A DNA stretch of 64,000 nt. It comes from Candidatus Moraniibacteriota bacterium. Its GTDB lineage: Bacteria; Patescibacteriota; Minisyncoccia; Moranbacterales; UBA1568. The stretch's first letter is position 1, and every line of letters starts with the position of its first letter. The stretch spans positions 5,565 through 69,564 of the forward strand of contig JBATLQ010000045.1 of assembly GCA_049289395.1 (NCBI GenBank), given 5' to 3'. A program made the position numbers and the translations under genes. Below are positions 1-64,000 of this stretch, piece after piece. The notes beneath the pieces are model-generated. The model did no database searches. It had not been told where the DNA came from and saw only the letters and a list, made by a program, of their open reading frames with translations.

Positions 1-1642
1 CATAGACACTTTGTTGGCAGTCGGAACGATAATTGACAGCTCTCCGTCAACACTAATTGACGCCGCTACGCCCTTGGGGAGAATAGCGACATTGAGATCG
101 GGGACATCGACTGGAGAACGAGCAAAGACATACTTGGCATAGTCCTTCTCGAAGGTAAACTCGAGGCGTTCGTAATCACCGCTCTGATTGACGACGGAGA
201 GGACTACATAGCGTGGCCCAGCCTTTGCTACGATGACAGTGATGCCATCCAGCTCGGGGGCTCGGGTAATCGCACATGCCTTGCCACCAAAGGGAACAAT
301 GAGAAATGTCGCCCCGAGCGCATCCTGCACTCCGACACCATCGAACCACTTCGTTGAATTCCGCAATGCCCCCCAGGTGTTTCCGGAAGACAAAAGCGGC
401 GTATTGAACATCGTGAGCACGAGTTCGGTGATACCACGATCACTCACAGCGAACAGTCGATCAGCAGACCGGAACAATCCATGGGCCTTGAGTGCGAAAG
501 AGAGCTCCATCGTCTTTCCCGATGCAGCCTCGACATACTTGAACCCAAGCACGCCATTCTCGATCGTACCGACGAGCCATCCCCTGTCAACCTTCACCAC
601 TTCGACATCGCGGGTCTTAACCACGCCAATAGTTTTCTTCATGGTGAGTTCGACAAGCGAACCATCAGCACACTGCACGACACCGCATGGCCAGACCCGA
701 AGAACAGGATTGCCAGTGGGAGCGTACAACTTCTCGAAGGCGAGTGAGCCCGTCGCGGTACTGACCACACGGAGAACGCGTGCCGCCTGCGCAACCTGTG
801 TCCCCACTTGAAGTGGTGATGGCGGAATGGAACGCTCACCGTGTTGAAACGCGGCCTCGTACCAGGAAAGTAGTGGTGTGGGAATACATGAGAAATCGCG
901 CACTGCCCTATTGAGAGTCACTCCAGGAGTGAAGACCGATTTATTTGCCTTCATTCTTTCGAGAAACTCGACCGGCTTGTAGCCCTGGAGCGTTCCTTTG
1001 TACGGGTGAGTCCCTGTGAAGAGCTGAAATGTAACAACCCCCCAAGCAAACCAGTCGCTTTCAACTGAGACCAGCTTGGTATGCCAATCGCGAATCGAAG
1101 GCATCTTGGCTACCGTAGGAGGAATTTGCCCTCCAAGCACCCACGAGTCGACATCAATCACCCTTGGTGAAGGTTTCGCCCTATCACCAAAGTTGACCAG
1201 CCAATTGAGTTCATTGGCATCGACCATAATCGCATTCGCCGCATGCGCATAGCGCACCGTATCATGCATACCACCTGCGAGAATCCTCGCCGACTCATCC
1301 GTGAAGCTTTCGCGTTGACGGAAATCATTCGTGAACACCCGCGACATCGGCTCACCTGCCGCAAAGGGCATGTAATAGCCAATGGGTTCACCGGAAGCCG
1401 CATCGCTAGCGATACCCTGCGGACCGACGATCGTCATATGCTTGATGAGTGCAAGCTGGCGGATCTTCTCGATCATGCCACGCTGCTTCATCTTGCCTGC
1501 GTTGATGTAAATCTTCACAATGGTGTCGCCAGTGCGATAGATGATGCCTTCACCACCCTGAGCCACATAATCATCGGGTCGGAGGGTGAAGGTTCCGCGT
1601 CCCTCAAGTGCTACTTTGCGAGTCTTGGTTTGAGTTGCCATG
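1..1642 (-). CDS. Ser/Thr protein kinase (TerY-P triad type); start at 1642, 3' end runs off window
   Basis: No in-window stop, so absent from ORF track. Manual translation from ATG (plus cat 1640-1642, GGAGAT RBS) gives MATQTKTRKV... with kinase-like motifs: G-rich loop QGGEGIIY, VKIY lysine, catalytic-loop-like HAANAIMVDANELNW, DVDSW and SDWFAWGVVTFQLFTG. Overlaps PP2C gene by 39 nt. Confidence 0.55.
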
Positions 1643-2545
1643 GATATCTCCTTGTTCAATCGGTTCGATCTCGACATGGATCACTGCATACGCAATGTCA
1701 TCCATCGGTCCTTTACCTTGGTTGCAGAAGTCCTTGAGTGCACGAATCATCCGGCGCTTCACGAATACGCCCTTCGTAGTCTTGAAGGAGAGGAGTGCGA
1801 TGACGACATCCTTCCAGTCGACGCCATCGACACGCAACACGCCATCGGTAAAGACAGCAATCACATCAATGTAATCTGTCAATGTTTCCTTGCTGATCGA
1901 TTGAGTGATGCCTCGCATACCATCGATAACAGCATGAGCCACCGTACCGCGGCAAACGAATTCTTTGCTGATGGGATCATAACTCCAATGCTCCTCGAAC
2001 AGAGCAGGGGTCGTCGGGTCGCCGTGCTCGCGAACATAGCCTGCCCCACCCGACTCTTCGCGATACTGTGGATAGAACGGCACCTTACCCCAATCGTATC
2101 GGAATATCGACACTGAACCATCTCGTGCCTTCGTAGCAATCACGCCATCCCCGACAAGGTGAATCACTCCTCCTTCTCTGGTGGCAAATGCGTAGCCACA
2201 GGTCGCCAGCATGTCATCTCGTGCCAGACCGAGTGCATGGCGCACCGTACCAAGTACGATACGCTGTTGTACGCCAACTTCAGTAACGACACCATGTTCA
2301 CCCGTATCCGATGAGAAATTGATATTGTCATGCCGGTCATAATAGGCACGGATTGCGGCGATAGAACCGAATGTGAGCACGCGTGCACCCATATCGGTCT
2401 CTCCGCCAGCAGAACACCCGTCCGAAATGACGGCACAGGCCATCCCATCCTCATACATCGAGAGCGCGTGATCCTGACAAGGCTTCCCGCTCCCGACATG
2501 CTCGCGTCCGATACTAAAGTGGTGGTCTGCAGAAAGTCTGATCAT
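1604..2545 (-). CDS. PP2C-family Ser/Thr protein phosphatase
   Basis: 313-aa ORF; metal-binding Asp-rich motifs (VISDGCSAGGETDMGAR, VFTDGV) typical of PP2C; strong SD AGGGAGGAGA upstream of ATG. Confidence 0.6.
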   Translation of the reverse strand: MIRLSADHHFSIGREHVGSGKPCQDHALSMYEDGMACAVISDGCSAGGETDMGARVLTFGSIAAIRAYYDRHDNINFSSDTGEHGVVTEVGVQQRIVLGTVRHALGLARDDMLATCGYAFATREGGVIHLVGDGVIATKARDGSVSIFRYDWGKVPFYPQYREESGGAGYVREHGDPTTPALFEEHWSYDPISKEFVCRGTVAHAVIDGMRGITQSISKETLTDYIDVIAVFTDGVLRVDGVDWKDVVIALLSFKTTKGVFVKRRMIRALKDFCNQGKGPMDDIAYAVIHVEIEPIEQGDIHGNSNQDSQSST

Positions 2546-2626
2546 TTGAATCTCCTCCCTCCGAATGAAAGAAAAAAGGGCAACGATTGACTCGCTGCCC
2601 CAGGTTGCTTGATGCCTCGCGCGCGA

Positions 2627-3385
2627 CTAGATTGTCGCGGCGATATTCTGACTCGGACCACCGGTACCGATCGCCTGCGATTGGCTCGAAATTGACTGAT
2701 CGATGAAGGCCCCCAGCTTGGCCAACTTGGCCGGGGTTGCCTCACCTGCATCGACATACTGCGTCATACCGGCCTCGGCATGAAATGTCTCGAGCGCCCG
2801 CTTGACACCAGACTCCATCGTATTGATGCCGATGAGAATCGAGATCATCGATTCGAGCTTCTCGCCCGTGACCGACTGCTCGAGCTCTTGGCGTACCATG
2901 TGCATGGTGGCGACCGAAGCGTTCTCACCGCCATCGGTGATGATGAAGGCAATGCCGTTGACGCCGAATTCCTGTTCGGTGAGTTCTTCGCCATACTTGT
3001 TCATCGCACCGACCCCGGAGTAGACCGCGTCGCAAAGCGGCGTCATGCCACCCGGATCCAAATCCGGGTAGGCGGCGACATCAATCTCGGCGAGGGGCTT
3101 GAAGCCATGAACTTCCTTCACACCGTTCGGGTACTTGTCCGAAAAGTAGATGACCCGCAGGAGCAGATTGTCACTCCGCGGCGACTTTTTGCAAGCAAGC
3201 ACAGCGGCTTCGAGCATCTTGCCCAGCTCGACCTTGAAACGAGCGGTCGAACCAGTCTCGTCCACCGCGATGGTGGCGAGGGTGTACTCGGATGCGCCGA
3301 GCGCGTCGAGCCGAGTTCCGCTGAAGCTGAAATTTCCAGCCAGCCGGTGTTGTTGCATATTGTCATCGTTCATCAAACGGGGCAT
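2627..3385 (-). CDS. von Willebrand factor A (vWA) domain protein, TerY-like
   Basis: 252 aa; MIDAS-like VDETGST near N-term and FIITDGGEN motif; AAGGAGAT RBS; sits directly upstream of PP2C and kinase genes. Confidence 0.6.
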   Translation of the reverse strand: MPRLMNDDNMQQHRLAGNFSFSGTRLDALGASEYTLATIAVDETGSTARFKVELGKMLEAAVLACKKSPRSDNLLLRVIYFSDKYPNGVKEVHGFKPLAEIDVAAYPDLDPGGMTPLCDAVYSGVGAMNKYGEELTEQEFGVNGIAFIITDGGENASVATMHMVRQELEQSVTGEKLESMISILIGINTMESGVKRALETFHAEAGMTQYVDAGEATPAKLAKLGAFIDQSISSQSQAIGTGGPSQNIAATI

Positions 3386-3428
3386 GTTGATCTCCTTGTT
3401 TCGGTTGGTTTGGGTGACGAATCACTGC

Positions 3429-4259
3429 TTAGCGCAGGAAATCGTCGGCGGTGGTGAGCGTCATGCCCTGAGACTGCATCGACTGCAGCCAGGCTTGGGC
3501 GATAGTCGGAAAATCCGGCGTACCCGGTCCCTGAGGAACCGGATGAGTGCAATCGGTGATGATGTGGAACTTCCTGATGTGTTCATCACCGATGTATTGC
3601 GCGATCTGATTGACCGTCCGCAGAACACAGTGCGACAGGGCTTCGCCGGCAACACCGATGATGTCGGCCTCGCGCATGACCTCAAGGAGACCGGTATTGA
3701 GCTGGGTTGACGGATCTTCGGGATCAGGAACTTCAGCCATGAGAGCACCGAAGTGTTCGGTGAACACATTGGTACCCTTGGTGACATAGTTCACATTGGC
3801 AAACTCCTTGCGCTCCCAAGCCTCGAGGGCGGCGAACAGATTCGCCTGCACGGCCGCGCCGGGCGTGCCGATGAGGCAGTGGTCCGGCCAGATGAGGTGA
3901 GCGTAGTTGCCCGGCGTGCTTTCCAGGGTACGACAGTACTCGAGAAGACGCTTGCGAAACGCGGGGTTACGCGGCGACCAGACGCCAGCCTCGATATCCT
4001 TGGCGAAGATGAGCGTGAACGGGTTCGGCATATTGCCGTCCTGGTCGCGCCACATGCCACGGTGCGAAACATCGATCACGCGGTGCGAATCGAGCGTCAC
4101 ATGAATGTCATCGAGCTTAGGACCGACCCGCCGGATCAGCCCGGCCAGACGATCCATGTCGGCATTAGCGCCGGGCACGGGAAGCGTCGAACTCGGGGAG
4201 TCCATGAAGTCGTTCTGGGGATCGATGATCATGAGGTGAACCTTCAGATTTTTTGACAT
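3429..4259 (-). CDS. isochorismatase-family cysteine hydrolase (nicotinamidase-like)
   Basis: N-terminal LMIIDPQNDF motif characteristic of isochorismatase/nicotinamidase fold; start chosen at MSKNLKV with GGAG RBS. Confidence 0.55.
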   Translation of the reverse strand: MSKNLKVHLMIIDPQNDFMDSPSSTLPVPGANADMDRLAGLIRRVGPKLDDIHVTLDSHRVIDVSHRGMWRDQDGNMPNPFTLIFAKDIEAGVWSPRNPAFRKRLLEYCRTLESTPGNYAHLIWPDHCLIGTPGAAVQANLFAALEAWERKEFANVNYVTKGTNVFTEHFGALMAEVPDPEDPSTQLNTGLLEVMREADIIGVAGEALSHCVLRTVNQIAQYIGDEHIRKFHIITDCTHPVPQGPGTPDFPTIAQAWLQSMQSQGMTLTTADDFLR

Positions 4260-4652
4260 GCTGAGATACTCCTGGGTTAATTGACATTGATATATCAGGA
4301 ACTTCGGGTGTCGAAACTCGCTCGTGATGAGTGAATTCCGACGATTTTCCTTCATTCCTATTGTTAAACAGCGTCCCAATAGCTGTAAAGCCTGGGGCAC
4401 TGTCTTACAAGGTGTTCCTTGAAAAACACTGCTCCGCGCTTTACTTTATGCACAACTACATCAACCTGAGAATCCAATCCACAACTCGCCCCTTCAGAGA
4501 AGGATGACATTACCATCTATGCAATATATTGTCAACCCCTGTTCCAGTTGTTCCATCACCCATTTTATAAAATTCTTCGCCAGCCCTTCTTTATACCCAT
4601 CCCACTACTAAGTGTAGTATATACACTATATATTTTCTGTCAAGGGAAACAT

Positions 4653-4682
4653 AAAAAAAATCCCTTCTCTGAAGGGATTTTG
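4653..4682. terminator. bidirectional intrinsic terminator downstream of ruvA
   Basis: A-run, stem TCCCTTC, loop TCT, stem GAAGGGA, then T-run. Confidence 0.6.
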
Positions 4683-4705
4683 GAATAGCAATCAAACCAG
4701 TGGCT

Positions 4706-5278
4706 CTATTTCTTCCCCAAATTTTTCAAGGCGTAACGAATGCGCTCGCCGGGAGTCGTGATATCAGTCGGAATATCTTTCAACGACTCCCTCGCCTGCG
4801 CTGCGGAGTAGCCGAGCGCCATGAGCCCCTCTACCGCATCCTGATCCGCGGAGATAGACGCGCGACCAGTCACTTCCGCCGCGGTCACTTTGTTCTGCAA
4901 TTCGACGATGATCTTCTCTGCCGTTTTCTTCCCGACGCCGGAGATCCGCGTGAGGATAGTCGGGTCGCGCTCTACTACCGCCGCACGGATCGTATTCGTA
5001 TCGGCGATAGAGAGGATGCCGAGTGCCATCTTCGGCCCGACGCCCGATACCGAGATGAGCAATTGAAATACATTCAATTCATCTTCTTCGAGAAATCCGA
5101 ACAACGCGAACTGATCCTCCCGCACATGCGTATGGATATGGAGCGTCACCTCGTCTCGTCCGGCGAGCTTGCCCAAGGCATACGCGGATACCATGACGAG
5201 ATACCCCACCCCATGCACATCGACGATGACCGATGTCCCCTTCATCCCGACGACTTTCCCTGTGAGCAGTGCGATCAT
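4706..5278 (-). CDS. ruvA: Holliday junction DNA helicase RuvA
   Basis: 190 aa; MIALLTGKV...SVSGVGPKMALGIL HhH motifs and C-terminal domain typical of RuvA. Confidence 0.85.
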   Translation of the reverse strand: MIALLTGKVVGMKGTSVIVDVHGVGYLVMVSAYALGKLAGRDEVTLHIHTHVREDQFALFGFLEEDELNVFQLLISVSGVGPKMALGILSIADTNTIRAAVVERDPTILTRISGVGKKTAEKIIVELQNKVTAAEVTGRASISADQDAVEGLMALGYSAAQARESLKDIPTDITTPGERIRYALKNLGKK

Positions 5279-5595
5279 AGTATTTCCTTCAATTTCCTCC
5301 TGCTGTTTCTATCTCCAGCATAAGGGGTGGTACAAAATGTACCCCAGTTGACAGAAAGCTCCAAATCTCGTGCTCGTATCTTTTTAATGTATTGCTTTAC
5401 ATCAGCGGAATCAGTAAGTACTCGAACGACATCAGCCACGGAGAAATACCATTGGTTATCATGCCAAGATCGGCGAACCTCTCTCTCTTCAAAAATCGCC
5501 AGGGCAGTTTTCATAACTTCAAACATTATTTTCTTCTTCAGTATAGCATTATCAATTGTTTTCGATGCCATCCCTTGCCAAAGGGGAAAATCCAT
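5275..5595 (-). CDS. Bro-N/KilA-N-like DNA-binding domain protein
   Basis: 106 aa; segment WHDNQWYFSVADVVRVLTDSADVKQYIKKI resembles Bro-N (phage antirepressor N-terminal) domain; overlaps ruvA start by 4 nt. Confidence 0.4.
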   Translation of the reverse strand: MDFPLWQGMASKTIDNAILKKKIMFEVMKTALAIFEEREVRRSWHDNQWYFSVADVVRVLTDSADVKQYIKKIRARDLELSVNWGTFCTTPYAGDRNSRRKLKEIL

Positions 5596-5686
5596 GGTAC
5601 AAAAGGATAGTCCTGTTTCAAAGAAAATCCGAAACTCTCACGGTAACGATTTTCATTTTTAATTTTAATTTCGAAATGACAACGCT

Positions 5687-5959
5687 ATGCCAATCAAGGA
5701 AAATGCGAGGAAATACATGCGCGTCACCAAGCGGAAGACCCTCCGTAACAAGATCGTGAAGGGTGTCGTAAAGAGCGCGGTGAAGAATACCCGTACAGCC
5801 GTCGCCTCGGGCGATGTCGCGACTATGAAAGAGACCTACCTCAAGGCGCAGAAAGCCATCGACAAAGCCGCCGCGAAGGGTATCATCAAGAAGAATACCG
5901 CAGCGAGGAAAAAATCCCGCCTCAACGCCGCCATCAAGAAAGCGAGCTTGAAGAAATAG
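5687..5959 (+). CDS. rpsT: 30S ribosomal protein S20
   Basis: 90 aa, Lys/Arg/Ala-rich; N-terminal IKENARKY and GIIKKNTAARKKSRL match S20 pattern; alternative start 5717 has better SD. Confidence 0.7.
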   Translation: MPIKENARKYMRVTKRKTLRNKIVKGVVKSAVKNTRTAVASGDVATMKETYLKAQKAIDKAAAKGIIKKNTAARKKSRLNAAIKKASLKK

Positions 5960-6017
5960 TATCTCGTATCCCTGCCCGTCCGGCAGGCGGGAAGTATTAT
6001 GTATTTTCTATACCGTA

Positions 6018-6050
6018 TGAAAAAAACTCACCAAGTGGTGAGTTTTTTTC
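6018..6050. terminator. bidirectional intrinsic terminator (rpsT / holA)
   Basis: A-run, ACTCACC, AAGT loop, GGTGAGT, then T7. Confidence 0.65.
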
Positions 6051-6083
6051 TGTTCATTGTTTCTTGTTCCCTGTTCCCTGATT

Positions 6084-7052
6084 TTAAAACTTCGCCACGA
6101 ACAAATACACCGCGAGGTCGGGACGGAGGGCGCCGGTCTTGATACGGGCATCCGCTTCGGCGAGGAATGCGAAGGATTTCTTCAATCGGTCCATCGGGAG
6201 CTTTGCTATCGCGGAGAGGCACTTGCGTACCGAATATTCCTTCATCCCTGTTTGATTCGCGATTGCCTGTGATTGGCGGATACCCCGGTCATACGCATCC
6301 CGCACCGAGACGAGGAGTCGCATTTGCCAGGCGCAGGATCCGAGTATGCGAAACGCGTCCTCGCCCTTCCCCAGCTCCCGCGCGAAGAGCTGTATCGCTC
6401 CATCGCGCCGCCCAGACACGATGAGGTCGAGTGCCTCGAACACCGTCCCACCCGGTGCAAAGGAAATAAACTCACGCAACTCGCCTTCAGATATATTCCC
6501 CTCGGATTTCAGGAAAGCAAGTTTCGCGATCTCACTCTCCAGACGATACATATTCGTCCCACACTCGAGGATAAGCGCGCGAAGTGCCGGAAGCGAGAGC
6601 GTCGCCATTGCATTCCGCTCAGCAAACAATTTCGACGCATACTGTTCCAATTCCTGTGGAAGCGGTTTTTCATTGAGCACGACAGGCTCCGCCTTTTTCG
6701 AAAGCAACACCTGAAGTTCATTTTTCTTCCTCAATTTTCCCGCCTCAGAAAAAAGGATATGAATGGATGCATCGGAAAAAAGTTCGGGGTGTGATTCCAA
6801 TGCCGTGCAAATGCGACCGGAAAAAAGTTCATTCGAGAGCACATTCCGAATCACGATCATCTTTTCTTCGGAAAATAATCCCGTCTGCCATGCCTCTTGC
6901 AAAACCCTCCAAGTATTCTCCTCCTCACCAGAAAGATCGAAATCAAGAATAAGTACCTGTGCCCCTTGGTGATGTGCTGAAAAATCAGCACGAAGCTCCC
7001 GCTCCCGACGCCTCACGAAATATTCGCTTTCCCCCGATAAAAATTGAATCAT
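6084..7052 (-). CDS. holA: DNA polymerase III delta subunit
   Basis: ~322 aa from MIQFLSGE; overall delta-subunit-like organisation (N-terminal clamp-loader fold, C-terminal helical domain); located near rpsT as in many bacteria. Confidence 0.5.
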   Translation of the reverse strand: MIQFLSGESEYFVRRRERELRADFSAHHQGAQVLILDFDLSGEEENTWRVLQEAWQTGLFSEEKMIVIRNVLSNELFSGRICTALESHPELFSDASIHILFSEAGKLRKKNELQVLLSKKAEPVVLNEKPLPQELEQYASKLFAERNAMATLSLPALRALILECGTNMYRLESEIAKLAFLKSEGNISEGELREFISFAPGGTVFEALDLIVSGRRDGAIQLFARELGKGEDAFRILGSCAWQMRLLVSVRDAYDRGIRQSQAIANQTGMKEYSVRKCLSAIAKLPMDRLKKSFAFLAEADARIKTGALRPDLAVYLFVAKF

Positions 7053-7097
7053 ACTTCCAGTATACCAAAAAGAGCGGTTCCCCGCTCTTTCTTTCAA

Positions 7098-7195
7098 TCA
7101 GCGGTCGTTCCACTTTTTGAGCGGTGCCTCCGCTGATGGAAAGCCTTGTTTTTCGAACAGCGGACGCACCGCCCGCAGGCGGAACGACCGCTCGC
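7098..7195. repeat. REP-like intergenic hairpin repeat, copy A (extended, with flanking 13-bp inverted repeat)
   Basis: Core GGTCGTTCCACTTTTTGAGCGGTGCCTCCGCTG shared with copies at 15381-15450, 20121-20175 and 55698-55790; CAGCGGTCGTTCC (7099-7111) pairs with GGAACGACCGCTC (7181-7193). Confidence 0.6.
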
Positions 7196-7256
7196 GCATA
7201 TTCTGAATTCCCTATTCCAAAGTCTACATTCTACATTCCACATTCTCTATTCTTCT

Positions 7257-8456
7257 TTATGCCTTCACTTCCCAGCTGAAGAGTTGCCCTGGCACCATGA
7301 CTTCCACCCAGATCTGCCCGGGAACGAATTTTATTTCCGATCCGCTCTCATCGTAGAAGAAGAGTTTGGAATCCGCTGACTTCCGGCTTTTCTTCCAAGT
7401 ACCCCGATATTCCTTGCCATTCATATAATACCGTGCGTCACCCGTTTCTGCCGTATCGAACCACGGATCACCGAATTGGAGATTGTTGTACCGACCGGAA
7501 ATATTTTTCGGTCCCGTCTTCTCCCAGTCCTCGAGTCCCGCCCAGGGATCCTGCACCCCCCTCGCCGTATAATCGACGGTCGCCATGATCTGCTCATTCT
7601 CCGCGATGGCGAGCACGATATTTTTCGGCGCGATTCGCTTGTTGTTGTTCCGATCGAGATCCGCCACTCCACCCCAAGTACGGAGGTAACTATTCGAGTC
7701 ACGATCATAGTCATACTCCACCTCCATCATTCCCGGGTACCCGAAACGGAGGTGTCCGCCAGCTGGTCGATCTTCCACCTTCGCATCTTCCTCGTGTGGA
7801 TACCCCGCGAATGAATTCGTATCACGATACTCGTATTTTTTTGCCGCGGCGAGGAGCTGTTCTCCCTTGATATATCCCGTATCTTCGCCTCTCATGAGAC
7901 CCGTCCGTTCTTTCCGGAAACAGAAATCATTCGCCGGCTTCCCACCCTGATTGTTGCAGTCCAAATTGTCGATCACACCATCGTCGAGCTTCTTCAGGGC
8001 AAACGCCGACCCGCCCCATCCGACGAACACCGCATCGAGCCCCTTCGCCACACTGATATAATCATGACGAGCACTGCGCATCGCACCGATCTCATCCGGA
8101 ATATCACACTGGTACACGCCGAGGAGTCGCGTCACGAATATGCCTTCCGCCGGATTCGGCATCTCGAATACCATGTCCGCCTGAGAAAATCCCGCGACCG
8201 GCCTCGCCTGTCTGTCTACCGGTTGCATCACGGCGAAAGCGCGCTTGTTCCAATTCGCACATGAAACACCGCTCATCGGGGAGACGGGTCCCGTATTCAC
8301 GGAACGAGGAGTAGCATCTGCGGATCCGTTCCGCGTAATCTCTATCGGCTTCACGCTCTGTCGCCTGAGCAGATCCTTCCCGAAAGAAAAATACGCGGCG
8401 GCGAGAGCGACCACCACAGCGACTACTCCTACCACCACCTTGTTTTTTGGCTCCAT
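7257..8456 (-). CDS. membrane-anchored secreted protein, DUF3048 (YerB)-like
   Basis: 399 aa with N-terminal TM helix (VVVGVVAVVVALAAAYF); family call by overall resemblance only. Confidence 0.35.
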   Translation of the reverse strand: MEPKNKVVVGVVAVVVALAAAYFSFGKDLLRRQSVKPIEITRNGSADATPRSVNTGPVSPMSGVSCANWNKRAFAVMQPVDRQARPVAGFSQADMVFEMPNPAEGIFVTRLLGVYQCDIPDEIGAMRSARHDYISVAKGLDAVFVGWGGSAFALKKLDDGVIDNLDCNNQGGKPANDFCFRKERTGLMRGEDTGYIKGEQLLAAAKKYEYRDTNSFAGYPHEEDAKVEDRPAGGHLRFGYPGMMEVEYDYDRDSNSYLRTWGGVADLDRNNNKRIAPKNIVLAIAENEQIMATVDYTARGVQDPWAGLEDWEKTGPKNISGRYNNLQFGDPWFDTAETGDARYYMNGKEYRGTWKKSRKSADSKLFFYDESGSEIKFVPGQIWVEVMVPGQLFSWEVKA

Positions 8457-8520
8457 ACTGTTTATATATTCGTACTATTTACTTTCACTATGGTATCACA
8501 ATTCACGCATTGCGAAAAAA

Positions 8521-9468
8521 TCACCGCTTCTTTCTCACATTCATGAGATCAAGAGGCTCAGCGAATTCCATCTGTTCAGATCGCACTGAAAGTTCCTCCG
8601 CTGTGGCACCCCGTGACACGAAATACTCCCGTGCCGCTCTAACCAAATGTTCCGGGACGCTCGCTCCTGCGCTGAGACCCACGATGGAAACGCTTTCGAG
8701 CCACGCCTGATCGAGTTGTCCGATATCGTCAATGAGGTATGCTGTGCACCCCGCGTCGCGCACCGTCTCCATCAGTCGCGTCGAATTCGAAGAGGACTGC
8801 GATCCGAGTATGAGCACGAGGTCACTCACCTTCGCAAGCCCCAAAATAGCCTCCTGCCGATTCGTCGTCGCATAACAAATATCAGAGAGCGGTGGCGCCA
8901 CGATCTGCGGATACTTCTTCTGCAGAGCCTCTATCACGATACCCGTATCAGAGACCGAGAGCGTCGTCTGTGTGAGATAGGCGAGTTTCTCCGGATTCCC
9001 GATCTCGAGTTTCTCCACATCTTCTGCGGTCTCGACGATGGGAATGTCCTTCTCAGTACTCTCAGCAATCACACCGATTCCTTCGATATGTCCGAGATGC
9101 CCGATATACACCACCTCGAATCCATCACGAAGGAATCTCTGCATTTCGAGATGCACCTTGGTCACTAGGGGACAGGTCGCATCGATCACGCGAATGCCAC
9201 GGCTCCGCGCCTCCGTGAAATGTGCTGGTGGCGACCCATGTGCAGAAAACACCGCGACTCCTCCATCTGGTATTTCCGATACCGACTCGATCGTGACAGC
9301 ACCCTTCTTCTCGAGTGCTTCCACGACATATTTATTGTGCACGATCTGATGCTTGACGAAGACCGGCGCGCCGAAAATCTCGATCGTATCCTCGACTGCC
9401 TTCACCGCCCGATCTACTCCGGCACAAAATCCTCGAGGAGACACGGATATGACTTTTTGTACATTCAT
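8521..9468 (-). CDS. ispH: 4-hydroxy-3-methylbut-2-enyl diphosphate reductase
   Basis: 315 aa; N-terminal SPRGFCAGVDRAV and conserved Cys/His pattern of IspH/LytB. Confidence 0.85.
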   Translation of the reverse strand: MNVQKVISVSPRGFCAGVDRAVKAVEDTIEIFGAPVFVKHQIVHNKYVVEALEKKGAVTIESVSEIPDGGVAVFSAHGSPPAHFTEARSRGIRVIDATCPLVTKVHLEMQRFLRDGFEVVYIGHLGHIEGIGVIAESTEKDIPIVETAEDVEKLEIGNPEKLAYLTQTTLSVSDTGIVIEALQKKYPQIVAPPLSDICYATTNRQEAILGLAKVSDLVLILGSQSSSNSTRLMETVRDAGCTAYLIDDIGQLDQAWLESVSIVGLSAGASVPEHLVRAAREYFVSRGATAEELSVRSEQMEFAEPLDLMNVRKKR

Positions 9469-9505
9469 TGAGTTTATTTATATGGTTTTCTATCAATCAA
9501 ACAGT

Positions 9506-9541
9506 ATCAAAAAAACAAGGGACTGGCGAGAAGCCGTCCCC
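9506..9541 (-). terminator. intrinsic terminator (minus strand) after small CDS 9559..9762
   Basis: minus strand reads GGGGACGGC-UUCUC-GCCAGUCCC then UUGUUUUUUUG. Confidence 0.6.
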
Positions 9542-9558
9542 ATGATACAAACTCGGTG

Positions 9559-9762
9559 TTACGAGTCAGCGAAAAACTCCTCTGGCGGGTGTTCTGCGAA
9601 AAGCAATCGCATACACACTCCATCAAAATCACTCCGAGGGAGAAAACATTGACAATCGGGATGTTTCGCGACATGTCCCCTGAGACATTCCCCCAAAGAA
9701 TCAACTTCCTCACTCTGCAGTGTGACAATTTTTCCCCCTACAACACACAAAGGCGCAGGCAT
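9559..9762 (-). CDS. small Cys-containing protein (67 aa) with own promoter, strong RBS and terminator
   Basis: AAGGAGAG 7 nt upstream of ATG; sigma70-like promoter upstream (rc TTGACA-17-TAGATT); terminator downstream; 5 Cys. Confidence 0.45.
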   Translation of the reverse strand: MPAPLCVVGGKIVTLQSEEVDSLGECLRGHVAKHPDCQCFLPRSDFDGVCMRLLFAEHPPEEFFADS

Positions 9763-9791
9763 GACACTCTCCTTCCGTTTTGAGATATCTC

Positions 9792-9820
9792 GAATCTACC
9801 CGACATTTGCAAGGGTGTCA
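9792..9820 (-). promoter_or_regulatory. sigma70-like promoter (minus strand) TTGACA-17nt-TAGATT
   Basis: plus-strand aatcta(9792-9797)...tgtcaa(9815-9820); reverse complement gives near-consensus -35/-10 with 17-nt spacer. Confidence 0.5.
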
Positions 9821-9871
9821 ATATGAAAAATCATGGGAGATGCCCGCAATTTCTCATTCTTGCACGCCACG

Positions 9872-10783
9872 CTAAAATAATTCCAATTGTCTCTTGATGC
9901 TCCTCCCAACACCATCCGCCTCCTCATACCTTGCTGCATCGATATCTTGTTTCTGAGCAAGGCGCCGCTGAATCAAAGCGAGTTGTTTCCGATAGATATT
10001 TGCTATTTCATATTTACCACATTCCTCTGCAAATCTCGAAAAACTCATCAATTGCTGAGCCACCTGATGGAGAATGAGCTTCTGCACGGGGTGCGTTGCA
10101 AACTCTTTTTTACGAGCATCATCAACCCACATCCGCGCGAGTTCAATCAGGTGCGACCGATCTACTCCGATGACCACTCGTGGCAAATTCTGATACACAC
10201 CCTTGTGATGCGATCGTTCCGACTCAAAGTACCTAATGTGAGCAAGCTCCCCTGCTGCGATCTCCTCTTTTATCTTTTCAATCTTCGATCGCAATTTCGT
10301 TTCTCCAAAAGTCACATCGACAGCGAGTCCCATATGGGTGAATTGATCCATGCCCTCATCAAACTCCACAATCAGATCAACTCCATTTTTCAAATCATCA
10401 TACCGCGATGTCTTTATCGTTCTGACACCATCACCGAACCAATTGCTCTGCTCGATATGCTCATACAAAATAGCTTCAATAATATCAGCATGAATTTTAT
10501 CGATATCTAATGTCTTCAAAAATTGTTGATTCATCTCTTCCGCCCATTCGATATCCGCTTTCACCACCTCCTGATCATATGGGGGGTCATGGGGATCATA
10601 TTTTGCATTGTCTTCGGGGTCGTGTTGGGGTAAAAATGATTCTGGCTTGATAGCCCCCTCGGCAATCTTCTTCTGCGCCTTCATATAGGCCTCACGAACA
10701 AATGGGAGCACTTCCCGGAGTATTTCCTCCGGAGTTCCATGTAATTTCTCCGATCTCGGTTCGCCAAACCCTTGTTCACTCAT
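9872..10783 (-). CDS. hypothetical protein (303 aa)
   Basis: long ORF with coding-like composition; no family recognised. Confidence 0.5.
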   Translation of the reverse strand: MSEQGFGEPRSEKLHGTPEEILREVLPFVREAYMKAQKKIAEGAIKPESFLPQHDPEDNAKYDPHDPPYDQEVVKADIEWAEEMNQQFLKTLDIDKIHADIIEAILYEHIEQSNWFGDGVRTIKTSRYDDLKNGVDLIVEFDEGMDQFTHMGLAVDVTFGETKLRSKIEKIKEEIAAGELAHIRYFESERSHHKGVYQNLPRVVIGVDRSHLIELARMWVDDARKKEFATHPVQKLILHQVAQQLMSFSRFAEECGKYEIANIYRKQLALIQRRLAQKQDIDAARYEEADGVGRSIKRQLELF

Positions 10784-10820
10784 ATTTTTGACATTTGAAA
10801 TTTGAAATTTAATATTGTTC

Positions 10821-13454
10821 TTAAATCTCTCCCCAATTCTTCCCGATAGCGGTCTCGACGATGAGGGGTACCGAGAGAGTATACGCGCTTTCCATCACTT
10901 TCTTCAAATCCTTCGCGAATGATTCGGCGGTATCCTCCTTCACTTCGAAAATAAGTTCGTCATGCACCTGGAGGAGCATCTTCACCCGAAACGCATCCCG
11001 ATTATATTCCCTCACGAGCTGTTCCGCCGCGAGCATGGAGAGTTTCATGATATCCGCCGCGAGTCCCTGCACCGGCATATTGATCGCCATGCGTTCCCCG
11101 CTCCGTGCCACCATCACATTCTCGCTCCGGATCTCCGGTACCGATCGTCGCCGCCCGAGCTCCGTCTCCACAAATCCTTTTTCACGCGCACTCACCTTCA
11201 TCGATTCCATGAATTCCGCGACCTTCGGAAACTTCGCGAAGTATGCCGTGATAAATTCACCCGCCTCCTTCTGCCCGATTTCCGCCGCCTGCGCGAGGCC
11301 GAATGCGCCCATGCCGTACATGAGTCCGAAGTTGAACACTTTCGCCTGCCGACGCATATCATTCGTTACCAATTCCGGCGCGACCCGAAACACGACCGCC
11401 CCCGTCGTCCGATGCACATCCTCGCCTTTCTGAAATGCCTCCACGAGCGCGGGGTCACCCGAGAGATGTGCCATGACCCGCAATTCGATCTGCGAATAAT
11501 CCGCCCCGACGAAGAGATATCCATCCTCCGCTTCGAATGCGCCACGAATCTTTTCGCTCCACGCATTGCGGGCGGGAATATTCTGCAAATTCGGATTGGA
11601 CGAAGAGAGTCGCCCCGTCGCCGCGACCGCCTGATGATAGGTCGTGTGAAGCCTCGACTGCGCATCGACGAGCGTCGGGAGTGCATCGAGATAGGTCGTC
11701 TTCAATTTGAAGAGCTCCCGATACTGTTCGATGAGTCCCGCGATCGGATATTCCGCTTTCAATTTGATGAGTTCCGGTGAGGCAGTCGAGATGCCCGTCT
11801 TCGTCTTCTTCACACCCGCGGTCGGAATTTTCAAATCGACGAAGAGAATTTCTGCGAGTTGCTTCGGTGAATTGATATTGAATTCCCGTCCCGCATATTT
11901 GTAGATCTCCTGCTCGAGTCCGGTAATTTCCAGGGTGAGCTCTACTGAGAGCGCGCGAAACTTTTCCGTATTCAACCGGATGCCATTTTCTTCCATCTCT
12001 GCGAGTATCGGAAGGAGTGGCATTTCAATTTGTTCGAATACCGTTCGCACCGTTTTCCCCCCGACCTGATCCTTCGCCATCTCATCCATCTGCTCTGCAA
12101 AATGTTTTTCCAATTGAAGCACCGCCCGCGCCTTCTCTCCGGCTCCGGAGATCTCCTCCATACCGAGCTCCGAGAGTATCAGCCGTTCGAATGACACATC
12201 ACTCCCAGCACTGAGGAGGTATGCCGCGATTTCCACATCGAAAGCGATATTTTTCACAGCTATCTTCTCTGCCGAAAGCCCATGCATGATCGCTTTCCCA
12301 TCGAAGGCCGCTTTTCCGATAGATTCATTTTCGAAAAACTTTTTCAGAAAGACTTTCGTTTCTTCATTCCAGATAATCACTCCCGTTGATTTCTCTGTCG
12401 AGAGGCCAACACTCTCGAGAGCCGAACCAAAGAGCGATCCCATACCCTTTTCCAACCACACCCCAACCCGCATATTCTCTCCAAGAAAATCATTATACTC
12501 TCCCTCTGTCTTGATATTTTTTACCTTCTTTGTTCCCTGTTCCCTGTTCCCTGTTCCTTGTTCCTTGTTCCCTGTTCCCTGTTCACTCCCTGGCAGTCGT
12601 TTCAACAAACTGAAAAATCCGAGCTCCTGCAATAATGCTCCGACGATTTTTTTGTCATAATCTTTCACCACACACTTCTCGAGGTCGAGGGTCACCGGCG
12701 CATCGATACGAATCGCGCCAAGCGTCTTACTGAGGAATGCCTGTTCCTTATCTGTTTCCAATTTCTTCCGCACGGATTCTTTCACTTCTGGCAGATGCGC
12801 ATAGATATTTTCGAGCGTGCCGAACCCTACAAGGAGATCCGTCGCCGTCTTCGCACCGATACCCGAGACGCCCGGGATATTGTCCGAATTGTCCCCGGCG
12901 AGTCCCTTGTAATCCGGAATCTGCGACGGAGTGAAACCATATTTCGCGACGACCGCCGGCACATCATAGAGAACCAGATCCTTCAGACCCTTCCGTATCG
13001 AGAATACCTTGATATGATCATCCACGAGTTGCAGTGCATCATTGTCCCCCGTCACGATGATCACTTCGACACCCTGCGCGCCCGCCTGCTTCGCGATACT
13101 CCCGACGCAATCATCCGCTTCGAATCCGGCGAGCTCGTAGATCGGGATATTCATCGCGCTGACCACCTCTTTCACCCGCGGAATCTGCGCGTACAAATCA
13201 TCCGGTGCTTTCGTCCGCGTCGCTTTGTAGTCCGTATACAATTCATCCCGAAAAGTCTTCCCTTTCAAATCGAAAGACGCCGCGATATATTCCGGATGAA
13301 ACTTCTCCAAAACCGAGAGAAGCGTCGAAGTAAACCCGTACACCGCATGCACCACCTCGCCTTGCTTCGTCGTGAGTGGCGGCAAAGCATGATAGGAGCG
13401 GTGAATCAGCGCGTTCCCATCGATGAGCACCAGTACTTTTTTCTTGTTTTCCAT
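10821..13454 (-). CDS. polA: DNA polymerase I (5'-3' exonuclease + polymerase domains) with low-complexity EQGTGN insertion
   Basis: 5'-nuclease motifs VLVLIDGNALIHRSYHAL; polymerase motifs RRQAKVFNFGLMYGM and LQVHDELIFEV; listed 13493 start is TTG, ATG at 13454 (MENKKKVLVLIDG) preferred. Confidence 0.85.
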   Translation of the reverse strand: MENKKKVLVLIDGNALIHRSYHALPPLTTKQGEVVHAVYGFTSTLLSVLEKFHPEYIAASFDLKGKTFRDELYTDYKATRTKAPDDLYAQIPRVKEVVSAMNIPIYELAGFEADDCVGSIAKQAGAQGVEVIIVTGDNDALQLVDDHIKVFSIRKGLKDLVLYDVPAVVAKYGFTPSQIPDYKGLAGDNSDNIPGVSGIGAKTATDLLVGFGTLENIYAHLPEVKESVRKKLETDKEQAFLSKTLGAIRIDAPVTLDLEKCVVKDYDKKIVGALLQELGFFSLLKRLPGSEQGTGNKEQGTGNREQGTKKVKNIKTEGEYNDFLGENMRVGVWLEKGMGSLFGSALESVGLSTEKSTGVIIWNEETKVFLKKFFENESIGKAAFDGKAIMHGLSAEKIAVKNIAFDVEIAAYLLSAGSDVSFERLILSELGMEEISGAGEKARAVLQLEKHFAEQMDEMAKDQVGGKTVRTVFEQIEMPLLPILAEMEENGIRLNTEKFRALSVELTLEITGLEQEIYKYAGREFNINSPKQLAEILFVDLKIPTAGVKKTKTGISTASPELIKLKAEYPIAGLIEQYRELFKLKTTYLDALPTLVDAQSRLHTTYHQAVAATGRLSSSNPNLQNIPARNAWSEKIRGAFEAEDGYLFVGADYSQIELRVMAHLSGDPALVEAFQKGEDVHRTTGAVVFRVAPELVTNDMRRQAKVFNFGLMYGMGAFGLAQAAEIGQKEAGEFITAYFAKFPKVAEFMESMKVSAREKGFVETELGRRRSVPEIRSENVMVARSGERMAINMPVQGLAADIMKLSMLAAEQLVREYNRDAFRVKMLLQVHDELIFEVKEDTAESFAKDLKKVMESAYTLSVPLIVETAIGKNWGEI
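12528..12590. repeat. heptamer microsatellite (TGTTCCY)x8 inside polA coding sequence
   Basis: tgttccc tgttccc tgttccc tgttcct tgttcct tgttccc tgttccc tgttcac; encodes EQGTGN[KR] repeats; 3 related heptamers also at 6058-6080. Confidence 0.8.
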
Positions 13455-13593
13455 ATCCGCAGTATAATCCGCCAAGAGATTTTCCGCTACCAACCACAGA
13501 CATTGACTGATTACTCATGATAAAAAAAGTGTCACCCACTTATTCGTTTTTTCCCAAAAGCATTTTCAACGCAACCAACCAGGAGGCATCACC

Positions 13594-13992
13594 ATGCAAC
13601 CCAGAGACATATTGAATACCGCAACAATTCTCTTTCTTGCCATCATGAAATCGTTCCTCGAATGGATCGTCATCATGATTATGGTCGTCATCACAATGAT
13701 AATGCTCTTTTCAGCGAACGAACCAGACGCCAATGCGACCCTTGAGTCTGGTGTTATCGAGATAATCATCGGCGGAGAATATGCGCTGGCGACCGGATTC
13801 TTTATCTGGAACACTCCCGCAAGGAATCACACCTTCTATTTCTTCCTCATGGGGGCATCCATCGTGATCGCCACGAGTGTCTATCTCCTCCTTGGTAGTT
13901 ACTTCGTATTCTGCCTCTTCCTCGGAAGTGTCGGGATCTGGTACCAAATCACCCTCACCCAGCTTCGGCCGGCGACAACGACTCCCGATTGA
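13594..13992 (+). CDS. hypothetical small membrane protein
   Basis: 132 aa, 3-4 hydrophobic helices; followed by terminator. Confidence 0.5.
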   Translation: MQPRDILNTATILFLAIMKSFLEWIVIMIMVVITMIMLFSANEPDANATLESGVIEIIIGGEYALATGFFIWNTPARNHTFYFFLMGASIVIATSVYLLLGSYFVFCLFLGSVGIWYQITLTQLRPATTTPD

Positions 13993-14037
13993 TGCAAACA
14001 ACGAACGAGCACTGGGTAATCACCCACACCCCTCGCC

Positions 14038-14072
14038 AACCCGCCGGCATCATCACGGCGGGTTTTTTATTT
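14038..14072 (+). terminator. intrinsic terminator
   Basis: CCCGCCGGC-loop-GGCGGG followed by TTTTTTATTTT. Confidence 0.65.
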
Positions 14073-14116
14073 TCACTCAAAGAAGAATAAGGAGTCCTAT
14101 AATTGGAAATTTCCCA

Positions 14117-14446
14117 CTATCGGCGGGCAGCGATGGCGAAATCGAGAAAATATTTCCGCCATGACTCTTTCGTCGAACCGTATATATTCTCACCGATGAA
14201 AAAATCGAGGAAAAGCTCGCGCGAACGCGCCACCTCTTTCAATCGTCCGAAATTCTTGGGATCTCCGAGCGTCATATCAAAAAGCTCCAACCCCCGGTAC
14301 AGTGCCGCCTCGGACTGAGCGAGATCGTTTTTCTCGCGTCCCCGCAGAGCGCGCTCTATCTCACTCCCGATATTGCCCATCTGCTCGACTAGCGAAAATT
14401 CGCACCAGTGCGAAGTAGAGAGATTTTTATGAAAAGCGGTTCTCAT
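14117..14446 (-). CDS. hypothetical protein (109 aa)
   Basis: ORF overlapping upstream gene stop by 4 nt (operon-like). Confidence 0.4.
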   Translation of the reverse strand: MRTAFHKNLSTSHWCEFSLVEQMGNIGSEIERALRGREKNDLAQSEAALYRGLELFDMTLGDPKNFGRLKEVARSRELFLDFFIGENIYGSTKESWRKYFLDFAIAARR

Positions 14447-14823
14447 AGCGCAACGAGTTCTTTCACGACCCCCCGTATCTTTTCCCGTATCTCTTCGCTT
14501 TCTACATTTCTACTCCTATTATTCTGGCGTGGACGCACATTGATCATCGAGTCGAATTCGAGAAAATCGCTTTCGTCATTATCCGGGTAGAAGTTGATGC
14601 CCCACAAATTCTCCTGTTTCGAGCCAGACTCGAGGAGTGCCGCTTCTTCATCGGCATGCATCTCAGCATCTACTGCCATACTGTGCTGCTCGATATCCAC
14701 CACCGCCTTCACGAGCCCACCGAACATCTTTTCAGACATCTCATGCAATTCGGCTCGGGTAACTTTTTCTCCAGGCTGTATGATTCTCATAAGTTTCTCA
14801 TGTGTATACCGGCAGTATATCAA
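14443..14823 (-). CDS. hypothetical protein (126 aa)
   Basis: ORF in operon with 14117..14446. Confidence 0.4.
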   Translation of the reverse strand: MIYCRYTHEKLMRIIQPGEKVTRAELHEMSEKMFGGLVKAVVDIEQHSMAVDAEMHADEEAALLESGSKQENLWGINFYPDNDESDFLEFDSMINVRPRQNNRSRNVESEEIREKIRGVVKELVAL

Positions 14824-14914
14824 GAAAGGATGTCATTCTCAATGATGGCGATCTCCCTCGTTTTTACTTGGATCTAAGAATTAGAATGCTTCGAGAACCT
14901 CAGCGAGCCATCGT

Positions 14915-15367
14915 TCATACCGGTTCACCAATAGATTCCACGCTTATTTCTCGTTCATTTTCAGAGAGCGTCCGAAGCGATATTTCGATCCTTTTCTCCG
15001 GAAGAAGTTCTGCGATACGATTCGGCCATTCGAGGAGGGTCACTCCATCCGGGTCGCTGATCCATTCCTCGAAACCGATTTCACGGAACTCTGGTGCGCC
15101 GAGGCGATACGCATCAGCATGATAGATATACTTAATACCGCTCTCAGTTGGCATCGTGAGGTCATATTGCTTCATGAGAATAAATGTCGGGCTGACGAAT
15201 GGTTTCTCTGCACCGAGCCCTTCGAGCAACCCCTGAATGAAGGTCGTCTTCCCAGCGCCGAGATTCCCTTCGAAACAGACGAGTGTCCCGGGTTTCAATG
15301 TGCGCGCAAAGTTCCTCCCGACTTCACGGGTTTCTTCGGCAGAATGTGTAGTAAATGTTTGAGTCAT
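14915..15367 (-). CDS. tsaE: tRNA threonylcarbamoyladenosine biosynthesis ATPase TsaE
   Basis: 150 aa; Walker A GNLGAGKTTF and SPTF motif typical of YjeE/TsaE. Confidence 0.8.
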   Translation of the reverse strand: MTQTFTTHSAEETREVGRNFARTLKPGTLVCFEGNLGAGKTTFIQGLLEGLGAEKPFVSPTFILMKQYDLTMPTESGIKYIYHADAYRLGAPEFREIGFEEWISDPDGVTLLEWPNRIAELLPEKRIEISLRTLSENEREISVESIGEPV

Positions 15368-15380
15368 AATAATTCCATAA

Positions 15381-15450
15381 AGAGAGTTGAGGGTTTTTAC
15401 AACGGTGGTTCCGCTTTTTGAGCGGTACGACCGCTGATTGAAAGAATCTT
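15381..15450. repeat. REP-like intergenic hairpin repeat, copy B
   Basis: agagagttgagggtttttacaacGGTGGTTCCGCTTTTTGAGCGGTACGACCGCTG; left flank shared with copy D. Confidence 0.6.
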
Positions 15451-15592
15451 ATTCACAAATACTAAGCCATAAATCACAAAAACGCCACATTTGACTTCCG
15501 CTCCATATCTTGGTACCGTACCCTCTTGCTTTATGCTGGGTTAAAGCGTTTTATTTTGACATTTGATATTTGGATTTTGAAATTTTCCCCGT

Positions 15593-16729
15593 ATGTCCCT
15601 CACTCCCGAACAGCAATTCACCGATCTCCTCAATCGCTCGCTCGAGCCCCTCATTCTCATCCCGAGGAATCCTTCCCTCGATGTCCTCTCATCGGCCTTC
15701 GCTCTCGGGCATTTCTTCGAGCGAAGGGGCGCCCATGCCACTCTCGTCGGCGAACAGATCAATGAAAAGGCTACAGGGCTCACCTTCCTCACTCGACCGA
15801 ACACCATGCTCGACGCGCTCACGGGTGCACGCGAATTCATCCTCGCCTTCAACACCGAGCGGAATCCCATCATCGGCATCCGGAGCGCGCAGGAGGAGAA
15901 TGAGTTCCGCGTCTATGTCACGCCGGAGCACGGCATCATCGACCCGCGGGACTTCTCTTTCGTGCCAGCACATTTCAAACACGACCTCGCCATCATCCTC
16001 GGCGCCGCGGATAAGGAAACGCTCGGCAAAACCTACACTGATAATCCGGACCTCTTCTACGAACTCCCCATCGTAAATATCGATTGTCATGCCGACAACG
16101 AACGATTCGCTCAGGTGAATCTCGTCGATATCACCGCGTCATCCGTCGCAGAGATCATCGGGAGAGTCCTCCTCGAAAACACCAAGCAAAAAATCGACCC
16201 GAGTATCGCCGAATGTCTCTATGCCGGTATCGTCGCCGCGACCGAAAGCTTCCAGAAACAAAATACTCAACCCAAAGCACTCGAGGTGAGTGGGAAGCTC
16301 CTCGACCTCGGTGTCGATCAGCAGAAAATCATCCGCGCACTCTATCGCAGTGACTCCCTCGCCCTCCTCAAACTCTGGGGTCGTGCCATGAGCACCATCC
16401 GCGAGGACGATACGATCCACCTGGTCTCTGCCACGGTCACCGCCGAAGATATCGTGCAGTCGCGCGCCCATCCCGACATCCTCCCGACCGTCCTTGATCG
16501 CATCAAACGACATTCCGCGACCGGGCAATTTTTCCTCCTCCTCGTACCCGAAATCTCCGGTGGCACCACCACCTATATCGAGGCGACCAATATCGACGCA
16601 CTCTTCCCGCTCCTCCAAAAACTCAGCCCGAAGGAAACTATTGGCGAGACATTCATCTTCTCCTTCCCTGACCTGACCCCCGAACAAACCGAGGAACACA
16701 TCCTCTCCCTCCTCACACCGAAAAAGTAA
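15593..16729 (+). CDS. DHH/DHHA1-family phosphoesterase-like protein (NrnA-like, motifs degenerate)
   Basis: 378 aa; NIDCHADN in place of canonical NIDHHxxN; C-terminal DHHA1-like GGGH replaced by GGTT. Confidence 0.5.
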   Translation: MSLTPEQQFTDLLNRSLEPLILIPRNPSLDVLSSAFALGHFFERRGAHATLVGEQINEKATGLTFLTRPNTMLDALTGAREFILAFNTERNPIIGIRSAQEENEFRVYVTPEHGIIDPRDFSFVPAHFKHDLAIILGAADKETLGKTYTDNPDLFYELPIVNIDCHADNERFAQVNLVDITASSVAEIIGRVLLENTKQKIDPSIAECLYAGIVAATESFQKQNTQPKALEVSGKLLDLGVDQQKIIRALYRSDSLALLKLWGRAMSTIREDDTIHLVSATVTAEDIVQSRAHPDILPTVLDRIKRHSATGQFFLLLVPEISGGTTTYIEATNIDALFPLLQKLSPKETIGETFIFSFPDLTPEQTEEHILSLLTPKK

Positions 16730-16789
16730 CATCAACCCAACGGTCGTGGTGATCATGTGACATTTCTCAAATTGTTTTTCATTCGCATC

Positions 16790-16817
16790 TACAGGGGTTG
16801 AACCCCTGTTTTTTGCG
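16790..16817 (+). terminator. intrinsic terminator
   Basis: CAGGGGTT-GA-AACCCCTG followed by TTTTTTG. Confidence 0.7.
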
Positions 16818-16970
16818 TATGATTCTTCATCTCTCTTTCCCACTCATTCTTTTCTCAAAATATGCTAAAATGAATGAAAAGAATTGCAAAAAAAATTTCC
16901 TCATCTCTATTATCCAACTTCTCACTATCTCTCCTAAACTCTCTCCTCTCAACTCTAATCTCTTCTCCCT

Positions 16971-19900
16971 ATGGTTCAAGTCATCCAAGGCACACAAAAC
17001 GACGATCTCTCGAAACAATCGAGTGAGCTCGATGAGCAACTCCAGAAAATAAAGACCGCTTCTATCGAAGAGGAGGCTTCGAGACTCGCTTCCGAATGCG
17101 GTCTCGCCTATGCTGACCTCCATCTCTTCCCCATCCTCGCCGAAGATATCCGGCTCGTGCCCGAAGAAGATGCAACCAAGTTGCAAATAGCCCTCTTCCA
17201 ACAAAGCGGGAAAACCGCTCATTTCGGCATGATAGAGCCTGGAAATGAGGACTCCCGAAATGCTATCACCAAGCTCTGCGAGAAAAATGATTGGAAGCCA
17301 GTGCTCCATGTCATCTCGCAGCCCTCTTTCGACAAGGCGATCGCTATCTATCACGATGCACCCCTCATCAAGAGCCTCGACCTCATGCGCGTCTCCCTCA
17401 CCGGAGCGGACCTCGAAAATTTCGAGAAGAATTTCGGCATGCTCCTCGACCTCGAACACACTTTCCAGAAGGTCTCCACCTCGCAGGTCATCGAAACTAT
17501 CCTCGCGGGGGCGAAACAAATGCGCGCGAGTGACATCCACCTCGAACCCGAAGAAGAGGCGACGCGCCTGCGCTACCGCATCGACGGCGTCCTCCAAGAC
17601 ATCGGAAAATTCCCGAAGTCCGTCTATCACCTCGCCACCTCCCGTATCAAGATGCTCGGGAAGATGCGACTCAATATCCGTGACCGTGCGCAGGACGGTC
17701 ATTTCTTCATCGACCTCGACGGGAAGCGCATCGACATCCGCGTGAACAGCATCCCCGGAAAATACGGCGAGAATATCAACATGCGACTCCTCTCCGCTGA
17801 TAGTCTCGTCGCCAAGGTAGAAGAACTCGGACTGCGCGGTCTCGCCTACGATGCCGTCCGTTCGGAAATCGGGAAGCCCCACGGCATGATTCTCAATACC
17901 GGACCGACCGGCTCCGGCAAGACGACCACCCTCTATACCCTCCTCGGTCAGATGAACGAACCCGGGAACAAGATCATCACCATCGAGGATCCGATCGAAT
18001 ACTCACTGAAGGGCATCGTCCAGACCGAAGTCGCCAAGGGTGGTCAATACACCTTCGCAGACGGCCTGCGCGCCATCGTTCGTCAGGATCCCGACATCAT
18101 CCTCGTCGGTGAGATTCGCGATGAAGAAACCGCTGACATCGCCGTGAACGCCGCCCTCACCGGACATCTCGTCCTCTCCACCCTCCATGCGAACAGTGCC
18201 TCCGCCGCCGTCCCCCGTCTCCTCGAACTCGGCATGAAACGAGAAATGATCACTTCATCCGTCAATTGTTTCATCGCGCAGAGGCTCGTCCGCGTTCTCT
18301 GTGATACTTGCAAAACCTCCTACGAACCCGCGAGAGAAACCGTCGATTCACTGAAAGAGCTTATCGCGATCATCTCTCCGAAATCGAAAGTAGACATTCC
18401 GAAAGAAATCCCCGTGCTCTGGAAATCCGTCGGCTGTCCCTCATGCAATATGACCGGATTCCGCGGCAGGAAGGGTATCTTCGAAGTCCTCCTCATGTCT
18501 CAGCCCGTGACGCAGGTCATCAATGACCTCGGCACCGAAGACGCGATACTCCGCACCGCCCTCGAAGACGGTATGGTGACTATGACGCAGGACGGGATCC
18601 TCAAATCGATCGAGGGTCTCACCACGCTCGAAGAAGTGTGGCGCGTCGCGGATCAAGCCGACATCCTCCGTGATATCTACAATGAACTCATGCCGAGCGC
18701 GCTCTCTCGCTCCTCGGTCATACCAACGCCACTCCTCGAAAAGGTCAAGGCACATCTCGGCAACTTCACTGATTTCTCCGCGTTCACGAAAGAGCTCCCT
18801 CAGAACGAATTCTTCCGTGCTATTTTCGCTGCGGCACTGCTCCTCCGTGCTGGCGACATCCACCTGGAGCCGACCGATACCGAAGTGCTCGTCAGGCTCC
18901 GCATCGATGGCATCCTCCAAACTGTCACCACTTTCCCGAAAAATAATTACCCGGCGATCCTCGGTGAAGTAAAACTCTGGGCCGGACTGAAGTCAGGAGA
19001 GCAAGCGGGCGTCGTCGATGGACGATTCTCTATCTCCATCGAAGAACCATTTGAGAATATTACCAATGTGCAGACCGACATCCGCCTCTCCATCATCCTC
19101 GGCGGTTTCGGTGAGACATCTGTCATGCGACTCCTCAGTAAGAATGCGGTGAAACTCGAACTCTCTTCCCTCCATATCCGCAAAGAAAATCTCGCGCGCA
19201 TCGAGGCCGCGATAAAGAAGCCGAATGGCATGATCCTCAATACCGGACCAACTGGCTCCGGCAAGACGACGACGCTCTACAGTATTCTTTCGGGACTCAA
19301 CAAACCCGAAGTGAAGATTATCACCGTCGAAGATCCGATCGAATACCAAATGCCCGGCATACTCCAAACTCAGGTGAACAATGAACAAGGCTATTCCTTC
19401 GCGCAGGCACTCCGTGCACTCCTCCGTCAAAATCCTGACATCATGATGATCGGTGAAATCCGCGATGAAGAGACCGCCCAGATTGCCGTGCAAGCCGCTA
19501 TCACGGGACACCTCGTCCTCTCCACTCTCCATGCGAACTCTGCCGCCGGTGCTATCCCCCGCATGCTCAATATGGGCGTCACCGGAGACGACCTCGCCAA
19601 TGCCGGGAACTGCTTCATCGCACAGAGACTCGTGCGACATCTCTGCGAGAACTGTCGCGAAGCAGTCACGCCGACTACAGAAGAGGCGACACTCATCGAA
19701 AACTATCTGAGTAAAATCACGCCAGCATCCGGTATCGAAAAGCCAAGCGCCGAAAAAATCTACCAAGCGAGGGGTTGCGAGAAATGTAACGGCACAGGAT
19801 ACACCGGACAAATCGTTCTCTCCGAAGCACTCACCGTCGATCAGTCCATCGAGGAACTCATCTCGCACAACGCACTCGCTTCTGAAATCGAAGCGAAGGC

Positions 19901-20000
19901 AATCGAAGGTGGTATGGTCAGCCTCGCTCAAGACGGCATCCTCGCCGCCCTCGAAGGTCGCACCACCCTCGCCGAAGTCGCCCGCGTGACGGAGGAGTAA
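16971..20000 (+). CDS. pilB: type IV pilus/T2SS assembly ATPase PilB/GspE, tandem-duplicated fusion (two complete ATPase cores)
   Basis: 1009 aa; two Walker A LNTGPTGSGKTTTLY (nt ~17895 and ~19240), two Walker B DIILVGEIRDEETA/DIMMIGEIRDEETA, two His boxes GHLVLSTLHAN, two tetra-Cys clusters; one N-terminal T2SSE_N-like domain. Confidence 0.85.
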   Translation: MVQVIQGTQNDDLSKQSSELDEQLQKIKTASIEEEASRLASECGLAYADLHLFPILAEDIRLVPEEDATKLQIALFQQSGKTAHFGMIEPGNEDSRNAITKLCEKNDWKPVLHVISQPSFDKAIAIYHDAPLIKSLDLMRVSLTGADLENFEKNFGMLLDLEHTFQKVSTSQVIETILAGAKQMRASDIHLEPEEEATRLRYRIDGVLQDIGKFPKSVYHLATSRIKMLGKMRLNIRDRAQDGHFFIDLDGKRIDIRVNSIPGKYGENINMRLLSADSLVAKVEELGLRGLAYDAVRSEIGKPHGMILNTGPTGSGKTTTLYTLLGQMNEPGNKIITIEDPIEYSLKGIVQTEVAKGGQYTFADGLRAIVRQDPDIILVGEIRDEETADIAVNAALTGHLVLSTLHANSASAAVPRLLELGMKREMITSSVNCFIAQRLVRVLCDTCKTSYEPARETVDSLKELIAIISPKSKVDIPKEIPVLWKSVGCPSCNMTGFRGRKGIFEVLLMSQPVTQVINDLGTEDAILRTALEDGMVTMTQDGILKSIEGLTTLEEVWRVADQADILRDIYNELMPSALSRSSVIPTPLLEKVKAHLGNFTDFSAFTKELPQNEFFRAIFAAALLLRAGDIHLEPTDTEVLVRLRIDGILQTVTTFPKNNYPAILGEVKLWAGLKSGEQAGVVDGRFSISIEEPFENITNVQTDIRLSIILGGFGETSVMRLLSKNAVKLELSSLHIRKENLARIEAAIKKPNGMILNTGPTGSGKTTTLYSILSGLNKPEVKIITVEDPIEYQMPGILQTQVNNEQGYSFAQALRALLRQNPDIMMIGEIRDEETAQIAVQAAITGHLVLSTLHANSAAGAIPRMLNMGVTGDDLANAGNCFIAQRLVRHLCENCREAVTPTTEEATLIENYLSKITPASGIEKPSAEKIYQARGCEKCNGTGYTGQIVLSEALTVDQSIEELISHNALASEIEAKAIEGGMVSLAQDGILAALEGRTTLAEVARVTEE

Positions 20001-20039
20001 GGCAAGAGAGCCTAGGGCTCTTAGAGAATTTAGAGCTTT

Positions 20040-20230
20040 TAGGAACAAAAAAAAGAGACTTCATCACGAAGCCTCTTTTAATTGTCTGCAAGAGAGGGGA
20101 TAAAATGAAACCAAAAAGGAGCGAGAGCGGTCGTTCCCCTTTTTGAGGGGTGCGACCGCTGTTTCCAAAAAGTAAATTTGAGAAACCAAAAGAGACTTCG
20201 TGATGAAGCCTCTTTTACTTATAATTTACA
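20040..20230. repeat. composite repeat region: two inverted hairpin copies flanking REP-like copy C (20121-20175)
   Basis: aaaagagacttcATCACgaagcctctttt (20050-20080) and aaaagagacttcGTGATgaagcctctttt (20188-20216), loops mutually reverse-complementary; core GCGGTCGTTCCCCTTTTTGAGGGGTGCGACCGCTG between. Confidence 0.6.
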
Positions 20231-20251
20231 AATAAAAAAAGGAGGCTCGTT

Positions 20252-20601
20252 TTAAAAGCCTCCATTCACTTCGTCCCGGCGCGATTTACGACACCGAGAA
20301 GCGGTGCCCGATGCTGTCTCGTCAGTGAGCTTGCTCAAAACGACGAAGCTACCCACCGGAATGCCAATCCTCAACTGTTCGCGAGGAAGGGTCAGGATCA
20401 CCCCGCCGAATTCACCTTCATCCTCGGGTTCCACAAACTCGAGAGTCACAGCATTCCCGAAGCGCTCAAAGAATTCGCCTTCGTCCAGGTCTACAGGCGC
20501 AATCCGCGAAGCATCCAGTACGACCGGACCATTCCCGCCTGCATCTTGTTCGATGCTGACGGCATCCGTTTCCAGCAAGCCCATTCGTTCCAACATACAC
20601 T
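20252..20601 (-). CDS. small acidic hypothetical protein (~116 aa)
   Basis: start MKCMLERMG with strong SD (AGGAGGG); listed 195-aa ORF is an upstream extension through a structured leader. Confidence 0.45.
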
Positions 20602-20846
20602 TCATGATGCTACCCTCCTTCGTGGTTGAACAAAAAAATAGAAACCCAGTCGAACTGAAGACAATCCACAGACATAGGAGCCCACGGGAAGGATCAGCGT
20701 CGAGGTATGGCCCAGCCGAAACCAGCCCACCCGATCTTGACAAAAAGATCCCATAACTGAAGGGAAAAGATAGTGCCCTCCAGCTGTCTTCAGTTAGACT
20801 GGATTTCCATTTGAAATGCAATCGAAACAAACCCACCACATTTTCA
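20602..20846 (-). promoter_or_regulatory. structured ~245-nt 5' leader (candidate cis-regulatory RNA)
   Basis: 17-bp closing stem CAGTCGAACTGAAGACA (20647-20663) / TGTCTTCAGTTAGACTG (20785-20801) enclosing 121 nt with internal GATCTT-gacaaa-AAGATC hairpin; U-run before RBS on minus strand. Confidence 0.3.
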
Positions 20847-20860
20847 AAATACGACCCTGT

Positions 20861-20889
20861 ATACTAGCATAGCTTTGATTTTATGTCAA
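20861..20889 (-). promoter_or_regulatory. sigma70-like promoter (minus) TTGACA-17-TAGTAT
   Basis: plus atacta 20861-20866 and tgtcaa 20884-20889; 17-nt spacer. Confidence 0.5.
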
Positions 20890-20977
20890 CCCCGTTTCAA
20901 ATTTCATCAAAAAACATGCACTTTTGGCTTATAAAAGGCATAATACAATGAATCACACAATAGATACCAATCATTAT

Positions 20978-21006
20978 TTGAAATCGGGGTCAACAGGTGC
21001 TAAAAT
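20978..21006 (+). promoter_or_regulatory. sigma70-like promoter for ruvB TTGAAA-17-TAAAAT
   Basis: TTGAAA 20978-20983, 17-nt spacer, TAAAAT 21001-21006; ~95 nt upstream of ruvB ATG. Confidence 0.5.
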
Positions 21007-21100
21007 AGCGGTATCAAGGTATATTTTCCCCTTATTTTCAGGTATTTTTTCTCTTATCTCTAAAAACTCTAAGAGCCCTAAACCCTAAGTCTCTATTGTC

Positions 21101-22111
21101 ATGCTCACCTCATCCGTCGAACAAAATGAAGATGTCGTTCTCGACAATACACTCCGCCCTCAGACCTTCGCGGAGTATATCGGTCAGGAAAAGATCAAAG
21201 CGAATCTCGCTCTCTTCATCGAGGCGGCGCGTCGTCGTGGAGAAAACATCGAGCATGTTCTCCTCTACGGATCCGCCGGACTCGGGAAGACCACCCTCGC
21301 CAATATCATCGCCAAAGAAATGGGGGTCAATATCCGCATCACCTCGGGTCCCGCCATCGAGAAAGTCGGCGACCTCGGATCCATACTCACCAATCTCGAA
21401 CCGGGCGATGTCCTCTTCATCGATGAGATCCACCGGCTGAATAAATCCATCGAAGAAGTGCTCTATCCCGCGATGGAGGATTACAAACTCGACATCGTCA
21501 TCGGCAAAGGGCCCTCCGCCCGTACGCTCCAGCTCGACCTCCCGAAGTTCACCCTCATCGGTGCCACCACCAAGCTCGGTTCTCTCTCCAATCCCCTCCG
21601 CAACCGTTTCGGATCCATCCATCGCCTCGAATTCTATGAACCGGCCGAAATCAAACAAATCGTGAAACGATCCTCACGAATTCTTGGCGTCGAACTCGAT
21701 GAAGAAGGCGCGGATGTCATCGCCCGCTCCAGCCGTCAGACCCCGCGCGTCGCTAATCGCATACTGAAACGCGTTCGGGACTACGCGCAGGTACATCGCA
21801 ACAACACCATCGACTCTGCCTCCGCCAAAGAAGCACTCGACCTCTTCGAAATTGATCACCTCGGACTCGAACCGACCGATCATCATATCCTCCGCTCCCT
21901 CATACAGAAATTCCGCGGTGGTCCCGCCGGCATCCAGGCCATCGCCGCGGTCGTCGGTGAAGAAATACGCACCGTCGAAGAAGTCTACGAACCCTATCTC
22001 ATCCAGCTCGGCTTCCTCGCCCGCACCCCGCGCGGTCGCGTCGTCACCCCCGAAGGCTACCAACACATGAACATCCCCATGCCCGCAAATCATCAAGATA
22101 AATTGATGTAA
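21101..22111 (+). CDS. ruvB: Holliday junction DNA helicase RuvB
   Basis: 336 aa; Walker [15 protein letters not shown], Walker [11 protein letters not shown], sensor motifs; typical RuvB. Confidence 0.9.
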
Positions 22112-22130
22112 AGAGCTTATCTCATATGGT

Positions 22131-22652
22131 ATGTCGAAATCACTGAATATACAATTTGAAAAAGCCGTGCGAATTCTGGCAGAGTATATGCCGGTATCAG
22201 ATGAAAACAGCAGAAAGCCTATCATGTTTCACGACATCCGTGTTGGTGTCTATCTGTACGAACATGGGTATTCAGAAGATATCGTGTTGGCTGGCATCTT
22301 GCATGATACGCTCGAGTGGTCGGGTGCCGACGAGCAACTCTTGAGAGATGAGTTCGGCGATACGGTGGTGAAATTGGTTCTCGCGAGCACCAAAGATGAT
22401 ACCATCGCAGATAAGATAGAAAAAACAAACGAGCTGATTCAACGATGCGTGCAAAACGGACAAGATGCTCTCATTGTAAAAACTGCTGATATTATCGATA
22501 GTTTCAAGTGGTATTCCAGTCAGAACAACGAAGACGAATTGAAAAACCATTGCATGAAGAATGCCGACGCTATTTTTAAATTCAAACCGAAAAATTTTGA
22601 CGACAAGATATTCGACGAGCTGAAAAGTTGGCAAGAGCGATCCGCAAGTTAA
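22131..22652 (+). CDS. HD-domain phosphohydrolase (small (p)ppGpp-hydrolase-like)
   Basis: 173 aa; HDIRV...LHDTLE HD motifs resembling RelA/SpoT-type hydrolase domain. Confidence 0.5.
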   Translation: MSKSLNIQFEKAVRILAEYMPVSDENSRKPIMFHDIRVGVYLYEHGYSEDIVLAGILHDTLEWSGADEQLLRDEFGDTVVKLVLASTKDDTIADKIEKTNELIQRCVQNGQDALIVKTADIIDSFKWYSSQNNEDELKNHCMKNADAIFKFKPKNFDDKIFDELKSWQERSAS

Positions 22653-22748
22653 TCTCAACATCCCCATGCCCATCGGTCACCAGAATACATTGAGTATCTC
22701 AAAAACACACTCTCGCGCCTGCCTGCTTAGGCTCTTAGTATGGCATCA

Positions 22749-23021
22749 CTACCGATCCTTGGCGGTATGCCACACCTGGAGAATTTCGATAGTATCTTCT
22801 TTGATACGATAGGAAACGAGGTAGTGTTTCTGTATGACCAATTCACGCATATTCTCTTTCGCCCCCGATCGTCCGAGATAAGGAAACCATCTCAGATTAT
22901 CCACCTGATCAAAAATTTCATGCACAAAAGAAATGGCGCGATCTTTGTTATCTCGCGCGATGTAGAGCGCGATACGATCCATATCATGAAGCCCCCGCTT
23001 CAACCATTTAATGCTTCGCAT
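22749..23021 (-). CDS. type II toxin, ParE/RelE family
   Basis: 90 aa; C-terminal YRIKEDTIEILQVWHTAKDR pattern typical of ParE/RelE; overlaps upstream antitoxin gene by 14 nt. Confidence 0.65.
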   Translation of the reverse strand: MRSIKWLKRGLHDMDRIALYIARDNKDRAISFVHEIFDQVDNLRWFPYLGRSGAKENMRELVIQKHYLVSYRIKEDTIEILQVWHTAKDR

Positions 23022-23238
23022 ATCCCCATTTTTTCATGATTGCCTCCACCTCTTTTTTCGAAGCGAATTTTCCGGCATCCGCATCCTTCATTGCTTGTTT
23101 CAAGTCTTTCAGTTGCGGAATGCGCCACGCCAAATATTCCTCCACCGCCACATGCGCAACCGAAGAAATAGACGATCCGGTCAATTCGGCGAATCGACCG
23201 ATTTTTTCCTTCAATTCATCGGACACCCGCAGTGTCAT
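23008..23238 (-). CDS. type II antitoxin (RHH/ParD-like)
   Basis: ~76 aa from MTLRVSDELKEKIGRFA; small, precedes and overlaps toxin gene. Confidence 0.55.
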   Translation of the reverse strand: MTLRVSDELKEKIGRFAELTGSSISSVAHVAVEEYLAWRIPQLKDLKQAMKDADAGKFASKKEVEAIMKKWGYAKH

Positions 23239-23409
23239 GGTATTCTGCTTCGTTCTCACACCCATACAAGAATGTATTACATATGATTACATTATAATCA
23301 TATCAGGAGATACTAAAGCGGTCAATATACTGTTCCCCTGTATGCGACCGTAACTTTCCGAAAATGCCTCCAAGGCGTATACTAGAGAAAATAAATCCAA
23401 AAAATTCCT

Positions 23410-23682
23410 ATGCATTCTCTCTTCGGTATTCTCTATGCGATCATGTTCCTCATCTTCGTCAGTGGCGCGGTGTTCATCGTCTACCACCTCCTCCGATACT
23501 CACCGACGCGGGTCGGGGCGACGATGAGCGTCACCCTCTTCCTCTCGGTCTTCCTCGTCCTCCTCTTCACGAATGCGATGCTCTTTTTCATGCTCCCGCT
23601 CGATACCTTTTTCCCGGGCATCGACATCCCTTCCATGGACTTCACTTCTGGCTCCACTGGCTTCGGTCCGTTTTCACGATAG
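23410..23682 (+). CDS. hypothetical membrane protein (90 aa)
   Basis: two long hydrophobic helices. Confidence 0.4.
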   Translation: MHSLFGILYAIMFLIFVSGAVFIVYHLLRYSPTRVGATMSVTLFLSVFLVLLFTNAMLFFMLPLDTFFPGIDIPSMDFTSGSTGFGPFSR

Positions 23683-23777
23683 GTTCACCTCCCGTACCTC
23701 TCATCTACTCTCTCATCTCATATCTATTCTCTAATCTCTCATATCTCACCTCTCAACTCTAATCTCTTCCTCTTCCT

Positions 23778-24314
23778 ATGCAACCACTCGATAATTTTCT
23801 CTCAACTGAAGAAAAAGTGCTGAAAGTATCCCATCGGCACTGGTTCGATATCCTCATGCACTTCGCCTCTATCATCGCGCTCATGGGGATGGTATTCCTT
23901 TCCTTCGTCGCGCTCCCCGCATTTTTCCCCGACCTCCTCGCTTCGGAATACGGTCGATTCTTCCTCTTCATCGAAAACACCATCGTCCTCCTCAGCTGGA
24001 TCTATTTCTTCCTCATTTGGATCGATGTCTGGTTCGACACCTGGATCATCACCGATGACCGCATCATCAACATCGAACAGAGCGGGCTCTTCTCACGCGA
24101 GGTGAGCGAACTGAAGCTCGCAAGGGTTCAGGATGTCTCCGTCGAAGTGCATGGATTCTTCCAAACTTTTCTCAATTATGGCGATGTACACATCCAGAGC
24201 GCTGGCGAAGAGGAGCGGTTCCAATTCCGCTCCGTCCCCGACCCATACGGCGTGAAGAATATCATCATGAACCATGTCCGCACCTACGGGAACAAACATC
24301 CAGATCAACAGTAA
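23778..24314 (+). CDS. bacterial PH-domain (YdbS/YdbT-like) membrane protein
   Basis: 178 aa; two N-terminal TM helices then ITDDRIINIEQSGLFSREVSELKLARVQDVSVE beta-rich segment typical of bPH_2. Confidence 0.5.
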   Translation: MQPLDNFLSTEEKVLKVSHRHWFDILMHFASIIALMGMVFLSFVALPAFFPDLLASEYGRFFLFIENTIVLLSWIYFFLIWIDVWFDTWIITDDRIINIEQSGLFSREVSELKLARVQDVSVEVHGFFQTFLNYGDVHIQSAGEEERFQFRSVPDPYGVKNIIMNHVRTYGNKHPDQQ

Positions 24315-24464
24315 ATCCCCACTTGAACAAACGCCTGAAATCAGCTAAGATGAAGGCGTTTTATTTTCCTCGAGTTATCCGATTATCTCAAGGACTTTCA
24401 TTTTTGTATTAAAATTGGTTTTAATCTCTATTCTCTATTCTCTATTCTATATTCTTCTGAAAGT

Positions 24465-25181
24465 ATGAGCGGACACTCCCACTGGGCTACCCACAAACAC
24501 CACAAAGGCATCATGGACGCCAAACGAGGCGCCATCTTCACGAAATTCGGCCGCCTCATCTCCATCGCCGCACGCGAAGGCGGTGATCCGGATATGAATT
24601 ACAAGCTCCGCCTCGCCATCGACAATGCGCGTGGGGTCAACATGCCGAAAGAAAATATCGAACGCGCCATAAAAATAGGCACCGGGGAAAATAAGGACAG
24701 CGCCATCATCGAAGAAGTACTATACGAGGCATATGGACCGAATCAGGTCGCCCTCCTCATCGAAGGACTCACCGATAACAAGAACCGCGCCGTCAGTGAA
24801 GTGAAGACCCTCCTCACGAAGAATGGCGGGAAATTCGTTCCATCAGGTTCGATTTCCTTCATGTTCAAACGATGCGGCTTCATCGTCTTCTCTCTCGAGA
24901 AATACCCTACCGATACCCTCGAGATGGAAACGATCGAATCCGGTGCAGATGATTTCAAGGTAGAAGAGGAAGTCTTCGTCGTCATCACCAAGGTCGAAGA
25001 CCTCCAGACGGTCAAAACCTACTTCGAAGGGAAAAAATTCATCCCGGAGTCAGCATCCCTCGGCTATCTCCCCACACAAACCGTCACCCTCTCCGATGAA
25101 GACCTCGAGGAATACTTCAAACTCAAAGAAATCCTCGAAGACAACGCTGATGTCTCGACCGTCTGGGACAATTTGCAGTGA
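24465..25181 (+). CDS. yebC: YebC/PmpR-family transcriptional regulator
   Basis: 238 aa; N-terminal MSGHSHWATHKHHKG signature. Confidence 0.85.
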   Translation: MSGHSHWATHKHHKGIMDAKRGAIFTKFGRLISIAAREGGDPDMNYKLRLAIDNARGVNMPKENIERAIKIGTGENKDSAIIEEVLYEAYGPNQVALLIEGLTDNKNRAVSEVKTLLTKNGGKFVPSGSISFMFKRCGFIVFSLEKYPTDTLEMETIESGADDFKVEEEVFVVITKVEDLQTVKTYFEGKKFIPESASLGYLPTQTVTLSDEDLEEYFKLKEILEDNADVSTVWDNLQ

Positions 25182-25333
25182 GCAGTAAACAGGGAGCAAT
25201 GAGCACGAAACCAGAAATACAGCGGTCTCTCCGCTGTATTTTGTTTTGAGAAAAAACCTTTCTGCTCTATCCTATAAACATCCTCTTTCTCTTTTTTTTG
25301 TTCACTGTTCGCTGTTAATTGTTATCTGATTTT

Positions 25334-25828
25334 ATGCGTATCCTCGGTATCGATCCTGGCACGGCGACGGTAGGGTGGGCGGTCATTGATTTAACGGCTG
25401 GCAAAATTGGCATCGTCGATTTCGGTCATATCAGCACCTCACCCAAGACGCCCATGACGGAGCGACTCTTAGAGATTTCCAAGGATTTGGAAGAAATTAT
25501 CACGAAATATGAGCCCGAGGAGGCAGGAGTGGAAGAACTCTTCTTCGCGAAGAATGTGAAAACCGCCATGACGGTGAGCCAAGCCCGTGGCGCGATACTC
25601 TTGACTCTAGAGAGATTTTGTGTCAATATATTCGAGTACAAACCAAATGAAATAAAACTTTCCCTCACGGGCTACGGGAGGGCGGACAAGCCACAAATGC
25701 AGGAAATGGTGAAAGCGATACTCAAACTGAAATCCATACCGAAACCGGACGATGCCGCCGATGCCTGCGCCATCGCCATCTGCCATGCGAATAGTAGGAA
25801 AATGAAAACACTGCAGGCATCAAAATAA
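25334..25828 (+). CDS. ruvC: crossover junction endodeoxyribonuclease RuvC
   Basis: MRILGIDPGTATVGWAV N-terminus (RNase H-like fold with catalytic Asp), ~164 aa; downstream of yebC as in many bacteria. Confidence 0.85.
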   Translation: MRILGIDPGTATVGWAVIDLTAGKIGIVDFGHISTSPKTPMTERLLEISKDLEEIITKYEPEEAGVEELFFAKNVKTAMTVSQARGAILLTLERFCVNIFEYKPNEIKLSLTGYGRADKPQMQEMVKAILKLKSIPKPDDAADACAIAICHANSRKMKTLQASK

Positions 25829-25964
25829 TCCCTTCTGACTAGTCTGTTTTTATTTTTATTCATAAAGTAACCAGTTATTTGTAACTAGTAACTTGGAAAA
25901 AGGGCGCGTTCGCGATATGCGTCTTCAATTACCAGTTACCAATTACGAGTTTCTCAATTAGCCT

Positions 25965-26621
25965 ATGCCCATTCATCCTCTCATCGCCTTTTTCGTAGAA
26001 TCCGGCGTGCCACTCCAGACGGTGGCACTCCTTCTCTTCCTCCCCATTATCGCGACCCTCGTCGCTCTTTTCCGTCAAATTGTCGGCATCAAGGCATTCG
26101 GCATCTACACGCCATCCATCATCACTTTCGCGCTCCTCGCTTTCGATCCAAATGGCGTGAAGTATGGCATCGCTATTTTCATCGCGGTCATCGTGGTCGG
26201 CATGCTCTCGCGCTGGTTCCTCAAGCGATTTCGCCTCCTCTATCTCCCTCGTGTCGCCATCACGCTTTCCATCGTCTCCCTTTCTATTCTCGGCATCCTC
26301 GTCCTCGGTGGTACGCAGAACCGTACCGGACTCGCTTCCGTATCCATATTTCCCCTCCTCATCATGATCACGCTCGCGGAGAAATTCGTCGCGACGCAGA
26401 TTGAGAAGGGTACAAGGGTGGCTCTTATCCTCGCCATGGAAACACTCGTCATCTCTATCGTCGGGTATGCACTCCTCAGATGGAATGCGCTCCTCCAAAT
26501 CATCCTCGCCTTCCCCTGGCTCATCCTCCTCACCTTTATCGTCAATATCCTCCTCGGGAAATGGACCGGGCTTCGGCTTACGGAATACATTCGCTTCCGG
26601 AAAATTATCAAGCACCTATAA
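25965..26621 (+). CDS. 7-TM integral membrane protein accompanying ATP-grasp enzymes
   Basis: 218 aa, seven hydrophobic helices; immediately upstream of ATP-grasp genes. Confidence 0.55.
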   Translation: MPIHPLIAFFVESGVPLQTVALLLFLPIIATLVALFRQIVGIKAFGIYTPSIITFALLAFDPNGVKYGIAIFIAVIVVGMLSRWFLKRFRLLYLPRVAITLSIVSLSILGILVLGGTQNRTGLASVSIFPLLIMITLAEKFVATQIEKGTRVALILAMETLVISIVGYALLRWNALLQIILAFPWLILLTFIVNILLGKWTGLRLTEYIRFRKIIKHL

Positions 26622-26675
26622 GAAATCTTTCTCGTTCGATGCTCCATGTTGTATGTTTCATGTTGACTGATCCGT

Positions 26676-28112
26676 ATGTTTGAATTTTTCGCGAAAAGTA
26701 GGAAGCTCCTCGGCATGAACGCGCGCAATCTCGGGTATGTGCGCTCTTTCAACAGAAAGCGTGGCATGCGCATCGCTGATCACAAACTCCTCTGCAAACG
26801 CATTCTCGCGAAAAACAATCTGCCCGTATCGACGCTCATCGCGAAAATCCATACGACAGAGGAGCTCGAGACTTTCGATTGGAATGCTCTCCCAAATAGC
26901 TTTGTGCTGAAACCAAATCGCGGCTTCGGCGGTGAAGGGATCCTCGTCGTCTATGGCAAGAAACGATCCGATCCTGCCCGCAATGCTTCGCATAGCGATG
27001 CAGGCGGGGCATGGGTGAAGGCCGACGGCTCCATCGTCACCATCGATGATATCAAGACTCATATCCGCAACATTCTCGATGGTTCATTCTCCCTCTCCAA
27101 TACTCCCGATTCCGCGTTTTTCGAAGAGCGACTCAAACTTCTCAAGCTCTTCAAGCCCTACGCATTCAAAGGCATCCCCGATATCCGCGTGATTGTTTTC
27201 AATAAAATACCCATCATGGCGATGCTCCGTCTCCCAACGCGTGCCTCCGATGGCAAGGCGAATCTCCAACAAGGCGCTATCGGACTCGGCATCGATATGG
27301 CGACCGGCACCACGACGACCGCCATCCAGGGGAAGGGCTCCATCATCGAATACGCACCCGGGACGAGACTCCCGCTCTCCGGTATCAAGATCCCCTATTG
27401 GAAAAAAATCCTCACCATGTCCGTCCAAGCACAGGAAATTTCCGGTCTCGGTTTTCTCGGAGCGGATATCGCGATCGATCGCGACCTTGGCCCCGTCATC
27501 CTCGAGCTCAACGCGCGCCCCGGACTCTCCATACAACTCGCGAATCTCTCCGGGCTGAAGGAGCGCCTCGATCGCGTGAAGGGATTGAAAATAAAAACCG
27601 TGGAGAAGGGTATCCGTGTCGGCATGGATCTCTTCGGCGGTGAGATCGAGGAAGAACTGGAAGAAATTTCCGGCCGTCGCGTCATCGGATGTATCGAAAA
27701 GGTGAAGCTGATTGGAAAAGACGGAAAGGAAATCGAGGTCGAGGCAAAAATCGATACCGGTGCCGATTCAACTTCGATCGATACCGAACTCGCGAAAAAG
27801 CTTGGTTTCTCCGATGTACTAGAGTTTTTTGAAACTATCCCGGAACCTAAAACAGACAACCAGGATGATATACGAAAAATGTCTGACGCCTACGACATAA
27901 GATATAAAAATGCTCACCCAGACCTCCGGGCTATCGTCTTCGCTCGCTCCGCGAATGGACTCAGCATGCGCCCAAAAGTAGAAGTATCACTCATCATAGA
28001 TACCGTCGAGATTTCCGCTCGCACCACCATCATCGATCGATCACGCCTCGAATACCCCGTAATCATTGGAAGAAAAAATCTCTCTAAATTTCTTGTTGAT
28101 GTAAATAAATAA
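26676..28112 (+). CDS. ATP-grasp amidoligase (RimK-related) fused to C-terminal retropepsin-like (DUF785/RimK-associated protease-like) domain
   Basis: 478 aa; ATP-grasp C-terminal motif ILELNARPGLS; C-terminal region with AKIDTGADSTSID and LIIDTVEIS Asp-Thr-Gly-like motifs. Confidence 0.55.
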   Translation: MFEFFAKSRKLLGMNARNLGYVRSFNRKRGMRIADHKLLCKRILAKNNLPVSTLIAKIHTTEELETFDWNALPNSFVLKPNRGFGGEGILVVYGKKRSDPARNASHSDAGGAWVKADGSIVTIDDIKTHIRNILDGSFSLSNTPDSAFFEERLKLLKLFKPYAFKGIPDIRVIVFNKIPIMAMLRLPTRASDGKANLQQGAIGLGIDMATGTTTTAIQGKGSIIEYAPGTRLPLSGIKIPYWKKILTMSVQAQEISGLGFLGADIAIDRDLGPVILELNARPGLSIQLANLSGLKERLDRVKGLKIKTVEKGIRVGMDLFGGEIEEELEEISGRRVIGCIEKVKLIGKDGKEIEVEAKIDTGADSTSIDTELAKKLGFSDVLEFFETIPEPKTDNQDDIRKMSDAYDIRYKNAHPDLRAIVFARSANGLSMRPKVEVSLIIDTVEISARTTIIDRSRLEYPVIIGRKNLSKFLVDVNK

Positions 28113-28120
28113 AAAAACTT

Positions 28121-29062
28121 ATGACAAAAAATTCCCTCATTATCATCAGAGAGGCTGAACACATCGGCCTCAAGGTAGAAATTATTTCCGACAAAAAAAA
28201 CCTTTTTGTCATTCATGGAAAAAACAAGTCTCTCACTGTGTGTGAACTATTTTCCATAACACTCGATCCTGCTGGCGAAGCTTACCGACTCTCTAAAGAC
28301 AAGGTCCTGACCTACCTTCTTTGGGAGCGAGCCAATATACCATTTCCAAAGTATTATCACTTCAAGAATCACGCCGACTTTCAAGAGAAATGCCACAATA
28401 TTCACTTTGAATACCCGCTCATCCTCAAAGAAGGCGGTGGTTCAAAAAGCATTAATGTCCATATGGATATTCAATCGATACATCAACTAAAAAAATCAGC
28501 CGCCAGCTATACAAAGGAGTTTCTCGCTCAACAAATGATCATCGGGAAAGAATACCGGCTCCTCCTCCACCAAGGGAGCCTCCTTGGTGCCCTCCTTCTC
28601 ATTCATCCGCATATCATCGGGGATGGAGAGCATACCATACATGAGCTCATCGAGATGGCAAATCACAATAAAGAAAAGAAGCTTGTTTTGGATAAAAATT
28701 CACTTGCCATACTTCAAAACGATGGCCTCTCCCCAGAAAGTATTCCTCAAAAAAATAAAAAGATTTTTCTCCAAAAAAACTCCCGCCTTTCCCAAGGGGG
28801 GGAATCACATGACTGCACTGACATCGTGCACCCAGAAATACTACGCTTGGCCAAAAAAGCTATTGAAGCAACCAACCTCGGTCTCGGTGGGCTCGACCTC
28901 ATCTGTGATGACATAACCCTCCCCCCAGCAAATCAAAAATTCATGTTCCTTGAAGTAAATACCTACCCTGATCTCAGTATCCACTATGAGCCCACTCACG
29001 GCTCCCCCCAGCCAGTCGCCAAACTTATTCTTGAAAATATTTTCGATGCCAACGCACAATAA
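28121..29062 (+). CDS. ATP-grasp family ligase
   Basis: 313 aa; C-terminal FLEVNTYPDLSIHYEP ATP-grasp motif; AT-rich gene. Confidence 0.5.
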   Translation: MTKNSLIIIREAEHIGLKVEIISDKKNLFVIHGKNKSLTVCELFSITLDPAGEAYRLSKDKVLTYLLWERANIPFPKYYHFKNHADFQEKCHNIHFEYPLILKEGGGSKSINVHMDIQSIHQLKKSAASYTKEFLAQQMIIGKEYRLLLHQGSLLGALLLIHPHIIGDGEHTIHELIEMANHNKEKKLVLDKNSLAILQNDGLSPESIPQKNKKIFLQKNSRLSQGGESHDCTDIVHPEILRLAKKAIEATNLGLGGLDLICDDITLPPANQKFMFLEVNTYPDLSIHYEPTHGSPQPVAKLILENIFDANAQ

Positions 29063-29101
29063 AAGCACTCGGAACGATTGATTTTAACACACCTTGTCAC
29101 T

Positions 29102-29983
29102 ATGCCAAAAAAACTACACTTTCTTATCATAATGGGAAAAACAGGCCCAAATCATATCGACATAATTAATGCAATCACTGACGCTGGGCACATAAGTCAT
29201 ACATTTAGCATCAACGATGCTACCATCAAAATTATTCAGGGAAAAGAAGTTGTATTTTTCCAAGAATACCCGCTCTCATTTTTCGACATCATTATACCGC
29301 GCACCATACAAACAAACCTCAGTCTCGGAAGATTTATACTCTGCCAAGCTAGGGCAGAACAATTTGTTCTTGATGAATGCATCGCACATCGTGATACCTT
29401 TGGGAAAATATCCCAAGGTAAAGCGCTCCTCGATAAAAAAATAAATCACCCAAAAACTATTTATACCGCAAATGCCGATGCTCTTCCCCTTATAATAAAC
29501 GCACTTTCATTCCCTTGTGTTGCAAAACCAGTATCAGGTCGACAAGGGGCTGGCGTAACACTCGTAAGAGACCAGAACGAAGCAATTAAAATTATTAAGG
29601 AACACGCTATGGGCTATCTCTTCCAAGAATACCTCCCAATTCAATTCGACTATCGGATATTCGTAGTTGGGGGAAAAGCAATTGGGGGGATACAAAGACA
29701 TATCTCTAAAAATGACTTCCGCACCAATGCCTCTGTTGGATCCGAGGTCACAAACACAAAAATGACAGCCGCCCTGCGCTCCACAGCGATTCAGGCCACA
29801 GCTGTTTTTGGGTACGACATTGCAGGAGTAGACATAGCCATTGTCAATGGGAGGCATTATGTTTTTGAAGTAAACCGCTCTCCTCAATGGCAAGCATTCA
29901 AAAAAGCAACTGGGATAAATCCTGCCAAACATATTATCGAGTATGCTATTAAAAAACATCATAAAAAACATCGAGCGGCTTGA
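29102..29983 (+). CDS. RimK-like alpha-L-glutamate ligase (ATP-grasp)
   Basis: CVAKPVSGRQGAGV, DYRIFVVGGKAIGGIQR, IAGVDIAIV and FEVNRSPQWQ match RimK-type motifs. Confidence 0.65.
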   Translation: MPKKLHFLIIMGKTGPNHIDIINAITDAGHISHTFSINDATIKIIQGKEVVFFQEYPLSFFDIIIPRTIQTNLSLGRFILCQARAEQFVLDECIAHRDTFGKISQGKALLDKKINHPKTIYTANADALPLIINALSFPCVAKPVSGRQGAGVTLVRDQNEAIKIIKEHAMGYLFQEYLPIQFDYRIFVVGGKAIGGIQRHISKNDFRTNASVGSEVTNTKMTAALRSTAIQATAVFGYDIAGVDIAIVNGRHYVFEVNRSPQWQAFKKATGINPAKHIIEYAIKKHHKKHRAA

Positions 29984-30058
29984 AAGAATTGAAAAAACAA
30001 TCTTTTTCCTGTACCATAAGCATATTCCTGGGAAATTTTTCCTTTGAGAAAATGCTCT

Positions 30059-32614
30059 ATGCCGATCATACACTTCTTTCGCCCAAAGCGATCCGCGCTT
30101 AAGCCCCCGGCTGAGAAAAGCGCTGAGAAGCGCTCAAAAATGCGCCGTTTTTTTCGTTTTTCTCTGAAACTCAGCCTTTTCATTTTCATTCTTGGCGTAC
30201 TCGCGACTGTCGGCATTTTCGCCTATATCGCGAAGGATCTCCCGAGTCCGGGGAAGGTGAACAAGCGATTCATCGCCGAATCGACGAAAATCTACGATCG
30301 CACCGGTGAACATCTCCTCTATGAAGTTCATGGCGAGGAGAAACGCACGCTCATTCCCTTCTCCGAAATGCCCGAGAGTCTCCGCGCCGCCACGCTCACC
30401 CTCGAGGATCAGGACTTCTATTCACATCACGGCATCAAACTCACCTCTATCGTCCGCGCTATCGTGAAGGATGTCCTCCATCAGGGTGCCGCGCAGGGGG
30501 GATCCACTATCACCCAGCAATTCGTGAAGAATTCCCTCCTCACGAACGAAAAGACGCTCATCCGAAAAGTGAAGGAAGTCATCCTCTCCATCGAAGTCGA
30601 ACAAAAATTCTCCAAAGACGAAATACTCGAAATGTATCTCAATGAAATCCCCTATGGCTCGAATGCCTATGGCATCGAAGCGGCTACCCAGACTTATTTC
30701 GGGAAACACGCGAAGGAGCTCTCTCTCGATGAAGCCGCCATCCTCGCGTCCCTCCCCAAGGCACCGAGTACCTATTCCCCCTACGGCTCGCGAACCGAAC
30801 AACTGAAAATCCGCCAGGAAGTCGCCATCAAGAACATGGCGAGACTCGGATATATCACTGAGGATCAGGCGAAAGAAGCGATCGCCGTCGATGTCTTGAA
30901 AAAAATTCTGCCACAGAAAAACATCATCGCGGCACCTCATTTCGTGATGTTCGTGAAAGAATATCTCGATCAGAAGTATGGCGAGCTCTCGATCGAACAG
31001 AGTGGTCTCCGGGTGTACACCACGCTCGATTGGGACAAACAGATGGCGGCAGAACAAGCGGTTCGCGAGGGTGCGGAAAAGAATATGAAGTGGAAGGCGA
31101 GCAACGCCGCGCTCGTCGCCATGGATCCGAAGACCGGACAGATCCTCGCCATGGTCGGATCCAAGGATTATTTCGACAGTGCCATCGATGGACAGGTCAA
31201 TGTCACCATCCGCGAACGACAACCGGGGTCATCCATGAAGCCCTATATCTACCTCACCGCTTTCGAGAAAGGCTATTCCCCCGACACACTCCTCTACGAT
31301 ACGCCGACGCAATTCGATACCAATGAAGAAAAGAAATACGAACCGCAGAATTATGATGGCAAGTTTCGCGGTCCCATATCGATGAAGGAAGCCCTCCCGC
31401 AGTCGCTCAATATCCCCGCCGTAAAAACCCTCTACCTCGTCGGGGTGAATGATGCCGTCAAGACTGCGAAAAATCTCGGCATCACCACACTCAACTACCC
31501 CGATCGCTACGGACTCTCCCTCGTCCTCGGCGGTGGCGAAGTGAAGCTCATCGATCATGTGCACGCCTACGCATCGCTCGCCGCCGGAGGGGTGAAACGC
31601 CAGCAGAGCGCGCTCCTGCGGGTAGAAGATGCGCATGGGAACATCCTCGAAGAATATAAGAGTGACCCCGGAGAGCGCGTCATCGAAGAAAAGTATGTCG
31701 CCATCCTCGATCATGTCATGTCGACGAATGCTTACCGCGCGCCCGTCTTCGGAGAAAATAATCCACTCCGCTTCGACAATCGACAAGTCGCCGCGAAAAC
31801 CGGTACGACCAATGAGTTCCGTGACGCCTGGACAGTCGGGTTCGCACCATCGATCGCGGTCGGCGTGTGGGTCGGCAATAACAACAACGACCCGATGACT
31901 CCCGGAGCAGACGGCTCCATCGTCGCCGCTCCGATTTGGCGAGCCTTCATGGACAAGGCACTCGTGAACACCCCTATCGAGAATTTCCCCGAATACAAAC
32001 CGGAGGATACTGAGAACAAGGACGCCGTCGACAAACCCCTCATGAATGGAAAAGTGGATTCGAAAGAAAATGTGAAAGTGTGCAAGATAAAAAGTGACAA
32101 ATACTGCCTCGCGAACGATTACTGTCGAGATAAGGACATCGAGAAGAAAACATTCGTCTCGAGTCACGACATCCTCTCGTATGTCAATCGCGATGATCCC
32201 ACCGGAGCCATCCCGGACAAGCCGGACCGCGACTCGCAGTATAAAGGGTGGGAAAAGGGAGTGAAAGACTGGTACTCGGATCAGAAGAAAATCATTCTCG
32301 GCGATCCACCGAAGGACAGCTGTACCCAAGACGACTTCTCCCAATACAAACCTTCCGTCACCATCTCCACCTCTGGTGATGCTTCTTCGTCGAGCATCAC
32401 CCTCAGCGTCTCCTCCGACGCTCCGTATGGCGTCCGGAGTGTCTCCTATGAAGTGGATGGCAAGGATGCCGGATCATCCACGAGTAAGCCCTACAGCGTC
32501 TCGTACGATATTCCCGCTGACAAAAACAACTCCACCATCTCGGTAGAAGCAAAACTCGAGGATAGCAATGGAAACACCACAACCGCATCGAAAAATATCT
32601 CGGTTCACTACTAA
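30059..32614 (+). CDS. class A penicillin-binding protein (transglycosylase + transpeptidase) with C-terminal extension
   Basis: GT51 motif TLEDQDFYSHHGI; transpeptidase motifs SSMKP (SxxK), SLN (SxN), KTGTT (KTG); N-terminal TM anchor; listed 30044 start is TTG. Confidence 0.85.
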   Translation: MPIIHFFRPKRSALKPPAEKSAEKRSKMRRFFRFSLKLSLFIFILGVLATVGIFAYIAKDLPSPGKVNKRFIAESTKIYDRTGEHLLYEVHGEEKRTLIPFSEMPESLRAATLTLEDQDFYSHHGIKLTSIVRAIVKDVLHQGAAQGGSTITQQFVKNSLLTNEKTLIRKVKEVILSIEVEQKFSKDEILEMYLNEIPYGSNAYGIEAATQTYFGKHAKELSLDEAAILASLPKAPSTYSPYGSRTEQLKIRQEVAIKNMARLGYITEDQAKEAIAVDVLKKILPQKNIIAAPHFVMFVKEYLDQKYGELSIEQSGLRVYTTLDWDKQMAAEQAVREGAEKNMKWKASNAALVAMDPKTGQILAMVGSKDYFDSAIDGQVNVTIRERQPGSSMKPYIYLTAFEKGYSPDTLLYDTPTQFDTNEEKKYEPQNYDGKFRGPISMKEALPQSLNIPAVKTLYLVGVNDAVKTAKNLGITTLNYPDRYGLSLVLGGGEVKLIDHVHAYASLAAGGVKRQQSALLRVEDAHGNILEEYKSDPGERVIEEKYVAILDHVMSTNAYRAPVFGENNPLRFDNRQVAAKTGTTNEFRDAWTVGFAPSIAVGVWVGNNNNDPMTPGADGSIVAAPIWRAFMDKALVNTPIENFPEYKPEDTENKDAVDKPLMNGKVDSKENVKVCKIKSDKYCLANDYCRDKDIEKKTFVSSHDILSYVNRDDPTGAIPDKPDRDSQYKGWEKGVKDWYSDQKKIILGDPPKDSCTQDDFSQYKPSVTISTSGDASSSSITLSVSSDAPYGVRSVSYEVDGKDAGSSTSKPYSVSYDIPADKNNSTISVEAKLEDSNGNTTTASKNISVHY

Positions 32615-32714
32615 GGCAAAATCTCTTCAAAAAACACTCCGGAAATCGGAGTGTTTTTTTAATGCGAAGCGCTAAGAGATACTGTCGACATTCCTTCCAT
32701 ACATCTCTCAATCA

Positions 32715-33599
32715 CTATCGCTTGAAGTCCGCACTGATTTTCCAAATACCTTTTTCACGGAATGCTGGGATCGTCTGATGCCTTGCCGCATTCGATATCC
32801 CTGACGCAGGCACATCATGCTTCTTCGCGTATTGAGCAAGAGTAATGATATCACCACCCTTCATATAGGTAATTCTTTTGTTCATCGATTCCATGAGAGC
32901 AAGCGTCACTACTCGCTCCATGGAGCTCGTATCACCGTCATTTCGATACTCTCCAAATGTTTTGTAATATTTCGATTTTTCCTTATCCCGAATAATAATC
33001 GATGGAAGTCCGAGTTGAAACATCTGATAATTCATGAGCACCCGACCAATGCGACCATTCCCATCGCAAAACGGATGGATTGTCTCGAAATCCAAATGGA
33101 ACTTCGCGATCTTATCCAAAAAATACGCGTCAATGTTTCCGGAGTATTCCAGAAGAAGCGAGCCGATCATATGTTCGACGCGCTCCGGTGCCGGTGCCAC
33201 ATGTGTCCCCACGCGGACATACTCTCCGGTCTTGCGAAATCGTCCCGCATACTCATCATTGATTCCGCCGAGGAGCATCTGATGGAGGAAGAGCATGAGC
33301 TCCTTATCAACACTCTTTTCCTGAGACTTGGTCCGGATATAATTCATAACCCGTGCCAAATTCTTCGCCTCGAAAATTTCACGGACACTGACATCCCGAG
33401 ACACCTCCATTTCCAAGAGAATCTTCTCCGTTTCCCGAAGCGTCAGCGTCGAATTCTCGATAGCATTCGAATTGTAGACACTCTCTGGAATTTCCGCTTC
33501 ATCCAAGAGGACAAGCAAGGACTCCTTCCCTTTGCGCAAGGTATCATATTCGTTCTTCAGTACCTGAAGACGCTTCCTGATATGTGCTGATGTAGCCAT
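32715..33599 (-). CDS. Fic-family protein (AMPylase/ Fic-DOC)
   Basis: 294 aa; canonical Fic motif HPFCDGNGRIGR. Confidence 0.8.
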   Translation of the reverse strand: MATSAHIRKRLQVLKNEYDTLRKGKESLLVLLDEAEIPESVYNSNAIENSTLTLRETEKILLEMEVSRDVSVREIFEAKNLARVMNYIRTKSQEKSVDKELMLFLHQMLLGGINDEYAGRFRKTGEYVRVGTHVAPAPERVEHMIGSLLLEYSGNIDAYFLDKIAKFHLDFETIHPFCDGNGRIGRVLMNYQMFQLGLPSIIIRDKEKSKYYKTFGEYRNDGDTSSMERVVTLALMESMNKRITYMKGGDIITLAQYAKKHDVPASGISNAARHQTIPAFREKGIWKISADFKR

Positions 33600-33604
33600 A
33601 TTTT

Positions 33605-33697
33605 TTCGTGAATTGTATGTATAAAGTATACATCATTCACGATTTATTGTCAATAATTCGTGAATTTTAGTGAAAAATAGACAATATTCACGATTTA
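33605..33697. promoter_or_regulatory. palindrome-rich operator/promoter region upstream of fic
   Basis: TTCGTGAAT (33605-33613, 33657-33665) paired with ATTCACGA (33643-33650, 33686-33693); inner palindromes TGTATA...TATACA and TTATTGTCAATAA. Confidence 0.45.
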
Positions 33698-33901
33698 TGG
33701 AACCAATTTCTCAGGTTTGTTTACAATCACCCATCTTTACCCCTCCAGAAAATTGTTTGGAAGCCTTGCCTCCAAACAGTCAAGATACATTTCCCCCCTT
33801 CTCTTCTTTGAGACGGAACTTCACGATCTTTCGGATCAGTGCGAGCGGGAGCTTCCCTCCGAGCGGGAATTGGAAATCGGATGGCACCCAACAACAGCTT
33901 T

Positions 33902-34261
33902 CTAGTTCTCCAAAGAATCCAAATACTCCTGTATCAATCCCCTGTCCTCATTTTCTTTCTCACCCTTGTAGTACAGCTCGATAAAATCTATCAGGACAAC
34001 TTCTCCGTTATCAATATTATGCGCGTAAATAATACGAAACAATGACTGCCCCTTCAGCGACGCGCAAGAAAGCCGCACCTTGAAAATAGTAATACATCCG
34101 TTATCCGAAATATGCAGCCTGTTCCAATGCTTGCTTCCATTGCCAAGTGGCAACACCCTCAAAACATCCTGGAGCTTGCTGAGATCGCTCTGCAATGATC
34201 TGTATTTCTTACTCAATCGCTTTAGTTCCTTCGAAAATTTCTGTGATTGCCGGAATTCCAT
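33902..34261 (-). CDS. type II toxin, RelE/ParE superfamily (HigB-like)
   Basis: ~120 aa from MEFRQSQKF; C-terminal RIIYAHNIDNGEVVLIDFIELYYKGEK pattern; 20 nt downstream of HTH-DUF4065 gene. Confidence 0.5.
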   Translation of the reverse strand: MEFRQSQKFSKELKRLSKKYRSLQSDLSKLQDVLRVLPLGNGSKHWNRLHISDNGCITIFKVRLSCASLKGQSLFRIIYAHNIDNGEVVLIDFIELYYKGEKENEDRGLIQEYLDSLEN

Positions 34262-34280
34262 ATGTCTGTTCGGTGCAGTA

Positions 34281-34997
34281 TTACAATTCATTATACTGTC
34301 GTACAGACAATTTCTCCGGGCGATAGAAAACATGATCGTACTCGATATTCTTCCCATCCTCTGCGGCAAACCACGGCGTATCCTCATGCGAAAGTACCGA
34401 GAGCTCCGCAGCACTCTTCTCTCCATATCGCGCCAGCACACTATCGATCATCGTCATTTCCTGAGCACTCAGACTGCTCAAGTCTGCATGGCGATGTGGC
34501 AGAAATTTCCTCTGCTCATAAGTAAAGTACGCACTCTTCACTTCTTCCAATTCTCCACTTTTCTTCATCTCCTCCACGACACTCACGAATTCCCTCGGCG
34601 TCGGACCATGATGATTCTTGATATAGGTCAGTCCCATGAGTTGATCCTCGTACTTCTCATAGTAATCAAAGTCGATGAAATAGAGGAGCTTATAGAGCAC
34701 AGTCATACCGACATTCGGCTTCCCTGCCGTCTTTTCCAAGACATACAGAAAAACCTGCTTGAATTTCTCAAGTTTCTTCTGCGGAATACTGACACGCATA
34801 TCCCCCTTCGGAGATACATGATCCCTCACGATACCGAAAATCTCTTGAATCTTCCATTCTTCCACCTTGGTCAATTTCCGCTCATTATTTTCAACCTTGG
34901 CCAAAGTCGGACGGGAAATATCCAAACGCTTCGCAAGCTCTCCCTGCGACATGCCATATTCTTCCCGCAATTTTCGTACATCAATTTTCTGGGACAT
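34281..34997 (-). CDS. antitoxin-like HTH (XRE) + DUF4065 (Panacea/SocA-like) domain protein
   Basis: N-terminal HTH MSQGELAKRLDISRPTLAKVENNER; DUF4065-like LYKLLYFIDFDYYEKYEDQLMGLTYIKNHHGP. Confidence 0.55.
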   Translation of the reverse strand: MSQKIDVRKLREEYGMSQGELAKRLDISRPTLAKVENNERKLTKVEEWKIQEIFGIVRDHVSPKGDMRVSIPQKKLEKFKQVFLYVLEKTAGKPNVGMTVLYKLLYFIDFDYYEKYEDQLMGLTYIKNHHGPTPREFVSVVEEMKKSGELEEVKSAYFTYEQRKFLPHRHADLSSLSAQEMTMIDSVLARYGEKSAAELSVLSHEDTPWFAAEDGKNIEYDHVFYRPEKLSVRQYNEL

Positions 34998-35188
34998 AAT
35001 ACTTTTTTTAGTACCTTAATAATACCACCCTTTCTATCACTCTGCAAAGAATTTGTCAATATATAGTAATAATTTACACAATTACTTTACAAAATAAACC
35101 TAATAATATACAATGATGCTGTCGAATGAGGGGGAACCCTCTCAACGGTCGGGTTCGGCTAATAAACACAATAATCCAAACAAACGGT

Positions 35189-35377
35189 ATGGCAATGTAT
35201 CGCCTCAAAAAAGATGCCAATAGACAATATTACTGGATTTTGCAATCTAGCGAAAATCGTAAGATTGTCGCTATGAGTAGCGAATCATACGATTCCAAGC
35301 AGGGAGCTCTCAACTCCATCAGCTGGACAAAAGCAAACGCAGACAAAGCGGGATTCGAAGATAATACTCAGCTTTAA
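35189..35377 (+). CDS. YegP/DUF1508-family small protein
   Basis: MAMYRLKKDANRQYYWILQSSENRKIVAMSSESYDSKQGALNSI matches UPF0339 repeat. Confidence 0.6.
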   Translation: MAMYRLKKDANRQYYWILQSSENRKIVAMSSESYDSKQGALNSISWTKANADKAGFEDNTQL

Positions 35378-35412
35378 ATTCGCTTCAAAGAGAAAAATGA
35401 AAATAAAAATCT

Positions 35413-35452
35413 AAAAAGAGGGCGTGTATTGAGACACGACCTCTTTTTTACT
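35413..35452 (+). terminator. intrinsic terminator
   Basis: AGAGGGCGTGT-attgag-ACACGACCTCT followed by TTTTTT. Confidence 0.55.
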
Positions 35453-35610
35453 TCCCTACCCCCACACTAAAGGCTTCTTGAAGAATGGATTGCTCGAGGC
35501 GGTCGAGCACGCCGGAGCAGAGGTATTCCTCATTCGCTTCTCCTTATGATATTCAGACATACGTTTCACTTACGAGTTACATATTTTGGTATGTAACTAC
35601 AAAAAGGAAC

Positions 35611-36021
35611 TCAATCACTCTTCCGATCTCCTATGACTTGTATATCTGTGACACGGATATTCTCCAGACACTTCGAGTCACCATAGTACTCGCAATCATC
35701 AGGCTCTTTCTCTCCTGTTATTTTAAATACACCGTTTTCATTTTCCCTCACATATTTTACATAATCATCAATCCTTTTTTCATCATCCATCTTTTCAATC
35801 ATTGCAAAGAACCATGGATGATCCTCAAACTCATCTAGTACCCTTCCTTGTTCGATATCATAGTAAGAGAATCGCACATCCCCCGATGTTGAAACTCTTG
35901 AAAGAACGCCATATCTTTCTACAAAAGAACTCCTCCCTGCATTATGTATATTCACCCACAAAATAGAAGCCGCAATAGCAACAAGAAGGAATATTGAAAT
36001 ATAGAGTGAATTTTTTTTCAT
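35611..36021 (-). CDS. hypothetical secreted/membrane-anchored protein
   Basis: signal-peptide-like MKKNSLYISIFLLVAIAASILW; last gene of minus-strand operon. Confidence 0.4.
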   Translation of the reverse strand: MKKNSLYISIFLLVAIAASILWVNIHNAGRSSFVERYGVLSRVSTSGDVRFSYYDIEQGRVLDEFEDHPWFFAMIEKMDDEKRIDDYVKYVRENENGVFKITGEKEPDDCEYYGDSKCLENIRVTDIQVIGDRKSD

Positions 36022-36025
36022 GATA

Positions 36026-36784
36026 TTATTCCATTTTGGATAAAACTTTAATTTCATTCGCCATCCTTATCCATTCTGCATTACTTATTCCATGTGCCAT
36101 TGGATGAGGTATTACAAAATAATTGATGCCTTCCTTTTTACAATAATGAAATCCCTCCGACTTCTTAAATTGACACTTCGCTATTTCAATCCAATGAGGA
36201 AGGTACATAAATGAACAGAAAATTACAGTGGTTGGTCGATGCTTGCTGATATATTTTTGATACAACTTAATCCTCATTGGCATTACCTCCTGAAAATACA
36301 CCCCTCGTGTCATCAAATAATCAATTTTAAAATTAAAATAAACCCAATCCAGCTCGCGTATTGAGCTCGATGGTAATGGCATTAGATCAAGAATACAATG
36401 ATTGCTATCTCGTCGACCAAATCTCGTTTTCTGATATTCTCTCACAATTTCAGTAGTCACAGATTGCTCCTCAAAGGCAAGCAACATGGTGATCAGCTTA
36501 CTCCAAGTTCTTTGAATAGGAGGTCGTTCCCCTAAAAAATATCTTATGTGATCTGGGACATCCGTCATGTCATCACAAATATCAACAACCAAACTATCCT
36601 TTGTTGCTTTGAAGCGAGGCTTCAGATCTTCTAATTCGCCAGCAAACCCCTCTTCCATACACACAAACCAAATATTTGAGTCAATATTTCCATAACCCAA
36701 AAAATTATTGATCCTATTTTCTATAAGTTCTTTCGAAATCATTGCTTTTTTGAAGAAATATTTTTCAATTCCACTTATGAACAC
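36026..36784 (-). CDS. hypothetical protein with uracil-DNA-glycosylase-fold-like motifs (divergent)
   Basis: GYGNIDSNIWFVCMEEGF resembles UDG family-4 motif GEGxpxArlMfVGEAPG; NHCILDLMPLP resembles NvVKCRPP; C-terminal VIPHPMAHGISN resembles HPSxLLRN; by-eye only. Confidence 0.3.
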   Translation of the reverse strand: MFISGIEKYFFKKAMISKELIENRINNFLGYGNIDSNIWFVCMEEGFAGELEDLKPRFKATKDSLVVDICDDMTDVPDHIRYFLGERPPIQRTWSKLITMLLAFEEQSVTTEIVREYQKTRFGRRDSNHCILDLMPLPSSSIRELDWVYFNFKIDYLMTRGVYFQEVMPMRIKLYQKYISKHRPTTVIFCSFMYLPHWIEIAKCQFKKSEGFHYCKKEGINYFVIPHPMAHGISNAEWIRMANEIKVLSKME

Positions 36785-36895
36785 ACGGATTCCGTGTTCG
36801 CCTCCCCTTGTAGTATTCGGACATAGTGGTTAGTGATAAAAAATGGTATCTAGCCTCTCTTCTATTTTTGGATTGTTGAACATAATTCTTCTTAT

Positions 36896-38887
36896 TTATC
36901 CTTTTGAGGTGATAGCCTCCTTCTTGAGACTTAGAATCCTATTCACAACCTTTTCGAGAGACGCACTGCTTTCCCCTGCTGCTTTTGCGCTAGTTATAAT
37001 ATCAGTAACTATATTCGGATTCTTTATTGCGTGTTTCTTCTTTGTTACTCCATACTTTTTCTGACATTCCACAAGAATCCTTTCAAATTCAACAGTGCCG
37101 ATTTCCTCACAAAGAGTGCTTTCAAGTTTGTCTTTAAAGCACGAAAATTTATCTTCAATATATGCTGGCCATTCCTCCTCAATACTACCGACCAATCTGA
37201 GCAATTTTTTATTCTCATCAGGATTCGCCTTTCCATCTGCTTTTCCACACAACTCACACGCTCCAGATGTCTCGCCTTTTCCATAATCGCCATCCCAAAC
37301 TATATATGTCGGTATTCCTAATTTTGTGAAAATTATGTACGGTCTATCTATATTCGTTTTTCCTCCACAAGGAATTATAGAAAATCCATCCCCCTCCAAT
37401 TCGTGCCCCATTGCTTTTGCGGTACCCAATATAGCCGCCCTATCATCTTCACCCTCAACAAGAATATTCGCATCAGCAAAAAATCCCTCATTCATCCAAG
37501 GCGTCATTATGGCGTGAAGCCTGGGAATCAAACTGGCTCCAGTATACTGTTGTCCGCGCTTCCCGTCAGCTTCCCAGCTAGCTAAAGCAACTTCATCTAG
37601 TGTCGTATGAATAACCTTTGTTATTTTCGGTTTCTCCACCTCGTTTACTAACTTACGAAAAAGCCTTATCTGGTCAATCCTATCGATGCCCACAAAATGA
37701 GGAGAGTGAGTACAATATATAATTTGAGTGTTATCGGCTACTCCTGGCATTTTTCCGTCTGCTAACTGTCTTAGTATTTTTGCCAAATGTCTCTGTCTAT
37801 TCGGATGCTGATAAATTTCTGGCTCCTCGATTGCCAAAATAAGCGTGGGTAAATCCGTTTCAGTTACTCCTTCATCGGTCTTTGCACTCTTAACTTGTTC
37901 CATTGCCAAATGCTGAAGTAGGGTCAAAATAAATGCTCGCTGTAGCCCGTGCCCGGTTTTTTCAACTGACGACTCAAATCCGTCTTCAATCAGCTTTATA
38001 TCAGCTTGTGGCATAGGCATAGTAATGCCGGCAAGTGGAAGCCAATTCAATCCAACTTGAGCATTTGGAACATAAATCTTCATCGTTTCAGTCATCTGTT
38101 TTTCTAGAACCTTCAATTCAGTAAGCTTTTCAGGATCCATTATTTCCTTATACTTTTCCTCGGTCTTATTTTTCAATTTAACATACTCCTCCTTTCTCAC
38201 AAGAACACTTCTTACAACCAAATCCATCAAGCGAGAAAACGTAGAGCTTTTTCCATCTTCAATATCAATACCCGCATTACGAACAGCAGGTATAAAGAGA
38301 AACTGCGAAAACTTTCCCAGATAACCCTTCGCCACGCTCTTAAAACCGAAAAATTGTCCGTCATCTCTCATACGAACACATTGTGTACGATTCTCATTCT
38401 CCCATTTATCCAACTCAATTACAGTTGTCTGATTCTTCCAATCCGGCAATCTCTGATATTTTTCATTTTTTTTTAATTCAACATATTTCTCTTTCTTGTC
38501 TCTCGCTGAAGAAGCATTCCTCACTGAAGCGAAATCTGGATTCTGCAAACTTGCACCGTGATACTTAAAACTCGGTTTACCATCAGTCCAATCAATTACA
38601 AGCTCAATAGTTAATTTGTCGTCCTGTAAATAAGAACCAAAAAGACGTTTTGCTTCTTCTGAAAGCTTTTTATATGTAACGGCTACGACTATAGGCGATG
38701 ATGTATCCTTATTATAATAATCATCCTGTTTAATGCTTTGAGAAAAAGCATAAAATATCTCAAGCGCCTTCAGGAAAGTCGACTTTCCTGTCCCATTTGC
38801 CCCAACCAATGCCGTCAGATCCTCCAAATAAACTTCTTCATCCAATAGCGATCTATAATTTTTAATTAAAACAGATTCAATCAACAT
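36896..38887 (-). CDS. OLD-family ATP-dependent nuclease (ABC-type ATPase + C-terminal Toprim)
   Basis: 663 aa; Walker A LVGANGTGKST, Walker B LILAIEEPEIYQHP, H-loop IIYCTHSPHF; C-terminal Toprim motifs ILVEGEDD and IVWDGDYGKGE. Confidence 0.7.
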   Translation of the reverse strand: MLIESVLIKNYRSLLDEEVYLEDLTALVGANGTGKSTFLKALEIFYAFSQSIKQDDYYNKDTSSPIVVAVTYKKLSEEAKRLFGSYLQDDKLTIELVIDWTDGKPSFKYHGASLQNPDFASVRNASSARDKKEKYVELKKNEKYQRLPDWKNQTTVIELDKWENENRTQCVRMRDDGQFFGFKSVAKGYLGKFSQFLFIPAVRNAGIDIEDGKSSTFSRLMDLVVRSVLVRKEEYVKLKNKTEEKYKEIMDPEKLTELKVLEKQMTETMKIYVPNAQVGLNWLPLAGITMPMPQADIKLIEDGFESSVEKTGHGLQRAFILTLLQHLAMEQVKSAKTDEGVTETDLPTLILAIEEPEIYQHPNRQRHLAKILRQLADGKMPGVADNTQIIYCTHSPHFVGIDRIDQIRLFRKLVNEVEKPKITKVIHTTLDEVALASWEADGKRGQQYTGASLIPRLHAIMTPWMNEGFFADANILVEGEDDRAAILGTAKAMGHELEGDGFSIIPCGGKTNIDRPYIIFTKLGIPTYIVWDGDYGKGETSGACELCGKADGKANPDENKKLLRLVGSIEEEWPAYIEDKFSCFKDKLESTLCEEIGTVEFERILVECQKKYGVTKKKHAIKNPNIVTDIITSAKAAGESSASLEKVVNRILSLKKEAITSKG

Positions 38888-38946
38888 ACATGAAAAATCA
38901 AAAAGGGATAAGTCTATTTGCTATATAAATTAAATCAATTAGTTTT

Positions 38947-39168
38947 TTAAAATTTGGATTGGTATCTTGGTTTATATTTGTTAATATAAGCATTCAAACC
39001 ATTATGCTCGCACGCTAATCTTTTCATATTTTCAATATGATTCGATCCTGCACTCATGTATGTATAGATATAAACTGATCCATCATGAAATTGGACTTTG
39101 ATATAGTCATTACCAATTTCAAAAGCATCTACATTTGAATCACCATCTCTATCATTATATGGTTGCAT
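38947..39168 (-). CDS. KTSC-domain small protein
   Basis: 73 aa; IKVQFHDGSVYIYTYMSAG matches KTSC pattern. Confidence 0.4.
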   Translation of the reverse strand: MQPYNDRDGDSNVDAFEIGNDYIKVQFHDGSVYIYTYMSAGSNHIENMKRLACEHNGLNAYINKYKPRYQSKF

Positions 39169-39182
39169 ATAATTTCTATTTA

Positions 39183-39911
39183 TTACGAAATGAATTTAGT
39201 GGTCGCTTCAACAAGCTTAACAAAGCATTGTTTTATATCAGTCCAATCATTACTATTTATCTCCACTTTGTCGCCATCATTATAATTTTTAATATTAGCA
39301 CTAAATACCCTTGTCGCACTTACAAATTTCTTATCTATAATACCTCCTTTATGCACCAACACATGCCTAAGTTCCAAATAAAAACATATCTTTTTCTCAA
39401 TCTCATCTTCCAAGGAAATATTTTTTGATAAATATTTTTCAAAATTTCTTTTTATTGCCTGAAAATCCTGAAAATTAGGCTTTACTTTTTCAAGAACAAG
39501 CCTGCCAAATCCACCCCGATAGGTAAGTTTATTTTTAACTAGTTCAGCCAAAGTAATTTTTATCCCTTCTAACTCTTTATTTTCCAGATTGATTCCATTG
39601 AAACCATTCAAAGCATTTTCAAAATACTTCTTCAGAGTCGCCTCTAAACTTGAAACTGCAAGGATACACATTTGCGAGTATATAACTTTAAAATTGTTTT
39701 CAATTGATCTATTGTTAATATTTTCCAGTCCGCTCTTCGCATTATCCAAAGCTATTTTCACAGTTGTTTGTATTCCAGAAGTATTAATCGCTACAGTCAA
39801 GGCTTGAACTGCCATATCTTTAATCAAACTTGGTGTCCGTTCAAGTTTATCGATATCAGCAAGTTCTTTTTTAAAATTCTTGAGGTAATCAGTCGTTGGC
39901 AATCTTGACAT
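39183..39911 (-). CDS. hypothetical protein with HEPN-like R-x4-H motif
   Basis: 242 aa, mostly helical; ELRHVLVHKGG fits HEPN Rx4-6H signature; first gene of operon. Confidence 0.35.
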   Translation of the reverse strand: MSRLPTTDYLKNFKKELADIDKLERTPSLIKDMAVQALTVAINTSGIQTTVKIALDNAKSGLENINNRSIENNFKVIYSQMCILAVSSLEATLKKYFENALNGFNGINLENKELEGIKITLAELVKNKLTYRGGFGRLVLEKVKPNFQDFQAIKRNFEKYLSKNISLEDEIEKKICFYLELRHVLVHKGGIIDKKFVSATRVFSANIKNYNDGDKVEINSNDWTDIKQCFVKLVEATTKFIS

Positions 39912-39963
39912 ATTTTTTTATACAAACATCCATTATAAAAATCCTTTTTAAACTCCTTTCTTA

Positions 39964-39994
39964 TGAAAACAAACACCCCGGAAGTCCGGGGTGA
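39964..39994 (-). terminator. intrinsic terminator (minus strand) separating DpnI-like operon from OLD operon
   Basis: perfect 9-bp stem CACCCCGGA-AGT-TCCGGGGTG; on minus strand followed by UUUGUUUUC. Confidence 0.5.
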
Positions 39995-40140
39995 TGGAAT
40001 AATCTTGCGAATATGGCTCTTTCCTTTCTTCTTTTTCTATTTAGGATGGGTTTTATTTTTTGTTAGTCCTAGCATACCACAACATGTGAAAAAATACAAG
40101 TGTCAAATCTTTTGAAAAATAAACAAATTTTCATACATAA

Positions 40141-40356
40141 TTATGAACCTGTCCAATCCTCTCTGCACTGTGCGCACCGTTCATTGCCAGTATGATCAAA
40201 ACAGTCAGTAAATTTGTTCGGCTCATATCTTTGCTCATCTTCATTCCAAAAAAACTCGTCATCAATGAGTGTCTCGACAAGCTTTCTTTCTGCTCCGCAA
40301 TGCTGGCAAGCATGCCTAGGAAAATTTTTTGTTTGTACATCCATATTCCCGATCAT
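40141..40356 (-). CDS. small zinc-ribbon protein (71 aa)
   Basis: CQHCG...CAQC Cys pairs; 15 nt downstream of DpnI-like gene. Confidence 0.35.
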   Translation of the reverse strand: MIGNMDVQTKNFPRHACQHCGAERKLVETLIDDEFFWNEDEQRYEPNKFTDCFDHTGNERCAQCREDWTGS

Positions 40357-40371
40357 TGATCGAAAACAAAT

Positions 40372-41139
40372 CTATGTCAAACGATACTGTCCATAACCAA
40401 CAAACTCCAGATAACCCTTATTCCTCAAAATCTGTAACTGTTGCCTTATTTTAGGTCTTATATTTTTGTTTTCAGGATGAATTATAGATAAATCGTACTC
40501 GAAAGCATACATATCCTGTAGGGTAAATTTCTTTTGATTGAGTGAATCAATACAATTCATAATATCCAAGATCCACCCTTTGCTATCCGATTTTTTAATT
40601 TTTTTCAAAAATAATGTCTTCTGCCATTTTTCCAGTACGCTCTTTTTATCCGTCTCTTTCCCATTTTCTACATAGAATATTTGTCCAGCCTTTGGAATCT
40701 TTGAGAATAAAATATTCGAGCCAATCCAGCCAGCGCGTCTGGCATTTTCTCTGAGTGGTTTCCTTTTTTCAATAATCTCGGAGATAAAAAAATGTTTCGG
40801 TATAACAAAAAAATCATACACCTTTGAGGCTTCAGCTATATACCCCATAAAAAAGAAATTTGGTTTTTCTGATGAATTGATTCTTTTGATCATTTGAGAA
40901 TAGGCTCCGGCGGAAACCTTTTTACCAATTTTCCCATTTTTAGATTTTAACTCAAAGTCTTCAACACATGTTTTACAATAAAAATCAGCAACTGGTTTAT
41001 TATTACCATAATTGTAAATACCATTGCCACAATTCGGACAATAAATCTCATGAAGCACCCATGCCTCACTTAAAACACGAGCTTTTTGAGAAACACTCCT
41101 ATACTGAATCGCTAATTTCGTATCAAAAAATAAATTCAT
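40372..41139 (-). CDS. DpnI-like (Dam-replacing family) methyl-directed restriction endonuclease
   Basis: 255 aa; SQKARVLSEAWVLHEIYCPNCGN, ADFYCKTCVEDFELKSK (PD-ExK-like with Zn ribbon), NFFFMGY, RRAGWIGSNI and C-terminal winged-helix-like IRQQLQILRNKGYLEF, as remembered for DpnI. Confidence 0.55.
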   Translation of the reverse strand: MNLFFDTKLAIQYRSVSQKARVLSEAWVLHEIYCPNCGNGIYNYGNNKPVADFYCKTCVEDFELKSKNGKIGKKVSAGAYSQMIKRINSSEKPNFFFMGYIAEASKVYDFFVIPKHFFISEIIEKRKPLRENARRAGWIGSNILFSKIPKAGQIFYVENGKETDKKSVLEKWQKTLFLKKIKKSDSKGWILDIMNCIDSLNQKKFTLQDMYAFEYDLSIIHPENKNIRPKIRQQLQILRNKGYLEFVGYGQYRLT

Positions 41140-41235
41140 AATTGATGATCAATAATCTCCACTGAAAACTCATTTCATAAATGAAATGGTGTCACTATGA
41201 CAAACAATCCTATTTGTCCAAGAACCAATCCATAA

Positions 41236-41694
41236 TCAGAGATTAATTTGATACTGCAGTCGCCTTGTCTTAATCCGCTGATTTAATTCTTCAGATGTCA
41301 ACATTGCGTACCCCTTGCTTTCCGGGTGAAGGCTGACGAAACAAAAACGGTACTGCTTACCCAGTTTATCTGCTAATCGAAACTCATTTTCTGTTGCGCC
41401 AAAGAAAAATCCATCAGGATTATTAACGAGTTTTTTCTGAGTTGTTTTAAGTTCAATCAATACAATCTGCTCAAATGGAACATCCATAATACTCATACCA
41501 CTTACCATTGGAAGAAGAACGAGATCAAATGCACGAGAAAATGTCATTGGCAAATCAAGGCGCCTCAAAATCTCCTTTCGTTCTTCTTTGCTTGGCTTCT
41601 TAAAGCGAGCATCTGATTCAAGTAAAAAATCAACCGCTGATGTCTCGGTTATATTATTCTTAATTGTTGCGCCATATGAATGTTGGTGTGCCAC
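41236..41694 (-). CDS. PD-(D/E)XK-like nuclease superfamily protein (152 aa)
   Basis: AFDLVLLP ... IVLIELKTT matches D...ExK core. Confidence 0.35.
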   Translation of the reverse strand: MAHQHSYGATIKNNITETSAVDFLLESDARFKKPSKEERKEILRRLDLPMTFSRAFDLVLLPMVSGMSIMDVPFEQIVLIELKTTQKKLVNNPDGFFFGATENEFRLADKLGKQYRFCFVSLHPESKGYAMLTSEELNQRIKTRRLQYQINL

Positions 41695-41937
41695 GATCTG
41701 ATTAGATCATACAAAAGCACCCAGATCAAGATCGCCACCAGAAAACTATTCCCCATAATAAAAATTCCCCCATTCTCCCACCCCAGTCGGAATAGCACAA
41801 GTTCCGACGGGAGAAACAAAAAAATCCCTTCTCGGTGGGAATTTCATCCTATTTTCTCTCCCCAGTGACCTTACATGTGGTGTGCCCCAGTTACATTCCG
41901 AATGATGTAACGGGGCAGGCGGGGTAAACCACCCTAT

Positions 41938-42474
41938 TTATTCAGCAACAAATCGAATCGAGATCTTTTTGTCCATATACTGTCGAAGGTGTCCGATGAG
42001 AGTCGCAGCGACCTCATTCATTTCCATACTTTCAACTTCTTTCAATATGGTAATTTCAGCCAAATCTTCGCTCGTCTCATCGTTGATAATCGTAATCACA
42101 CCAGGCCTCTTCCCTATGACGATAGATTTCAATACTCCTTTCTCTTTTTTGGTTATCTTCAATTCATCAACCATCATGCTGTATGTTTCTGCTGCTGTTT
42201 CATAATCCTTTTTCGACTCAACCAGCCCTGCTATCCTATTGACGGCTAAGCCATTCTTCATATGCTCACCCATTATTTTCGATAGTGAAAAAACCTCCTC
42301 ACGGGGAGCCTGCTTCAATTCCAATTCTTCGAGAGAAAGCCCCATCGCCAGCTGATATGAAACGAAAAGTTCCTCGCTACTGATATTGTTGCTTTTCGAA
42401 AAAGATATTATCTCTTCCAACTGCTTCTCTTGCGGATCATCTCCCGTCTTCGGAAACTCCATTGGATTTTTCAT
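41938..42474 (-). CDS. hypothetical protein (178 aa)
   Basis: ORF with coding-like composition, acidic; no family recognised. Confidence 0.4.
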   Translation of the reverse strand: MKNPMEFPKTGDDPQEKQLEEIISFSKSNNISSEELFVSYQLAMGLSLEELELKQAPREEVFSLSKIMGEHMKNGLAVNRIAGLVESKKDYETAAETYSMMVDELKITKKEKGVLKSIVIGKRPGVITIINDETSEDLAEITILKEVESMEMNEVAATLIGHLRQYMDKKISIRFVAE

Positions 42475-42697
42475 ACTATATTTGTTATTTCTTCCAATCC
42501 CGAATTACTACCCCACCGCGGACGCGGGTGACCACTACTTTTTGCTTCTCTCTCCATCCAAGCTCGCGGACGAGCTCAATCGGGAGCGTCAGCCCAATAG
42601 ACTTTCCACCGAGTTTGGTAAGTTTCCGAACGCTTTTATCCGTTGCTTGTTTTGGCATAATATTTTCTTTAGTTTATCGCCTCATTTTCAGTCCCCC

Positions 42698-42726
42698 TTG
42701 TCAATTTTGTCAATATTTGGTATATT
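42698..42726 (+). promoter_or_regulatory. sigma70-like promoter TTGTCA-17-TATATT
   Basis: TTGTCA 42698-42703, spacer attttgtcaatatttgg, TATATT 42721-42726. Confidence 0.5.
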
Positions 42727-42732
42727 CTAGTT

Positions 42733-42790
42733 GGTCGCGAGGAAACCCGCGCCCATCAAAATGGAGTCTCCTTGGGAGGCTCTTTTTTGA
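42733..42790 (+). ncRNA. candidate ~55-nt small RNA (promoter-to-terminator unit), antisense to 3' end of DUF3800 gene
   Basis: promoter above; terminator hairpin GAGUCUCC-UUG-GGAGGCUC (one G.U) then UUUUUU at 42765-42790; a GCGAGG/CCCGCG 5' hairpin. Confidence 0.3.
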
Positions 42791-43565
42791 TATTCTCCTT
42801 GATATTCTCCAAAGTTAATGGAAAAACTTTCAATCCAATTCCTAAGCAATCCCCTTTTACCTTCAAGAGCTTTGGATAAGTGATATCACTATAGCGCCAA
42901 TATTCTTCTGGCTTTTTCCCATACTCAAAAATATGATACACGGGATAGCAATAGAGATCAGCTATTTGTATTCCGACAGTATCCTCGGAAGTCGAATACA
43001 GAAGCTTTTCAACGATATTCGGACACTTTTTCCATATATCCCCATCCCTCCATCGCATCATATGATGAATATCCTTAAGAGAATCACCGATAAATGATTT
43101 TTCAACTGTTCCGACACGAGGATCAATCACACAGAGACCGAGCGAATTCCGCTCTTTCAAAAATCGCTGAAATCTTTCGAGGAGATAGAGGTATGCTATC
43201 TCATATGGATTCTGTGATGGGTATTGTTTCCAATAAGCATCCTTATTAATCACTATGGCTATCAATGTGATTGGCAGGGAAACCAAGTATGCCTTTATAT
43301 CAGCCTCAAGTTGATTATACATTTCTCGATCATGCAGTTTGAGCGGCGATTCCTGTTCCAAGTCGGGATTCGCATACCGAAGGAAGTTTGATTTGATTTC
43401 AAGATCTTCATTCTGAAAATATTTCTTTTTGATTACACGGAGATCTTCTTCAACTTTCACGCGGTCCGAATCATTGATGATGCATCCAGTCAAAACCAAA
43501 AACTGCTTTCCTTTTTGAGAAAGCGGTATAGTATCACCCGATTCATCTATATACATGAGATACAT
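42756..43565 (-). CDS. DUF3800-family protein
   Basis: 269 aa; N-terminal MYLMYIDESGD hallmark of DUF3800. Confidence 0.6.
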   Translation of the reverse strand: MYLMYIDESGDTIPLSQKGKQFLVLTGCIINDSDRVKVEEDLRVIKKKYFQNEDLEIKSNFLRYANPDLEQESPLKLHDREMYNQLEADIKAYLVSLPITLIAIVINKDAYWKQYPSQNPYEIAYLYLLERFQRFLKERNSLGLCVIDPRVGTVEKSFIGDSLKDIHHMMRWRDGDIWKKCPNIVEKLLYSTSEDTVGIQIADLYCYPVYHIFEYGKKPEEYWRYSDITYPKLLKVKGDCLGIGLKVFPLTLENIKENIKKEPPKETPF

Positions 43566-43723
43566 GGATTTCTACGATATGCGTCTACCAATATAATTAC
43601 ATACCTCGTTACATATATCCTATCACCTCCCCATTCCCACGGCAATTTACGCCGAGTCCCTTTATGAAGGGAATTTCATCGCTCTTGAAAGCAAAAATCC
43701 GCCACTCGGGCGGATATTTTCCA

Positions 43724-44020
43724 CTAATCCATGCTCACCTTGATCTCGCGTATCGCTTCGAGGCCGAGCATGGAATTCGTTTTTTCGGCGATATTCTTTC
43801 TATTGAGCCAGATTTCACTCGCCCAGAGGGAACTCCGGAAGCCGACGAAGAGCTTTTTCTCCTTATAGAACCTCGGTTCTATATTTTCCTCACCCCTCGT
43901 CCCATATTCCGCGTGGATCACCTTATTGAAAACCGAGAAAATCGTCTTTTCATCGATTTCTTTCAGCTCTTTCGGTGCTTGAAAGTTCTTTTTTTCGAGA
44001 TATTGTCTGAGATCAAGCAT
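43724..44020 (-). CDS. DUF721/DciA-like small protein
   Basis: 98 aa; RSSLWASEIWLNRKNIAEKTNSMLGLEAIREIKV resembles DUF721; immediately downstream of dnaN. Confidence 0.5.
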   Translation of the reverse strand: MLDLRQYLEKKNFQAPKELKEIDEKTIFSVFNKVIHAEYGTRGEENIEPRFYKEKKLFVGFRSSLWASEIWLNRKNIAEKTNSMLGLEAIREIKVSMD

Positions 44021-44033
44021 ACAAGTGGCTCCA

Positions 44034-45185
44034 TTATTTCCGAATAGGCATCGCTATATAGAGGAAATGCTGTTTTTTCTCACCATCCACATCGTTCATA
44101 CGGAAAGCGACCGGCGTATGGGGAGTATTACACTGGAGCGTCACCTTCTCACCCTGGAGGATATTGAGCCCGTCGAGGATATATTTCGGATTAAACGAGA
44201 TCGCCATATCCGTATCACCCTGTATATCCGCCGAAAGAGTGACTTTATTCTCTCCAATCTCCTGAGAGAGCGATGCGACCACTACTTTCCCCTCCTGTGG
44301 AAGAAGAGTAAAAATAATTTCTCCTGCTGATTGGGAAGAAAAGACACTTCCCACCCGAACCGCCCGCAAGAGCTCCTCTCGGTCGAATACCACTTGGGAG
44401 GAAAACTTCTGTGGAATAATCTGCTTATAATCAGGATATTTCCCATTGATGAGTCGGGATATGATCTGTATTTCATCTACCTGGAAGAATATCTGATTCT
44501 CATGTAAGGCTATTTTCACCCACTCGCTCTCGGGAGTGATGCTCCGCTGAAGCTCCTGGAGAGTCGCCGCGGGGATGATGAGTGATGGGTGACTCTCGAT
44601 AAATGTGTGGTATTTTTCATTTTCACCCATATTTTCCAGAGGAAATATCTCCTCGCCGAGGCGAAAGCTATCCGTCGCCGCAAAATGAATTTCTTTCTCA
44701 AAGAAGAATGCATGTACTCCTGTGAGTTCGAGGCGACTATCCGTCAGTGAAACACATGGGAGAAGCCTTGAAAAGGCATTTTTCAGGGATTGTGCTGGGA
44801 GATTGAAGAAATATTCTCCATCATACTGTGGGATGAGAGGGAAGTCCTTCGCATCAAGCCCTTTTATTTTCATCTCATACCCACCACTCACGATTTTCAG
44901 GAAACTTCCCGTGGTCTCGAAAGAGAGGACATCCTGAAGAGGGAGATTGTGGATAAAATTCGAAAGGAGTTTGGCGGGAATCGTAATCCGACCCTCTTCC
45001 TCAATTTTCCCACCGACATAGGCGATAACACCGATTTCGAGGTTGGTTGCAGAGAGTTTGAGCCGCCCGCCTTTTGTTTCCAAAAGAAAGTTTCCGAGAA
45101 TCGGCAGAGTTGATTGCCTCCCGACGACTCGTTCGAGGATATTGATCGCATGAATGATATTTTCTTGGGTACAGAGGAGTTTCAT
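44034..45185 (-). CDS. dnaN: DNA polymerase III beta sliding clamp
   Basis: 383 aa; MKLLCTQENIIHAINILERVVGRQSTLPILGNFLLE N-terminus typical of DnaN; three-domain length. Confidence 0.9.
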   Translation of the reverse strand: MKLLCTQENIIHAINILERVVGRQSTLPILGNFLLETKGGRLKLSATNLEIGVIAYVGGKIEEEGRITIPAKLLSNFIHNLPLQDVLSFETTGSFLKIVSGGYEMKIKGLDAKDFPLIPQYDGEYFFNLPAQSLKNAFSRLLPCVSLTDSRLELTGVHAFFFEKEIHFAATDSFRLGEEIFPLENMGENEKYHTFIESHPSLIIPAATLQELQRSITPESEWVKIALHENQIFFQVDEIQIISRLINGKYPDYKQIIPQKFSSQVVFDREELLRAVRVGSVFSSQSAGEIIFTLLPQEGKVVVASLSQEIGENKVTLSADIQGDTDMAISFNPKYILDGLNILQGEKVTLQCNTPHTPVAFRMNDVDGEKKQHFLYIAMPIRK

Positions 45186-45444
45186 AGGAGTATCTTTAAG
45201 AGTAAGGTTTCTTCTTTAATTATTTAAAAAAATTATTTATTACTATTAGGGGTGTGAATTGGTGGATAAGTGGATTATATGGCTTATGATAAGGATGAAA
45301 AAAGATGGGAGTAGGGAGGGTATTGGTGTGTAGGGGATGTGGGTTAGGTGTGATGGATGGGAATAGGTATGGGAATGATTTTTTTATACACGATACAAGG
45401 GGAGTTTAGGAGGGGTTATTCAGGGTTATACACATATTATACCG
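45186..45444. other. candidate oriC (dnaA-dnaN intergenic): AT-rich unwinding element plus DnaA-box-like motifs
   Basis: AT-rich ttaattatttaaaaaaattatttattactatt (45207-45243); GGTGGATAAG and GTGGATTAT close to TGTGGATAA; G/T-rich degenerate repeats; gene-orientation switch around this locus. Confidence 0.5.
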
Positions 45445-46875
45445 TCATGAGTAATAGAGTCGTTCTTTCAGGGTGTGGATTTCTTCTTTGAGTTTCGGAT
45501 CCTCTTCGGTACTCTTGTGGATTTTCTCGAAAGCGTGGAGTGCGGTAGTGTGATCCCTTCCTCCGAATACGGCGCCGATGCTCGAGAAGGATGTTTGGAG
45601 TTCACTTCGCATGAGGTACATCGCCATCTGTCTCGGGTGAGAAACCTCTTTCTTTCGCCCTTTTTTCACGAGGTTCACTCGTTCGATCTTGTAGTGTTCT
45701 TCGATCACCCTGAAAATATCATCCAAACTGAGATTTTTCTTGGTTTGGAGGATGAGCTCGGAAAGGATTTTCTCGGTGGCGGATGGTGATGGGGTGAGTT
45801 TATGAAATTCGCAGTAGGCGATGACCCTATTGAGAGCGCCTTCGAGCTCGCGGACATTCTGCGTGATGTTTTCAGCGATATAATGGATGGATTCTCGATC
45901 TATTTCGAATCCTTTTTCCCGCATTTTCGCCTCGAGGATGGCGATGCGTGTCTCATAATTCGGACGGCTGATATCGGTGATCATACCTCCTTTGAAACGC
46001 GAGCGGAGCCGGTCTTCGAGTGTGGCGATGGCGTGTGGCGGGCGGTCGCTCGAGATGACGATCTGCTTATTGAGCTGGTAGAGGGCGTTAAAGATATGGA
46101 AAAACTCGGATTGAGTCTTTTCTCTGCCAGAAAGGAATTGGACATCATCGATGATGAGGAGATCGATGCCTTGGTAATAGTTCTTGAATTGATCGACTTT
46201 TTGATTTTTTATGGAATCGACGAGCTCGGTCGTGAAGCGTTCCGAGGTGATATATTTTATCTTTTTCTCCGGATGGTGTTTGGTGAGCTCATTGCCGATA
46301 GATTGGAGGAGATGTGTTTTCCCGAGCCCGACGCCGCCATAGATGAAGAGGGGGTTGTACACCATTCCAGGGTTTTGGGAGACCGTGAAGCATGCCGCCC
46401 GAGCGAGCTCGTTATTTTCGGAGACGATGAAGTTCTCGAAGGTATATCGGTGGTTGAGATTGGAATGGTGAACTACTGGCGACCGATCCATGACGATAGG
46501 TGTTGGGTGTACAGCCGGTGGATAACCAGGGTGAATGTCGAAAGAGGGCTTATTCTGAGGGGCTTTAATGGCGTCAAAAGAACGAGGTGATACAGATGAA
46601 TCAGTCCCTCCTGGTATTGAGTGGGTCCCTATTTGCAGGACACACTGGATACTCTTGATATCCTCGTGGTGAATTTTTCGGAGAGACTTCAGGAGATAGA
46701 GGTTGTATTTATTCTCCAACCATTCTTTGGTAAATCCATTCGGAACGCCGACCGTTACTATCCCATCATCGATATTGAGGATGCGGGTGTCCTTGAACCA
46801 GGTAAGAAAATTCGCACGGGAAATAGAGAGTTCCATTTCCCCGAGCACGGCTTTCCAGAGGTCTTCGTGTGTCAT
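45445..46875 (-). CDS. dnaA: chromosomal replication initiator DnaA
   Basis: AAA+ motifs GGVGLGKTHLLQSIGNE, DLLIIDDVQFL, C-terminal DNA-binding domain; ATG at 46875 (MTHEDLWKAV). Confidence 0.9.
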   Translation of the reverse strand: MTHEDLWKAVLGEMELSISRANFLTWFKDTRILNIDDGIVTVGVPNGFTKEWLENKYNLYLLKSLRKIHHEDIKSIQCVLQIGTHSIPGGTDSSVSPRSFDAIKAPQNKPSFDIHPGYPPAVHPTPIVMDRSPVVHHSNLNHRYTFENFIVSENNELARAACFTVSQNPGMVYNPLFIYGGVGLGKTHLLQSIGNELTKHHPEKKIKYITSERFTTELVDSIKNQKVDQFKNYYQGIDLLIIDDVQFLSGREKTQSEFFHIFNALYQLNKQIVISSDRPPHAIATLEDRLRSRFKGGMITDISRPNYETRIAILEAKMREKGFEIDRESIHYIAENITQNVRELEGALNRVIAYCEFHKLTPSPSATEKILSELILQTKKNLSLDDIFRVIEEHYKIERVNLVKKGRKKEVSHPRQMAMYLMRSELQTSFSSIGAVFGGRDHTTALHAFEKIHKSTEEDPKLKEEIHTLKERLYYS

Positions 46876-47015
46876 AGGGAATACAAGGGAATGAAATATA
46901 GGTAAATATATCATGACGGCACAATTCTATCGAGTGGGGCGGTGCATATCCGGTGTATAAGTAGGGAGGATGCGTGTGTCTGCCCGCATTGCTACGCAAA
47001 GCGTTGCGGGCGGGA

Positions 47016-47044
47016 TTGACACATTCGGAGAAAAGGCGTATTCT
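47016..47044 (+). promoter_or_regulatory. sigma70-like promoter for rpmH TTGACA-17-TATTCT
   Basis: TTGACA 47016-47021, 17-nt spacer, TATTCT 47039-47044, ~28 nt upstream of rpmH ATG. Confidence 0.55.
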
Positions 47045-47072
47045 AGTCCTGTTACTCATTGACGGTATTTGT

Positions 47073-47213
47073 ATGGCTACCAAGAGAACCTATCAACCGA
47101 AAAAACTTCGCAGGGCACGACGGCATGGCTTTCTCGAGCGGATGTCGACTCCAGGAGGGCGGGCGGTTGTCGCCAAGCGACGGCGGGAAGGACGCAAGAA
47201 ACTGACCGTTTGA
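47073..47213 (+). CDS. rpmH: 50S ribosomal protein L34
   Basis: [46 protein letters not shown] near-canonical L34. Confidence 0.9.
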
Positions 47214-47223
47214 CTCACAGGCT

Positions 47224-47556
47224 ATGGTGTCACCAGGATTCCGACTGCGAAAAAATGCTGATATAGAGAGGGTTTTTCGAAAGGGGAAACCCTTTTTTTC
47301 TGTTTTTCTGGGATGCCGGTTCGTCGCTACTCCAGGTGCTCCTCTCGCCGCTTTTTCGGTTTCGAAGAAGCAATTTCCCACCGCAGTGGAGCGAAATCGT
47401 CTGAAACGACGCCTCCGGGAGTCATTTCGGGCACATTTGAAATTAGGGCTTGTTTCAGCCGGTGAATATGTTTTTTTCTTCACGAAACAGGCGAAAAACC
47501 CCTCATGTCAAGAAATACGAGATGCGATGCGAGCCATTTTCGCGAAAATACGCTAA
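47224..47556 (+). CDS. rnpA: RNase P protein component
   Basis: 110 aa basic protein; RLRKNADIERVFRKGK motif; follows rpmH. Confidence 0.8.
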   Translation: MVSPGFRLRKNADIERVFRKGKPFFSVFLGCRFVATPGAPLAAFSVSKKQFPTAVERNRLKRRLRESFRAHLKLGLVSAGEYVFFFTKQAKNPSCQEIRDAMRAIFAKIR

Positions 47557-47586
47557 GATAGGGGAAGGATAATATAATTGTAAAAA

Positions 47587-48321
47587 ATGGGTATGGGTGA
47601 ACTCTTTCATGTGGTTGTTTCGCAACCAATTTATAATGCACTGGTCTTTTTTTACAATGTCATACCAGGGAGCGATTTCGGTCTCGCGGTGATAGCAACG
47701 ACTATCCTCCTTCGTATTTTATTCATTCCTCTGTACAAGAAGCAGTTGGAGTCCCAGCGGGAAATGCAGATACTCCAGCCGAAGATCAAGGAACTCCAGA
47801 AACAGTACAAGGGGGACAAGGCGAAATTGAATGAAATGCAGATGAAGCTCTACCAAGAGCATGGGGTGAACCCGCTCGGAGGGTGTCTCCCGATTATTGT
47901 GCAGGTTATTTTCCTCATCGCTATTTATCAAGTGATTATCGGTATCTCCAATGGAGGTTTCCTCGCGAATGGAGCAGATCTCTATCGATTTGTATCGAAT
48001 CCGGGAGAAATCGCGCATCATTTCTTCGGTATCGCTGATTTAGCGAAGCCGAGCTATCTTTTCGCCGCCCTCGCCGCCCTCGCGCAGTTCTATCAGGTGA
48101 AAATGATGCTCGATGCTCAGAAGACAGATCAGCCGGCGAAGAAAGTGGATGATTCGACGGAACCGGACTTCATGGCTATCATGAATAAGCAGATGCTCTT
48201 CATCGGTCCTGGCATGACACTCTTCATCGGGGCGACCTTCCCAGCAGCACTTTCCTTGTATTGGCTTGTTTCCACGGTATTTACGATTGTTCAACAGATA
48301 TTCATTTTTAAGAAGAAGTGA
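47587..48321 (+). CDS. yidC: membrane protein insertase YidC (short form)
   Basis: 244 aa, multi-TM; conserved position after rnpA. Confidence 0.75.
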   Translation: MGMGELFHVVVSQPIYNALVFFYNVIPGSDFGLAVIATTILLRILFIPLYKKQLESQREMQILQPKIKELQKQYKGDKAKLNEMQMKLYQEHGVNPLGGCLPIIVQVIFLIAIYQVIIGISNGGFLANGADLYRFVSNPGEIAHHFFGIADLAKPSYLFAALAALAQFYQVKMMLDAQKTDQPAKKVDDSTEPDFMAIMNKQMLFIGPGMTLFIGATFPAALSLYWLVSTVFTIVQQIFIFKKK

Positions 48322-48325
48322 TGGT

Positions 48326-48787
48326 ATGGATACACTACTCATAGTTCAGGAAGAATCAGAAAACCTCCTCCAAAAAATGGGGTTTCCGGCCGAAGTGGTC
48401 GCCACGAGTATGGGCGAACGGAGCTATTCCATTCGCATTACGGTGAGTGACGGGTCCAAGCTCCTCATCGGTTCGCACGGAGTCGCGCTCTCTGCTCTCC
48501 AGTATGTCATGCGATCGATATTGACGAGGAAATTGCAGGAGCGAATCGATGTGCTCGTCGATGTGAATGGATATTGGGAAGAAAAGAGGCCACTCCTCGA
48601 ACGGGAAGCCTTGGCAGCAGAAGAAGAGGTACTCCGGACGGGACATCCTGCAATTCTTCGTCCGATGCTTCCATACGAGCGGAAGGTCATCCATACATTC
48701 CTCGTCGCGCGGAATAAGGTCACCACTGAAAGCTCTGGTCATGGTGAAGACCGGAAAGTCATCATCAAGGCACTTTCCGATATGTGA
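48326..48787 (+). CDS. Jag/KhpB-like RNA-binding protein (KH/R3H)
   Basis: ~153 aa; R3H-like ERKVIHTFLVARNKVTTESSGHGEDRKVIIK; follows yidC. Confidence 0.7.
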   Translation: MDTLLIVQEESENLLQKMGFPAEVVATSMGERSYSIRITVSDGSKLLIGSHGVALSALQYVMRSILTRKLQERIDVLVDVNGYWEEKRPLLEREALAAEEEVLRTGHPAILRPMLPYERKVIHTFLVARNKVTTESSGHGEDRKVIIKALSDM

Positions 48788-48788
48788 G

Positions 48789-48925
48789 GGAAAACACAAA
48801 AATGAAAAACACAGAAACCAAACAAAGCACAATTCTCAAAGCACAAGCAGGAACAAACTTGTGTTTTGGCTTTTGGTTATCGTGCTTTGTTTGGATTTTG
48901 TGATTTGAGTTTTGTGCTTTTTTCT
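48789..48925. repeat. CA/GT-rich palindromic ~135-bp intergenic repeat, copy X
   Basis: shares gaaaacacaaa, ccaaacaaagcacaa and gtgctttgtttgg...tttgtgatttgag...ttgtgc with 56995-57128 (opposite orientation); internal arms CCAAACAAAGCAC/GTGCTTTGTTTGG. Confidence 0.65.
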
Positions 48926-50269
48926 ATGGCTCTCGCCCGTAAAATTGCCTACAATGTGGTAATCGTTTCTGTCCTGAAGGTGGCATCGACCGTGCTTCTC
49001 TCGCTTTTTTCGATTAAACTCATTACCGGTTACTTGGGACAGGAGGGCTTCGGTCAGTATGCGACCGTGCTCGCCTTTTTCGCTTTCTTTTCGGCGATTG
49101 CGGATCTCGGCATCGGTATGATCACCGTGCGGGAGATTTCTCGTCCACAGGCGGATGAAAAGCGCATTTTGGGAAATGTGCTTTCCCTTCGCCTTTTGTC
49201 ATCTGGGGGTATTTTTCTTTTGTCGCCATTCCTTATTTTTTTCTTCGGGTACCCGGCGGAGCTGAAGGAGGGCATTCTCATCGCCGCGTTCGCGATTATT
49301 TTCTCGACGATGTCCCTCGTCCTCAATGGTATTTTCCAAAAGCGGGTGGCGATGCAGGAGGTCGCGATGATCGAGTTTATCGGCAAGATTCTCCAGGTAG
49401 CATTCATCGCATTCGCCGTCGCGAAGGACTGGGGATTCCTCTCTATCGTTTCGGCCATCCTCGTTTCCATGAGCTTCAATGCAGTGAGTGTGTTCCTGAT
49501 GAGCCGTCGTCATATCCGGTTTCCACTGCGTTTCGAACGGGCATATTGGAAAGAGTTTCTCCGGGAATCGTATCCTTTGGGGGTGACGGCCATCATCACT
49601 TTCCTGTATTTCAAATTCGATACCATTATTCTTTCGGTACTGCGCCCCGCCACGGATGTGGGTATTTACAATGTCGCGTACAAGATCATGGAGAATCTTA
49701 TTTTCTTTCCGGCGATGCTCGCGGGGCTCATCATCCCCCTCCTTTCCAAGCACCTCCTCTCCAACCGGAAGAAATTCGATATGATTGCCTCGAAAACATT
49801 CAAAGTATTTCTCATTATCGTCCTGCCGATTGCGGTCGGGACGCTCTTTCTCGCCGAGGATATCATCCTCATCGTGAGTGGACCCTCATTTCTCGCTTCA
49901 GCGGAGGTACTCCGCGTGCTCGTCGTTTCCCTTTTCTTCATTTTCTTCGGACACTTTTTCAATATGATACTGCTCGTTTCCAATGCGCAGAAAAAGCTCA
50001 TGTGGACGCTCTCATTCGCCGCTCTGTTCAATATTGCCCTTAATCTCTTTCTCATCCCGCGATTTTCGTATATGGGAGCGGCTTTCGCATCGGCTTCGAC
50101 GGAGGCATTCGTCGTCCTCACGGCATCTTTCATCGCATTCCGTCACATCGGGTATCGACCGTCATTTCAGGGGGTTCCTCCCCTTATCATTGCCAGTTTC
50201 GGTATGGCAATTTTTCTCTTCCTTCTTCATGGGAAACCCCCTTTCTTCTCCTCGGTCTTGGCGCGGTGA
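48926..50269 (+). CDS. polysaccharide/lipid-linked oligosaccharide flippase (MOP superfamily, Wzx/MurJ-like)
   Basis: ~447 aa multi-TM; start moved to MALARKIAYN because upstream part lies in repeat X. Confidence 0.6.
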   Translation: MALARKIAYNVVIVSVLKVASTVLLSLFSIKLITGYLGQEGFGQYATVLAFFAFFSAIADLGIGMITVREISRPQADEKRILGNVLSLRLLSSGGIFLLSPFLIFFFGYPAELKEGILIAAFAIIFSTMSLVLNGIFQKRVAMQEVAMIEFIGKILQVAFIAFAVAKDWGFLSIVSAILVSMSFNAVSVFLMSRRHIRFPLRFERAYWKEFLRESYPLGVTAIITFLYFKFDTIILSVLRPATDVGIYNVAYKIMENLIFFPAMLAGLIIPLLSKHLLSNRKKFDMIASKTFKVFLIIVLPIAVGTLFLAEDIILIVSGPSFLASAEVLRVLVVSLFFIFFGHFFNMILLVSNAQKKLMWTLSFAALFNIALNLFLIPRFSYMGAAFASASTEAFVVLTASFIAFRHIGYRPSFQGVPPLIIASFGMAIFLFLLHGKPPFFSSVLAR

Positions 50270-50396
50270 TTCTCTATGGTGTGCTCTTGTGGCTCTGTAA
50301 TGGGGTGACGAAGGAAGAGATGGACATCATTCTCTCTGGACGCAGGCTCGCCCGCGAGTCTCAATCGGCTGAGCACACCGAGACCATTGTTTAGTA

Positions 50397-51275
50397 ATGG
50401 AGCTCATCATGGATACCGCTCCCCTCGTGGCAATTATTGTCCTCAATTACAACGGGAAAGACTGTCTTTCGCATGCTTTAGGGTCGCTTCAAAGGCTTGA
50501 TTATGTGGCGAAGAAAATAATTGTCGTCGATAATAATTCGCGGGATGGATCCTTCGAAACCGCAAAAATTACTTTTCCTCACGGTGTTTTTTTGAAAAAT
50601 ACGGCGAATGTGGGTTTCGCGGCGGGTATGAATGTCGGTATCCGGGAGGCATTCCGACTCGGCGCGAAATATATCTGGCTGTTCAATAACGATGCATCTG
50701 CCGATGCCTCGACGCTGACTTGGCTCGTGCGTTTTTGTGAAAGCCGAGGAGATGTGGGTGCGGTGAGTCCAGTGATTACTGATGCATTGGGGAATACTTG
50801 GTTTGCGGTCGGGGAAATATCGTACCTCCGTATGCGGGCGTATCATGATACGAAAGTAAGGGGTTCGCGCCCATATCAGAGCGAATATTTGTCGGGGTGT
50901 GCACTCTTTCTCCCTTCGGCCGTGCTTCGGGAGGGAGGGCTTTTAGATGAGCGGTATTTCCTCTATTATGAAGACGCGGATCTCTCTCTGCGGATACGGA
51001 AATCCGGGAAGAAATTGTTCGTCCTTCCGACAGCTCGGGTAGCGCACGGAGAGCAGAGCGAGAAGAAGTCTTCGGAGAAGATCTATTACTTGGTTTTGTC
51101 GGGACTGCTCTTCTTTCGCGAGCATACGCCCCTCCACCTGCGTCCATTTGTATGGGCATTCTCTCGGTTGCGCCGATTCAAAAATTTTCTGGATGTTGTA
51201 TTGAAACGGGAGAAGGCTGATATGGTCGCCCGTGCGTATAAAGAATATGATCGAACACAACATACGGATTCCTAG
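50397..51275 (+). CDS. family-2 glycosyltransferase
   Basis: VAIIVLNYNGKDCL and DNNSRDGS motifs typical of GT2. Confidence 0.7.
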   Translation: MELIMDTAPLVAIIVLNYNGKDCLSHALGSLQRLDYVAKKIIVVDNNSRDGSFETAKITFPHGVFLKNTANVGFAAGMNVGIREAFRLGAKYIWLFNNDASADASTLTWLVRFCESRGDVGAVSPVITDALGNTWFAVGEISYLRMRAYHDTKVRGSRPYQSEYLSGCALFLPSAVLREGGLLDERYFLYYEDADLSLRIRKSGKKLFVLPTARVAHGEQSEKKSSEKIYYLVLSGLLFFREHTPLHLRPFVWAFSRLRRFKNFLDVVLKREKADMVARAYKEYDRTQHTDS

Positions 51276-52035
51276 GCTCTCTCTCGTCTTCGTGAATTAT
51301 CGGAGTATTTTTCATCTCTCCCAATCACTTCGATCACTCGAAAAAGAGCCATCTTCTCAACAGGAGAGAGAGATCATCGTCGTGAATCAGGATGTATCAG
51401 AGCGAAAGGCGATGGAGATGTTCGCAAAACAGCGGGGGTTTCGATTGATTCACCGAGAGAATCTCGGCTTTGCTTCGGGTGCCAATGCGGGGGCGGCTGT
51501 AGCTACCGGAGCGTATCTCGCCTTCCTCAATCCAGATACATACTACTCTTCGGGAAGTTTCGAAGAGATACTGCAGATATTTGAAGTGGATGATCATGTG
51601 GGACTTGTCGGCGCGACACTCTGCGATGCGGATGGTCATCCAGAGAAATGGAGCAAAGGGCGTTTTCTTACGCTCTCACGGCTCGTGATGAATAATATAA
51701 TTCCGGAGGCCTTTTTTCCGAAGAGAGGAATTGATTGGGTGAGTGGAGGAGCCCTCTTTATACGGAAGAGTTTGTTTCACTCCTTATGTGGTTTCAGTGA
51801 AGACTTCTTCCTCTACTTCGAGGATATGGATTTCTGCGCTCGGGTGAGGCAGGCGGGGTATTCGGTTCAGTCCAGTCAATCCTTGCAATTTACACATGCC
51901 GGAGGGAAGAGTTGTGCATCGAAATCCATACGAAAGAAGCATTTTTTCGATTCCCAAAGGAGATATTTCAGGAAACATCGACCTTTTTGGGAGCAGAGGG
52001 TGCACTTTTTCTTGCAGGGAATAAAAATATGGTAG
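51247..52035 (+). CDS. family-2 glycosyltransferase
   Basis: SLVFVNYRS...VVNQDVSE and DxD-like motifs; overlaps previous gene. Confidence 0.6.
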   Translation: MIEHNIRIPRLSLVFVNYRSIFHLSQSLRSLEKEPSSQQEREIIVVNQDVSERKAMEMFAKQRGFRLIHRENLGFASGANAGAAVATGAYLAFLNPDTYYSSGSFEEILQIFEVDDHVGLVGATLCDADGHPEKWSKGRFLTLSRLVMNNIIPEAFFPKRGIDWVSGGALFIRKSLFHSLCGFSEDFFLYFEDMDFCARVRQAGYSVQSSQSLQFTHAGGKSCASKSIRKKHFFDSQRRYFRKHRPFWEQRVHFFLQGIKIW

Positions 52036-53330
52036 AACGGTCAGATTTCATACAAAGATTAGTATTCCTCTTTTTTCTCATCCTCCCGTTTCAGTTCGCG
52101 CTGAATCCATCGGAGGGTTTTGATGTGGCACTTTCTCGGGTCGCCGTACTGGTGATAGGCGGGCTATTCCTCCTGGAGCGATTGCGGGATGGTTCATGGA
52201 TGCTCCCCGCGAGGAGAGATCTTTTTTTCTGCATGGGATTCATTTTCCTTGCCATACTCTCCCTTTTGTGGGCGCGGGAACCTCTCTGGACACTTCGCAA
52301 GGTATTTTTTTTGATTTCCTTTCTCCCACTCTGGTTTCTTCTCTCGGATATGTTTGTACGGAGAGGAGTGGTCGCGGTGAGGGATATTGCCTCTGGATTT
52401 TTCTTCGGTTCAGTTGCTGGGGCGGTCGTCGCGCTCTTGCAATTTTCCTCCCAATTCGTTTTTTCTCTGGATCGCGTGCTCGATTTTTGGTTGAGCAGAA
52501 TGTACCCTATTTTCCTCGGAGAGACATTTGCACAATCAGTTGCCATACATCCTAGTCTCCTCGTAAATATCGCCGGGAAAACGATTTTACGAGCCGTAGG
52601 GGTCTTCCCAGACCCGCATGTGGCGGCATTTTATTTCGGGATGGCGATACCATTCGGCGTGTGGCTTGGCATGACCGCTGTACCAACGAAAAGAACCATT
52701 TTCTTTCTCGGAACGGGCATTCTTTTTCTCGCTGACCTCTGCACTTTTTCTCGTGGCGGGTATGTCGGACTCTTCGTGATGCTCATTTTTTTCGGAGCGT
52801 TTTCCTTCTCTCATATGCGGGAACGGATATCATTTCGACAGAAGAAAAAAATCGCATTGGTGATGATGGTAATCCTCCTATTCTCTCTTCTTATCGCCCC
52901 GGTACGAAATCGTTTGATGGATACACTTTCTGTGACAGAAGGTTCCAACAGCGCGAGAATCGCCCTCTGGGGAGAAGCAATCTCCCATATCAAAGAGCGG
53001 CCACTTCTCGGATACGGTCTCGGGAATTACCCCCTGCAGGTGAAGCCGAGTACCGAGTATCGCGAGCCGATTTATATTCACAATATCTATTTGGATATAT
53101 GGGCGGACCTCGGGCTTATCGGACTCATTTTCTTCCTCGGTATGTTCCTCCTCCCGGTCGCCGTATTCTTTGTTCGTGGGAGCTTTTCGAGCATTGCTTT
53201 CCCTGCCGTGCTCGCGCTCGTTCTCTTCCTCGCGCACTCTTTTTTCGAGGATATCCTTTTTTCCGTGCATATTTTCCCGGTGCTCCTGTTCCTCATCGTG
53301 ACGATCTCATGGTATAACAAGGAACAATGA
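52029..53330 (+). CDS. O-antigen ligase/polymerase-like (Wzy_C) membrane protein
   Basis: ~433 aa, 10+ TM helices with large periplasmic loop; IHNIYLDIWADLGLIG motif. Confidence 0.55.
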   Translation: MVERSDFIQRLVFLFFLILPFQFALNPSEGFDVALSRVAVLVIGGLFLLERLRDGSWMLPARRDLFFCMGFIFLAILSLLWAREPLWTLRKVFFLISFLPLWFLLSDMFVRRGVVAVRDIASGFFFGSVAGAVVALLQFSSQFVFSLDRVLDFWLSRMYPIFLGETFAQSVAIHPSLLVNIAGKTILRAVGVFPDPHVAAFYFGMAIPFGVWLGMTAVPTKRTIFFLGTGILFLADLCTFSRGGYVGLFVMLIFFGAFSFSHMRERISFRQKKKIALVMMVILLFSLLIAPVRNRLMDTLSVTEGSNSARIALWGEAISHIKERPLLGYGLGNYPLQVKPSTEYREPIYIHNIYLDIWADLGLIGLIFFLGMFLLPVAVFFVRGSFSSIAFPAVLALVLFLAHSFFEDILFSVHIFPVLLFLIVTISWYNKEQ

Positions 53331-54593
53331 ATGGCGTGTATGAAACAAGATTTTATTGAGAAAATTTTTATAGGGTCACTGCTTGCTGTACCACTGCTCG
53401 TTATTTTCGCCACAGAAAAAGTGGTGCTCTTTGGCATACCACTCTATGCGCCAGAGGTGTTCACCATTTTCGCGCTTGGGAGTCTCCTCATGAGAGAGCG
53501 GAGTGTCTGCTTCATTCATCCCCGCATGGGCATTCTTTTTCTCGCTCTCTTCCTCATCGCCGTCGGTCTTGGCATCGGGGCGCTCTCGAATGACACGACT
53601 CTGCATGGATATGGTCGTATGAAGAGCTGGTTTGTCTTCCCACTCCTCTATGGAAGCATGCTCGCGTTTTCTTTGAGGAGAAACATGCTTTCCAGAGAGG
53701 ATATTTTTCGTTCAGTATTTTTTGGCGGGATATTGGTGGGTATGGCTACTTTCGTGAGTATCTTTTCGGGTGGAGGATTTTCGTATGATCACCGGTTACA
53801 TGGATTTTTCTCTTCCCCGAATCAGCTTGCCCTCCTCCTCGGAACAGCGCTTATCATAGGTGTTTTCCTCGCGATTTCTCTCTGGGGAAAGCCAGGGAAA
53901 GAACGACTCACCATTCTTTTTGGGGTATTGTTCCTCGGAATGCTTCTCCTTCTCACGCAATCGTATACAGTTCTTTTTTCTTTGATGATGGTCGCCGGCA
54001 TTGGAATCGCGAGGTATCGACATCGTTTTTCGCGGAGACAAGTCGTGATTTTTTCCCTCGGATCCATTCTGTGTGTCGGGATACTCCTCACCTTGAGTTA
54101 TCCGAAATGGCAGAGCATCATAACTTCCGATGAACGATCTTCGATCGCATCACGAGGTATGATCTGGCAGTCGGCACTTCAAATGATCAGGGAGCATCCG
54201 TTGATTGGCATTGGACCGGGAAATTTTCAGAGGGAATATATCGCATATCAACAGTATTTCCCGCCCTATCTCGAGTGGTCGGCGCCACATCCACATAATG
54301 CATTTCTCGATCTGTGGTTGGAAGGTGGATTGTTCGCTGTCATCGGGTTCGCCCTCTTCTTTTGGCACTGGCTAGCGTCCTCGGCGCGGGATTTCTTTGC
54401 TAAAAAAAAGGAGGATGCTGTTCGTGCACTCCCCTTCTTCCTCGGAATATATTTTTTTCTGACGGGGCTCACGGATGTCTCATTCCTCGGGAATGATCTC
54501 GCCTATTTTTTTACCACTGCTTTCGTTTTGAGCCTTTTCTTGATGCGGGAGTCTACAGATGTATCTGATAGGCTTTCCCATCACGGCGATTGA
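53331..54593 (+). CDS. O-antigen ligase/polymerase-like (Wzy_C) membrane protein, paralog
   Basis: 420 aa multi-TM; HPHNAFLDLWLEGGLFA motif parallel to previous gene. Confidence 0.55.
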   Translation: MACMKQDFIEKIFIGSLLAVPLLVIFATEKVVLFGIPLYAPEVFTIFALGSLLMRERSVCFIHPRMGILFLALFLIAVGLGIGALSNDTTLHGYGRMKSWFVFPLLYGSMLAFSLRRNMLSREDIFRSVFFGGILVGMATFVSIFSGGGFSYDHRLHGFFSSPNQLALLLGTALIIGVFLAISLWGKPGKERLTILFGVLFLGMLLLLTQSYTVLFSLMMVAGIGIARYRHRFSRRQVVIFSLGSILCVGILLTLSYPKWQSIITSDERSSIASRGMIWQSALQMIREHPLIGIGPGNFQREYIAYQQYFPPYLEWSAPHPHNAFLDLWLEGGLFAVIGFALFFWHWLASSARDFFAKKKEDAVRALPFFLGIYFFLTGLTDVSFLGNDLAYFFTTAFVLSLFLMRESTDVSDRLSHHGD

Positions 54594-55695
54594 AGAAATA
54601 GAGGGTATCTTCTTTGGGTGAGAGGAAGAGATTGATACTGTCGAATTCCGTACCGATGTCGTTCCCTTCGATGATGCGTTCTCTTTTCCCTGTTTCGAAG
54701 CTCAGTTTCCAGAAAGTATCCGTCGTCTGAAGTTTCTTCGAGAAGTAATCATTCGGCAGGGTGATATTTTCGGGAAGAGAACCAGGAAGGGCGTAGTAGA
54801 GGGACTTTCCATCCGATGACCAGACCGCCTTGGAGACGAGGGTTGGGATGATGAGGGGCGTGAACTCGCCACCATTTTTGTTCATGGTCGCGAGGGAAAT
54901 TTGAGAAGTCCCTTTCTCTTGTAGGAAAGAAACGAGCACTTTCTCCCCATCGGGTGACCAGAGGTAATCTCCGCCGAAGCGATCAGCGAGCAAGGTCTTC
55001 GTATTGGTTCCAGAAGAAGATGCGGTTTGAAACACACTCTTCTCGAGCCCATTCGGACGATTCCAAAAGGAAACATCCGAGCTCTTCGGTACGGGCGCAG
55101 TGAAAACATTCTTTACAGGAAGAGCGATGATTTCCTTCCACTCGCTTCCATCTGGATTGGAGATGTTGACGCTCGCGGTTCCGGATTCGGAGGTGTATTG
55201 ATAGAACATCTTATCACCGAGATTGGAGAAAGAGGGGTATTTCAGATTTTCTTTCAGTGGGAGCACTTCTTTCGATGGGAGCGTGATGAGATGCCAGCGG
55301 AGTGTGGTGTTCTCGATGAGGACGAGTGCCCGCATTTTGCTATGTGCCCAAACGACCTCTACTGGCGTACCAGGGAGGTTATCGATGAGTACGCTCGATT
55401 CCTCCGTTTCCAAGGAAATTTTCTTGAGAGAGCGATTATCAGTGGAAAAATAGGCAAGCTCTGCATCAGAGAGGACGGTCGCCCCGACATTTTTTTCCTT
55501 GATGATGGCTTCAATTTTCGAAACGGGAGTGGTTTTCGGTGGCGTATTGGTGAAGGTATTTTCGGCAGAAGGATCTTTTTCTGGAGTGGCGACTTTGGGA
55601 TCGAGCGGATTATTGCGATACGCGAAATGATACACCCCGAAAAAGATGAGGGTGAGGATGAAGAGCCCGAGCGAGATAAAGAAAAATGTTTTCAT
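54553..55695 (-). CDS. membrane-anchored beta-propeller (TolB/PD40-like) protein
   Basis: N-terminal TM anchor; repeated YxxSPDGKxLxF-like segments. Confidence 0.4.
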   Translation of the reverse strand: MKTFFFISLGLFILTLIFFGVYHFAYRNNPLDPKVATPEKDPSAENTFTNTPPKTTPVSKIEAIIKEKNVGATVLSDAELAYFSTDNRSLKKISLETEESSVLIDNLPGTPVEVVWAHSKMRALVLIENTTLRWHLITLPSKEVLPLKENLKYPSFSNLGDKMFYQYTSESGTASVNISNPDGSEWKEIIALPVKNVFTAPVPKSSDVSFWNRPNGLEKSVFQTASSSGTNTKTLLADRFGGDYLWSPDGEKVLVSFLQEKGTSQISLATMNKNGGEFTPLIIPTLVSKAVWSSDGKSLYYALPGSLPENITLPNDYFSKKLQTTDTFWKLSFETGKRERIIEGNDIGTEFDSINLFLSPKEDTLYFFNRRDGKAYQIHL

Positions 55696-55697
55696 GA

Positions 55698-55790
55698 AAG
55701 AGAGTTGAGGGTTTTTTACAACGCCTGCCTGCCGGTAGACAGGGTGGTTCCGCTTTTTGAGCGGTGCCCCCGCTGTAAAAAACTTCTTCT
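55698..55790. repeat. REP-like intergenic hairpin repeat, copy D
   Basis: agagagttgagggttttttacaac...GGGTGGTTCCGCTTTTTGAGCGGTGCCCCCGCTG. Confidence 0.6.
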
Positions 55791-55809
55791 TGAGAATATA
55801 GGGAGGCTC

Positions 55810-56934
55810 CTAGAGACTACAGCAATTTGTTTGGTCACTGATATGAATATGGGGATATGGTCCGGCTGTTTCATCATTGACTCTCCCTCCGCATGCATTT
55901 CCAGCTTGCTTCAGACTTTCGACGATGGACAAGTCCATGCCGCCACCCGAATTTTTTACGGAGAAATCAGCCGCATGAGATTTGTTGCAGGCATCACTTC
56001 TTTGTGAGACCCCCCCTCCATAGTGACAGGATGTTTGAGCGTGGGCGCAGGGAGGCTTACTCCAGTTATTTTTACAATTTGAAAAACCGGCGCTATCCGA
56101 GATGCTGGTTATTCTGGCGCTCGGGTATTTCTCGTGTATGCAGGCGAGCAGATCGGAGAGTGGTTGTGATGCATCATTGCATTGAGAATTGTTTATGCCT
56201 GATACGGATAACCCACCACAACCACTCCCTGTTCCGGCGGTCGGCATAGGAGCAGTAGCCCCTGGCGTAGAGGCGCCACCGGTACCACTCCTGGAGACGG
56301 TTGGGAGCTTCAGATTCACGAGGTCGGGGTTGATGACATAGAGGATGAGGTAGGATGCGAGCGCGAGGACGAGCCCGATGAGAGCATCTTGCATAATACT
56401 TTTCGCCGATCCCATTTTCGAGGTATTGGCAGCGGAGAGCATATACATGAAGGCACCGACGAGGAACATGAAGAGCGCGCAGAGACCCACGATCCAAATG
56501 GCGAGCTTGTAGATGGCGCTGAGATATGCCGAGAAACTGAGATTCGTCGAATCAATCCCAGGAAGTTTCTCGAGGAGGGTATAGTTGAGGGATGGGTTAG
56601 CGGATGTCCCTGCGGATACTCTAATGGAGCTTAATGCTTGATTCTGCAGTATGGGGTCTTTGATGGTTGATTGGATATGACTTGCTTGTATCTTTTGTGC
56701 GTCTTGATCGCTAGTGACGCAACAGGATCCCTGGGATTTCCCGTTTGAATTGCATTCGCCAACCTTCTGTCTGATCCAGCAACCAGTGAGTGCGCAGTGA
56801 CCTCCGTTATCTTCGCAAATTTTGCTTTCAATGATGAGGCTGGCATCCGCAGCGGAGGTTGATGGGGAAAATACAAAAAAGGCAAGGAACACCAAAACGA
56901 GGGATGGGGTATTTATTTTTGAGAAATGTATCAT
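55810..56934 (-). CDS. secreted Cys-rich protein with central hydrophobic segment
   Basis: signal peptide LVLVFLAFFVFSPSTSA; many Cys (CEDNGGHCALTGCWI..., CCSL C-term); central TM-like AIWIVGLCALFMFLVGAFMYML; Gly/Thr/Ser/Pro linker. Confidence 0.45.
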   Translation of the reverse strand: MIHFSKINTPSLVLVFLAFFVFSPSTSAADASLIIESKICEDNGGHCALTGCWIRQKVGECNSNGKSQGSCCVTSDQDAQKIQASHIQSTIKDPILQNQALSSIRVSAGTSANPSLNYTLLEKLPGIDSTNLSFSAYLSAIYKLAIWIVGLCALFMFLVGAFMYMLSAANTSKMGSAKSIMQDALIGLVLALASYLILYVINPDLVNLKLPTVSRSGTGGASTPGATAPMPTAGTGSGCGGLSVSGINNSQCNDASQPLSDLLACIHEKYPSARITSISDSAGFSNCKNNWSKPPCAHAQTSCHYGGGVSQRSDACNKSHAADFSVKNSGGGMDLSIVESLKQAGNACGGRVNDETAGPYPHIHISDQTNCCSL

Positions 56935-56994
56935 AGTGTTTTGCACTTAGTATACAACAAAAAAAAAATCCCGACGATACCCTTCATACTGAAG

Positions 56995-57128
56995 AGAAAA
57001 CACAAAGCTCAAATCACAAAAGCCAAACAAAGCACAACACAAAAAAACACAAACGCCCTGTCTCGTTTGTGCTTTGATGAATGTGTTTTGTCTGGTCTTT
57101 GTGTTTTTCGTACTTTGTGCTTTTTGAA
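56995..57128. repeat. CA/GT-rich palindromic ~135-bp intergenic repeat, copy Y
   Basis: see copy X; 67-aa ORF 56947..57150(-) shares ALFGFCDLSFV with the extension of ORF 48866. Confidence 0.65.
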
Positions 57129-57130
57129 TA

Positions 57131-58174
57131 TCAGAAATCCCAACTCCCATTCAAACTCGAAGACTGCGTATAATTGACGACGGTCGTTTCGAAGAAATTG
57201 CCCTTGTCGCTATTGGTATCCTGGAGTCGGTCGAGGTGTTTGTAGGGATTGTCGATGGTTTCCGGATAGAGTGGATCCATATTGAGCATGGCGAGGCGCT
57301 TGTTGGCGAGCCACTTGGTGTATCCTTCGGTCGTCTCGCCGTTGATACCCGGGATGCGGTCGCCGAGAATATGCTTCCCCCACTCGATTTCCTGGTTCAC
57401 CGCCTCGGTCATCATCTCGCGAATAATGGTTTCATCGAAAATATCAGGAAATTCTTTCTTGATCTCGCGGAGGAGATTGGAGAAGATAGTGATATGCGTG
57501 AGCTCGTCACGGCGAATATAGCTGATCATCCGACCGGTCGCGAGCATCTTCATATTGTCCGTCAGGGTGTCGAAGAAAGCGAAGCCATTGTAGAAATAGA
57601 GTGCTTCGAGGAGGAAATTCGCGACCACCGAACGGAAAAATGTCTTATCCGTGGGTGACTCGATGAAATCCTGATAGATCTGACCGATGTACTCATTCCT
57701 TTCGAGAAGTATTTTGTCGCTCCTCCAGAAATAATAGATCTCATCTCGTTCCTTGCTGTCCACGACGGATTCGAGGATGGTGGCATAGGATTGCGAGTGA
57801 ATGGCTTCCTGATAGGCTTGGATGGCGAGGATGAGGTTCACTTCCGGCGAGGTGATGTAATCCGAGAGATGCGGGAGATTTACGGTTTGGATGGAGTCGA
57901 GGAAGATGAGGAAGGAGAGAATTCCTTTGTAGGCATGTTGTTCCTCGGCTGAGAGGTCACTGTGAAACATGCGGGCATCGTCTTTCAATCCCGAAACTTT
58001 CTCCGGTACCCAGAAGTTGCCAATCATGACCTGATAAAGCGATTTCGCCCAGGGGTATTTCACGGCATTCAAGTTGAAGAGTCCCGTAGTGGAGCCTTTG
58101 ATGATGGTTCTCGCCTCGACGGCGTCGTCCCCCTTCGGATTGAAGAGGAGGTTTTGGAGCATTTTTTCGGTCAT
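57131..58174 (-). CDS. nrdB: ribonucleotide reductase class I small subunit (R2)
   Basis: diiron-site motifs incl. QAYQEAIHSQSY and FxxxE/H helices; ~347 aa from MTEKML. Confidence 0.85.
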   Translation of the reverse strand: MTEKMLQNLLFNPKGDDAVEARTIIKGSTTGLFNLNAVKYPWAKSLYQVMIGNFWVPEKVSGLKDDARMFHSDLSAEEQHAYKGILSFLIFLDSIQTVNLPHLSDYITSPEVNLILAIQAYQEAIHSQSYATILESVVDSKERDEIYYFWRSDKILLERNEYIGQIYQDFIESPTDKTFFRSVVANFLLEALYFYNGFAFFDTLTDNMKMLATGRMISYIRRDELTHITIFSNLLREIKKEFPDIFDETIIREMMTEAVNQEIEWGKHILGDRIPGINGETTEGYTKWLANKRLAMLNMDPLYPETIDNPYKHLDRLQDTNSDKGNFFETTVVNYTQSSSLNGSWDF

Positions 58175-58232
58175 ATTCAGCCTACAAATTACGAATAAAT
58201 TACTACAAATATACAAATTCTACAAATAGCTC

Positions 58233-58631
58233 TTAGTAAAGGTTGAGTATTCTCATGGAGCGCACTCCCTCAGGTGTAAAATTTGCAAGAATGGCGAGCT
58301 TTTTTTGTGTGACATGGAGATATCCTTTCACTTGCTCAATATTGCTTTTTGAGAAGTGATGCCCCTTTTTTATTTCAAGGACAATTCTATCATCGATCAG
58401 AAAGTCAAGGAAGTACCTCCCGATAGACTCTCCTCGTATAGTTATTTCGTAGGGAACTTGGCTCTTGAATGGGATATTCTTTTTTGTGAGAGCCTTTTCT
58501 ATGGCTCGTTGATAATATTTCTCTTGTAAACCGGTGCCAAGCTCGTTGTCGACTTCATAGAGGATTCCGACAATAGCATAACTGAGATCCTTGTAGATCA
58601 CTTTTTCTCCCGATGTCCTGCCCCGATCCAT
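58233..58631 (-). CDS. GxxExxY-family protein (PD-(D/E)XK_3)
   Basis: 132 aa; KDLSYAIVGILYEV...LDFLIDDRIVLEIKK...ILANF matches GxxExxY pattern; between nrdA and nrdB. Confidence 0.55.
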   Translation of the reverse strand: MDRGRTSGEKVIYKDLSYAIVGILYEVDNELGTGLQEKYYQRAIEKALTKKNIPFKSQVPYEITIRGESIGRYFLDFLIDDRIVLEIKKGHHFSKSNIEQVKGYLHVTQKKLAILANFTPEGVRSMRILNLY

Positions 58632-58676
58632 ATTCGTAGAATTTGTATATTTGTATCTCGATTTGTAATTTGTAGG

Positions 58677-61292
58677 TTATCCGCTGCAGGAAACACAGTT
58701 TTCCTTGATTTCACCCGAGAGGCTGCGGACATAATAGACGGTCTTGATGCCCTGGCTCCAGGCGGAAACATAGTGGGTATAGAGTTGCGCGGGGCTGGTT
58801 TTCGATGGGTCGATCATCCATTCGAAGCTGATACTCTGATCCACCCAGCGATAGATGACCGCCATCATACTGATGACATCGGTCATCTCCATATTCACAT
58901 ATTCCTTGTAGTACCAGAAATTCTCCTTGGAGAGTTTCGGAGCGACGCGGACGGTCGGTGCAGAGAGATTGGTCTCGACGAAGTATCGCTTGTAAATCGG
59001 AAGGAGGGCCGCAGTGGTGCCGACGACTCCGGCGGTGGAGGTATTTGGTGCTGGAGCGGTATGATAGGCGAAACGGACGCCATGCTGCTTCATATCATCG
59101 AAGAGCGCTGACCAATCCGCTTTGAACGGAGTGTTCTGTTCATACCAGGATCGATCCCGACCGAGGAGTAGCCCCTTGGAGTACTCACTCCCTTTGTAGA
59201 GAGAGTACTGCCCGCGCTCTTTCGCGATATCGATTGAGGCACGATAAGTGTGGAAGGTATATCGTTCGAAGAGTCGATCCACCTCAATCCTCGCCTCCTC
59301 GGTGTCGTAGGCGATCTTCCTCGTCGCGAGGTACTCGGCGAGACCGAGATAGCCGAGACCGACACTCCGATACCGCATAGCGGTTCGTTCCGCTTCCTTG
59401 ATTGGGTAGTAATTGAGTGTGATGACATTGTCGAGAATGCGCATGACGACCGGGAAGACGGCAGCGATGACGGATGGTTCGAAGACGGTGGCGACATTGA
59501 TCGAGGCGAGATTGCAGACGACGAGGTCGCCCGGGTCATACTTGATCATGATTTTGCCATCCTCGATGGTCTCCTCGATGAATTTGCTCGCGGAAGTATT
59601 CTGACAGATTTCCGTGCAGAGTTGGGTCGAGTAGATGTTGCCTGCATGCTTGTTCGGATTGAGGCGATTGACGGTATCGCGGAAAAACACATACGGCATG
59701 CCGGTCTCTACCGTCGTCTTCAGGAATTTCTTGAAGAGATCTTTCGCAGGGACGGTTTTCTTCATGGTGAGTCTGGCATCTTTCTCGAGCTCGAGGTAAA
59801 AGGCATTGAAGTCTTCATTGAAGAAGTCTTGCAGGGATTTCCCATAGAAACTCTTCACCTCGTGCGGGTCGAAGAGTGACCACTCGCCCCCTGCCTCGAG
59901 TCGTTTCATGAAGAGATCGGGGATGGAGACTGCCGGGAAAATGTCGAATGCTTTTGCCCTGATATCCCCCGTTTCGGTCTGGAGATCGAGAAAGTCGTGG
60001 ATGTCGCAGTGCCAGATATCGAGCGTGACGGATATGGCACCCAGCCGTGACCCGAGCTGATTCACCGCAGAAGCAGTATCATTGATGACCTTGACCCAGG
60101 GATTGACGCCTCCGGACATCCCGCGCACCTTCCGGATCATGCCCCCACGCGCGCGGATATTACCCAGGTAGACGCCGACGCCTCCGCCGAATTTCGATAT
60201 TTGCGCCATATTTTCGATGGCATGGTAGATGCCACGGAGATCATCATCTACATTGATCTTGAAACAGCTGGAGAGTTGATTGTAATTCGTCCGCGCATTG
60301 AGGAGGGTCGGTGTCGGGAGAGAAATCCGCTGTTTGGAGCAGTGTTCGTAGATTTGCAGGGCGAAGGCGAGGCGAGTTTCCTTCTTCTCTGGAATCGCGA
60401 GAAAGAGCGCGAGCGACATGTACATTTCTTGCGGGAGTTCCTTCACGACTTTGTTCGGATTGAGGAGATAGCGCTTCACAAATGAAACGATAGTCGTGTA
60501 TTCATAGCTCTCATCGGTTGCCATGGAGAGATGTCGTCCTGCTTCGAGGATATCTTCTGGTGAGTAGTATTGGTAGAAGTCCTTGTAATAGAGACCTTCT
60601 TTGATATAGTCGTCGAAAAATGCCTTGTAGGACTTCGGAGTATAGATCTCCCTTTGCGTAAGCCCGCGATTTTTCGTCGCTTGCTTGTAGAGACCGCCGA
60701 GGAGTATTCGTGCCGCGACATTCTGCCAAATGATATTCTCCACCGTGACGAGGTCGATGCAGGTTTTGACCAGCATCTTTTCGATATCGGCAGTCTTGAT
60801 ATCTTCGACGAGATTTTTTTTGAAAGCGTCCATGAGATCTTCGAAGCGACAGTATTCCTCGAATCCTTTGGCAGCACGGTCGAAGACGAGGCGGAGCTTG
60901 TTGAGGTCGAATGTCTCCTTCGATCCGTCGGACTTGGTTACTTTCAGGGTTTGTTTCTCGAATTCACGGACGAGCTCTTCTTTCTTTTCCTCGCGCTCTT
61001 CATTGCGTGCTCCGCGATAGAGGATGTAGGCTTTCGCGACTTCGAAATGATTGAGTTTGACCAGGTGCCGTTCGACGACATCCTGAATATCCTCGACGGA
61101 AGGAATGCGGTTGATGAAGATATCATTGAAGACATGCTCGATATCGTGGATGACCGCATCAGTTACCTCGGGGATGAAATCCTTGTCTATTTCTCCGATG
61201 GCGTCGCAGGCGAGTTCGATAGCATGATCGATCCGTGTGCGGTCGAAGTCGATGATTTCTCCGTCGCGTTTTTTGATTTTTTCGATGGGCAT
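58677..61292 (-). CDS. nrdA: ribonucleotide reductase class I large subunit with N-terminal ATP-cone
   Basis: ~872 aa from MPIEKIKKRDGEI (ATP-cone); catalytic motifs incl. active-site Cys/Asn/Glu region, C-terminal CVSCSG tail. Confidence 0.85.
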   Translation of the reverse strand: MPIEKIKKRDGEIIDFDRTRIDHAIELACDAIGEIDKDFIPEVTDAVIHDIEHVFNDIFINRIPSVEDIQDVVERHLVKLNHFEVAKAYILYRGARNEEREEKKEELVREFEKQTLKVTKSDGSKETFDLNKLRLVFDRAAKGFEEYCRFEDLMDAFKKNLVEDIKTADIEKMLVKTCIDLVTVENIIWQNVAARILLGGLYKQATKNRGLTQREIYTPKSYKAFFDDYIKEGLYYKDFYQYYSPEDILEAGRHLSMATDESYEYTTIVSFVKRYLLNPNKVVKELPQEMYMSLALFLAIPEKKETRLAFALQIYEHCSKQRISLPTPTLLNARTNYNQLSSCFKINVDDDLRGIYHAIENMAQISKFGGGVGVYLGNIRARGGMIRKVRGMSGGVNPWVKVINDTASAVNQLGSRLGAISVTLDIWHCDIHDFLDLQTETGDIRAKAFDIFPAVSIPDLFMKRLEAGGEWSLFDPHEVKSFYGKSLQDFFNEDFNAFYLELEKDARLTMKKTVPAKDLFKKFLKTTVETGMPYVFFRDTVNRLNPNKHAGNIYSTQLCTEICQNTSASKFIEETIEDGKIMIKYDPGDLVVCNLASINVATVFEPSVIAAVFPVVMRILDNVITLNYYPIKEAERTAMRYRSVGLGYLGLAEYLATRKIAYDTEEARIEVDRLFERYTFHTYRASIDIAKERGQYSLYKGSEYSKGLLLGRDRSWYEQNTPFKADWSALFDDMKQHGVRFAYHTAPAPNTSTAGVVGTTAALLPIYKRYFVETNLSAPTVRVAPKLSKENFWYYKEYVNMEMTDVISMMAVIYRWVDQSISFEWMIDPSKTSPAQLYTHYVSAWSQGIKTVYYVRSLSGEIKENCVSCSG

Positions 61293-61387
61293 AGGGGGAG
61301 AGGTTAGAGTTGAGAGATGAGAGGGAGAAAGAACTTCTCCGAGAGGTATCCCGAATTTATTGAAAGAGAATATTTTTTGGAAGAAGG

Positions 61388-61963
61388 CTATGCTGTGAGG
61401 CGGGATTCGACGGTGTTCCAATCGATGGCATTCATGAATGCCGAGAGGTAATCGGCTCGTTTGATACCGTAATCAAGCATAAAAGCATGTTCGAAGACAT
61501 CCATGACGAGAAGTGGTGTCGTCCCCGCGAGGTGTCCCCCGTCGTGTTCATTCACCCAGACATTGAGGACTGTGCTTGTCTCGGTGTCTTGTGTGAGGAT
61601 GACCCAGCCAATGCCACGCATCGCTCCGATAGCGAGGAAGTTTTTTTGCCAGTTCTCGATACTTCCAAATGTTTTTTCGATGGCTTCTTTGAGTGCTCCT
61701 TCAGAGATGCTCGCCGGAGATTTCGTCATGTTTCCGAAGTAGAGTTCATGGAGCCGCATGCCATTCCATTCCCAACCGAAACGACGCTGGAGTTCGGAGT
61801 ATTCCGGAGTCCCGGGCTCTTTGGAGTCGAGAAACTCGAGAAGTGTATTGGTGTTCTTCACATAGCCTTCGTAGAGCGTGAAGTGATTCGTGAGGAGCGC
61901 ATCACTGAGGCCAGGGAGGCCGAGGAGATGCTTGAAATCTTTGATTTTGTAGATATCTGGCAT
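61388..61963 (-). CDS. sodA: Fe/Mn superoxide dismutase
   Basis: ~191 aa from MPDIYKIKDF; metal-ligand motif DVFEHAFMLDY (canonical DVWEHAYY). Confidence 0.85.
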   Translation of the reverse strand: MPDIYKIKDFKHLLGLPGLSDALLTNHFTLYEGYVKNTNTLLEFLDSKEPGTPEYSELQRRFGWEWNGMRLHELYFGNMTKSPASISEGALKEAIEKTFGSIENWQKNFLAIGAMRGIGWVILTQDTETSTVLNVWVNEHDGGHLAGTTPLLVMDVFEHAFMLDYGIKRADYLSAFMNAIDWNTVESRLTA

Positions 61964-62030
61964 ATGGTCGCAATGAGAATAGTTAATGGTTTCTATTTGT
62001 ATATTTGTACAGATTTGTAATTTGTAGGCA

Positions 62031-62639
62031 CTATATTTTCCCGACGAGATCGACACCGGGCTTCAGTGTCCGGTCCCCTTTCTTCCAGTTGGCAGGGCAG
62101 ACCTGACCCGGATGCTCTTTGACGAAGATTGCCGCTTCGAGCTTGCGGAGGGTTTCCTTGGTGTTACGACCGATGTCGTTCGAGTTGATCTCTATTGCCT
62201 GGAGAACCCCATTGGTATCGATGATGAAGGTGCCACGAAGAGAGAGGCCTCCATCGGGGGTAAGGTCGAGACCTTCCTCGGGGATATGGACACCGAAAGC
62301 TTTGGCGAGTTTCGCGGTCGGGTCAGCAGCCATCGGATAGGTGATTTGTTTGATAGCGGGAGAGAAATCATGCCATGCTTTGTGAACGAAGACGGTATCG
62401 GTACTGACGGAGATTACTTCCGCGCCGAGCGCTTTGAAAGCATCATAATTTTGGGCGAGTTCCTCGAGTTCCGTTGGGCAGACGAAGGTGAAGTCGGCGG
62501 GATAGAAAACGACGACGACCCACTTGCCGAGGAGGTCGGAAAATTTCATCTTTCGGAATGATTCGTCCTGAAAATATTCGAACTCGAAATCAGGGACGAC
62601 CTGTCCGATGGTGACGGTCTGGATTGCTGTTTCTTCCAT
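62031..62639 (-). CDS. 2-Cys peroxiredoxin (AhpC/TSA family)
   Basis: 202 aa; peroxidatic motif FTFVCPTE. Confidence 0.85.
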   Translation of the reverse strand: MEETAIQTVTIGQVVPDFEFEYFQDESFRKMKFSDLLGKWVVVVFYPADFTFVCPTELEELAQNYDAFKALGAEVISVSTDTVFVHKAWHDFSPAIKQITYPMAADPTAKLAKAFGVHIPEEGLDLTPDGGLSLRGTFIIDTNGVLQAIEINSNDIGRNTKETLRKLEAAIFVKEHPGQVCPANWKKGDRTLKPGVDLVGKI

Positions 62640-63102
62640 ACTCTTTTTGTGTAAAAAATTATAAGTAACGGTTCATATTCTCATGTCTCGAGAAAATATA
62701 CAGATTTCAGGCGAAAACCCTGCATCAGTGAGGAGGAATACCTTGATATTCCGACGAGCTGTAAAGGGTTTGCAGACGAAATCTGTGTATTTTATCAGAC
62801 AAGCGTTTTTTTGTTTTGTATACGCGGTGAGAATGTGAACAGTTACTGAAGTCACGAGGATTTTTTCGCGACGCTGTATCATCATAGATGACCCTGTTTT
62901 CTTCTGTCAAATGTCCGTTCTAGGGGCGTGTTACGGGAACACAAAAACCGAAAAAATCAAGTATTAGAATGAAAAAGAAACAATATGTAGTAGGTATTTC
63001 TTCATTTATGGCACAAGATGAATTTTCCACCGATAGAATCTTGGTTCGAAAAAACGGCGCCTTGAAGCGCAGTCAAACCGTTGAGGATTCGGTAATGGAA
63101 GG

Positions 63103-64000
63103 TTATGGATGACCGACTGGCGATGCGCTCTCACCCTGAGCGAAAGAGGTGATATTGTGGAGCGTGGTGTCGAGGATACGGCGGAGAGCCTCTTCGCTGT
63201 AGAAACCGATATGCGGGGTAAAGACGACATTGTCGCGACTGAGGAGATCGTGATTTTGCTCCAGCTGTCTCGCTTTTGCGGGGTTGCAATTTTCGTGACT
63301 CTGCACGCACTGATTCTCTTCCTTGATAGACTCTTCACCTTCGAGGACATCGAGCCCGGCACCCGAGAGGATATGCTGGTCGAGTGCTTTGATGATCGCC
63401 CCATTGTCCACGACGCCACCGCGGGAGGTGTTGATGAGGAGACTTCCTTTTTTCAGTGACGAGAGGTTGTTTTCATTGATGAGGTGATGCGTATGTTCGT
63501 TGTACGGAACATGGAGCGTCACGATGTCTGATTGTGAAAGTACTTCAGAGAGAGGCGCGTAGTTGAAATGAAGTATCTCGGAGAGAAAGATATCATGACT
63601 GGTGTCATGTGCGATGACATGCATGCCGAAACCTTTGGCGATGCGAATGACATGGAGTCCGATGCGTCCCGTTCCAATGACACCGAGCGTCTTGTCTTTC
63701 AGGTCGAATCCGATGAGTCCTTCTATGGAGAAATCTCCTTTCAATCCGCGGGTATAGGACTTGTGGACATTGCGCGAGAGTGCGAGGATGAGGGCAAATG
63801 TGTGTTCTGCGACGGTGTTTTCTCCGTAATGGGGCACATTGGTCACATTGATGCCGTGTTTTTTGCAGGCAATCATGTCGATATGGTCGAATCCGGTGGA
63901 ACGGGTCGCGATGAATCGAAGTACGGGGAGTTGTTTCAGGATATCCTCGCTGACTGAGGAATAAATGAAGACTGAGATACATTCACACTCCTTGGCGAGA
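63103..64000 (-). CDS. D-isomer-specific 2-hydroxyacid dehydrogenase; N-terminus beyond window
   Basis: NAD-binding GVIGTGRIGLHV, catalytic His region FTPHIG; frame continues upstream of listed Met to window edge. Confidence 0.7.
   Translation of the reverse strand, partial: LAKECECISVFIYSSVSEDILKQLPVLRFIATRSTGFDHIDMIACKKHGINVTNVPHYGENTVAEHTFALILALSRNVHKSYTRGLKGDFSIEGLIGFDLKDKTLGVIGTGRIGLHVIRIAKGFGMHVIAHDTSHDIFLSEILHFNYAPLSEVLSQSDIVTLHVPYNEHTHHLINENNLSSLKKGSLLINTSRGGVVDNGAIIKALDQHILSGAGLDVLEGEESIKEENQCVQSHENCNPAKARQLEQNHDLLSRDNVVFTPHIGFYSEEALRRILDTTLHNITSFAQGESASPVGHP

Follow-up and report, generated by a model that had tools for sequence, protein, structure and literature searches.

Four adjacent genes in a Moraniibacteriota (Patescibacteria) genome raise the question of what a small membrane protein, three ATP-grasp enzymes and a protease domain may do together. 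The window analysed here is a stretch of 64,000 nucleotides of this genome, and the genes, named A to D, occupy positions 25965-29983 as co-directional open reading frames on the + strand. A first-pass annotation had read them as a single system, in which amino-acid ligases and a trimming peptidase with a 7TM partner modify a ribosomal or surface target. Its gene positions and domain calls were all confirmed and its general idea appears right, while the interpretation as a whole is supported in part: A and B do form a fixed pair, but C and D belong to an interchangeable cassette and not to a fixed unit. The reading proposed here, mechanism included and with a probability of about 0.5, is that A and B constitute the core of an Rlo-related, membrane-coupled peptide ligase-protease that is served by a replaceable ligase cassette.

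The locus is compact and lies between two anchors. On the left, ruvC (25319..25828, +) is conserved and stands outside the system as context; on the right, the variable cassette is bounded by the gene of PBP1A (30044..32614, +), a class A penicillin-binding protein with Transgly and Transpeptidase domains in its orthologues. The intergenic spacing is 54 bp between A and B, 8 bp between B and C, and 15-39 bp between C and D. The gene order YebC-RuvC-A-B is kept in most related loci, and the gap from B to PBP1A measures 1.2-5.9 kb in the 49 loci with both genes on the same strand. Gene A is found immediately 5′ of B in each of the 78 related loci for which upstream DNA was available, and an ATP-grasp gene immediately 3′ of B in 62 of 71, so that the arrangement of the four genes is not due to chance. 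The AT-richness noted earlier for the last two genes was borne out by their base composition, with GC of 0.43 and 0.41 and GC3 of 0.465 and 0.354 for C and D, as against GC3 of 0.69 in A and 0.66 both in the ligase domain of B and in PBP1A (flanks about 0.6-0.7). The retropepsin domain of B has a similarly low GC3 (0.46). At E<=1e-3, none of the four genes matched a PADLOC model of anti-phage defence; a defence island of low GC, unrelated to them, is located just 3′ of PBP1A in this window.

Gene A (25965..26621, +; 218 aa) encodes a stand-alone 7TM protein recognised by Pfam 7TM_transglut (E=2.8e-28). Its match to the NCBIfam RloB model is confined to positions 307-507 of 508 (81 bits, cut-off 900), and profile searches assign it to the RloB-type 7TM domain, without a transglutaminase domain, and to no transporter family. 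The AF2 model (pLDDT 77) displays seven transmembrane helices followed by a C-terminal helix. From the positive-inside rule, the N-terminus is predicted outside and the C-terminus inside, which places the conserved basic helix GLRxxExxRF at the C-terminal end in the cytoplasm. The conserved charged residues R37, R83, E139, R204, E207 and R210 all fall in predicted cytoplasmic loops, and alignment with the 7TM domain of RloB reveals R37, G41, E139 and the GLRxxExxRF motif as invariant in both.

Gene B (26676..28112, +; 478 aa) is a ligase-protease fusion. Its N-terminal domain (aa 1-320; 26676..27635, +) is a predicted RloC-type ATP-grasp amino-acid ligase (ATPgrasp_ST, 4.6e-65) with an invariant ExN motif (ELNARPG). 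Residues 8-303 match TIGR02291 at 4.9e-82, with 275.5 bits, under the curated cut-off of 314.2, and its identity to the RloC proteins encoded in rloABC operons of Legionella and Aeromonas is 39%; the domain can be placed clearly inside the TIGR02291/RloC clade, yet not as an equivalog. A score of 42.5 bits against rimK_fam (cut-off 143.4) indicates that it is no RimK orthologue. The nearest solved folds are those of ArgX/LysX, RimK and PsnB, and both ArgX/LysX and RimK act on protein C-termini. In Halobacterium sp. DL1, 7TM_transglut and ATPgrasp_ST are fused in one protein of 584 aa.

Between the two domains of B lies the acidic segment LFGGEIEEELEEISGRRVIG (aa 319-338; 27630..27689, +), at the position where canonical RloC proteins terminate. 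It is near-invariant, being kept in about 68 of 76 homologues, even at 40% overall identity, and since its synonymous sites are free to vary the constraint acts on the protein. The AF2 model proposes a helix at 323-332, with pLDDT below 50 in this region.

The C-terminal domain of B (aa 339-478; 27690..28112, +) belongs to the RimB/RloA family of retropepsin-like aspartic peptidases. Residues 336-477 match PF05618 (Zn_protease/RimB-like, formerly DUF785) at 1e-7 and RloA3 at 3.5e-9; the domain also matches PDB 9g58 at 9.4e-4, and the RloA1-3 models give 24-37 bits for cut-offs of 210-280. The DTGA motif is located at aa 360-363 (DTG at 27753-27761); D360 and G362 never vary, T361 is found in 75 of 76 homologues, and the domain is predicted to be catalytically intact. 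Three basic residues, K358, R432 and R455, are kept in most homologues. When aligned to 9g58, K358, R432/P433 and D454/R455 match the conserved K, RP and DR positions of this solved homologue, and the three basic residues appear to correspond to K46, R114 and R137 of RloA, an equivalence drawn from motif position in the 9g58 alignment and not from an alignment with P. aeruginosa RloA. In RloA these residues bind polyGlu (PMC12239564).

The two remaining genes code for further ligases. Gene C (28121..29062, +; 313 aa) is a stand-alone ATP-grasp ligase resembling the G domain of cyanophycin synthetase (TIGR02068, 4.7e-52; model positions 164-474 of 862, 177 bits, cut-off 850), and it also matches the ATP-grasp parts of Ngg (1.6e-29; 103 bits, cut-off 569) and GshAB. 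The ATP-grasp modules of CphA1 G and Ngg, with which C aligns, attach an amino acid to the alpha-carboxylate of a peptide or of another amino acid. Unlike CphA1, made of N, G and M domains, and unlike Ngg, C has no N, M or GNAT domain; a separate Mur-ligase-like gene, comparable to the CphA M domain, accompanies the ligase in some related cassettes. A search of 5.8 billion clusters gave only 30 homologues of C. Gene D (29078..29983, +) encodes a RimK-family alpha-L-glutamate-ligase-like enzyme (RimK Pfam, 2.3e-31) that reaches 136.7 bits on TIGR00768 (rimK_fam, 9.2e-40), just below the cut-off of 143.4, and 88 bits on the RimK equivalog PRK10446 (cut-off 331). The profile searches thus attribute the ligases of the locus to clades of enzymes that lengthen peptides at the C-terminus (RloC-like, CphA G-domain-like and RimK/LysX-like), and not to Ddl or carboxylases.

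Comparison of related loci separates a fixed, conserved core, A and B, from C and D, which represent one of many interchangeable cassettes. The replaceable block is a mosaic that comprises the substrate-binding part of the protease and one to three extra ATP-grasp ligases. It starts inside the protease domain of B, just past DTGA, beyond which this domain is hypervariable between lineages; between L010 and L076, for example, identity falls from about 95% to about 40% immediately past the motif. Nucleotide homology to close relatives returns at 29989-30134. The 123 cassette ligases fall into 75 clusters. Gene C shares 81-82% identity with its counterpart in L084, yet no more than 41-43% with those of L001 and L083, although the flanks of these two loci are just as similar; among relatives with 81-92% identical flanks C is either this divergent or absent, whereas a more distant relative has a C of 59% identity. 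The Spearman correlation is 0.25 between ligase-domain and CphAG identity and 0.82 between the two domains of B. When the ligase domains of two genomes are at least 75% identical, having similar protease domains is associated with having a cassette ligase in common (odds ratio 4.4; nominal p 1.7e-6 on non-independent pairs), a link that could stem from physical linkage alone. Cassette ligases are always on the strand of B, usually at -17 to +56 bp from it (median gap about 12 bp). Other cassettes contain genes for Mur-ligase-like, GNAT, MATCAP-type carboxypeptidase, glycosyltransferase and YdjC proteins; some of them pair a CphA-G-like gene with a Mur-ligase-like one, others a ligase with a GNAT. 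In some loci (e.g. L050, L064, L071 and L073) the core pair has no cassette ligase, and C and D are therefore not required for core function. The exchange of ligase genes among close relatives suggests a strain-specific peptide product.

The gene-neighbourhood logic is that of predicted amidoligase systems with a 7TM protein, an inactive transglutaminase, an ATP-grasp enzyme and a peptidase, which Iyer, Abhiman, Burroughs and Aravind are said to have described in Mol Biosyst in 2009; the Pfam families ATPgrasp_ST and 7TM_transglut reportedly originate from the same work. The nearest characterised relatives of the A-B pair, as judged by profile and alignment, are RloB, RloC and RloA of Pseudomonas, a system published in 2025 that had not figured in the first-pass annotation. 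The RloABC operon occurs in Gammaproteobacteria, P. aeruginosa among them (Lormand et al., mBio 2025, PMC12239564), and has a part in biofilm formation and in the tolerance of antibiotics and of hypo-osmotic conditions. In Pseudomonas aeruginosa, mutations in rloB and rloC suppress the effect of losing the RloA proteases; RloA is able to cleave polyGlu (PMC12239564). Both systems combine a 7TM_transglut domain (RloB), an ATP-grasp enzyme of the TIGR02291 clade (RloC; the domain of B scores below the cut-off) and a PF05618 retropepsin with DTG, and they also have in common tight gene linkage and the basic residues aligned with the polyGlu-binding residues of RloA. Several differences stand beside these similarities. 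Gene A has no periplasmic inactive transglutaminase domain, the feature that defines RloB, while B carries the near-invariant acidic linker and is followed by one to three extra ligases in a hypervariable cassette. RloA is a separate, secreted protein with an N-terminal signal peptide, whereas the protease here is fused to the C-terminus of a cytoplasmic ligase. It should therefore be cytoplasmic; at aa 339-478 of a ligase polypeptide an N-terminal signal peptide is impossible, and the picture of periplasmic cleavage in Pseudomonas cannot carry over. The hosts differ too, 96% of RloB sequence matches being reported from Proteobacteria (PMC12239564) and the present locus coming from Patescibacteria. 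It can be regarded as a version, spread throughout the ultra-small Patescibacteria, of the bacterial Rlo envelope-stress system, itself poorly understood.

The RimK/RimB pair offers a second comparison, with a cytoplasmic ATP-grasp ligase and a retropepsin-like polyGlu endopeptidase. RimB binds RimK and stimulates the synthesis of free poly-alpha-Glu, and an active RimB-RimK hybrid is known, in which RimB corresponds to residues 1-163 (Little et al., JBC 2025, PMC11957791). Gene B is likewise a natural fusion of ligase and protease, and D is a member of the RimK family. However, the protease precedes the ligase in RimBK and follows it in B, the fused ligase of B is RloC-type and not RimK-type, and RimK systems have neither the 7TM partner nor the variable cassette present here.

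Taken together, the locus most likely specifies a membrane-docked machine by which acidic peptide chains are assembled and trimmed, its product being specific to the lineage. The ligase domain of B would dock onto the conserved surface that the 7TM protein turns to the cytoplasm and, using ATP, would add acidic amino acids singly to a C-terminal carboxylate, a reaction also carried out by RimK, LysX and the G domain of CphA. The amino acid added is most likely Glu, to judge only from the conserved basic residues. The fused protease would be dimeric, with a basic groove for its substrate, and would cut the growing acidic chain, either setting its length or freeing oligomers, and would drive turnover of the ligase as RimB does for RimK. 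Cassette ligases would append further residues, C in the manner of the CphA G domain or Ngg and D in that of RimK, so that the peptide would differ between lineages. Protein A would tie the process to the membrane or envelope, through export or anchoring.

Other explanations must be weighed against this scheme. The ribosomal target of the first-pass annotation would imply Glu tailing and trimming of S6, or of another cytoplasmic protein, by a RimK/RimB-type system for which the 7TM protein is incidental or a regulator. The presumed cytoplasmic location of the fused protease, as for RimB, the RimK-family assignment of D and the activity of RimB-RimK hybrids are in its favour, but the RloC-type model gives B 275 bits as against 42.5 from rimK_fam, the score of D on the RimK equivalog falls well short of the cut-off, and the 7TM gene accompanies B in 78 of 78 loci and is fused to the ligase in a haloarchaeon. 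A hypervariable ligase/protease block also fits poorly with a conserved ribosomal target; neither the window nor the retrieved related loci include rpsF, and the window has no ORF with an acidic tail. Such tailing is very unlikely. A surface structure may be the target. Among envelope targets, peptidoglycan precursors or another polymer could receive, for instance, acidic residues or side chains on the stem peptide, giving a lineage-specific wall chemistry beside PBP1A. The position of the cassette directly 5′ of the class A PBP gene in 49 same-strand loci, the presence elsewhere of Mur-ligase-like, GNAT, glycosyltransferase and YdjC genes, and the cell-shape, hypo-osmotic and cell-wall-antibiotic phenotypes of Pseudomonas rlo mutants (PMC12239564) would agree with such a role. 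This explanation is nevertheless rather improbable: in other lineages ribosomal protein genes or tyrS lie downstream, so that the linkage to PBP1A may be plain synteny, the ligases match no known peptidoglycan side-chain ligase (archaeal Ddl and pseudomurein models give only 12-22 bits), and the alignment of K358, R432 and R455 with the polyGlu binders of RloA suggests long acidic chains and not short stem peptides.

A free cytoplasmic product, be it a dipeptide osmolyte like NAGGN or a storage polymer like cyanophycin, recycled by the protease and released through the 7TM protein as a valve, would account for the resemblance of C to cyanophycin synthetase and N-acetylglutaminylglutamine synthetase, for the cassettes that mirror CphA G and M or Ngg, and for the link of Rlo with osmotic tolerance. 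Its chances are slight: genes of the Mur-ligase-like and GNAT types are both absent from the window, C is devoid of the N and M domains of CphA, and such pathways do not usually show hypervariability among close relatives. Finally, C and D could be functionally unrelated to A and B if the gap between B and PBP1A were an integration hot spot collecting ATP-grasp genes. Variable content, a GC3 below that of the core, genomes without a cassette ligase and the defence island beyond PBP1A would agree with a hot spot; yet in 62 of 71 loci the insert consists of ATP-grasp ligases, always on the strand of B and usually close to it, and the variable block takes in part of B itself, with protease type associated with cassette type, which leaves this view with equally little likelihood.

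A bolder extension of the membrane-docked ligase-protease, doubtful as it is, would see in Patescibacteria a compact membrane-coupled non-ribosomal peptide polymerase. Its specificity block, comprising the protease substrate pocket and one to three ligases, would be shuffled by recombination between conserved anchors and give each strain its own envelope or surface polymer, while the invariant acidic linker would act as a built-in primer or self-processing site. Such loci, if they exist, would be a peptide counterpart of O-antigen or capsule loci, with diversity driven by the episymbiotic lifestyle via host recognition and phage pressure.

The start of gene D is probably the ATG at 29102; D is 80% identical to its neighbour in L084, which starts with MPKK.

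Four co-directional genes on the forward strand, called here A to D, encode a seven-helix membrane protein and three ATP-grasp ligases, one of which is fused to a retropepsin-like protease. The open reading frames proposed in the first-pass annotation are all present where it had placed them, and each of its domain calls was confirmed by profile search. Gene A (25965-26621, 218 aa) matches 7TM_transglut at 2.8e-28. Gene B (26676-28112, 478 aa) carries an RloC-type ligase domain at residues 8-303 (ATPgrasp_ST, 4.6e-65; TIGR02291, 4.9e-82), followed at residues 336-477 by a protease domain that matches PF05618 (formerly DUF785, now ‘RimB-like’) and is RloA3-like, with its DTGA motif at residues 360-363. 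Gene C (28121-29062, 313 aa) corresponds to the ATP-grasp G domain of cyanophycin synthetase (model positions 164-474, 4.7e-52), while D (29078-29983) belongs to the RimK family (Pfam, 2.3e-31), its TIGR00768 score of 136.7 bits lying just below the cut-off of 143.4. The true length of D is probably 293 aa, with its start at ATG 29102, since the closest homologue begins at the equivalent position. The genes are spaced by 54, 8 and 15-39 bp. The AT-richness previously noticed in C and D is real, with GC3 values of 0.465 and 0.354 against 0.69 in A and 0.66 in both the ligase domain of B and PBP1A, the right anchor of the locus; the retropepsin part of B is likewise low (0.46). A promoter and terminator scan of 25.2-32.8 kb gave the counts of shuffled sequence and was uninformative, and none of proteins A-D matched defence-system models.

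Protein A aligns to the C-terminal 7TM part of RloB, the transglutaminase and 7TM component of the Rlo system of Pseudomonas, but lacks RloB's N-terminal TM helix as well as its periplasmic, inactive transglutaminase domain. The AF2 model of A, built like that of B on shallow alignments (68-92% identity), contains seven TM helices and a C-terminal helix (pLDDT 77), and the positive-inside rule predicts an N-terminus outside and a C-terminus inside. The conserved charged residues (R37, R83, E139, R204, E207 and R210) and the motifs RQxxGIK and GLRxxExxRF all map to the side predicted to face the cytoplasm, which fits the docking of a cytoplasmic partner.

A Candidatus Moraniibacteriota MAG encodes a protein 100% identical to B. 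At E<=1e-5, B has over 7,000 protein matches, the best 120 of which are 438-510 aa long and 67-100% identical. Comparison of 80 species-representative loci, all from Patescibacteria (Moranbacteria, Woesebacteria, Dojkabacteria, Portnoybacteria and Paceibacterota), revealed a 7TM gene directly 5′ of B on the same strand in all 78 loci with upstream DNA, over identities of 26-91% for A and 37-83% for B. The order YebC-RuvC-A-B-[gap]-PBP1A is kept in Moranbacteria and many others, with dciA-dnaN-dnaA next after PBP1A in close relatives. When plasmid records were searched with the B ligase domain, the matches included rloA-rloB-rloC operons of Legionella adelaidensis and Aeromonas caviae at 39% identity. 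Also among them, on plasmid CP007061 of Halobacterium sp. DL1, is an unannotated ORF of 584 aa (L086:3164-4918) that fuses 7TM_transglut to ATPgrasp_ST (2.8e-24 and 1.6e-59); it adjoins transposase genes, has no retropepsin domain nearby and is an archaeal Rosetta-stone case for the RloB/RloC pair. In Pseudomonas, loss of the RloA proteases is suppressed by mutations in rloB and rloC (PMC12239564). Together, the haloarchaeal fusion, the strict adjacency of A and B and the Pseudomonas genetics suggest that the 7TM domain and the ligase operate as one unit. In one locus (L090:6311-6970), gene calling splits the 7TM gene into two ORFs (109 and 103 aa), each with a 7TM_transglut match; a frameshift, a sequencing error or decay of this otherwise invariant partner into a pseudogene may account for the split.

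The ligase domain of B retains the ATP-grasp ExN motif, and among solved structures its fold is closest to ArgX/LysX, PsnB, Ddl and RimK. The substrates of ArgX/LysX, PsnB and RimK are protein or peptide carboxylates. Within the retropepsin domain, no variation is seen at D360 and G362, T361 is present in 75 of 76 homologues, and K358, R432 and R455 are also conserved. By their position in an alignment with PDB 9g58, rather than with P. aeruginosa RloA itself, the last three appear to correspond to RloA K46, R114 and R137, which bind polyGlu and are required for activity (PMC12239564). RloA is secreted, whereas the protease domain of B cannot be secreted in that way because it sits behind a cytoplasmic enzyme. 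In this respect B resembles RimB/RimK, with a protease at a cytoplasmic ligase; RimB boosts the synthesis of free poly-alpha-Glu by RimK, and an active RimB-RimK hybrid exists (Little et al., PMC11957791). Since the domain order of that hybrid is opposite and its ligase belongs to a different clade, the fusion in Patescibacteria seems to have arisen independently.

The two domains of B are joined by an acidic linker, LFGGEIEEELEEISG(K/R)(K/R)VIG, which is near-invariant in ∼68 of 76 homologues, down to 40% overall identity, and at whose start canonical RloC ends exactly. Synonymous sites in its codons vary freely while the amino acids are fixed, so the constraint acts on the protein; an RNA or Shine-Dalgarno element for internal initiation is thereby ruled out. 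AF2 places a helix at the linker with low confidence. The segment may serve a Glu-directed protease as a self-processing site, act as an intrinsic acidic primer or provide a docking helix, and a test of covariation between the linker and the basic residues of the protease detected none and supported none of these roles. Six lineages without the acidic linker retain K358, R432 and R455, and three with it have lost R455; the linker may be a pseudo-substrate or self-cleavage site of the fused protease, a possibility for which covariation speaks neither for nor against.

Genes C and D occupy a replaceable cassette between B and PBP1A, a gap of 1.2-5.9 kb in 49 loci. Among the 71 loci with sufficient DNA downstream of B, 62 have a same-strand ATP-grasp ligase directly 3′ of B (median gap ∼12 bp), 66 have at least one cassette ligase and 39 have two or three. 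At least six subfamilies, reshuffled from locus to locus, are represented among these ligases; the 123 cassette ligases fall into 75 clusters at identity >=55%, with occasional companions such as Mur-ligase-like, GNAT, MATCAP-type carboxypeptidase, YdjC, glycosyltransferase and methyltransferase genes. The exchange is directly visible among the closest relatives. In four of these loci (L001, L083, L087 and L088), RuvC, A, the B ligase domain and PBP1A are 81-92% identical to those of the window; the C-type gene is 41-43% identical or missing, and another ligase stands at the position of D. L084 has both the C (81-82%) and the D (79-80%) of the window, and in L090, a more distant relative with flanks at 60-78%, C is 59% identical. 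For L001 and L083, nucleotide homology to the window ends at 28131-28133 and restarts at 29989-30134. In the 23 loci that carry a CphA-G-like gene, pairwise identities of this gene follow those of the B ligase domain weakly (Spearman coefficient 0.25). The identities of the two domains of B correlate at 0.82. Cassette GC3 is below that of the core in 59 of 68 loci (nominal Wilcoxon p 4e-9, the loci being non-independent); AT-richness is thus a general cassette property.

The variable block starts inside the protease. In genome pairs whose B ligase domains share 85% identity or more, retropepsin identity has a median of 51% (range 42-94%). Two loci (L010 and L076) are near-identical through IDTGA and ∼40% identical beyond it, and homology between the window and L002 stops at 27805, just past DTGA. 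In pairs with at least 75% ligase-domain identity, a similar protease domain goes with a common cassette ligase (odds ratio 4.4, nominal p 1.7e-6), which may reflect matched specificity or mere physical linkage. The dipeptide 364-365 after DTGA, compared by eye with cassette type, is confounded by phylogeny.

Several cassette genes recur. MATCAP/DUF1704-type metallocarboxypeptidases, homologues of the tubulin detyrosinating enzyme, occur in L060 (9321-10472), L024 (12375-13694) and L004, with matches at 8.5e-62 and 4.6e-27; by analogy with tubulin tyrosine ligase and MATCAP, such an enzyme and a ligase would pair up to add and remove C-terminal residues. A RimK-type ATP-grasp fused to a C-terminal DUF3541 (∼590-600 aa) is found in L001, L083, L089 and L042, and a stand-alone DUF3541-like protein in L030 and L018. 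A conserved protein of ∼260 aa without a Pfam match (genes of 260-268 aa; L029, L032, L036 and L078) has glycosyltransferases and, in three of the four cassettes, a ∼500-aa ATP-grasp as typed neighbours; the 266-aa genes of L087 and L088 are placed with it by size only.

In the best-supported reading, A-D form a membrane-docked machine for building and trimming peptides, related to Rlo and working in a RimK/RimB-like mode, and the protease pocket and accessory ligases would constitute an exchangeable specificity block. Family relationships, A-B coupling, intact catalytic motifs and mosaic structure are demonstrated. The substrates would be Glu or other acidic residues, the protease would drive chain release and the system may be linked to the envelope. 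That C and D are mere neighbours unrelated to A and B is improbable, considered beside the ligase found directly 3′ of B in most loci and the association of protease with cassette ligase. Modification of S6 by the ligases and protease, as the kinship with RimK might suggest, is very doubtful. Peptidoglycan modification, with PBP1A as the right neighbour in many loci, is unlikely, and synthesis of an osmolyte or storage peptide, for which a cyanophycin synthetase-like ligase could be invoked, is quite unlikely. The search for candidate substrates found no ORF with an acidic C-terminal tail in the window and no rpsF in the window or the fetched loci; no component has a second copy in the window.

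Each of the protein families was already known; descriptions of the Rlo and RimBK systems date from 2025. A literature search found nothing on a system of the A-D type in Patescibacteria; no description was found in the literature searched of the architecture without a transglutaminase domain and in the order ligase-linker-protease, of the invariant acidic linker, or of a hypervariable block comprising protease pocket and ligase cassette. The Patescibacteria form offers natural experiments that narrow the possible biochemical roles of the Rlo system: the transglutaminase domain is dispensable, one cytoplasmic polypeptide can carry a working ligase and protease, the 7TM domain and ligase can form a single protein, like the Halobacterium fusion, and the protease pocket and accessory ligases covary between lineages. 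Taken together, these features suggest a peptide product of alterable composition. The module is probably important to Patescibacteria, because it is widely kept at a fixed site near oriC in very small genomes. A hypervariable envelope-related locus would bear on the dealings of episymbionts with hosts and phages, and the cassette ligases provide a pool of candidate peptide-bond-forming enzymes.

The record titles of many MAGs among loci L001-L080 read ‘uncultured Bdellovibrionales’, ‘uncultured Gammaproteobacteria’ or ‘Woesearchaeota archaeon’; these labels, assigned automatically, seem unreliable, since gene order and protein identities match Moranbacteria or other Patescibacteria. Between PBP1A and dnaN/dnaA (44034-46914, reverse strand), the window contains a ∼11 kb low-GC stretch (32715-43565, GC3 0.28-0.55) that is missing in close relatives, where PBP1A and dciA-dnaN-dnaA are directly joined. 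It encodes a candidate Fic-like ORF read from sequence alone (32715-33599, reverse strand), an OLD-family AAA_15+TOPRIM nuclease (36896-38887), a DpnI-like restriction enzyme (40372-41139) and a DUF3800 protein (42756-43565), and is probably a defence island adjoining the replication origin. Elsewhere, two overlapping ORFs of 90 and 85 aa (22749-23265, reverse strand), lying between an HD-domain gene and a bPH_2 membrane protein and with a GC3 of ∼0.5, below that of neighbouring core genes, were assigned by eye as look-alikes of a ParE/RelE-type toxin and its antitoxin.

What the first reader, a model, noticed from the sequence alone, without database searches (positions are those of the whole stretch)
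35400..43600. AT-rich ~8-kb defence island inserted next to the replication origin (between the Fic/TA tract and dciA-dnaN-dnaA)
Eleven consecutive minus-strand genes of markedly lower G+C. They include an OLD-family ATPase/Toprim nuclease, a HEPN-like protein, a DpnI-like methyl-directed REase, a PD-(D/E)XK protein and a DUF3800 protein, all families recurrently found in anti-phage islands. No integrase, transposase or tRNA marks the borders. The left edge follows a terminator at ~35450 and the right edge abuts dciA.
Basis: partly seen in the sequence, partly recalled or inferred. Interest (0 to 1): 0.6.

Follow-up and report, generated by a model that had tools for sequence, protein, structure and literature searches.

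The report
Defence-gene island beside the replication origin
An 11-kb, AT-rich block of about ten separate anti-virus and toxin modules sits next to the replication origin of an uncultured Moranbacteria (candidate phyla radiation) genome and is missing from its close relatives: an ordinary kind of feature with a few unusual parts.

Summary
Window 35400-43600 carries eleven consecutive minus-strand genes at 37% G+C, against 48-51% in the flanks, with tetranucleotide z-scores up to 8.4. OLD, DpnI and DUF3800 are confirmed by HMMs. The "HEPN-like" and "PD-(D/E)XK" calls are supported by a structure model and by conserved motifs.

The borders need correcting. Two close relatives (DnaN 91% and 84% identical) have dciA convergent on the PBP1A gene; the gap is about 35 bp in the closer one and short in the other. 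The insert is therefore 32615-43696 (11.1 kb).

There is no integrase, no tRNA, no flanking repeat and no RNA family. Both junctions recur in per-sample assemblies.

New details:
- One unannotated gene has a uracil-DNA-glycosylase fold (Brig1/Brig2-like candidate) and is paired with a small membrane protein.
- The HEPN gene belongs to a family, mostly from candidate-phyla-radiation bacteria, that lies inside or next to restriction or nuclease loci in 7 of the 8 contexts examined. It travels with a zinc-ribbon gene and a KTSC-like gene as a 1.4-kb module.
- Canonical KTSC genes precede relatives of this OLD nuclease in 24 of 70 loci.

Verdict: a horizontally acquired, mosaic defence island, and a new member of a known kind.

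The parts
32615..43696 (.). Whole insert that is absent from the relatives, lying between the PBP1A stop and the dciA terminator
   Evidence: blastn against L003 and L004: window 30057-32610 and 43721-55217 align, and 32611-43720 has no counterpart. G+C is 0.389.
32626..32662 (.). Hairpin with T/A runs just after the PBP1A stop; left junction
   Evidence: 16-nt arms, 94% complementary, 5-nt loop (I6). Sequence shown.
32715..33599 (-). Fic AMP-transferase, 294 aa, SoFic / PDC-S04-like
   Evidence: Pfam Fic 8e-21. PADLOC PDC-S04 3.5e-37 and SoFic 1e-27. Intact HPFCDGNGRIGR motif.
33902..34261 (-). 119-aa putative toxin, partner of the Panacea antitoxin
   Evidence: It starts 20 nt after the antitoxin stop. 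The same pair recurs in L039 (36% and 43% identity) and, by domain and length, in L116 (HTH+Panacea 240 aa followed by 120 aa). No Pfam hit.
34281..34997 (-). HTH + SocA/Panacea-domain antitoxin, 238 aa
   Evidence: SocA_Panacea 5e-19 and HTH_3 7e-11.
35126..35377 (+). DUF1508 (YegP-like) small protein; the only plus-strand gene of the insert
   Evidence: PF07411 1e-7. Linked to the TA-Fic-PBP1A block in the per-sample contig L112.
35423..35438 (.).
35611..36021 (-). About 136-aa protein with one N-terminal hydrophobic helix; partner of the UDG-like gene
   Evidence: Start refined to MKKNS, 4 nt after the upstream stop. 90% identical protein in the same position in L108.
36026..36742 (-). UDG-superfamily-fold protein, 238 aa; candidate antiviral DNA glycosylase
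36789..36849 (-). Relic of the first codons of a PDDEXK_1 gene; recombination scar upstream of the UDG-like gene
   Evidence: 87-89% identical to the 5' ends of the PDDEXK_1 genes of L101 and L108.
36896..38887 (-). OLD-family ATPase-Toprim nuclease, 663 aa, Class-1-like
   Evidence: AAA_15 2e-46, OLD Toprim 6e-18, PADLOC Old 5e-55. Closest solved structure is T. scotoductus Class 1 OLD, 6P74, 2e-22. Walker A 29-36, EEPE 354-357, VEGEDD 477-482, DGD 532-534.
38947..39168 (-). 73-aa KTSC-like small protein, 14 nt after the HEPN gene and 59 nt before OLD
   Evidence: phrog_17428 9e-17. hhalign against KTSC ORFs: probability 73%, E 3e-5. 78-89% identical copies sit next to p242 homologues in L096 and L101.
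39183..39911 (-). HEPN-fold protein, 242 aa, with invariant R182-x4-H187
39974..39993 (-). Strong terminator-like hairpin between the zinc-ribbon gene and the HEPN gene
   Evidence: 8 pairs, 7 of them G-C, followed by a T run.
40141..40356 (-). 71-aa zinc-ribbon protein (CxxC ... CxxC)
   Evidence: C17/C20 and C61/C64. 69% identical protein in the same position in L101. The alternative 69-aa frame is much less conserved, 43%.
38954..40362 (-). 1.4-kb transferable module: zinc ribbon, HEPN, KTSC-like
   Evidence: 92% nucleotide identity to L101 and L102, where the flanking genes differ.
40372..41139 (-). DpnI-type methyl-directed type IIM restriction endonuclease, 255 aa
   Evidence: PF06044 2e-74, DpnI_C 2e-31, PADLOC mREase_II 2e-105. 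Full-length match to PDB 4ESJ at 4e-78. Cys4 and D52/E63/K65 present.
41236..41694 (-). 152-aa PD-(D/E)XK-type (NOV_C-like) protein
   Evidence: 149 representative clusters found. D57 and K83 invariant, E81 nearly so. NOV_C hit in 20 of 40 members, best 1e-5, and 0.008 for the window protein.
41938..42474 (-). 178-aa near-orphan protein, possible toxin or effector
   Evidence: Only 3 homologues in 5.8 billion proteins; the identical one is named Candidatus Moraniibacteriota. The 59% homologue lies beside a type II R-M pair, DUF2130 and AAA_15.
42485..42658 (-). 57-aa AbrB/MazE-type DNA-binding protein, 10 nt upstream of p178
   Evidence: PF04014 3e-7, 30.6 bits against a cutoff of 24.7. The 79% nt-identical gene precedes an NgoFVII-type restriction gene in L101. 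Promoter-like site at 42713-42684.
42756..43565 (-). DUF3800 protein, 269 aa, RNase-H-like fold family
   Evidence: PF12686 1e-19. DE motif at 7-8 and QxxD at 200-203. Family context from PMC7736814 and PMC10910872.
43697..43715 (-). Terminator-like hairpin after dciA; right junction
   Evidence: Homology with L003 resumes here.

Best explanation
The tract is the AT-rich, more recently acquired part of an 11.1-kb mosaic defence island (32615-43696). The island was inserted between two convergent core genes, PBP1A and dciA, about 1.5 kb from the likely origin, in a Candidatus Moraniibacteriota (candidate phyla radiation) genome.

It is a string of independent cassettes, each with its own small regulatory unit. 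It is not one system.

1. A SoFic-like Fic AMP-transferase.
2. An HTH-Panacea antitoxin with a 119-aa toxin.
3. A DUF1508 protein.
4. A UDG-fold protein with a small membrane partner. Inferred role: removal of modified phage bases, as Brig1 and Brig2 do.
5. A Class-1-like OLD ATPase-Toprim nuclease. Inferred role: ATP-dependent nicking or degradation of replicating phage DNA.
6. A zinc-ribbon / HEPN / KTSC-like module. Inferred role: a metal-independent RNase that acts as a suicide or back-up arm beside restriction enzymes, as PrrC does.
7. A solitary DpnI-type enzyme. Inferred role: cutting incoming DNA that carries G(m6A)TC, which the host itself must lack.
8. A small PD-(D/E)XK protein.
9. 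An AbrB/MazE-type regulator with an orphan 178-aa protein.
10. A DUF3800 RNase-H-like protein.

Shown here: gene content, fold and motif assignments, deviant composition, absence from relatives, and the mosaic sharing of cassettes with other islands.

Inferred: that the genes protect against phages, each biochemical activity, and the way the island arrived. No mobility gene is present, so arrival was probably by homologous recombination through the conserved flanks, or by cassette-by-cassette illegitimate recombination.
For: **Empty site.** L003 (DnaN 91%) and L004 (84%) have dciA and PBP1A adjacent. L006 (51%) also has no island after dciA. L004 is more distant from the window than L003 is, so gain in the window lineage is the simplest history.

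**Composition.** G+C 0.389 against about 0.50; tetranucleotide z up to 8.4; GC3 0.22-0.47 in the right part.

**Defence content.** OLD, DpnI, DUF3800 and Fic (PDC-S04/SoFic) by HMM. HEPN by fold and the Rx4H motif. UDG fold. PD-(D/E)XK motif. Panacea antitoxin. MazE/AbrB.

**Mosaic origin.**
- 38954-40362 is 92% identical to a module in L101/L102 that sits beside a different restriction system.
- 35621-36831 is 79% identical to a module in L108 beside a type I R-M operon.
- A relic of a PDDEXK_1 5' end marks one joint.
- Fic, the Panacea pair, the KTSC-like gene and the HEPN gene recur together in other candidate-phyla-radiation R-M islands, L096 and L116.

**Assembly.** Both junctions are present in per-sample assemblies, L112 and L001.

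**No other reading fits.** No tRNA, integrase, repeats or RNA families.
Against: No function has been tested. Five proteins (p148, p71zn, p178, the 119-aa toxin, DUF1508) have no assignable activity. Only three related genomes cover the site, all of them MAGs.

The left 2.8 kb has near-host GC3 (0.46-0.55). It could be an older, separate acquisition, or even ancestral and lost in the relatives.

Class 1 OLD genes are described as usually not lying next to other defence genes (PMC10568477). This one does.

Restriction and toxin-antitoxin genes can persist as selfish addiction modules without giving net protection.
Confidence: 0.85

Rival explanations
1. The tract is the decayed remnant of a prophage, integrative element or plasmid insertion. 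Its integration and structural genes have been lost and only its accessory (moron) genes remain.
For: OLD was first found on phage P2 (PMC10568477). OLD and the 73-aa protein match phage protein families: phrog_4747 at 2.5e-63 and phrog_17428 at 9e-17. One homologue of the UDG-like gene lies beside a relaxase, a coupling ATPase and a resolvase.
Against: The insert has no integrase, recombinase, capsid, tail, terminase or replication gene. There is no tRNA, and no direct repeats at the borders. The HEPN family was not found in 2.9 million viral contigs. The cassettes have different closest relatives and different composition, which fits piecemeal assembly and not one element.
Confidence: 0.07
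2. The region is ancestral, and the relatives lost it. The low G+C reflects local mutational or selective bias near the origin and not foreign origin.
For: Only three related genomes were available, and all are MAGs, in which islands are often missed by binning. The left 2.8 kb has GC3 close to that of the host.
Against: Loss would have to happen independently in L003, L004 and L006, and in L003 it would have to leave an exact 35-bp junction. dciA, dnaN and dnaA lie even closer to the origin and have normal composition. Two cassettes are 79-92% identical at the DNA level to cassettes in unrelated genomic contexts.
Confidence: 0.04
3. The cluster is mainly a set of selfish addiction modules (a solitary restriction enzyme, toxin-antitoxin pairs, Fic). 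These persist by post-segregational killing and give the cell little real antiviral benefit.
For: Two or three toxin-antitoxin-like pairs and a Fic toxin are present. No phage data exist for this lineage.
Against: DpnI-type enzymes have no cognate methylase and so cannot act as an addiction pair (established knowledge of type IIM enzymes). OLD, UDG-fold (Brig1/Brig2), HEPN and SoFic families have experimentally shown antiphage members (PMC12392090, PMC11078745, bioRxiv 10.1101/2025.10.29.685425).
Confidence: 0.04

Closest known systems
Defence islands (clusters of antiviral genes in variable genomic hotspots; Makarova et al. 2011, as cited in PMC10568477)
   Same: Dense cluster of unrelated defence and toxin genes. 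Variable between close relatives. Deviant composition. Cassettes shared with other islands.
   Different: It sits 1.5 kb from the likely origin, between dciA and a PBP1A gene, in a candidate-phyla-radiation bacterium. There is no mobility gene or tRNA at the borders. It has no CRISPR, no classical R-M with a methylase, and no helicase-based system.
Class 1 OLD nucleases (P2 Old, T. scotoductus OLD 6P74, V. cholerae Vc OLD)
   Same: Single polypeptide with an ABC-type ATPase and a Toprim domain, all motifs intact. No UvrD helicase, reverse transcriptase or split AriB next to it. The best solved relative is the Class 1 Ts OLD.
   Different: 663 aa against 528 for Ts OLD. It lies inside a defence island. 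It is preceded at 59 nt by a KTSC-like gene, and 26 of 80 relatives have a canonical KTSC gene adjacent. The current class scheme does not include that arrangement.
DpnI of Streptococcus pneumoniae (type IIM, PDB 4ESJ/4KYW)
   Same: Collinear over the full length (E 4e-78). Catalytic PD-(D/E)XK domain with a Cys4 zinc site, plus the C-terminal winged-helix domain.
   Different: Different neighbours: a PD-(D/E)XK gene upstream and a zinc-ribbon gene downstream. The host is a candidate-phyla-radiation bacterium. Specificity is untested.
Brig1 / Brig2 antiviral DNA glycosylases of the UDG superfamily
   Same: UDG fold. No detectable sequence similarity to housekeeping UDG families. Located in AT-rich defence islands and near R-M systems.
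   Different: The first motif reads M-E-E-G-F. There is an obligate-looking small membrane partner. The substrate is unknown.
HEPN RNases embedded in R-M operons (PrrC, AbiD/F, AbiU2, DUF4145, ApeA; Anantharaman et al. 2013, PMC3710099)
   Same: HEPN fold with an invariant Rx4H. The gene is placed inside type I and type III R-M operons, directly before the R gene, or beside type II/IV enzymes.
   Different: No match to any Pfam, PADLOC or NCBIfam HEPN model above noise. About 240 aa with an extra N-terminal helical region. No ABC ATPase domain. Frequent 73-aa KTSC-like neighbour. Mostly from candidate-phyla-radiation bacteria.
Retron type VII and Cas12a2/Cas13-associated DUF3800 proteins
   Same: DUF3800 domain with the N-terminal DE and C-terminal QxxD motifs.
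   Different: Stand-alone gene. No reverse transcriptase, non-coding RNA, CRISPR array or TPR domain nearby.

Membership tests
Defence island | Several unrelated defence-family genes clustered together | tested here: met
   OLD, DpnI, Fic/PDC-S04, HEPN, UDG-fold, DUF3800, a PD-(D/E)XK protein, and two toxin-antitoxin-like pairs within 11 kb.
Defence island | Variable presence at a conserved site in related genomes | tested here: met
   Absent between dciA and PBP1A in L003 and L004. Absent after dciA in L006.
Defence island | Antiviral protection by the genes | not testable with these tools
   Needs phage challenge of cloned cassettes.
Classical integrase-mediated genomic island or prophage | Integrase or recombinase, a tRNA or other att site, and flanking direct repeats | tested here: not met
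   No such domain. 0 tRNAs in 64 kb. Only chance-level repeats at the borders.
OLD family | N-terminal ABC-type ATPase with Walker A/B, plus a C-terminal Toprim domain with acidic residues | tested here: met
   AAA_15 residues 1-399 at 2e-46. OLD Toprim residues 469-534 at 6e-18. GANGTGKS, EEPE, VEGEDD and DGD present.
OLD Class 1 | Stand-alone gene, not next to a helicase, reverse transcriptase or AriB | tested here: inconclusive
   No helicase, reverse transcriptase or DUF4435 gene in the island. However, a KTSC-like ORF precedes it, and canonical KTSC ORFs are adjacent in 26 of 80 relatives. The gene also lies among defence genes, unlike the published description.
OLD Class 2 (Gabija) | UvrD/PcrA-like GajB helicase gene immediately downstream | tested here: not met
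   The downstream gene is the UDG-fold protein. GajA HMMs score below the Old HMM.
OLD Class 3 (retron I-B) | Adjacent reverse transcriptase and msr/msd RNA | tested here: not met
   No reverse transcriptase domain. No Rfam match at 32000-47500. The retron Eco8 effector model scores 46.7 bits against a cutoff of 250.
OLD Class 4 (PARIS) | Separate AriA ATPase and AriB Toprim proteins | tested here: not met
   The AriA HMM matches only residues 1-399 of one fused polypeptide.
DpnI-type IIM restriction endonuclease | DpnI catalytic domain plus the DpnI_C winged helix, with D...ExK and Cys4 | tested here: met
DpnI-type IIM restriction endonuclease | Cleavage only of G(m6A)TC, and a host without Dam methylation | not testable with these tools
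   No methylase in the island. GATC is not avoided in the flanks: 188 observed against 125 expected.
HEPN superfamily | All-alpha HEPN fold | tested here: met
HEPN superfamily | Rx4-6H motif | tested here: met
   R182, H183 and H187 are invariant in 30 homologues.
HEPN superfamily | Match to a curated HEPN sequence model | tested here: not met
   No Pfam, PADLOC, NCBIfam or PHROG hit for the window protein. Only 2 of 30 homologues touch HEPN_RiboL-PSP, at 0.019.
UDG superfamily / Brig-like antiviral glycosylases | UDG alpha/beta fold | tested here: met
UDG superfamily / Brig-like antiviral glycosylases | Conserved residues at the two UDG motif positions | tested here: inconclusive
   E30/G32 after strand 1 and P-H213-P after the last strand are invariant, and the motifs lie where expected from the secondary structure. 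No residue-level superposition was made. A sequence profile finds no solved UDG.
UDG superfamily / Brig-like antiviral glycosylases | Base-excision activity on modified phage DNA | not testable with these tools
   Needs biochemistry.
PD-(D/E)XK nucleases (NOV_C / DUF3883-like) | D ... (D/E)xK motif and a match to a family model | tested here: inconclusive
   D57 and K83 invariant, E81 at least 90%. NOV_C matched in 20 of 40 homologues, best 1e-5. The window protein scores 16.6 bits, below the 22.1 cutoff. No structure model was made.
DUF3800 | Pfam PF12686 match with the DE and QxxD motifs | tested here: met
   71.8 bits against a cutoff of 21. DESGD at 7-11 and QIAD at 200-203. Motif definition from PMC7736814.
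KTSC domain (PF13619) | Match of the 73-aa protein to the KTSC model | tested here: inconclusive
   No Pfam hit even at E = 1. phmmer gives 3.6e-4 to one KTSC ORF. hhalign gives probability 73%, E 3e-5, over 57 columns.
Fic / SoFic | Fic domain with HPFx(D/E)GNGRxxR | tested here: met
Panacea (PanA) toxin-antitoxin | Panacea-domain antitoxin directly upstream of a small toxin gene | tested here: met
   SocA_Panacea 5e-19. The 119-aa ORF starts 20 nt downstream. The pair is conserved in L039, and in L116 by domain and length. The toxin family was not identified.

The most novel reading that the evidence does not exclude
Small KTSC-type proteins may be dedicated partners (sensors or regulators) of defence nucleases.

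- Canonical KTSC genes sit 3-20 nt upstream of this OLD subfamily in 24 of 70 loci, on branches across the whole tree. That would define an OLD operon type outside Classes 1-4.
- A divergent KTSC-like gene is welded to a new HEPN family that is inserted in restriction or nuclease loci of candidate-phyla-radiation bacteria.

In this island the two themes meet, in the order HEPN, KTSC-like, OLD. Together with the UDG-fold/membrane-protein pair, the island would then hold two or three undescribed two-gene defence systems.
Probability: 0.3. Interest if true: 0.6.

Novelty: new member of a known kind. Interest (0 to 1): 0.4.

Why it matters
Candidate-phyla-radiation bacteria have tiny genomes and mostly lack CRISPR, so how they resist phages is poorly known. 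This locus shows one of them spending 11 kb beside its origin on at least ten stacked modules. Several are aimed at modified DNA (DpnI, a UDG-fold protein), and several are back-up toxins.

The island also gives concrete, clonable candidates for three untested pairings: UDG-fold with a membrane protein, HEPN with a KTSC-like protein, and KTSC with OLD. The island itself is an ordinary category of feature. Its value is as a source of candidates, not as a new principle.

Tried and rejected
1. **Partners of OLD.** I tested whether the two genes downstream of OLD are its partners. None of 80 loci with OLD relatives carries them, so this was rejected. They form their own pair instead.
2. **att-like repeats.** I looked for repeats at the borders and found only chance-level 20-nt matches inside coding sequence.
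3. **Structured RNAs.** An Rfam scan of 32000-47500 gave one sub-threshold hit: 23 bits against a gathering score of 97.
4. **HEPN family in viral contigs.** No relative found.
5. **UDG-like profile against PDB sequences.** Nothing below E = 0.08, so only the fold comparison was informative.
6. **HMM libraries.** Pfam, PADLOC, NCBIfam and PHROG scans gave nothing usable for p148, p252, p242, p71zn and p178.
7. **Literature on KTSC.** Searches for KTSC in defence or with OLD found nothing relevant.
8. **The 102-aa ORF at 32403-32711.** It overlaps the conserved 3' end of PBP1A and was set aside as probably spurious.
9. **The 69-aa alternative frame at 40131-40340** (called in one public assembly). 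It was rejected in favour of the 71-aa zinc-ribbon frame, which is far better conserved: 69% against 43%.
10. **Start codons.** The 252-aa and 148-aa ORFs were shortened to 238 and about 136 aa, on the evidence of homologue lengths and spacing.

Full report
**1. The observation**

The window shows a clear compositional trough. In 1-kb windows G+C falls from about 0.45-0.56 to 0.31-0.42 between 35 and 44 kb (finer scale). Region by region:

| Region | G+C |
|---|---|
| 1-32614 | 0.508 |
| 35401-43696 | 0.374 |
| 43697-64000 | 0.484 |

Tetranucleotide distance of 3-kb windows from the rest of the window reaches z = 5.0-8.4 between 34.5 and 40.5 kb. Outside the island it never exceeds 2.9.

Third-position G+C of the genes in the tract is 0.22-0.47, apart from a 57-aa gene at 0.52. 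For PBP1A, dciA, dnaN, dnaA and yidC it is 0.51-0.66.

Eleven consecutive minus-strand genes fill the tract.

Cumulative GC skew turns at about 44-45 kb. The 259-bp dnaA-dnaN spacer has an AT-rich stretch and DnaA-box-like sites. The likely origin is therefore about 1.5 kb from the right edge.

**2. Source organism**

The 178-aa protein is 100% identical to a GenBank protein named [quoted passage not shown], on a 69.6-kb contig. Homologues of several island genes come from Moranbacteria and Saccharibacteria. The host is therefore a bacterium of the candidate phyla radiation.

**3. The true borders**

A scan of one genome per species with DnaN found two close relatives: L003 (91% identical) and L004 (84%). 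In both, dciA is followed directly by the convergent PBP1A gene.

At the DNA level, window 30057-32610 and 43721-55217 align with L003 positions 14091-11535 and 11499-1. That leaves about 35 bp in L003 where the window has 11.1 kb (junction alignments).

A more distant genome, L006 (51%), also has nothing comparable after dciA.

L004 is further from the window than L003 is, so gain in the window lineage is the simplest history. The insert is therefore 32615-43696.

That left 2.8 kb has G+C 0.435 and GC3 0.46-0.55. It is either an older stratum or came from a closer donor.

Both junctions recur in per-sample assemblies of run SRR28060545. L112 links DUF1508, the TA pair, Fic and PBP1A. L001 links the HEPN gene through to rpmH. 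A chimeric assembly is therefore unlikely.

**4. No mobility signature**

The window has no tRNA gene. No island ORF has an integrase, transposase or recombinase domain. The only border-spanning repeat is a 20-nt, 80% match inside coding sequence. Rfam finds nothing. Hairpins with T-runs sit at both junctions and at 35423-35438.

**5. Gene content, left to right**

- **Fic (32715-33599).** It has an intact HPFCDGNGRIGR motif. It matches the PADLOC candidate system PDC-S04 at 3.5e-37 and SoFic at 1e-27.
- **Toxin-antitoxin pair (34281-34997 and 33902-34261).** The first is an HTH plus Panacea-domain antitoxin (5e-19). The second is a 119-aa ORF that starts 20 nt downstream. The pair recurs in L039 by sequence and in L116 by domain and length.
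- **DUF1508 (35126-35377, plus strand)**.
- **OLD (36896-38887).** It has all ATPase and Toprim motifs. Its closest solved relative is the Class 1 enzyme of T. scotoductus. There is no helicase, reverse transcriptase or separate Toprim protein nearby, so Classes 2-4 are excluded.
- **Zinc-ribbon / HEPN / KTSC-like module (38954-40362).** See section 6.
- **DpnI (40372-41139).** It is collinear with S. pneumoniae DpnI over its whole length (4e-78) and has the Cys4 site and D52/E63/K65. No methylase is present, and GATC is not avoided in the host flanks, 188 observed against 125 expected. This fits a methyl-directed enzyme in a Dam-negative host.
- **PD-(D/E)XK protein (41236-41694).** It belongs to a family of 149 representative clusters with invariant D57 and K83 and near-invariant E81. 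Half of 40 members touch the NOV_C model, best 1e-5.
- **AbrB/MazE-type gene (42485-42658).** This 57-aa gene (3e-7, above the Pfam cutoff) lies 10 nt upstream of the 178-aa near-orphan. Its 79% nt-identical counterpart precedes an NgoFVII-type restriction gene in L101. The only distant homologue of the 178-aa protein sits beside a type II R-M pair.
- **DUF3800 (42756-43565).** It has the DE and QxxD motifs. The family has an RNase-H-like fold and is found as a retron type VII effector and with Cas12a2 and Cas13 (PMC7736814, PMC10910872, bioRxiv 10.64898/2026.08.25.746378).

**6. The HEPN module**

The 242-aa protein has 108 homologues. The few that carry source names come from Moranbacteria and Saccharibacteria, and none has a Pfam domain. 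R182, H183 and H187 (Rx4H) are invariant.

Eight distinct genomic contexts were inspected. In seven the gene lies inside or beside restriction or nuclease genes:
- between hsdS and hsdR of type I systems (L096, L107, L116);
- between mod and res of a type III system, with SMODS-SLATT (L098-L100);
- beside an NgoFVII-type type II pair (L101-L105);
- between an Mrr-type and a PIN-type gene (L106);
- here, after DpnI.

One context (L115) shows no such neighbour.

HEPN RNases embedded in R-M operons as a second line of defence are a described theme (PrrC and others; PMC3710099). This is therefore a new family of a known kind.

Window 38954-40362 (zinc ribbon, HEPN, 73-aa gene) is 92% identical in DNA to L101/L102, where the neighbours differ. 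It is a transferable unit.

The 73-aa protein lies 13-14 nt from the HEPN gene in the window, L101, L096 and L116, on either side of it. Its similarity to the KTSC domain is only probable: hhalign probability 73%, E 3e-5, and no direct Pfam hit.

**7. KTSC and OLD**

A search of metagenome contigs gave 80 loci with relatives of this OLD protein, 33-73% identical. In 24 of the 70 loci with enough upstream sequence, a 70-aa ORF ends 3-20 nt before the OLD start. Two more loci have such an ORF just downstream. No such ORF occurs elsewhere in the flanks.

The four of these ORFs that were scanned (three from OLD loci plus one from L096) gave strong Pfam KTSC matches for the three OLD-adjacent ones, 1e-19 to 1e-28. 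Carriers are spread over the whole neighbour-joining tree, including its deepest branches. This suggests an ancestral two-gene operon with losses.

The published class scheme (single gene; with helicase; with retron; split PARIS) does not include this arrangement (PMC10568477). No paper in the library links KTSC to defence.

The window's OLD and its closest relative L016 lack a canonical KTSC gene. The KTSC-like gene 59 nt upstream here seems to belong to the HEPN module. The link between this and the canonical KTSC+OLD operon is suggestive, not shown.

**8. How the island was built**

The cassettes differ in composition (GC3 0.22 to 0.55) and in their closest relatives. Short shared pieces mark the joints:
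- a 45-60-nt relic of the first codons of a PDDEXK_1 gene lies upstream of the UDG-like gene, both here and in L108, where two copies flank a 2.4-kb cassette;
- a 50-nt stretch upstream of DUF3800 matches the region upstream of the AbrB-type gene in L101.

This points to cassette shuffling among islands of related bacteria by recombination at short homologies. The whole would then be fixed at this site, possibly through the conserved flanks. The mechanism of arrival is inferred, not shown.

**9. Verdict**

The left border is wrong, and the content is richer than described.

It is a new member of a known kind, a defence island. It has modest intrinsic surprise, but it holds three untested gene pairings worth following up.

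Noticed in passing
L016-L095 (metagenome loci with OLD relatives), e.g. L038:2457-2669, L017:4024-4236, L089:4095-4313: A 70-aa KTSC-domain ORF (Pfam 1e-19 to 1e-28) ends 3-20 nt before the OLD start in 24 of 70 loci, and is adjacent in 26 of 80. It is found nowhere else in the flanks, and carriers are scattered over the whole OLD tree. This operon is not part of the published Class 1-4 scheme.
   Followed up: partly
window 36789-36849; L108:5869-5953 and 8255-8344; L101:12550-12634: A conserved 45-60-nt piece that equals the first codons of PDDEXK_1 genes (ATGTCCGAATACTACAAGGGGAAGCGAACACGGAATC) lies as a relic upstream of the UDG-like gene. In L108 two copies flank a 2.4-kb cassette, like a recombination scar.
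   Followed up: partly
window 33623-33647 and 33674-33698: Two 25-nt direct repeats, 84% alike and 51 nt apart, overlap the best promoter-like site (TTGACA-17-TATACT) upstream of the Fic gene. They may be an operator.
   Followed up: no
window 27805-30057: Two ATP-grasp/RimK-type genes at G+C 0.41-0.43 do not align at DNA level with L003 or L004, which carry other ATP-grasp genes at the same place. This is a second variable spot just beyond PBP1A.
   Followed up: partly
L006:11200-18100: In this more distant relative (DnaN 51%) the block from the 7TM-transglutaminase gene to PBP1A is inverted relative to dnaN-dciA, compared with the window, L003 and L004.
   Followed up: no
L096, L116 (Moranbacteria-type contigs); L098-L100 (Saccharibacteria): Type I and type III R-M operons of candidate-phyla-radiation bacteria are interleaved with Fic, Bro-N, DUF4145, SMODS-SLATT, KTSC-like and HEPN genes between the M/S and R genes. 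L116 also carries a Panacea toxin-antitoxin pair like the one in the window.
   Followed up: partly
window 1-32614: GATC is more frequent than expected from base composition (188 observed, about 125 expected), although the genome carries a DpnI-type enzyme. This implies the host does not methylate GATC.
   Followed up: no
window 39974-39993: A strong G+C-rich hairpin with a T run lies inside the 229-nt spacer between the zinc-ribbon gene and the HEPN gene. It is part of the 92%-conserved module. Either the two genes are transcribed separately or the hairpin is regulatory.
   Followed up: no
window 1-3000: The first 3 kb of the window also deviate in tetranucleotide composition (z 2.8-2.9) and have higher G+C (0.54-0.55).
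   Followed up: no

What the first reader, a model, noticed from the sequence alone, without database searches (positions are those of the whole stretch)
35611..39911. Candidate undescribed defence operon: HEPN-like, KTSC, OLD-family ATPase/Toprim nuclease, divergent UDG-fold-like protein (plus secreted protein)
Five co-directional minus-strand genes with 4-111 nt gaps, bounded by terminators at 39964-39994 and ~35413-35452. The central 663-aa protein has a complete ABC-type ATPase and a Toprim nuclease domain (OLD/GajA/AriAB-like). Known OLD-containing systems pair it with a UvrD helicase (Gabija/class 2 OLD) or nothing (class 1). Here the partners are different. One is a 242-aa protein with a HEPN-like Rx4H motif (ELRHVLVHKGG). 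One is a KTSC mini-protein. One is a 252-aa protein whose motifs (GYGNIDSNIWFVCMEEGF, NHCILDLMPLP, VIPHPMAHG) echo the three signature motifs of family-4 uracil-DNA glycosylases, but with the catalytic GEAPG altered. DNA-glycosylase-based anti-phage defence has been reported. A glycosylase-like sensor of modified phage DNA coupled to an OLD nuclease and a HEPN RNase would be a new architecture.
Basis: inference. Interest (0 to 1): 0.8.

Follow-up and report, generated by a model that had tools for sequence, protein, structure and literature searches.

The report
Mosaic defence island, not one operon
The five genes are real, and most of their predicted folds hold up (an OLD nuclease, a HEPN RNase-like protein, a uracil-DNA-glycosylase-fold protein), but they are separate defence cassettes placed side by side in a variable island next to the replication origin, not one new co-evolved system.

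Summary
In detail: there are five co-directional minus-strand genes with gaps of 14, 59, 111/153 and 4 nt, and a strong terminator lies upstream.

Most fold guesses are supported:
- The 663-aa protein is an intact ATPase+Toprim OLD nuclease. Its nearest solved relative is class 1 TsOLD.
- The 73-aa protein is only weakly KTSC-like.

The "single new system" reading is not supported:
- None of 80 loci with OLD relatives carries a HEPN or UDG-like homologue.
- None of about 20 HEPN contexts or 6 UDG-like contexts carries OLD.
- A sister strain keeps the UDG-like gene plus the membrane-protein gene at the same locus but lacks HEPN, the small protein and OLD.
- Another contig keeps HEPN plus the small protein (92% nt identity), followed by unrelated genes.

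Recombination breakpoints bracket the OLD gene.

Two by-products deserve attention. Canonical KTSC genes sit directly upstream of OLD in 23 of 69 relatives. The UDG-like protein belongs to a large unnamed family (about 1,700 clusters) found beside restriction and mobile-element genes. It is a Brig1/Brig2-like candidate, untested.

The parts
39974..39993 (-). Intrinsic-terminator-like hairpin (CACCCCGG-ACTT-CCGGGGTG + TTTGTTTTCA) that ends the upstream DpnI-like/67-aa unit and precedes gene A
39183..39911 (-). Gene A: 242-aa all-helical HEPN-fold protein with an invariant Rx4H motif (R182, H187). It belongs to an unnamed Patescibacteria family usually embedded in type I/III R-M operons
   Evidence: no Pfam, NCBIfam or PADLOC hit
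38947..39168 (-). Gene B: 73-aa small protein, weakly KTSC-like. It occupies the slot directly upstream of OLD that canonical KTSC genes occupy in a third of OLD relatives
36896..38887 (-). Gene C: 663-aa OLD-family nuclease (ABC ATPase + Toprim), class 1 by gene context, with all catalytic motifs intact
36765..36824 (-). Relic of the 5' end of a PDDEXK_1 gene (MSEYYKGRRTRNPCVHKWN*). It lies just inside the left end of the D-E cassette and contains a short hairpin
36026..36742 (-). Gene D: 238-aa UDG-superfamily-fold protein (252 aa if the GTG at 36784 is used). Family-wide invariants are G16, W25 and E30 ('GMEEG' after strand 1); H213 ('PHP') is conserved in at least 90%
35611..36021 (-). Gene E: 136-aa protein with one N-terminal hydrophobic segment (signal anchor or signal peptide). 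It is found next to D only in close relatives
35423..35438 (.). Weak bidirectional hairpin downstream of E, between E and the convergent DUF1508 gene
32615..43727 (.). Variable low-GC defence island between the conserved PBP gene and dnaN-DciA (origin-proximal). It holds Fic, the SocA/Panacea pair, DUF1508, E, D, OLD, B, A, a DpnI-like REase, 152-aa and 178-aa proteins, an AbrB-like protein and DUF3800

Best explanation
The region is part of a hypervariable, horizontally acquired defence island beside the replication origin (dnaA-dnaN-DciA) of a Candidatus Moraniibacteriota (Patescibacteria) genome. The five genes are at least three independently mobile cassettes that happen to be co-directional. 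They may be co-transcribed.

1. A is a HEPN (Rx4H) protein of a family that is normally a 'guest' gene inside type I/III restriction-modification operons. It travels with the small protein B. Inferred mechanism: a latent RNase that cuts cellular or phage RNA as a back-up, abortive-infection layer.

2. C is a class 1-type OLD nuclease. Inferred mechanism: an ATP-binding dimer that nicks or degrades phage DNA through its two-metal Toprim site, as shown for P2 Old, TsOLD and Vc OLD. B sits in the position that canonical KTSC proteins hold upstream of many relatives of this OLD. B may therefore modulate OLD.

3. D is a single-domain UDG-fold enzyme, accompanied in close relatives by the membrane-anchored protein E. 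Inferred mechanism: like Brig1 and Brig2, it excises a non-canonical base from phage DNA. That would leave abasic sites that block replication.

Shown here: the folds, the conserved motifs, the gene contexts and the recombination breakpoints. Not shown: any enzymatic activity, any phage protection, or any functional coupling between cassettes.
For: Source and setting:
- An identical locus occurs in GCA_049663265.1 between dnaN-DciA and a PBP gene.
- An identical B protein is named Candidatus Moraniibacteriota by NCBI.
- There is a GC trough and a GC-skew turn at about 44 kb.

Modularity:
- Sister-strain contig L127 has flanks 95-98% identical in nt. It keeps D (94%) and E at the same place, but has HTH-M78/68-aa/Mrr_cat instead of window 36826-43656. 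Homology resumes at about 36825.
- L001 homology also starts at 36831.
- L014 shares 40362-38954 (92% nt; small Zn-ribbon ORF, terminator, A, B). The match breaks at B's stop codon and is followed by unrelated 315-aa and 201-aa genes.
- 0 of 80 OLD-relative loci (33-73% identity) have A or D.
- A-family loci have HsdR, Res, PIN_8, TIR or other genes downstream instead.
- D-family loci lie beside type I R-M, Mrr, GmrSD-HNH, C5-MTase/MutH-like genes, serine recombinases or conjugation genes.

Component identities.

KTSC-OLD link: 23 of 69 loci have a PF13619 gene directly upstream on the same strand.

Precedent for single-gene UDG-fold defence enzymes in AT-rich islands: PMC11078745 and bioRxiv 10.1101/2025.10.29.685425. 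Precedent for class 1 OLD acting alone: PMC12392090, PMC13261556 and PMC10568477. Precedent for HEPN genes embedded in R-M operons: PMC3710099.
Against: - A-B-C are tightly spaced (14 and 59 nt) with no terminator between them, and there is only a non-canonical hairpin before D. All five genes could be one transcript, so functional cross-talk cannot be excluded.
- B travels with A, yet it occupies the KTSC slot of OLD. That is either coincidence or a sign that A-B-OLD is a newly assembled unit.
- Sampling of D contexts is small (6 distinct places besides the window) although the family is large.
- The window's D has C28 and D119 where the wider family has G28 and E119. Its activity is therefore less certain than for the family consensus.
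- No experiment supports any activity.
Confidence: 0.72

Rival explanations
1. One reading: all four or five genes form one integrated new defence system. In it, the UDG-like protein senses modified phage DNA and activates or feeds the OLD nuclease and the HEPN RNase.
For: - The genes are co-directional and tightly spaced, bounded upstream by a strong terminator.
- The fold predictions are correct.
- Abasic sites or nicks made by a glycosylase would be plausible entry points for an exonuclease (inference).
Against: - There is no co-occurrence in 80 OLD loci, about 20 A contexts and 6 D contexts.
- A sister strain has D-E without A-B-OLD, and L014 has A-B without OLD or D-E.
- Breakpoints lie in both intergenic regions flanking OLD.
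- The C-D gap of 111-153 nt contains a relic of another gene.
Confidence: 0.06
2. A-B-OLD is a functional three-gene unit, with D-E separate. HEPN A and the KTSC-like B would be accessory 'guest' genes that couple functionally to whichever nuclease or motor gene lies downstream (HsdR, Res, PIN, and here OLD). This is analogous to PrrC being held in check by its host type I R-M enzyme.
For: - In most A loci examined, A lies 0-15 nt upstream of, or overlapping, a nuclease or motor gene on the same strand.
- B relatives lie directly upstream of HsdR, a PDC-S06/AAA_13 ATPase or another large protein.
- Canonical KTSC precedes OLD in 23 of 69 relatives.
- No terminator lies between A, B and OLD.
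- The PrrC paradigm is described in PMC3710099.
Against: - The A-B-OLD combination is seen only in this genome (L017 and L018 are the same sequence).
- The 92%-identical A-B block in L014 is followed by unrelated genes.
- No physical or genetic interaction data exist.
- B's relation to KTSC is weak.
Confidence: 0.15
3. D is a housekeeping base-excision-repair glycosylase of a reduced Patescibacteria genome, not a defence gene. Its position in the island would be incidental.
For: - D has a UDG fold with a conserved acidic residue after strand 1 and a His in the last motif.
- Small genomes still need uracil repair (general knowledge).
Against: - D lies in the low-GC variable island.
- Relatives sit next to R-M, Mrr, GmrSD, serine recombinases and conjugation genes.
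- D (66% identity) diverges much faster than the adjacent E (90%) between L001 and the window.
- No Pfam UDG hit reaches threshold.
- The four conserved Cys expected for a family-4 Fe-S cluster are absent.
Confidence: 0.1

Closest known systems
Class 1 OLD family nucleases (P2 Old, Thermus scotoductus OLD PDB 6P74, Vibrio cholerae Vc OLD, E. coli YbjD)
   Same: - N-terminal ABC ATPase plus C-terminal Toprim in one polypeptide.
- No downstream UvrD-like helicase and no adjacent reverse transcriptase.
- 6P74 is the only PDB chain matched by sequence (2e-22).
- Walker A, signature-like GHGLQR, Walker B IEEPE, THSP, and the Toprim EGE.D and WD.D motifs are all conserved.
   Different: - At 663 aa it is longer than TsOLD (528 aa).
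- It lies in a dense defence island, whereas class 1 was described as single genes away from other defence genes (PMC10568477).
- It is preceded by a KTSC-like small gene, and a third of its relatives are preceded by canonical KTSC. I found no mention of this feature in the papers searched.
Gabija (class 2 OLD GajA + GajB) and PARIS (AriA/AriB, class 4)
   Same: The ATPase and Toprim modules are homologous (PADLOC GajA models up to 4e-31; AriA 2e-50 over the ATPase part).
   Different: - No GajB/UvrD-like helicase is adjacent.
- ATPase and Toprim are fused rather than split as in AriA/AriB.
- The best PADLOC model is 'Old', not GajA.
Brig1 and Brig2 (single-gene UDG-fold anti-phage DNA glycosylases)
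   Same: - Located in an AT-rich defence island beside restriction genes.
- No detectable similarity to housekeeping UDG families at Pfam threshold.
- A local motif resemblance: D-family 'CLLELxPLPSP' against Brig1 'ILNFELYPWHSP', which contains the essential E147.
   Different: - Not detectably homologous to Brig1 in sequence: no HMM hit, and hhalign E 0.21 over 30 columns.
- The substrate is unknown and the activity untested.
- The window's copy has Asp at the position aligned with Brig1 E147.
HEPN proteins embedded in R-M operons (DUF4145, Abi_C/AbiD-F, PrrC/RloC paradigm; Anantharaman et al. 2013)
   Same: - An Rx4H motif on a four-helix HEPN core.
- The same genomic niche: A relatives sit between hsdS and hsdR, or between mod and res, often right beside DUF4145 and Abi_C genes.
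   Different: - No match to any Pfam, NCBIfam or PADLOC HEPN model.
- About 110 extra N-terminal helical residues.
- The family was seen almost only in Patescibacteria.
- Here it lies upstream of an OLD nuclease instead of an R-M subunit.
KTSC domain (PF13619)
   Same: B has the same size and the central 'h-x-V-x-F-x-D/G-G-x-h-Y-x-Y' hairpin. The hhalign alignment covers the whole domain (58 columns, E 5.8e-4). B occupies the same position upstream of an ABC-type defence ATPase. In L124, a B relative lies next to a true KTSC gene.
   Different: - It is below Pfam detection for all 14 family members.
- It lacks the conserved 'SSN..S.GYD' and 'VP...Y..L..A.SKG.YF' signatures of the canonical domain.

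Membership tests
OLD family nuclease | N-terminal ABC-type ATPase (Walker A/B, signature, H-loop) plus C-terminal Toprim domain with acidic metal-binding motifs | tested here: met
   Pfam AAA_15 2.2e-46 and OLD-like_TOPRIM 5.6e-18. PADLOC Old 5.1e-55. The motifs are conserved in a 71-sequence alignment.
Class 1 OLD | No UvrD/PcrA-like helicase immediately downstream, and no retron RT/ncRNA adjacent (PMC7049728, PMC10568477, PMC12392090) | tested here: met
   The downstream gene is the UDG-fold D, and the upstream genes are B and A. No helicase or RT domain was found among the neighbours scanned. The only PDB sequence hit is class 1 TsOLD.
Class 1 OLD | Occurs as a single gene not proximal to other defence genes (descriptive trait in PMC10568477) | tested here: not met
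   It lies in a defence island with a DpnI-like REase, HEPN, UDG-like, SocA/Panacea and Fic genes. 23 of 69 relatives carry KTSC upstream.
Gabija (class 2 OLD) | GajB UvrD-like helicase encoded next to GajA | tested here: not met
   None of the ten island proteins scanned (36026-43565 and 34281-34997) has a helicase domain.
PARIS (class 4 OLD) | ATPase (AriA) and Toprim (AriB) encoded as separate proteins | tested here: not met
   Both domains are in one 663-aa ORF.
HEPN superfamily (gene A) | Rx4-6H motif conserved across the family | tested here: met
   R182 and H187 (R-HVLV-H) are invariant in 58 sequences.
HEPN superfamily (gene A) | All-alpha HEPN helical-bundle fold | tested here: met
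   [not shown]
HEPN superfamily (gene A) | Metal-independent RNase activity | not testable with these tools
   This requires biochemistry.
UDG superfamily (gene D) | Alpha/beta UDG fold | tested here: met
   [not shown]
UDG superfamily (gene D) | Motif A after strand 1 (e.g. GQDPY/GEAPG/GMNPG) and motif B with catalytic His (HPSPLS-type) | tested here: inconclusive
   The family has 'GMEEG' (E30 invariant; the window reads CMEEG) after strand 1, and 'PHPxAxG' (H213 in at least 90%) after the last strand. Equivalence to the catalytic positions was inferred from secondary-structure order, not from a residue-level superposition.
UDG superfamily (gene D) | Match to Pfam PF03167 at the gathering threshold | tested here: not met
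   The window protein has no hit. 4 of 126 family members give weak hits, best E 0.0034.
   [not shown]
Brig1 family | Detectable sequence homology to Brig1 | tested here: not met
   hmmsearch of the D-family profile against Brig1 gives no hit. hhalign gives E 0.21, probability 0.3%. The Brig1 sequence was taken from the supplement of PMC11078745 (a machine-read PDF that may contain errors).
KTSC domain PF13619 (gene B) | Match to the Pfam model | tested here: not met
   No hit for B or any of 14 family members even at E<=10.
KTSC domain PF13619 (gene B) | Profile-profile similarity to bona fide KTSC proteins | tested here: inconclusive
   hhalign of the B family against 17 KTSC proteins: E 5.8e-4, 58 columns, probability 29%.
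Single multi-gene defence system (A+B+C+D) | Conserved co-occurrence of the component genes in unrelated genomes | tested here: not met
   there is no locus other than the window's own sequence (L017/L018) with OLD together with A or D.

The most novel reading that the evidence does not exclude
Two things in this locus could be new, independently of the rejected operon model.

(i) D represents a large family of UDG-fold enzymes: about 1,700 clusters at 50% identity, with no Pfam or NCBIfam model and no annotation. Members sit next to restriction enzymes, including modification-dependent ones (Mrr, GmrSD, DpnI-like), and next to recombinases. The family may act as anti-phage glycosylases against an as yet unknown modified base.

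(ii) KTSC or KTSC-like mini-proteins may be dedicated partners (regulators or sensors) of a clade of 'class 1' OLD nucleases and of other ABC-type defence ATPases. That would define a two-gene OLD subclass, and A-B-OLD could be one functional variant of it.
Probability: 0.35. Interest if true: 0.6.

Novelty: new variant of a known kind. Interest (0 to 1): 0.4.

Why it matters
As posed, a new four-component system coupling a glycosylase sensor to OLD and HEPN effectors, the finding does not hold. That saves cloning effort on a chimeric 'operon'.

The locus still matters for three reasons:
- It is a clean natural example of cassette shuffling in an origin-proximal defence hotspot of an ultra-small Patescibacteria genome.
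- It points to a widespread, unnamed UDG-fold family that could extend the Brig1/Brig2 principle (base excision as immunity) to new phage DNA modifications.
- It reveals a recurrent KTSC-OLD gene pair. This bears on the open question of whether and how class 1 OLD nucleases are regulated (raised in PMC10568477).

Tried and rejected
- Pfam, NCBIfam, PADLOC and PHROGs scans of A, D and E gave nothing usable. The weak hits (PaaA-like_N for E, NOV_C for the 152-aa neighbour) were ignored because they are below threshold.
- B: Pfam KTSC was not detected even at E<=10 for the whole family. The PDB sequence search gave only a chance hit. PADLOC PDC-M49B at 8e-4 was not followed further, because canonical KTSC proteins and the L124 B relative do not hit any PADLOC model.
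- D profile against PDB sequences gave only chance hits.
- D against Brig1 by HMM and hhalign showed no significant relation. Brig2 and the integron UDG-like sequences could not be retrieved because the supplement tables were truncated.
- tblastn of D against annotated plasmids and phage genomes found no match.
- IMG/VR scans found no OLD relatives and no A relatives, and two D relatives.
- The AFDB fold library was unavailable.
- Cluster look-up of 10 D-family representatives returned no names or taxa.
- No tRNA genes and no Rfam matches were found in the window, so there is no tRNA integration site or riboswitch to explain the island.
- The promoter scan is uninformative: 21 sites against 19.3±4.6 expected. 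I did not infer internal promoters.
- The small 56-65-aa ORFs preceding A in Saccharibacteria are not B or KTSC relatives.

Full report
**Observation**

ORF listing confirms five co-directional minus-strand genes:
- A, 39183-39911 (242 aa)
- B, 38947-39168 (73 aa)
- C, 36896-38887 (663 aa)
- D, 36026-36784 (252 aa from a GTG)
- E, 35611-36057

The gaps are 14 nt (A-B), 59 nt (B-C), 111 nt (C-D) and 4 nt (D-E). The last figure assumes E starts at M13 (36021), as called in the identical public contig.

All eight first-pass homologues of D align from the internal Met, and seven of them start there. D therefore more probably starts at 36742 (238 aa), which makes the C-D spacer 153 nt.

The upstream terminator is strong: 39993-39974, an 8-bp stem with 7 GC pairs and a T-run. 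The downstream one (35423-35438) is a weak 5-bp hairpin. The region lies in a GC trough of 0.31-0.42, against about 0.45-0.56 in the flanks.

**Source and setting**

The OLD protein and the whole gene order recur identically in GCA_049663265.1 (L017) and in one read-assembly contig (L018). NCBI names a protein identical to B as Candidatus Moraniibacteriota.

In L017 the block lies between rpmH-dnaA-dnaN-DciA and a class A PBP gene. The cumulative GC skew of the window turns at about 44 kb. This is an origin-proximal island.

Its other genes are also of defence or toxin type:
- DUF3800
- an AbrB/MazE-like 57-aa protein plus a 178-aa protein
- a DpnI-like methyl-directed restriction enzyme (Pfam DpnI 2e-74; PADLOC mREase_II 2e-105)
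- DUF1508
- an Xre-SocA/Panacea antitoxin with a downstream gene
- Fic

**Gene C**

- Pfam: AAA_15 (2e-46) and OLD-like_TOPRIM (6e-18).
- PADLOC: Old (5e-55), AriA (ATPase part, 2e-50) and weaker GajA models.
- The only PDB chain found by sequence is 6P74, the class 1 OLD of Thermus scotoductus (2e-22).
- In an alignment with 70 full-length relatives, these motifs are conserved: Walker A (G.NG.GKS), GHGLQR, IEEPE.YQHP, THSP, the Toprim LVEGEdD motif and WD.D.
- No helicase or reverse transcriptase flanks it. By the published context rule it is class 1 (PMC10568477, PMC12392090).

**Gene A**

No profile library recognises it. It has 108 homologue clusters. In 58 aligned sequences, R182 and H187 (R-HVLV-H) are invariant.

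**Gene D**

No profile library recognises it. The model is confident (pLDDT 92.2).

An exhaustive profile search shows the family is large:
- 1,688 representatives at E<=1e-3 and 1,049 at E<=1e-10.
- In 126 diverse members, G16, W25 and E30 are invariant.
- G28, E119, L120, P122-L123-P124 and H213 are at least 90% conserved.

This gives a 'WFIGMEEGG' motif right after strand 1 and a 'PHPxAxG' motif after the last strand. UDGs carry their motifs A and B at the same places in the fold (inference from secondary-structure order).

Only 4 of 126 members touch Pfam UDG, and weakly (best E 0.0034). There is no set of conserved cysteines for a family-4 Fe-S cluster.

The window copy deviates from the family consensus at two of these positions: C28 and D119.

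**Genes B and E**

B has 12 homologue clusters. It resembles KTSC only in profile-profile comparison (E 5.8e-4 over 58 columns, probability 29%). Pfam does not detect KTSC in any family member.

E has one N-terminal hydrophobic segment.

**Do the genes belong together?**

D homologues occur in these places:
- After a type I R-M operon, followed by an E homologue (L001-L004). There D is 66% identical and E 90%.
- Alone inside a conjugative-element-like stretch with Replic_Relax, a TrwB-like ATPase and a resolvase.
- In a third context without E (L007).
- In L127, the same chromosomal locus of a sister strain.
- In two IMG/VR contigs beside a large serine recombinase. One has C5-methylase/MutH-like and SNF2 genes, the other GmrSD-HNH, and both carry an N6 methylase.

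None of these has OLD or A.

A homologues are almost all from Patescibacteria. They sit:
- between hsdS and hsdR (L009: DUF4145-B-A-HsdR);
- between mod and res (Saccharibacteria: Mod-DUF4145-Abi_C-small ORF-A-Res);
- before a PIN_8 protein, a TIR protein or other genes.

None has OLD or D.

Conversely, 80 metagenomic loci encode full-length relatives of the OLD (33-73% identity). They contain no A or D homologue, even with family HMMs at E<=1 over all ORFs of 40 aa or more.

**Breakpoints**

At the DNA level:
- L127 matches the window at 95-98% in dnaN-DciA (45278-43728), in D-E-DUF1508-SocA (36825-33906) and in the PBP gene (32614-30514).
- Between these blocks, L127 replaces window 36826-43656 with an HTH-M78 protein, a 68-aa protein and an Mrr-type nuclease. 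It also lacks Fic.
- L001 homology also begins at 36831.
- L014 matches 40362-38954 at 92%. This covers a 67-aa Zn-ribbon ORF, the terminator, A and B. The match stops at B's stop codon and continues with unrelated 315-aa and 201-aa genes.
- L014 then shows a 61-nt match to window 36849-36789. This is the 5' end of a PDDEXK_1 gene, of which the window keeps only a 19-codon relic.

The OLD gene (roughly 38953-36850) is therefore bracketed by two independent recombination junctions. This is the strongest evidence that A-B, OLD and D-E are separate cassettes.

**An unexpected regularity**

In 23 of the 69 OLD-relative loci with enough upstream sequence, the gene directly upstream on the same strand (gap 3-20 nt) is a roughly 70-aa canonical KTSC protein (Pfam PF13619, 6.5e-27 for the one scanned). 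In the window, B occupies exactly this slot.

B relatives elsewhere lie directly upstream of:
- HsdR (L122, without A);
- a PDC-S06/AAA_13 ABC ATPase, next to a true KTSC gene (L124);
- another large protein (L126).

I found no paper in the held library linking KTSC to OLD.

**Mechanism (inferred)**

- OLD would act as other class 1 enzymes do, nicking or 5'-3' degrading phage DNA through a two-metal Toprim site under ATPase control (PMC7049728, PMC12392090).
- A would be a latent HEPN RNase of the kind long noted inside R-M operons. These are thought to act as a suicide or dormancy back-up when the DNA-level barrier is disabled (PMC3710099).
- D would excise a non-canonical base from phage DNA, as do Brig1 (alpha-glucosyl-hmC) and Brig2 (modified thymidines). 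Both are single-gene UDG-fold defences in AT-rich islands.

The repeated neighbourhood of D relatives with modification-dependent nucleases (Mrr, GmrSD, and DpnI-like here) fits a role against modified DNA, but this is inference.

D is not a Brig1 homologue by sequence. Only a local resemblance around Brig1's essential E147 was seen: 'ILNFELYPWHSP' against 'CLLELxPLPSP'.

**Verdict**

The integrated-system interpretation is not supported. What is present is a mosaic defence island made of known kinds of parts.

Two leads are worth recording: the KTSC-OLD pairing, and a large unnamed UDG-fold family.

Confidence in the mosaic reading is about 0.7. The main residual alternative (about 0.15) is that A-B-OLD is a functional unit in which guest genes couple to the downstream nuclease.

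Noticed in passing
L042-L121 (80 metagenome loci); window 38947-39168 for the equivalent slot: Canonical KTSC (PF13619) genes of about 70 aa lie directly upstream, on the same strand (gap 3-20 nt), of OLD relatives in 23 of 69 loci. The pairing is not mentioned in the OLD or KTSC papers I could search.
   Followed up: partly
window 36765-36824 (minus strand); L014 10618-10678; L001 10299-11102: The OLD-D spacer holds a 19-codon relic (MSEYYKGRRTRNPCVHKWN*) of the 5' end of a PDDEXK_1 gene that is intact in L014 and L001. It lies just inside the left edge of the D-E cassette, which starts at about 36825-36831 in L001 and L127.
   Followed up: partly
window ~43700-47200: The island abuts DciA, dnaN, dnaA and rpmH (mapped from the identical contig L017), and the cumulative GC skew turns at about 44 kb. 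The defence hotspot therefore sits next to the replication origin. The sister strain L127 has different cargo at the same site.
   Followed up: partly
window 40372-41139: A DpnI-like methyl-directed type IIM restriction enzyme (Pfam DpnI 2e-74 plus DpnI_C; PADLOC mREase_II 2e-105) lies immediately upstream of the block. It is a modification-dependent nuclease close to the putative modified-base glycosylase.
   Followed up: no
window 40141-40356: A 71-aa Cys-rich (Zn-ribbon-like) ORF upstream of the terminator is conserved together with the A-B block in L014 (92% nt over 40362-38954). There it is a 67-aa gene.
   Followed up: no
window 41938-42658: An AbrB/MazE-like 57-aa gene (42485-42658) is followed by a 178-aa gene of unknown function. 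This looks like a toxin-antitoxin-type pair. Related AbrB-like genes recur near A homologues in L013, L014 and L020.
   Followed up: no
window 33902-34997 and 32715-33599: An Xre-HTH/SocA-Panacea antitoxin gene has a downstream small gene and a neighbouring Fic gene. Fic is absent from the otherwise syntenic sister contig L127. Fic genes also accompany A homologues inside R-M operons of other Patescibacteria (L009, L011, L024, L030, L122).
   Followed up: no
L001 8001-9129 versus window 35611-36742: Within the D-E cassette, E is 90% identical but D only 66% identical between the two contigs. The glycosylase-like gene diverges much faster than its neighbour, or has been exchanged.
   Followed up: no
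L011, L012, L025, L027-L029, L032 (upstream of the A homologue): In Saccharibacteria a conserved 56-65-aa ORF (…VRKNQTT…ENPGFPDFVEV) overlaps the start of the HEPN gene by 4 nt. It is unrelated to B or KTSC and may be an alternative small partner.
   Followed up: partly
L020 8747-10000; L013 7747-8997: The PIN_8 proteins directly downstream of A homologues (about 416 aa) carry a C-terminal 'RNRIIHGE' Rx4H-like motif in L020. This suggests a PIN-HEPN fusion next to the HEPN gene.
   Followed up: no
L063, L065, L071, L073, L118, L119 (downstream of OLD); L112 and L061: Some OLD relatives overlap by 4 nt with a roughly 1,000-aa protein; the one scanned (L073) has a DUF1156 domain. L112 has a reverse transcriptase downstream of its OLD, and L061 carries a protein of the same cluster. 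This OLD clade therefore spans several context types.
   Followed up: no
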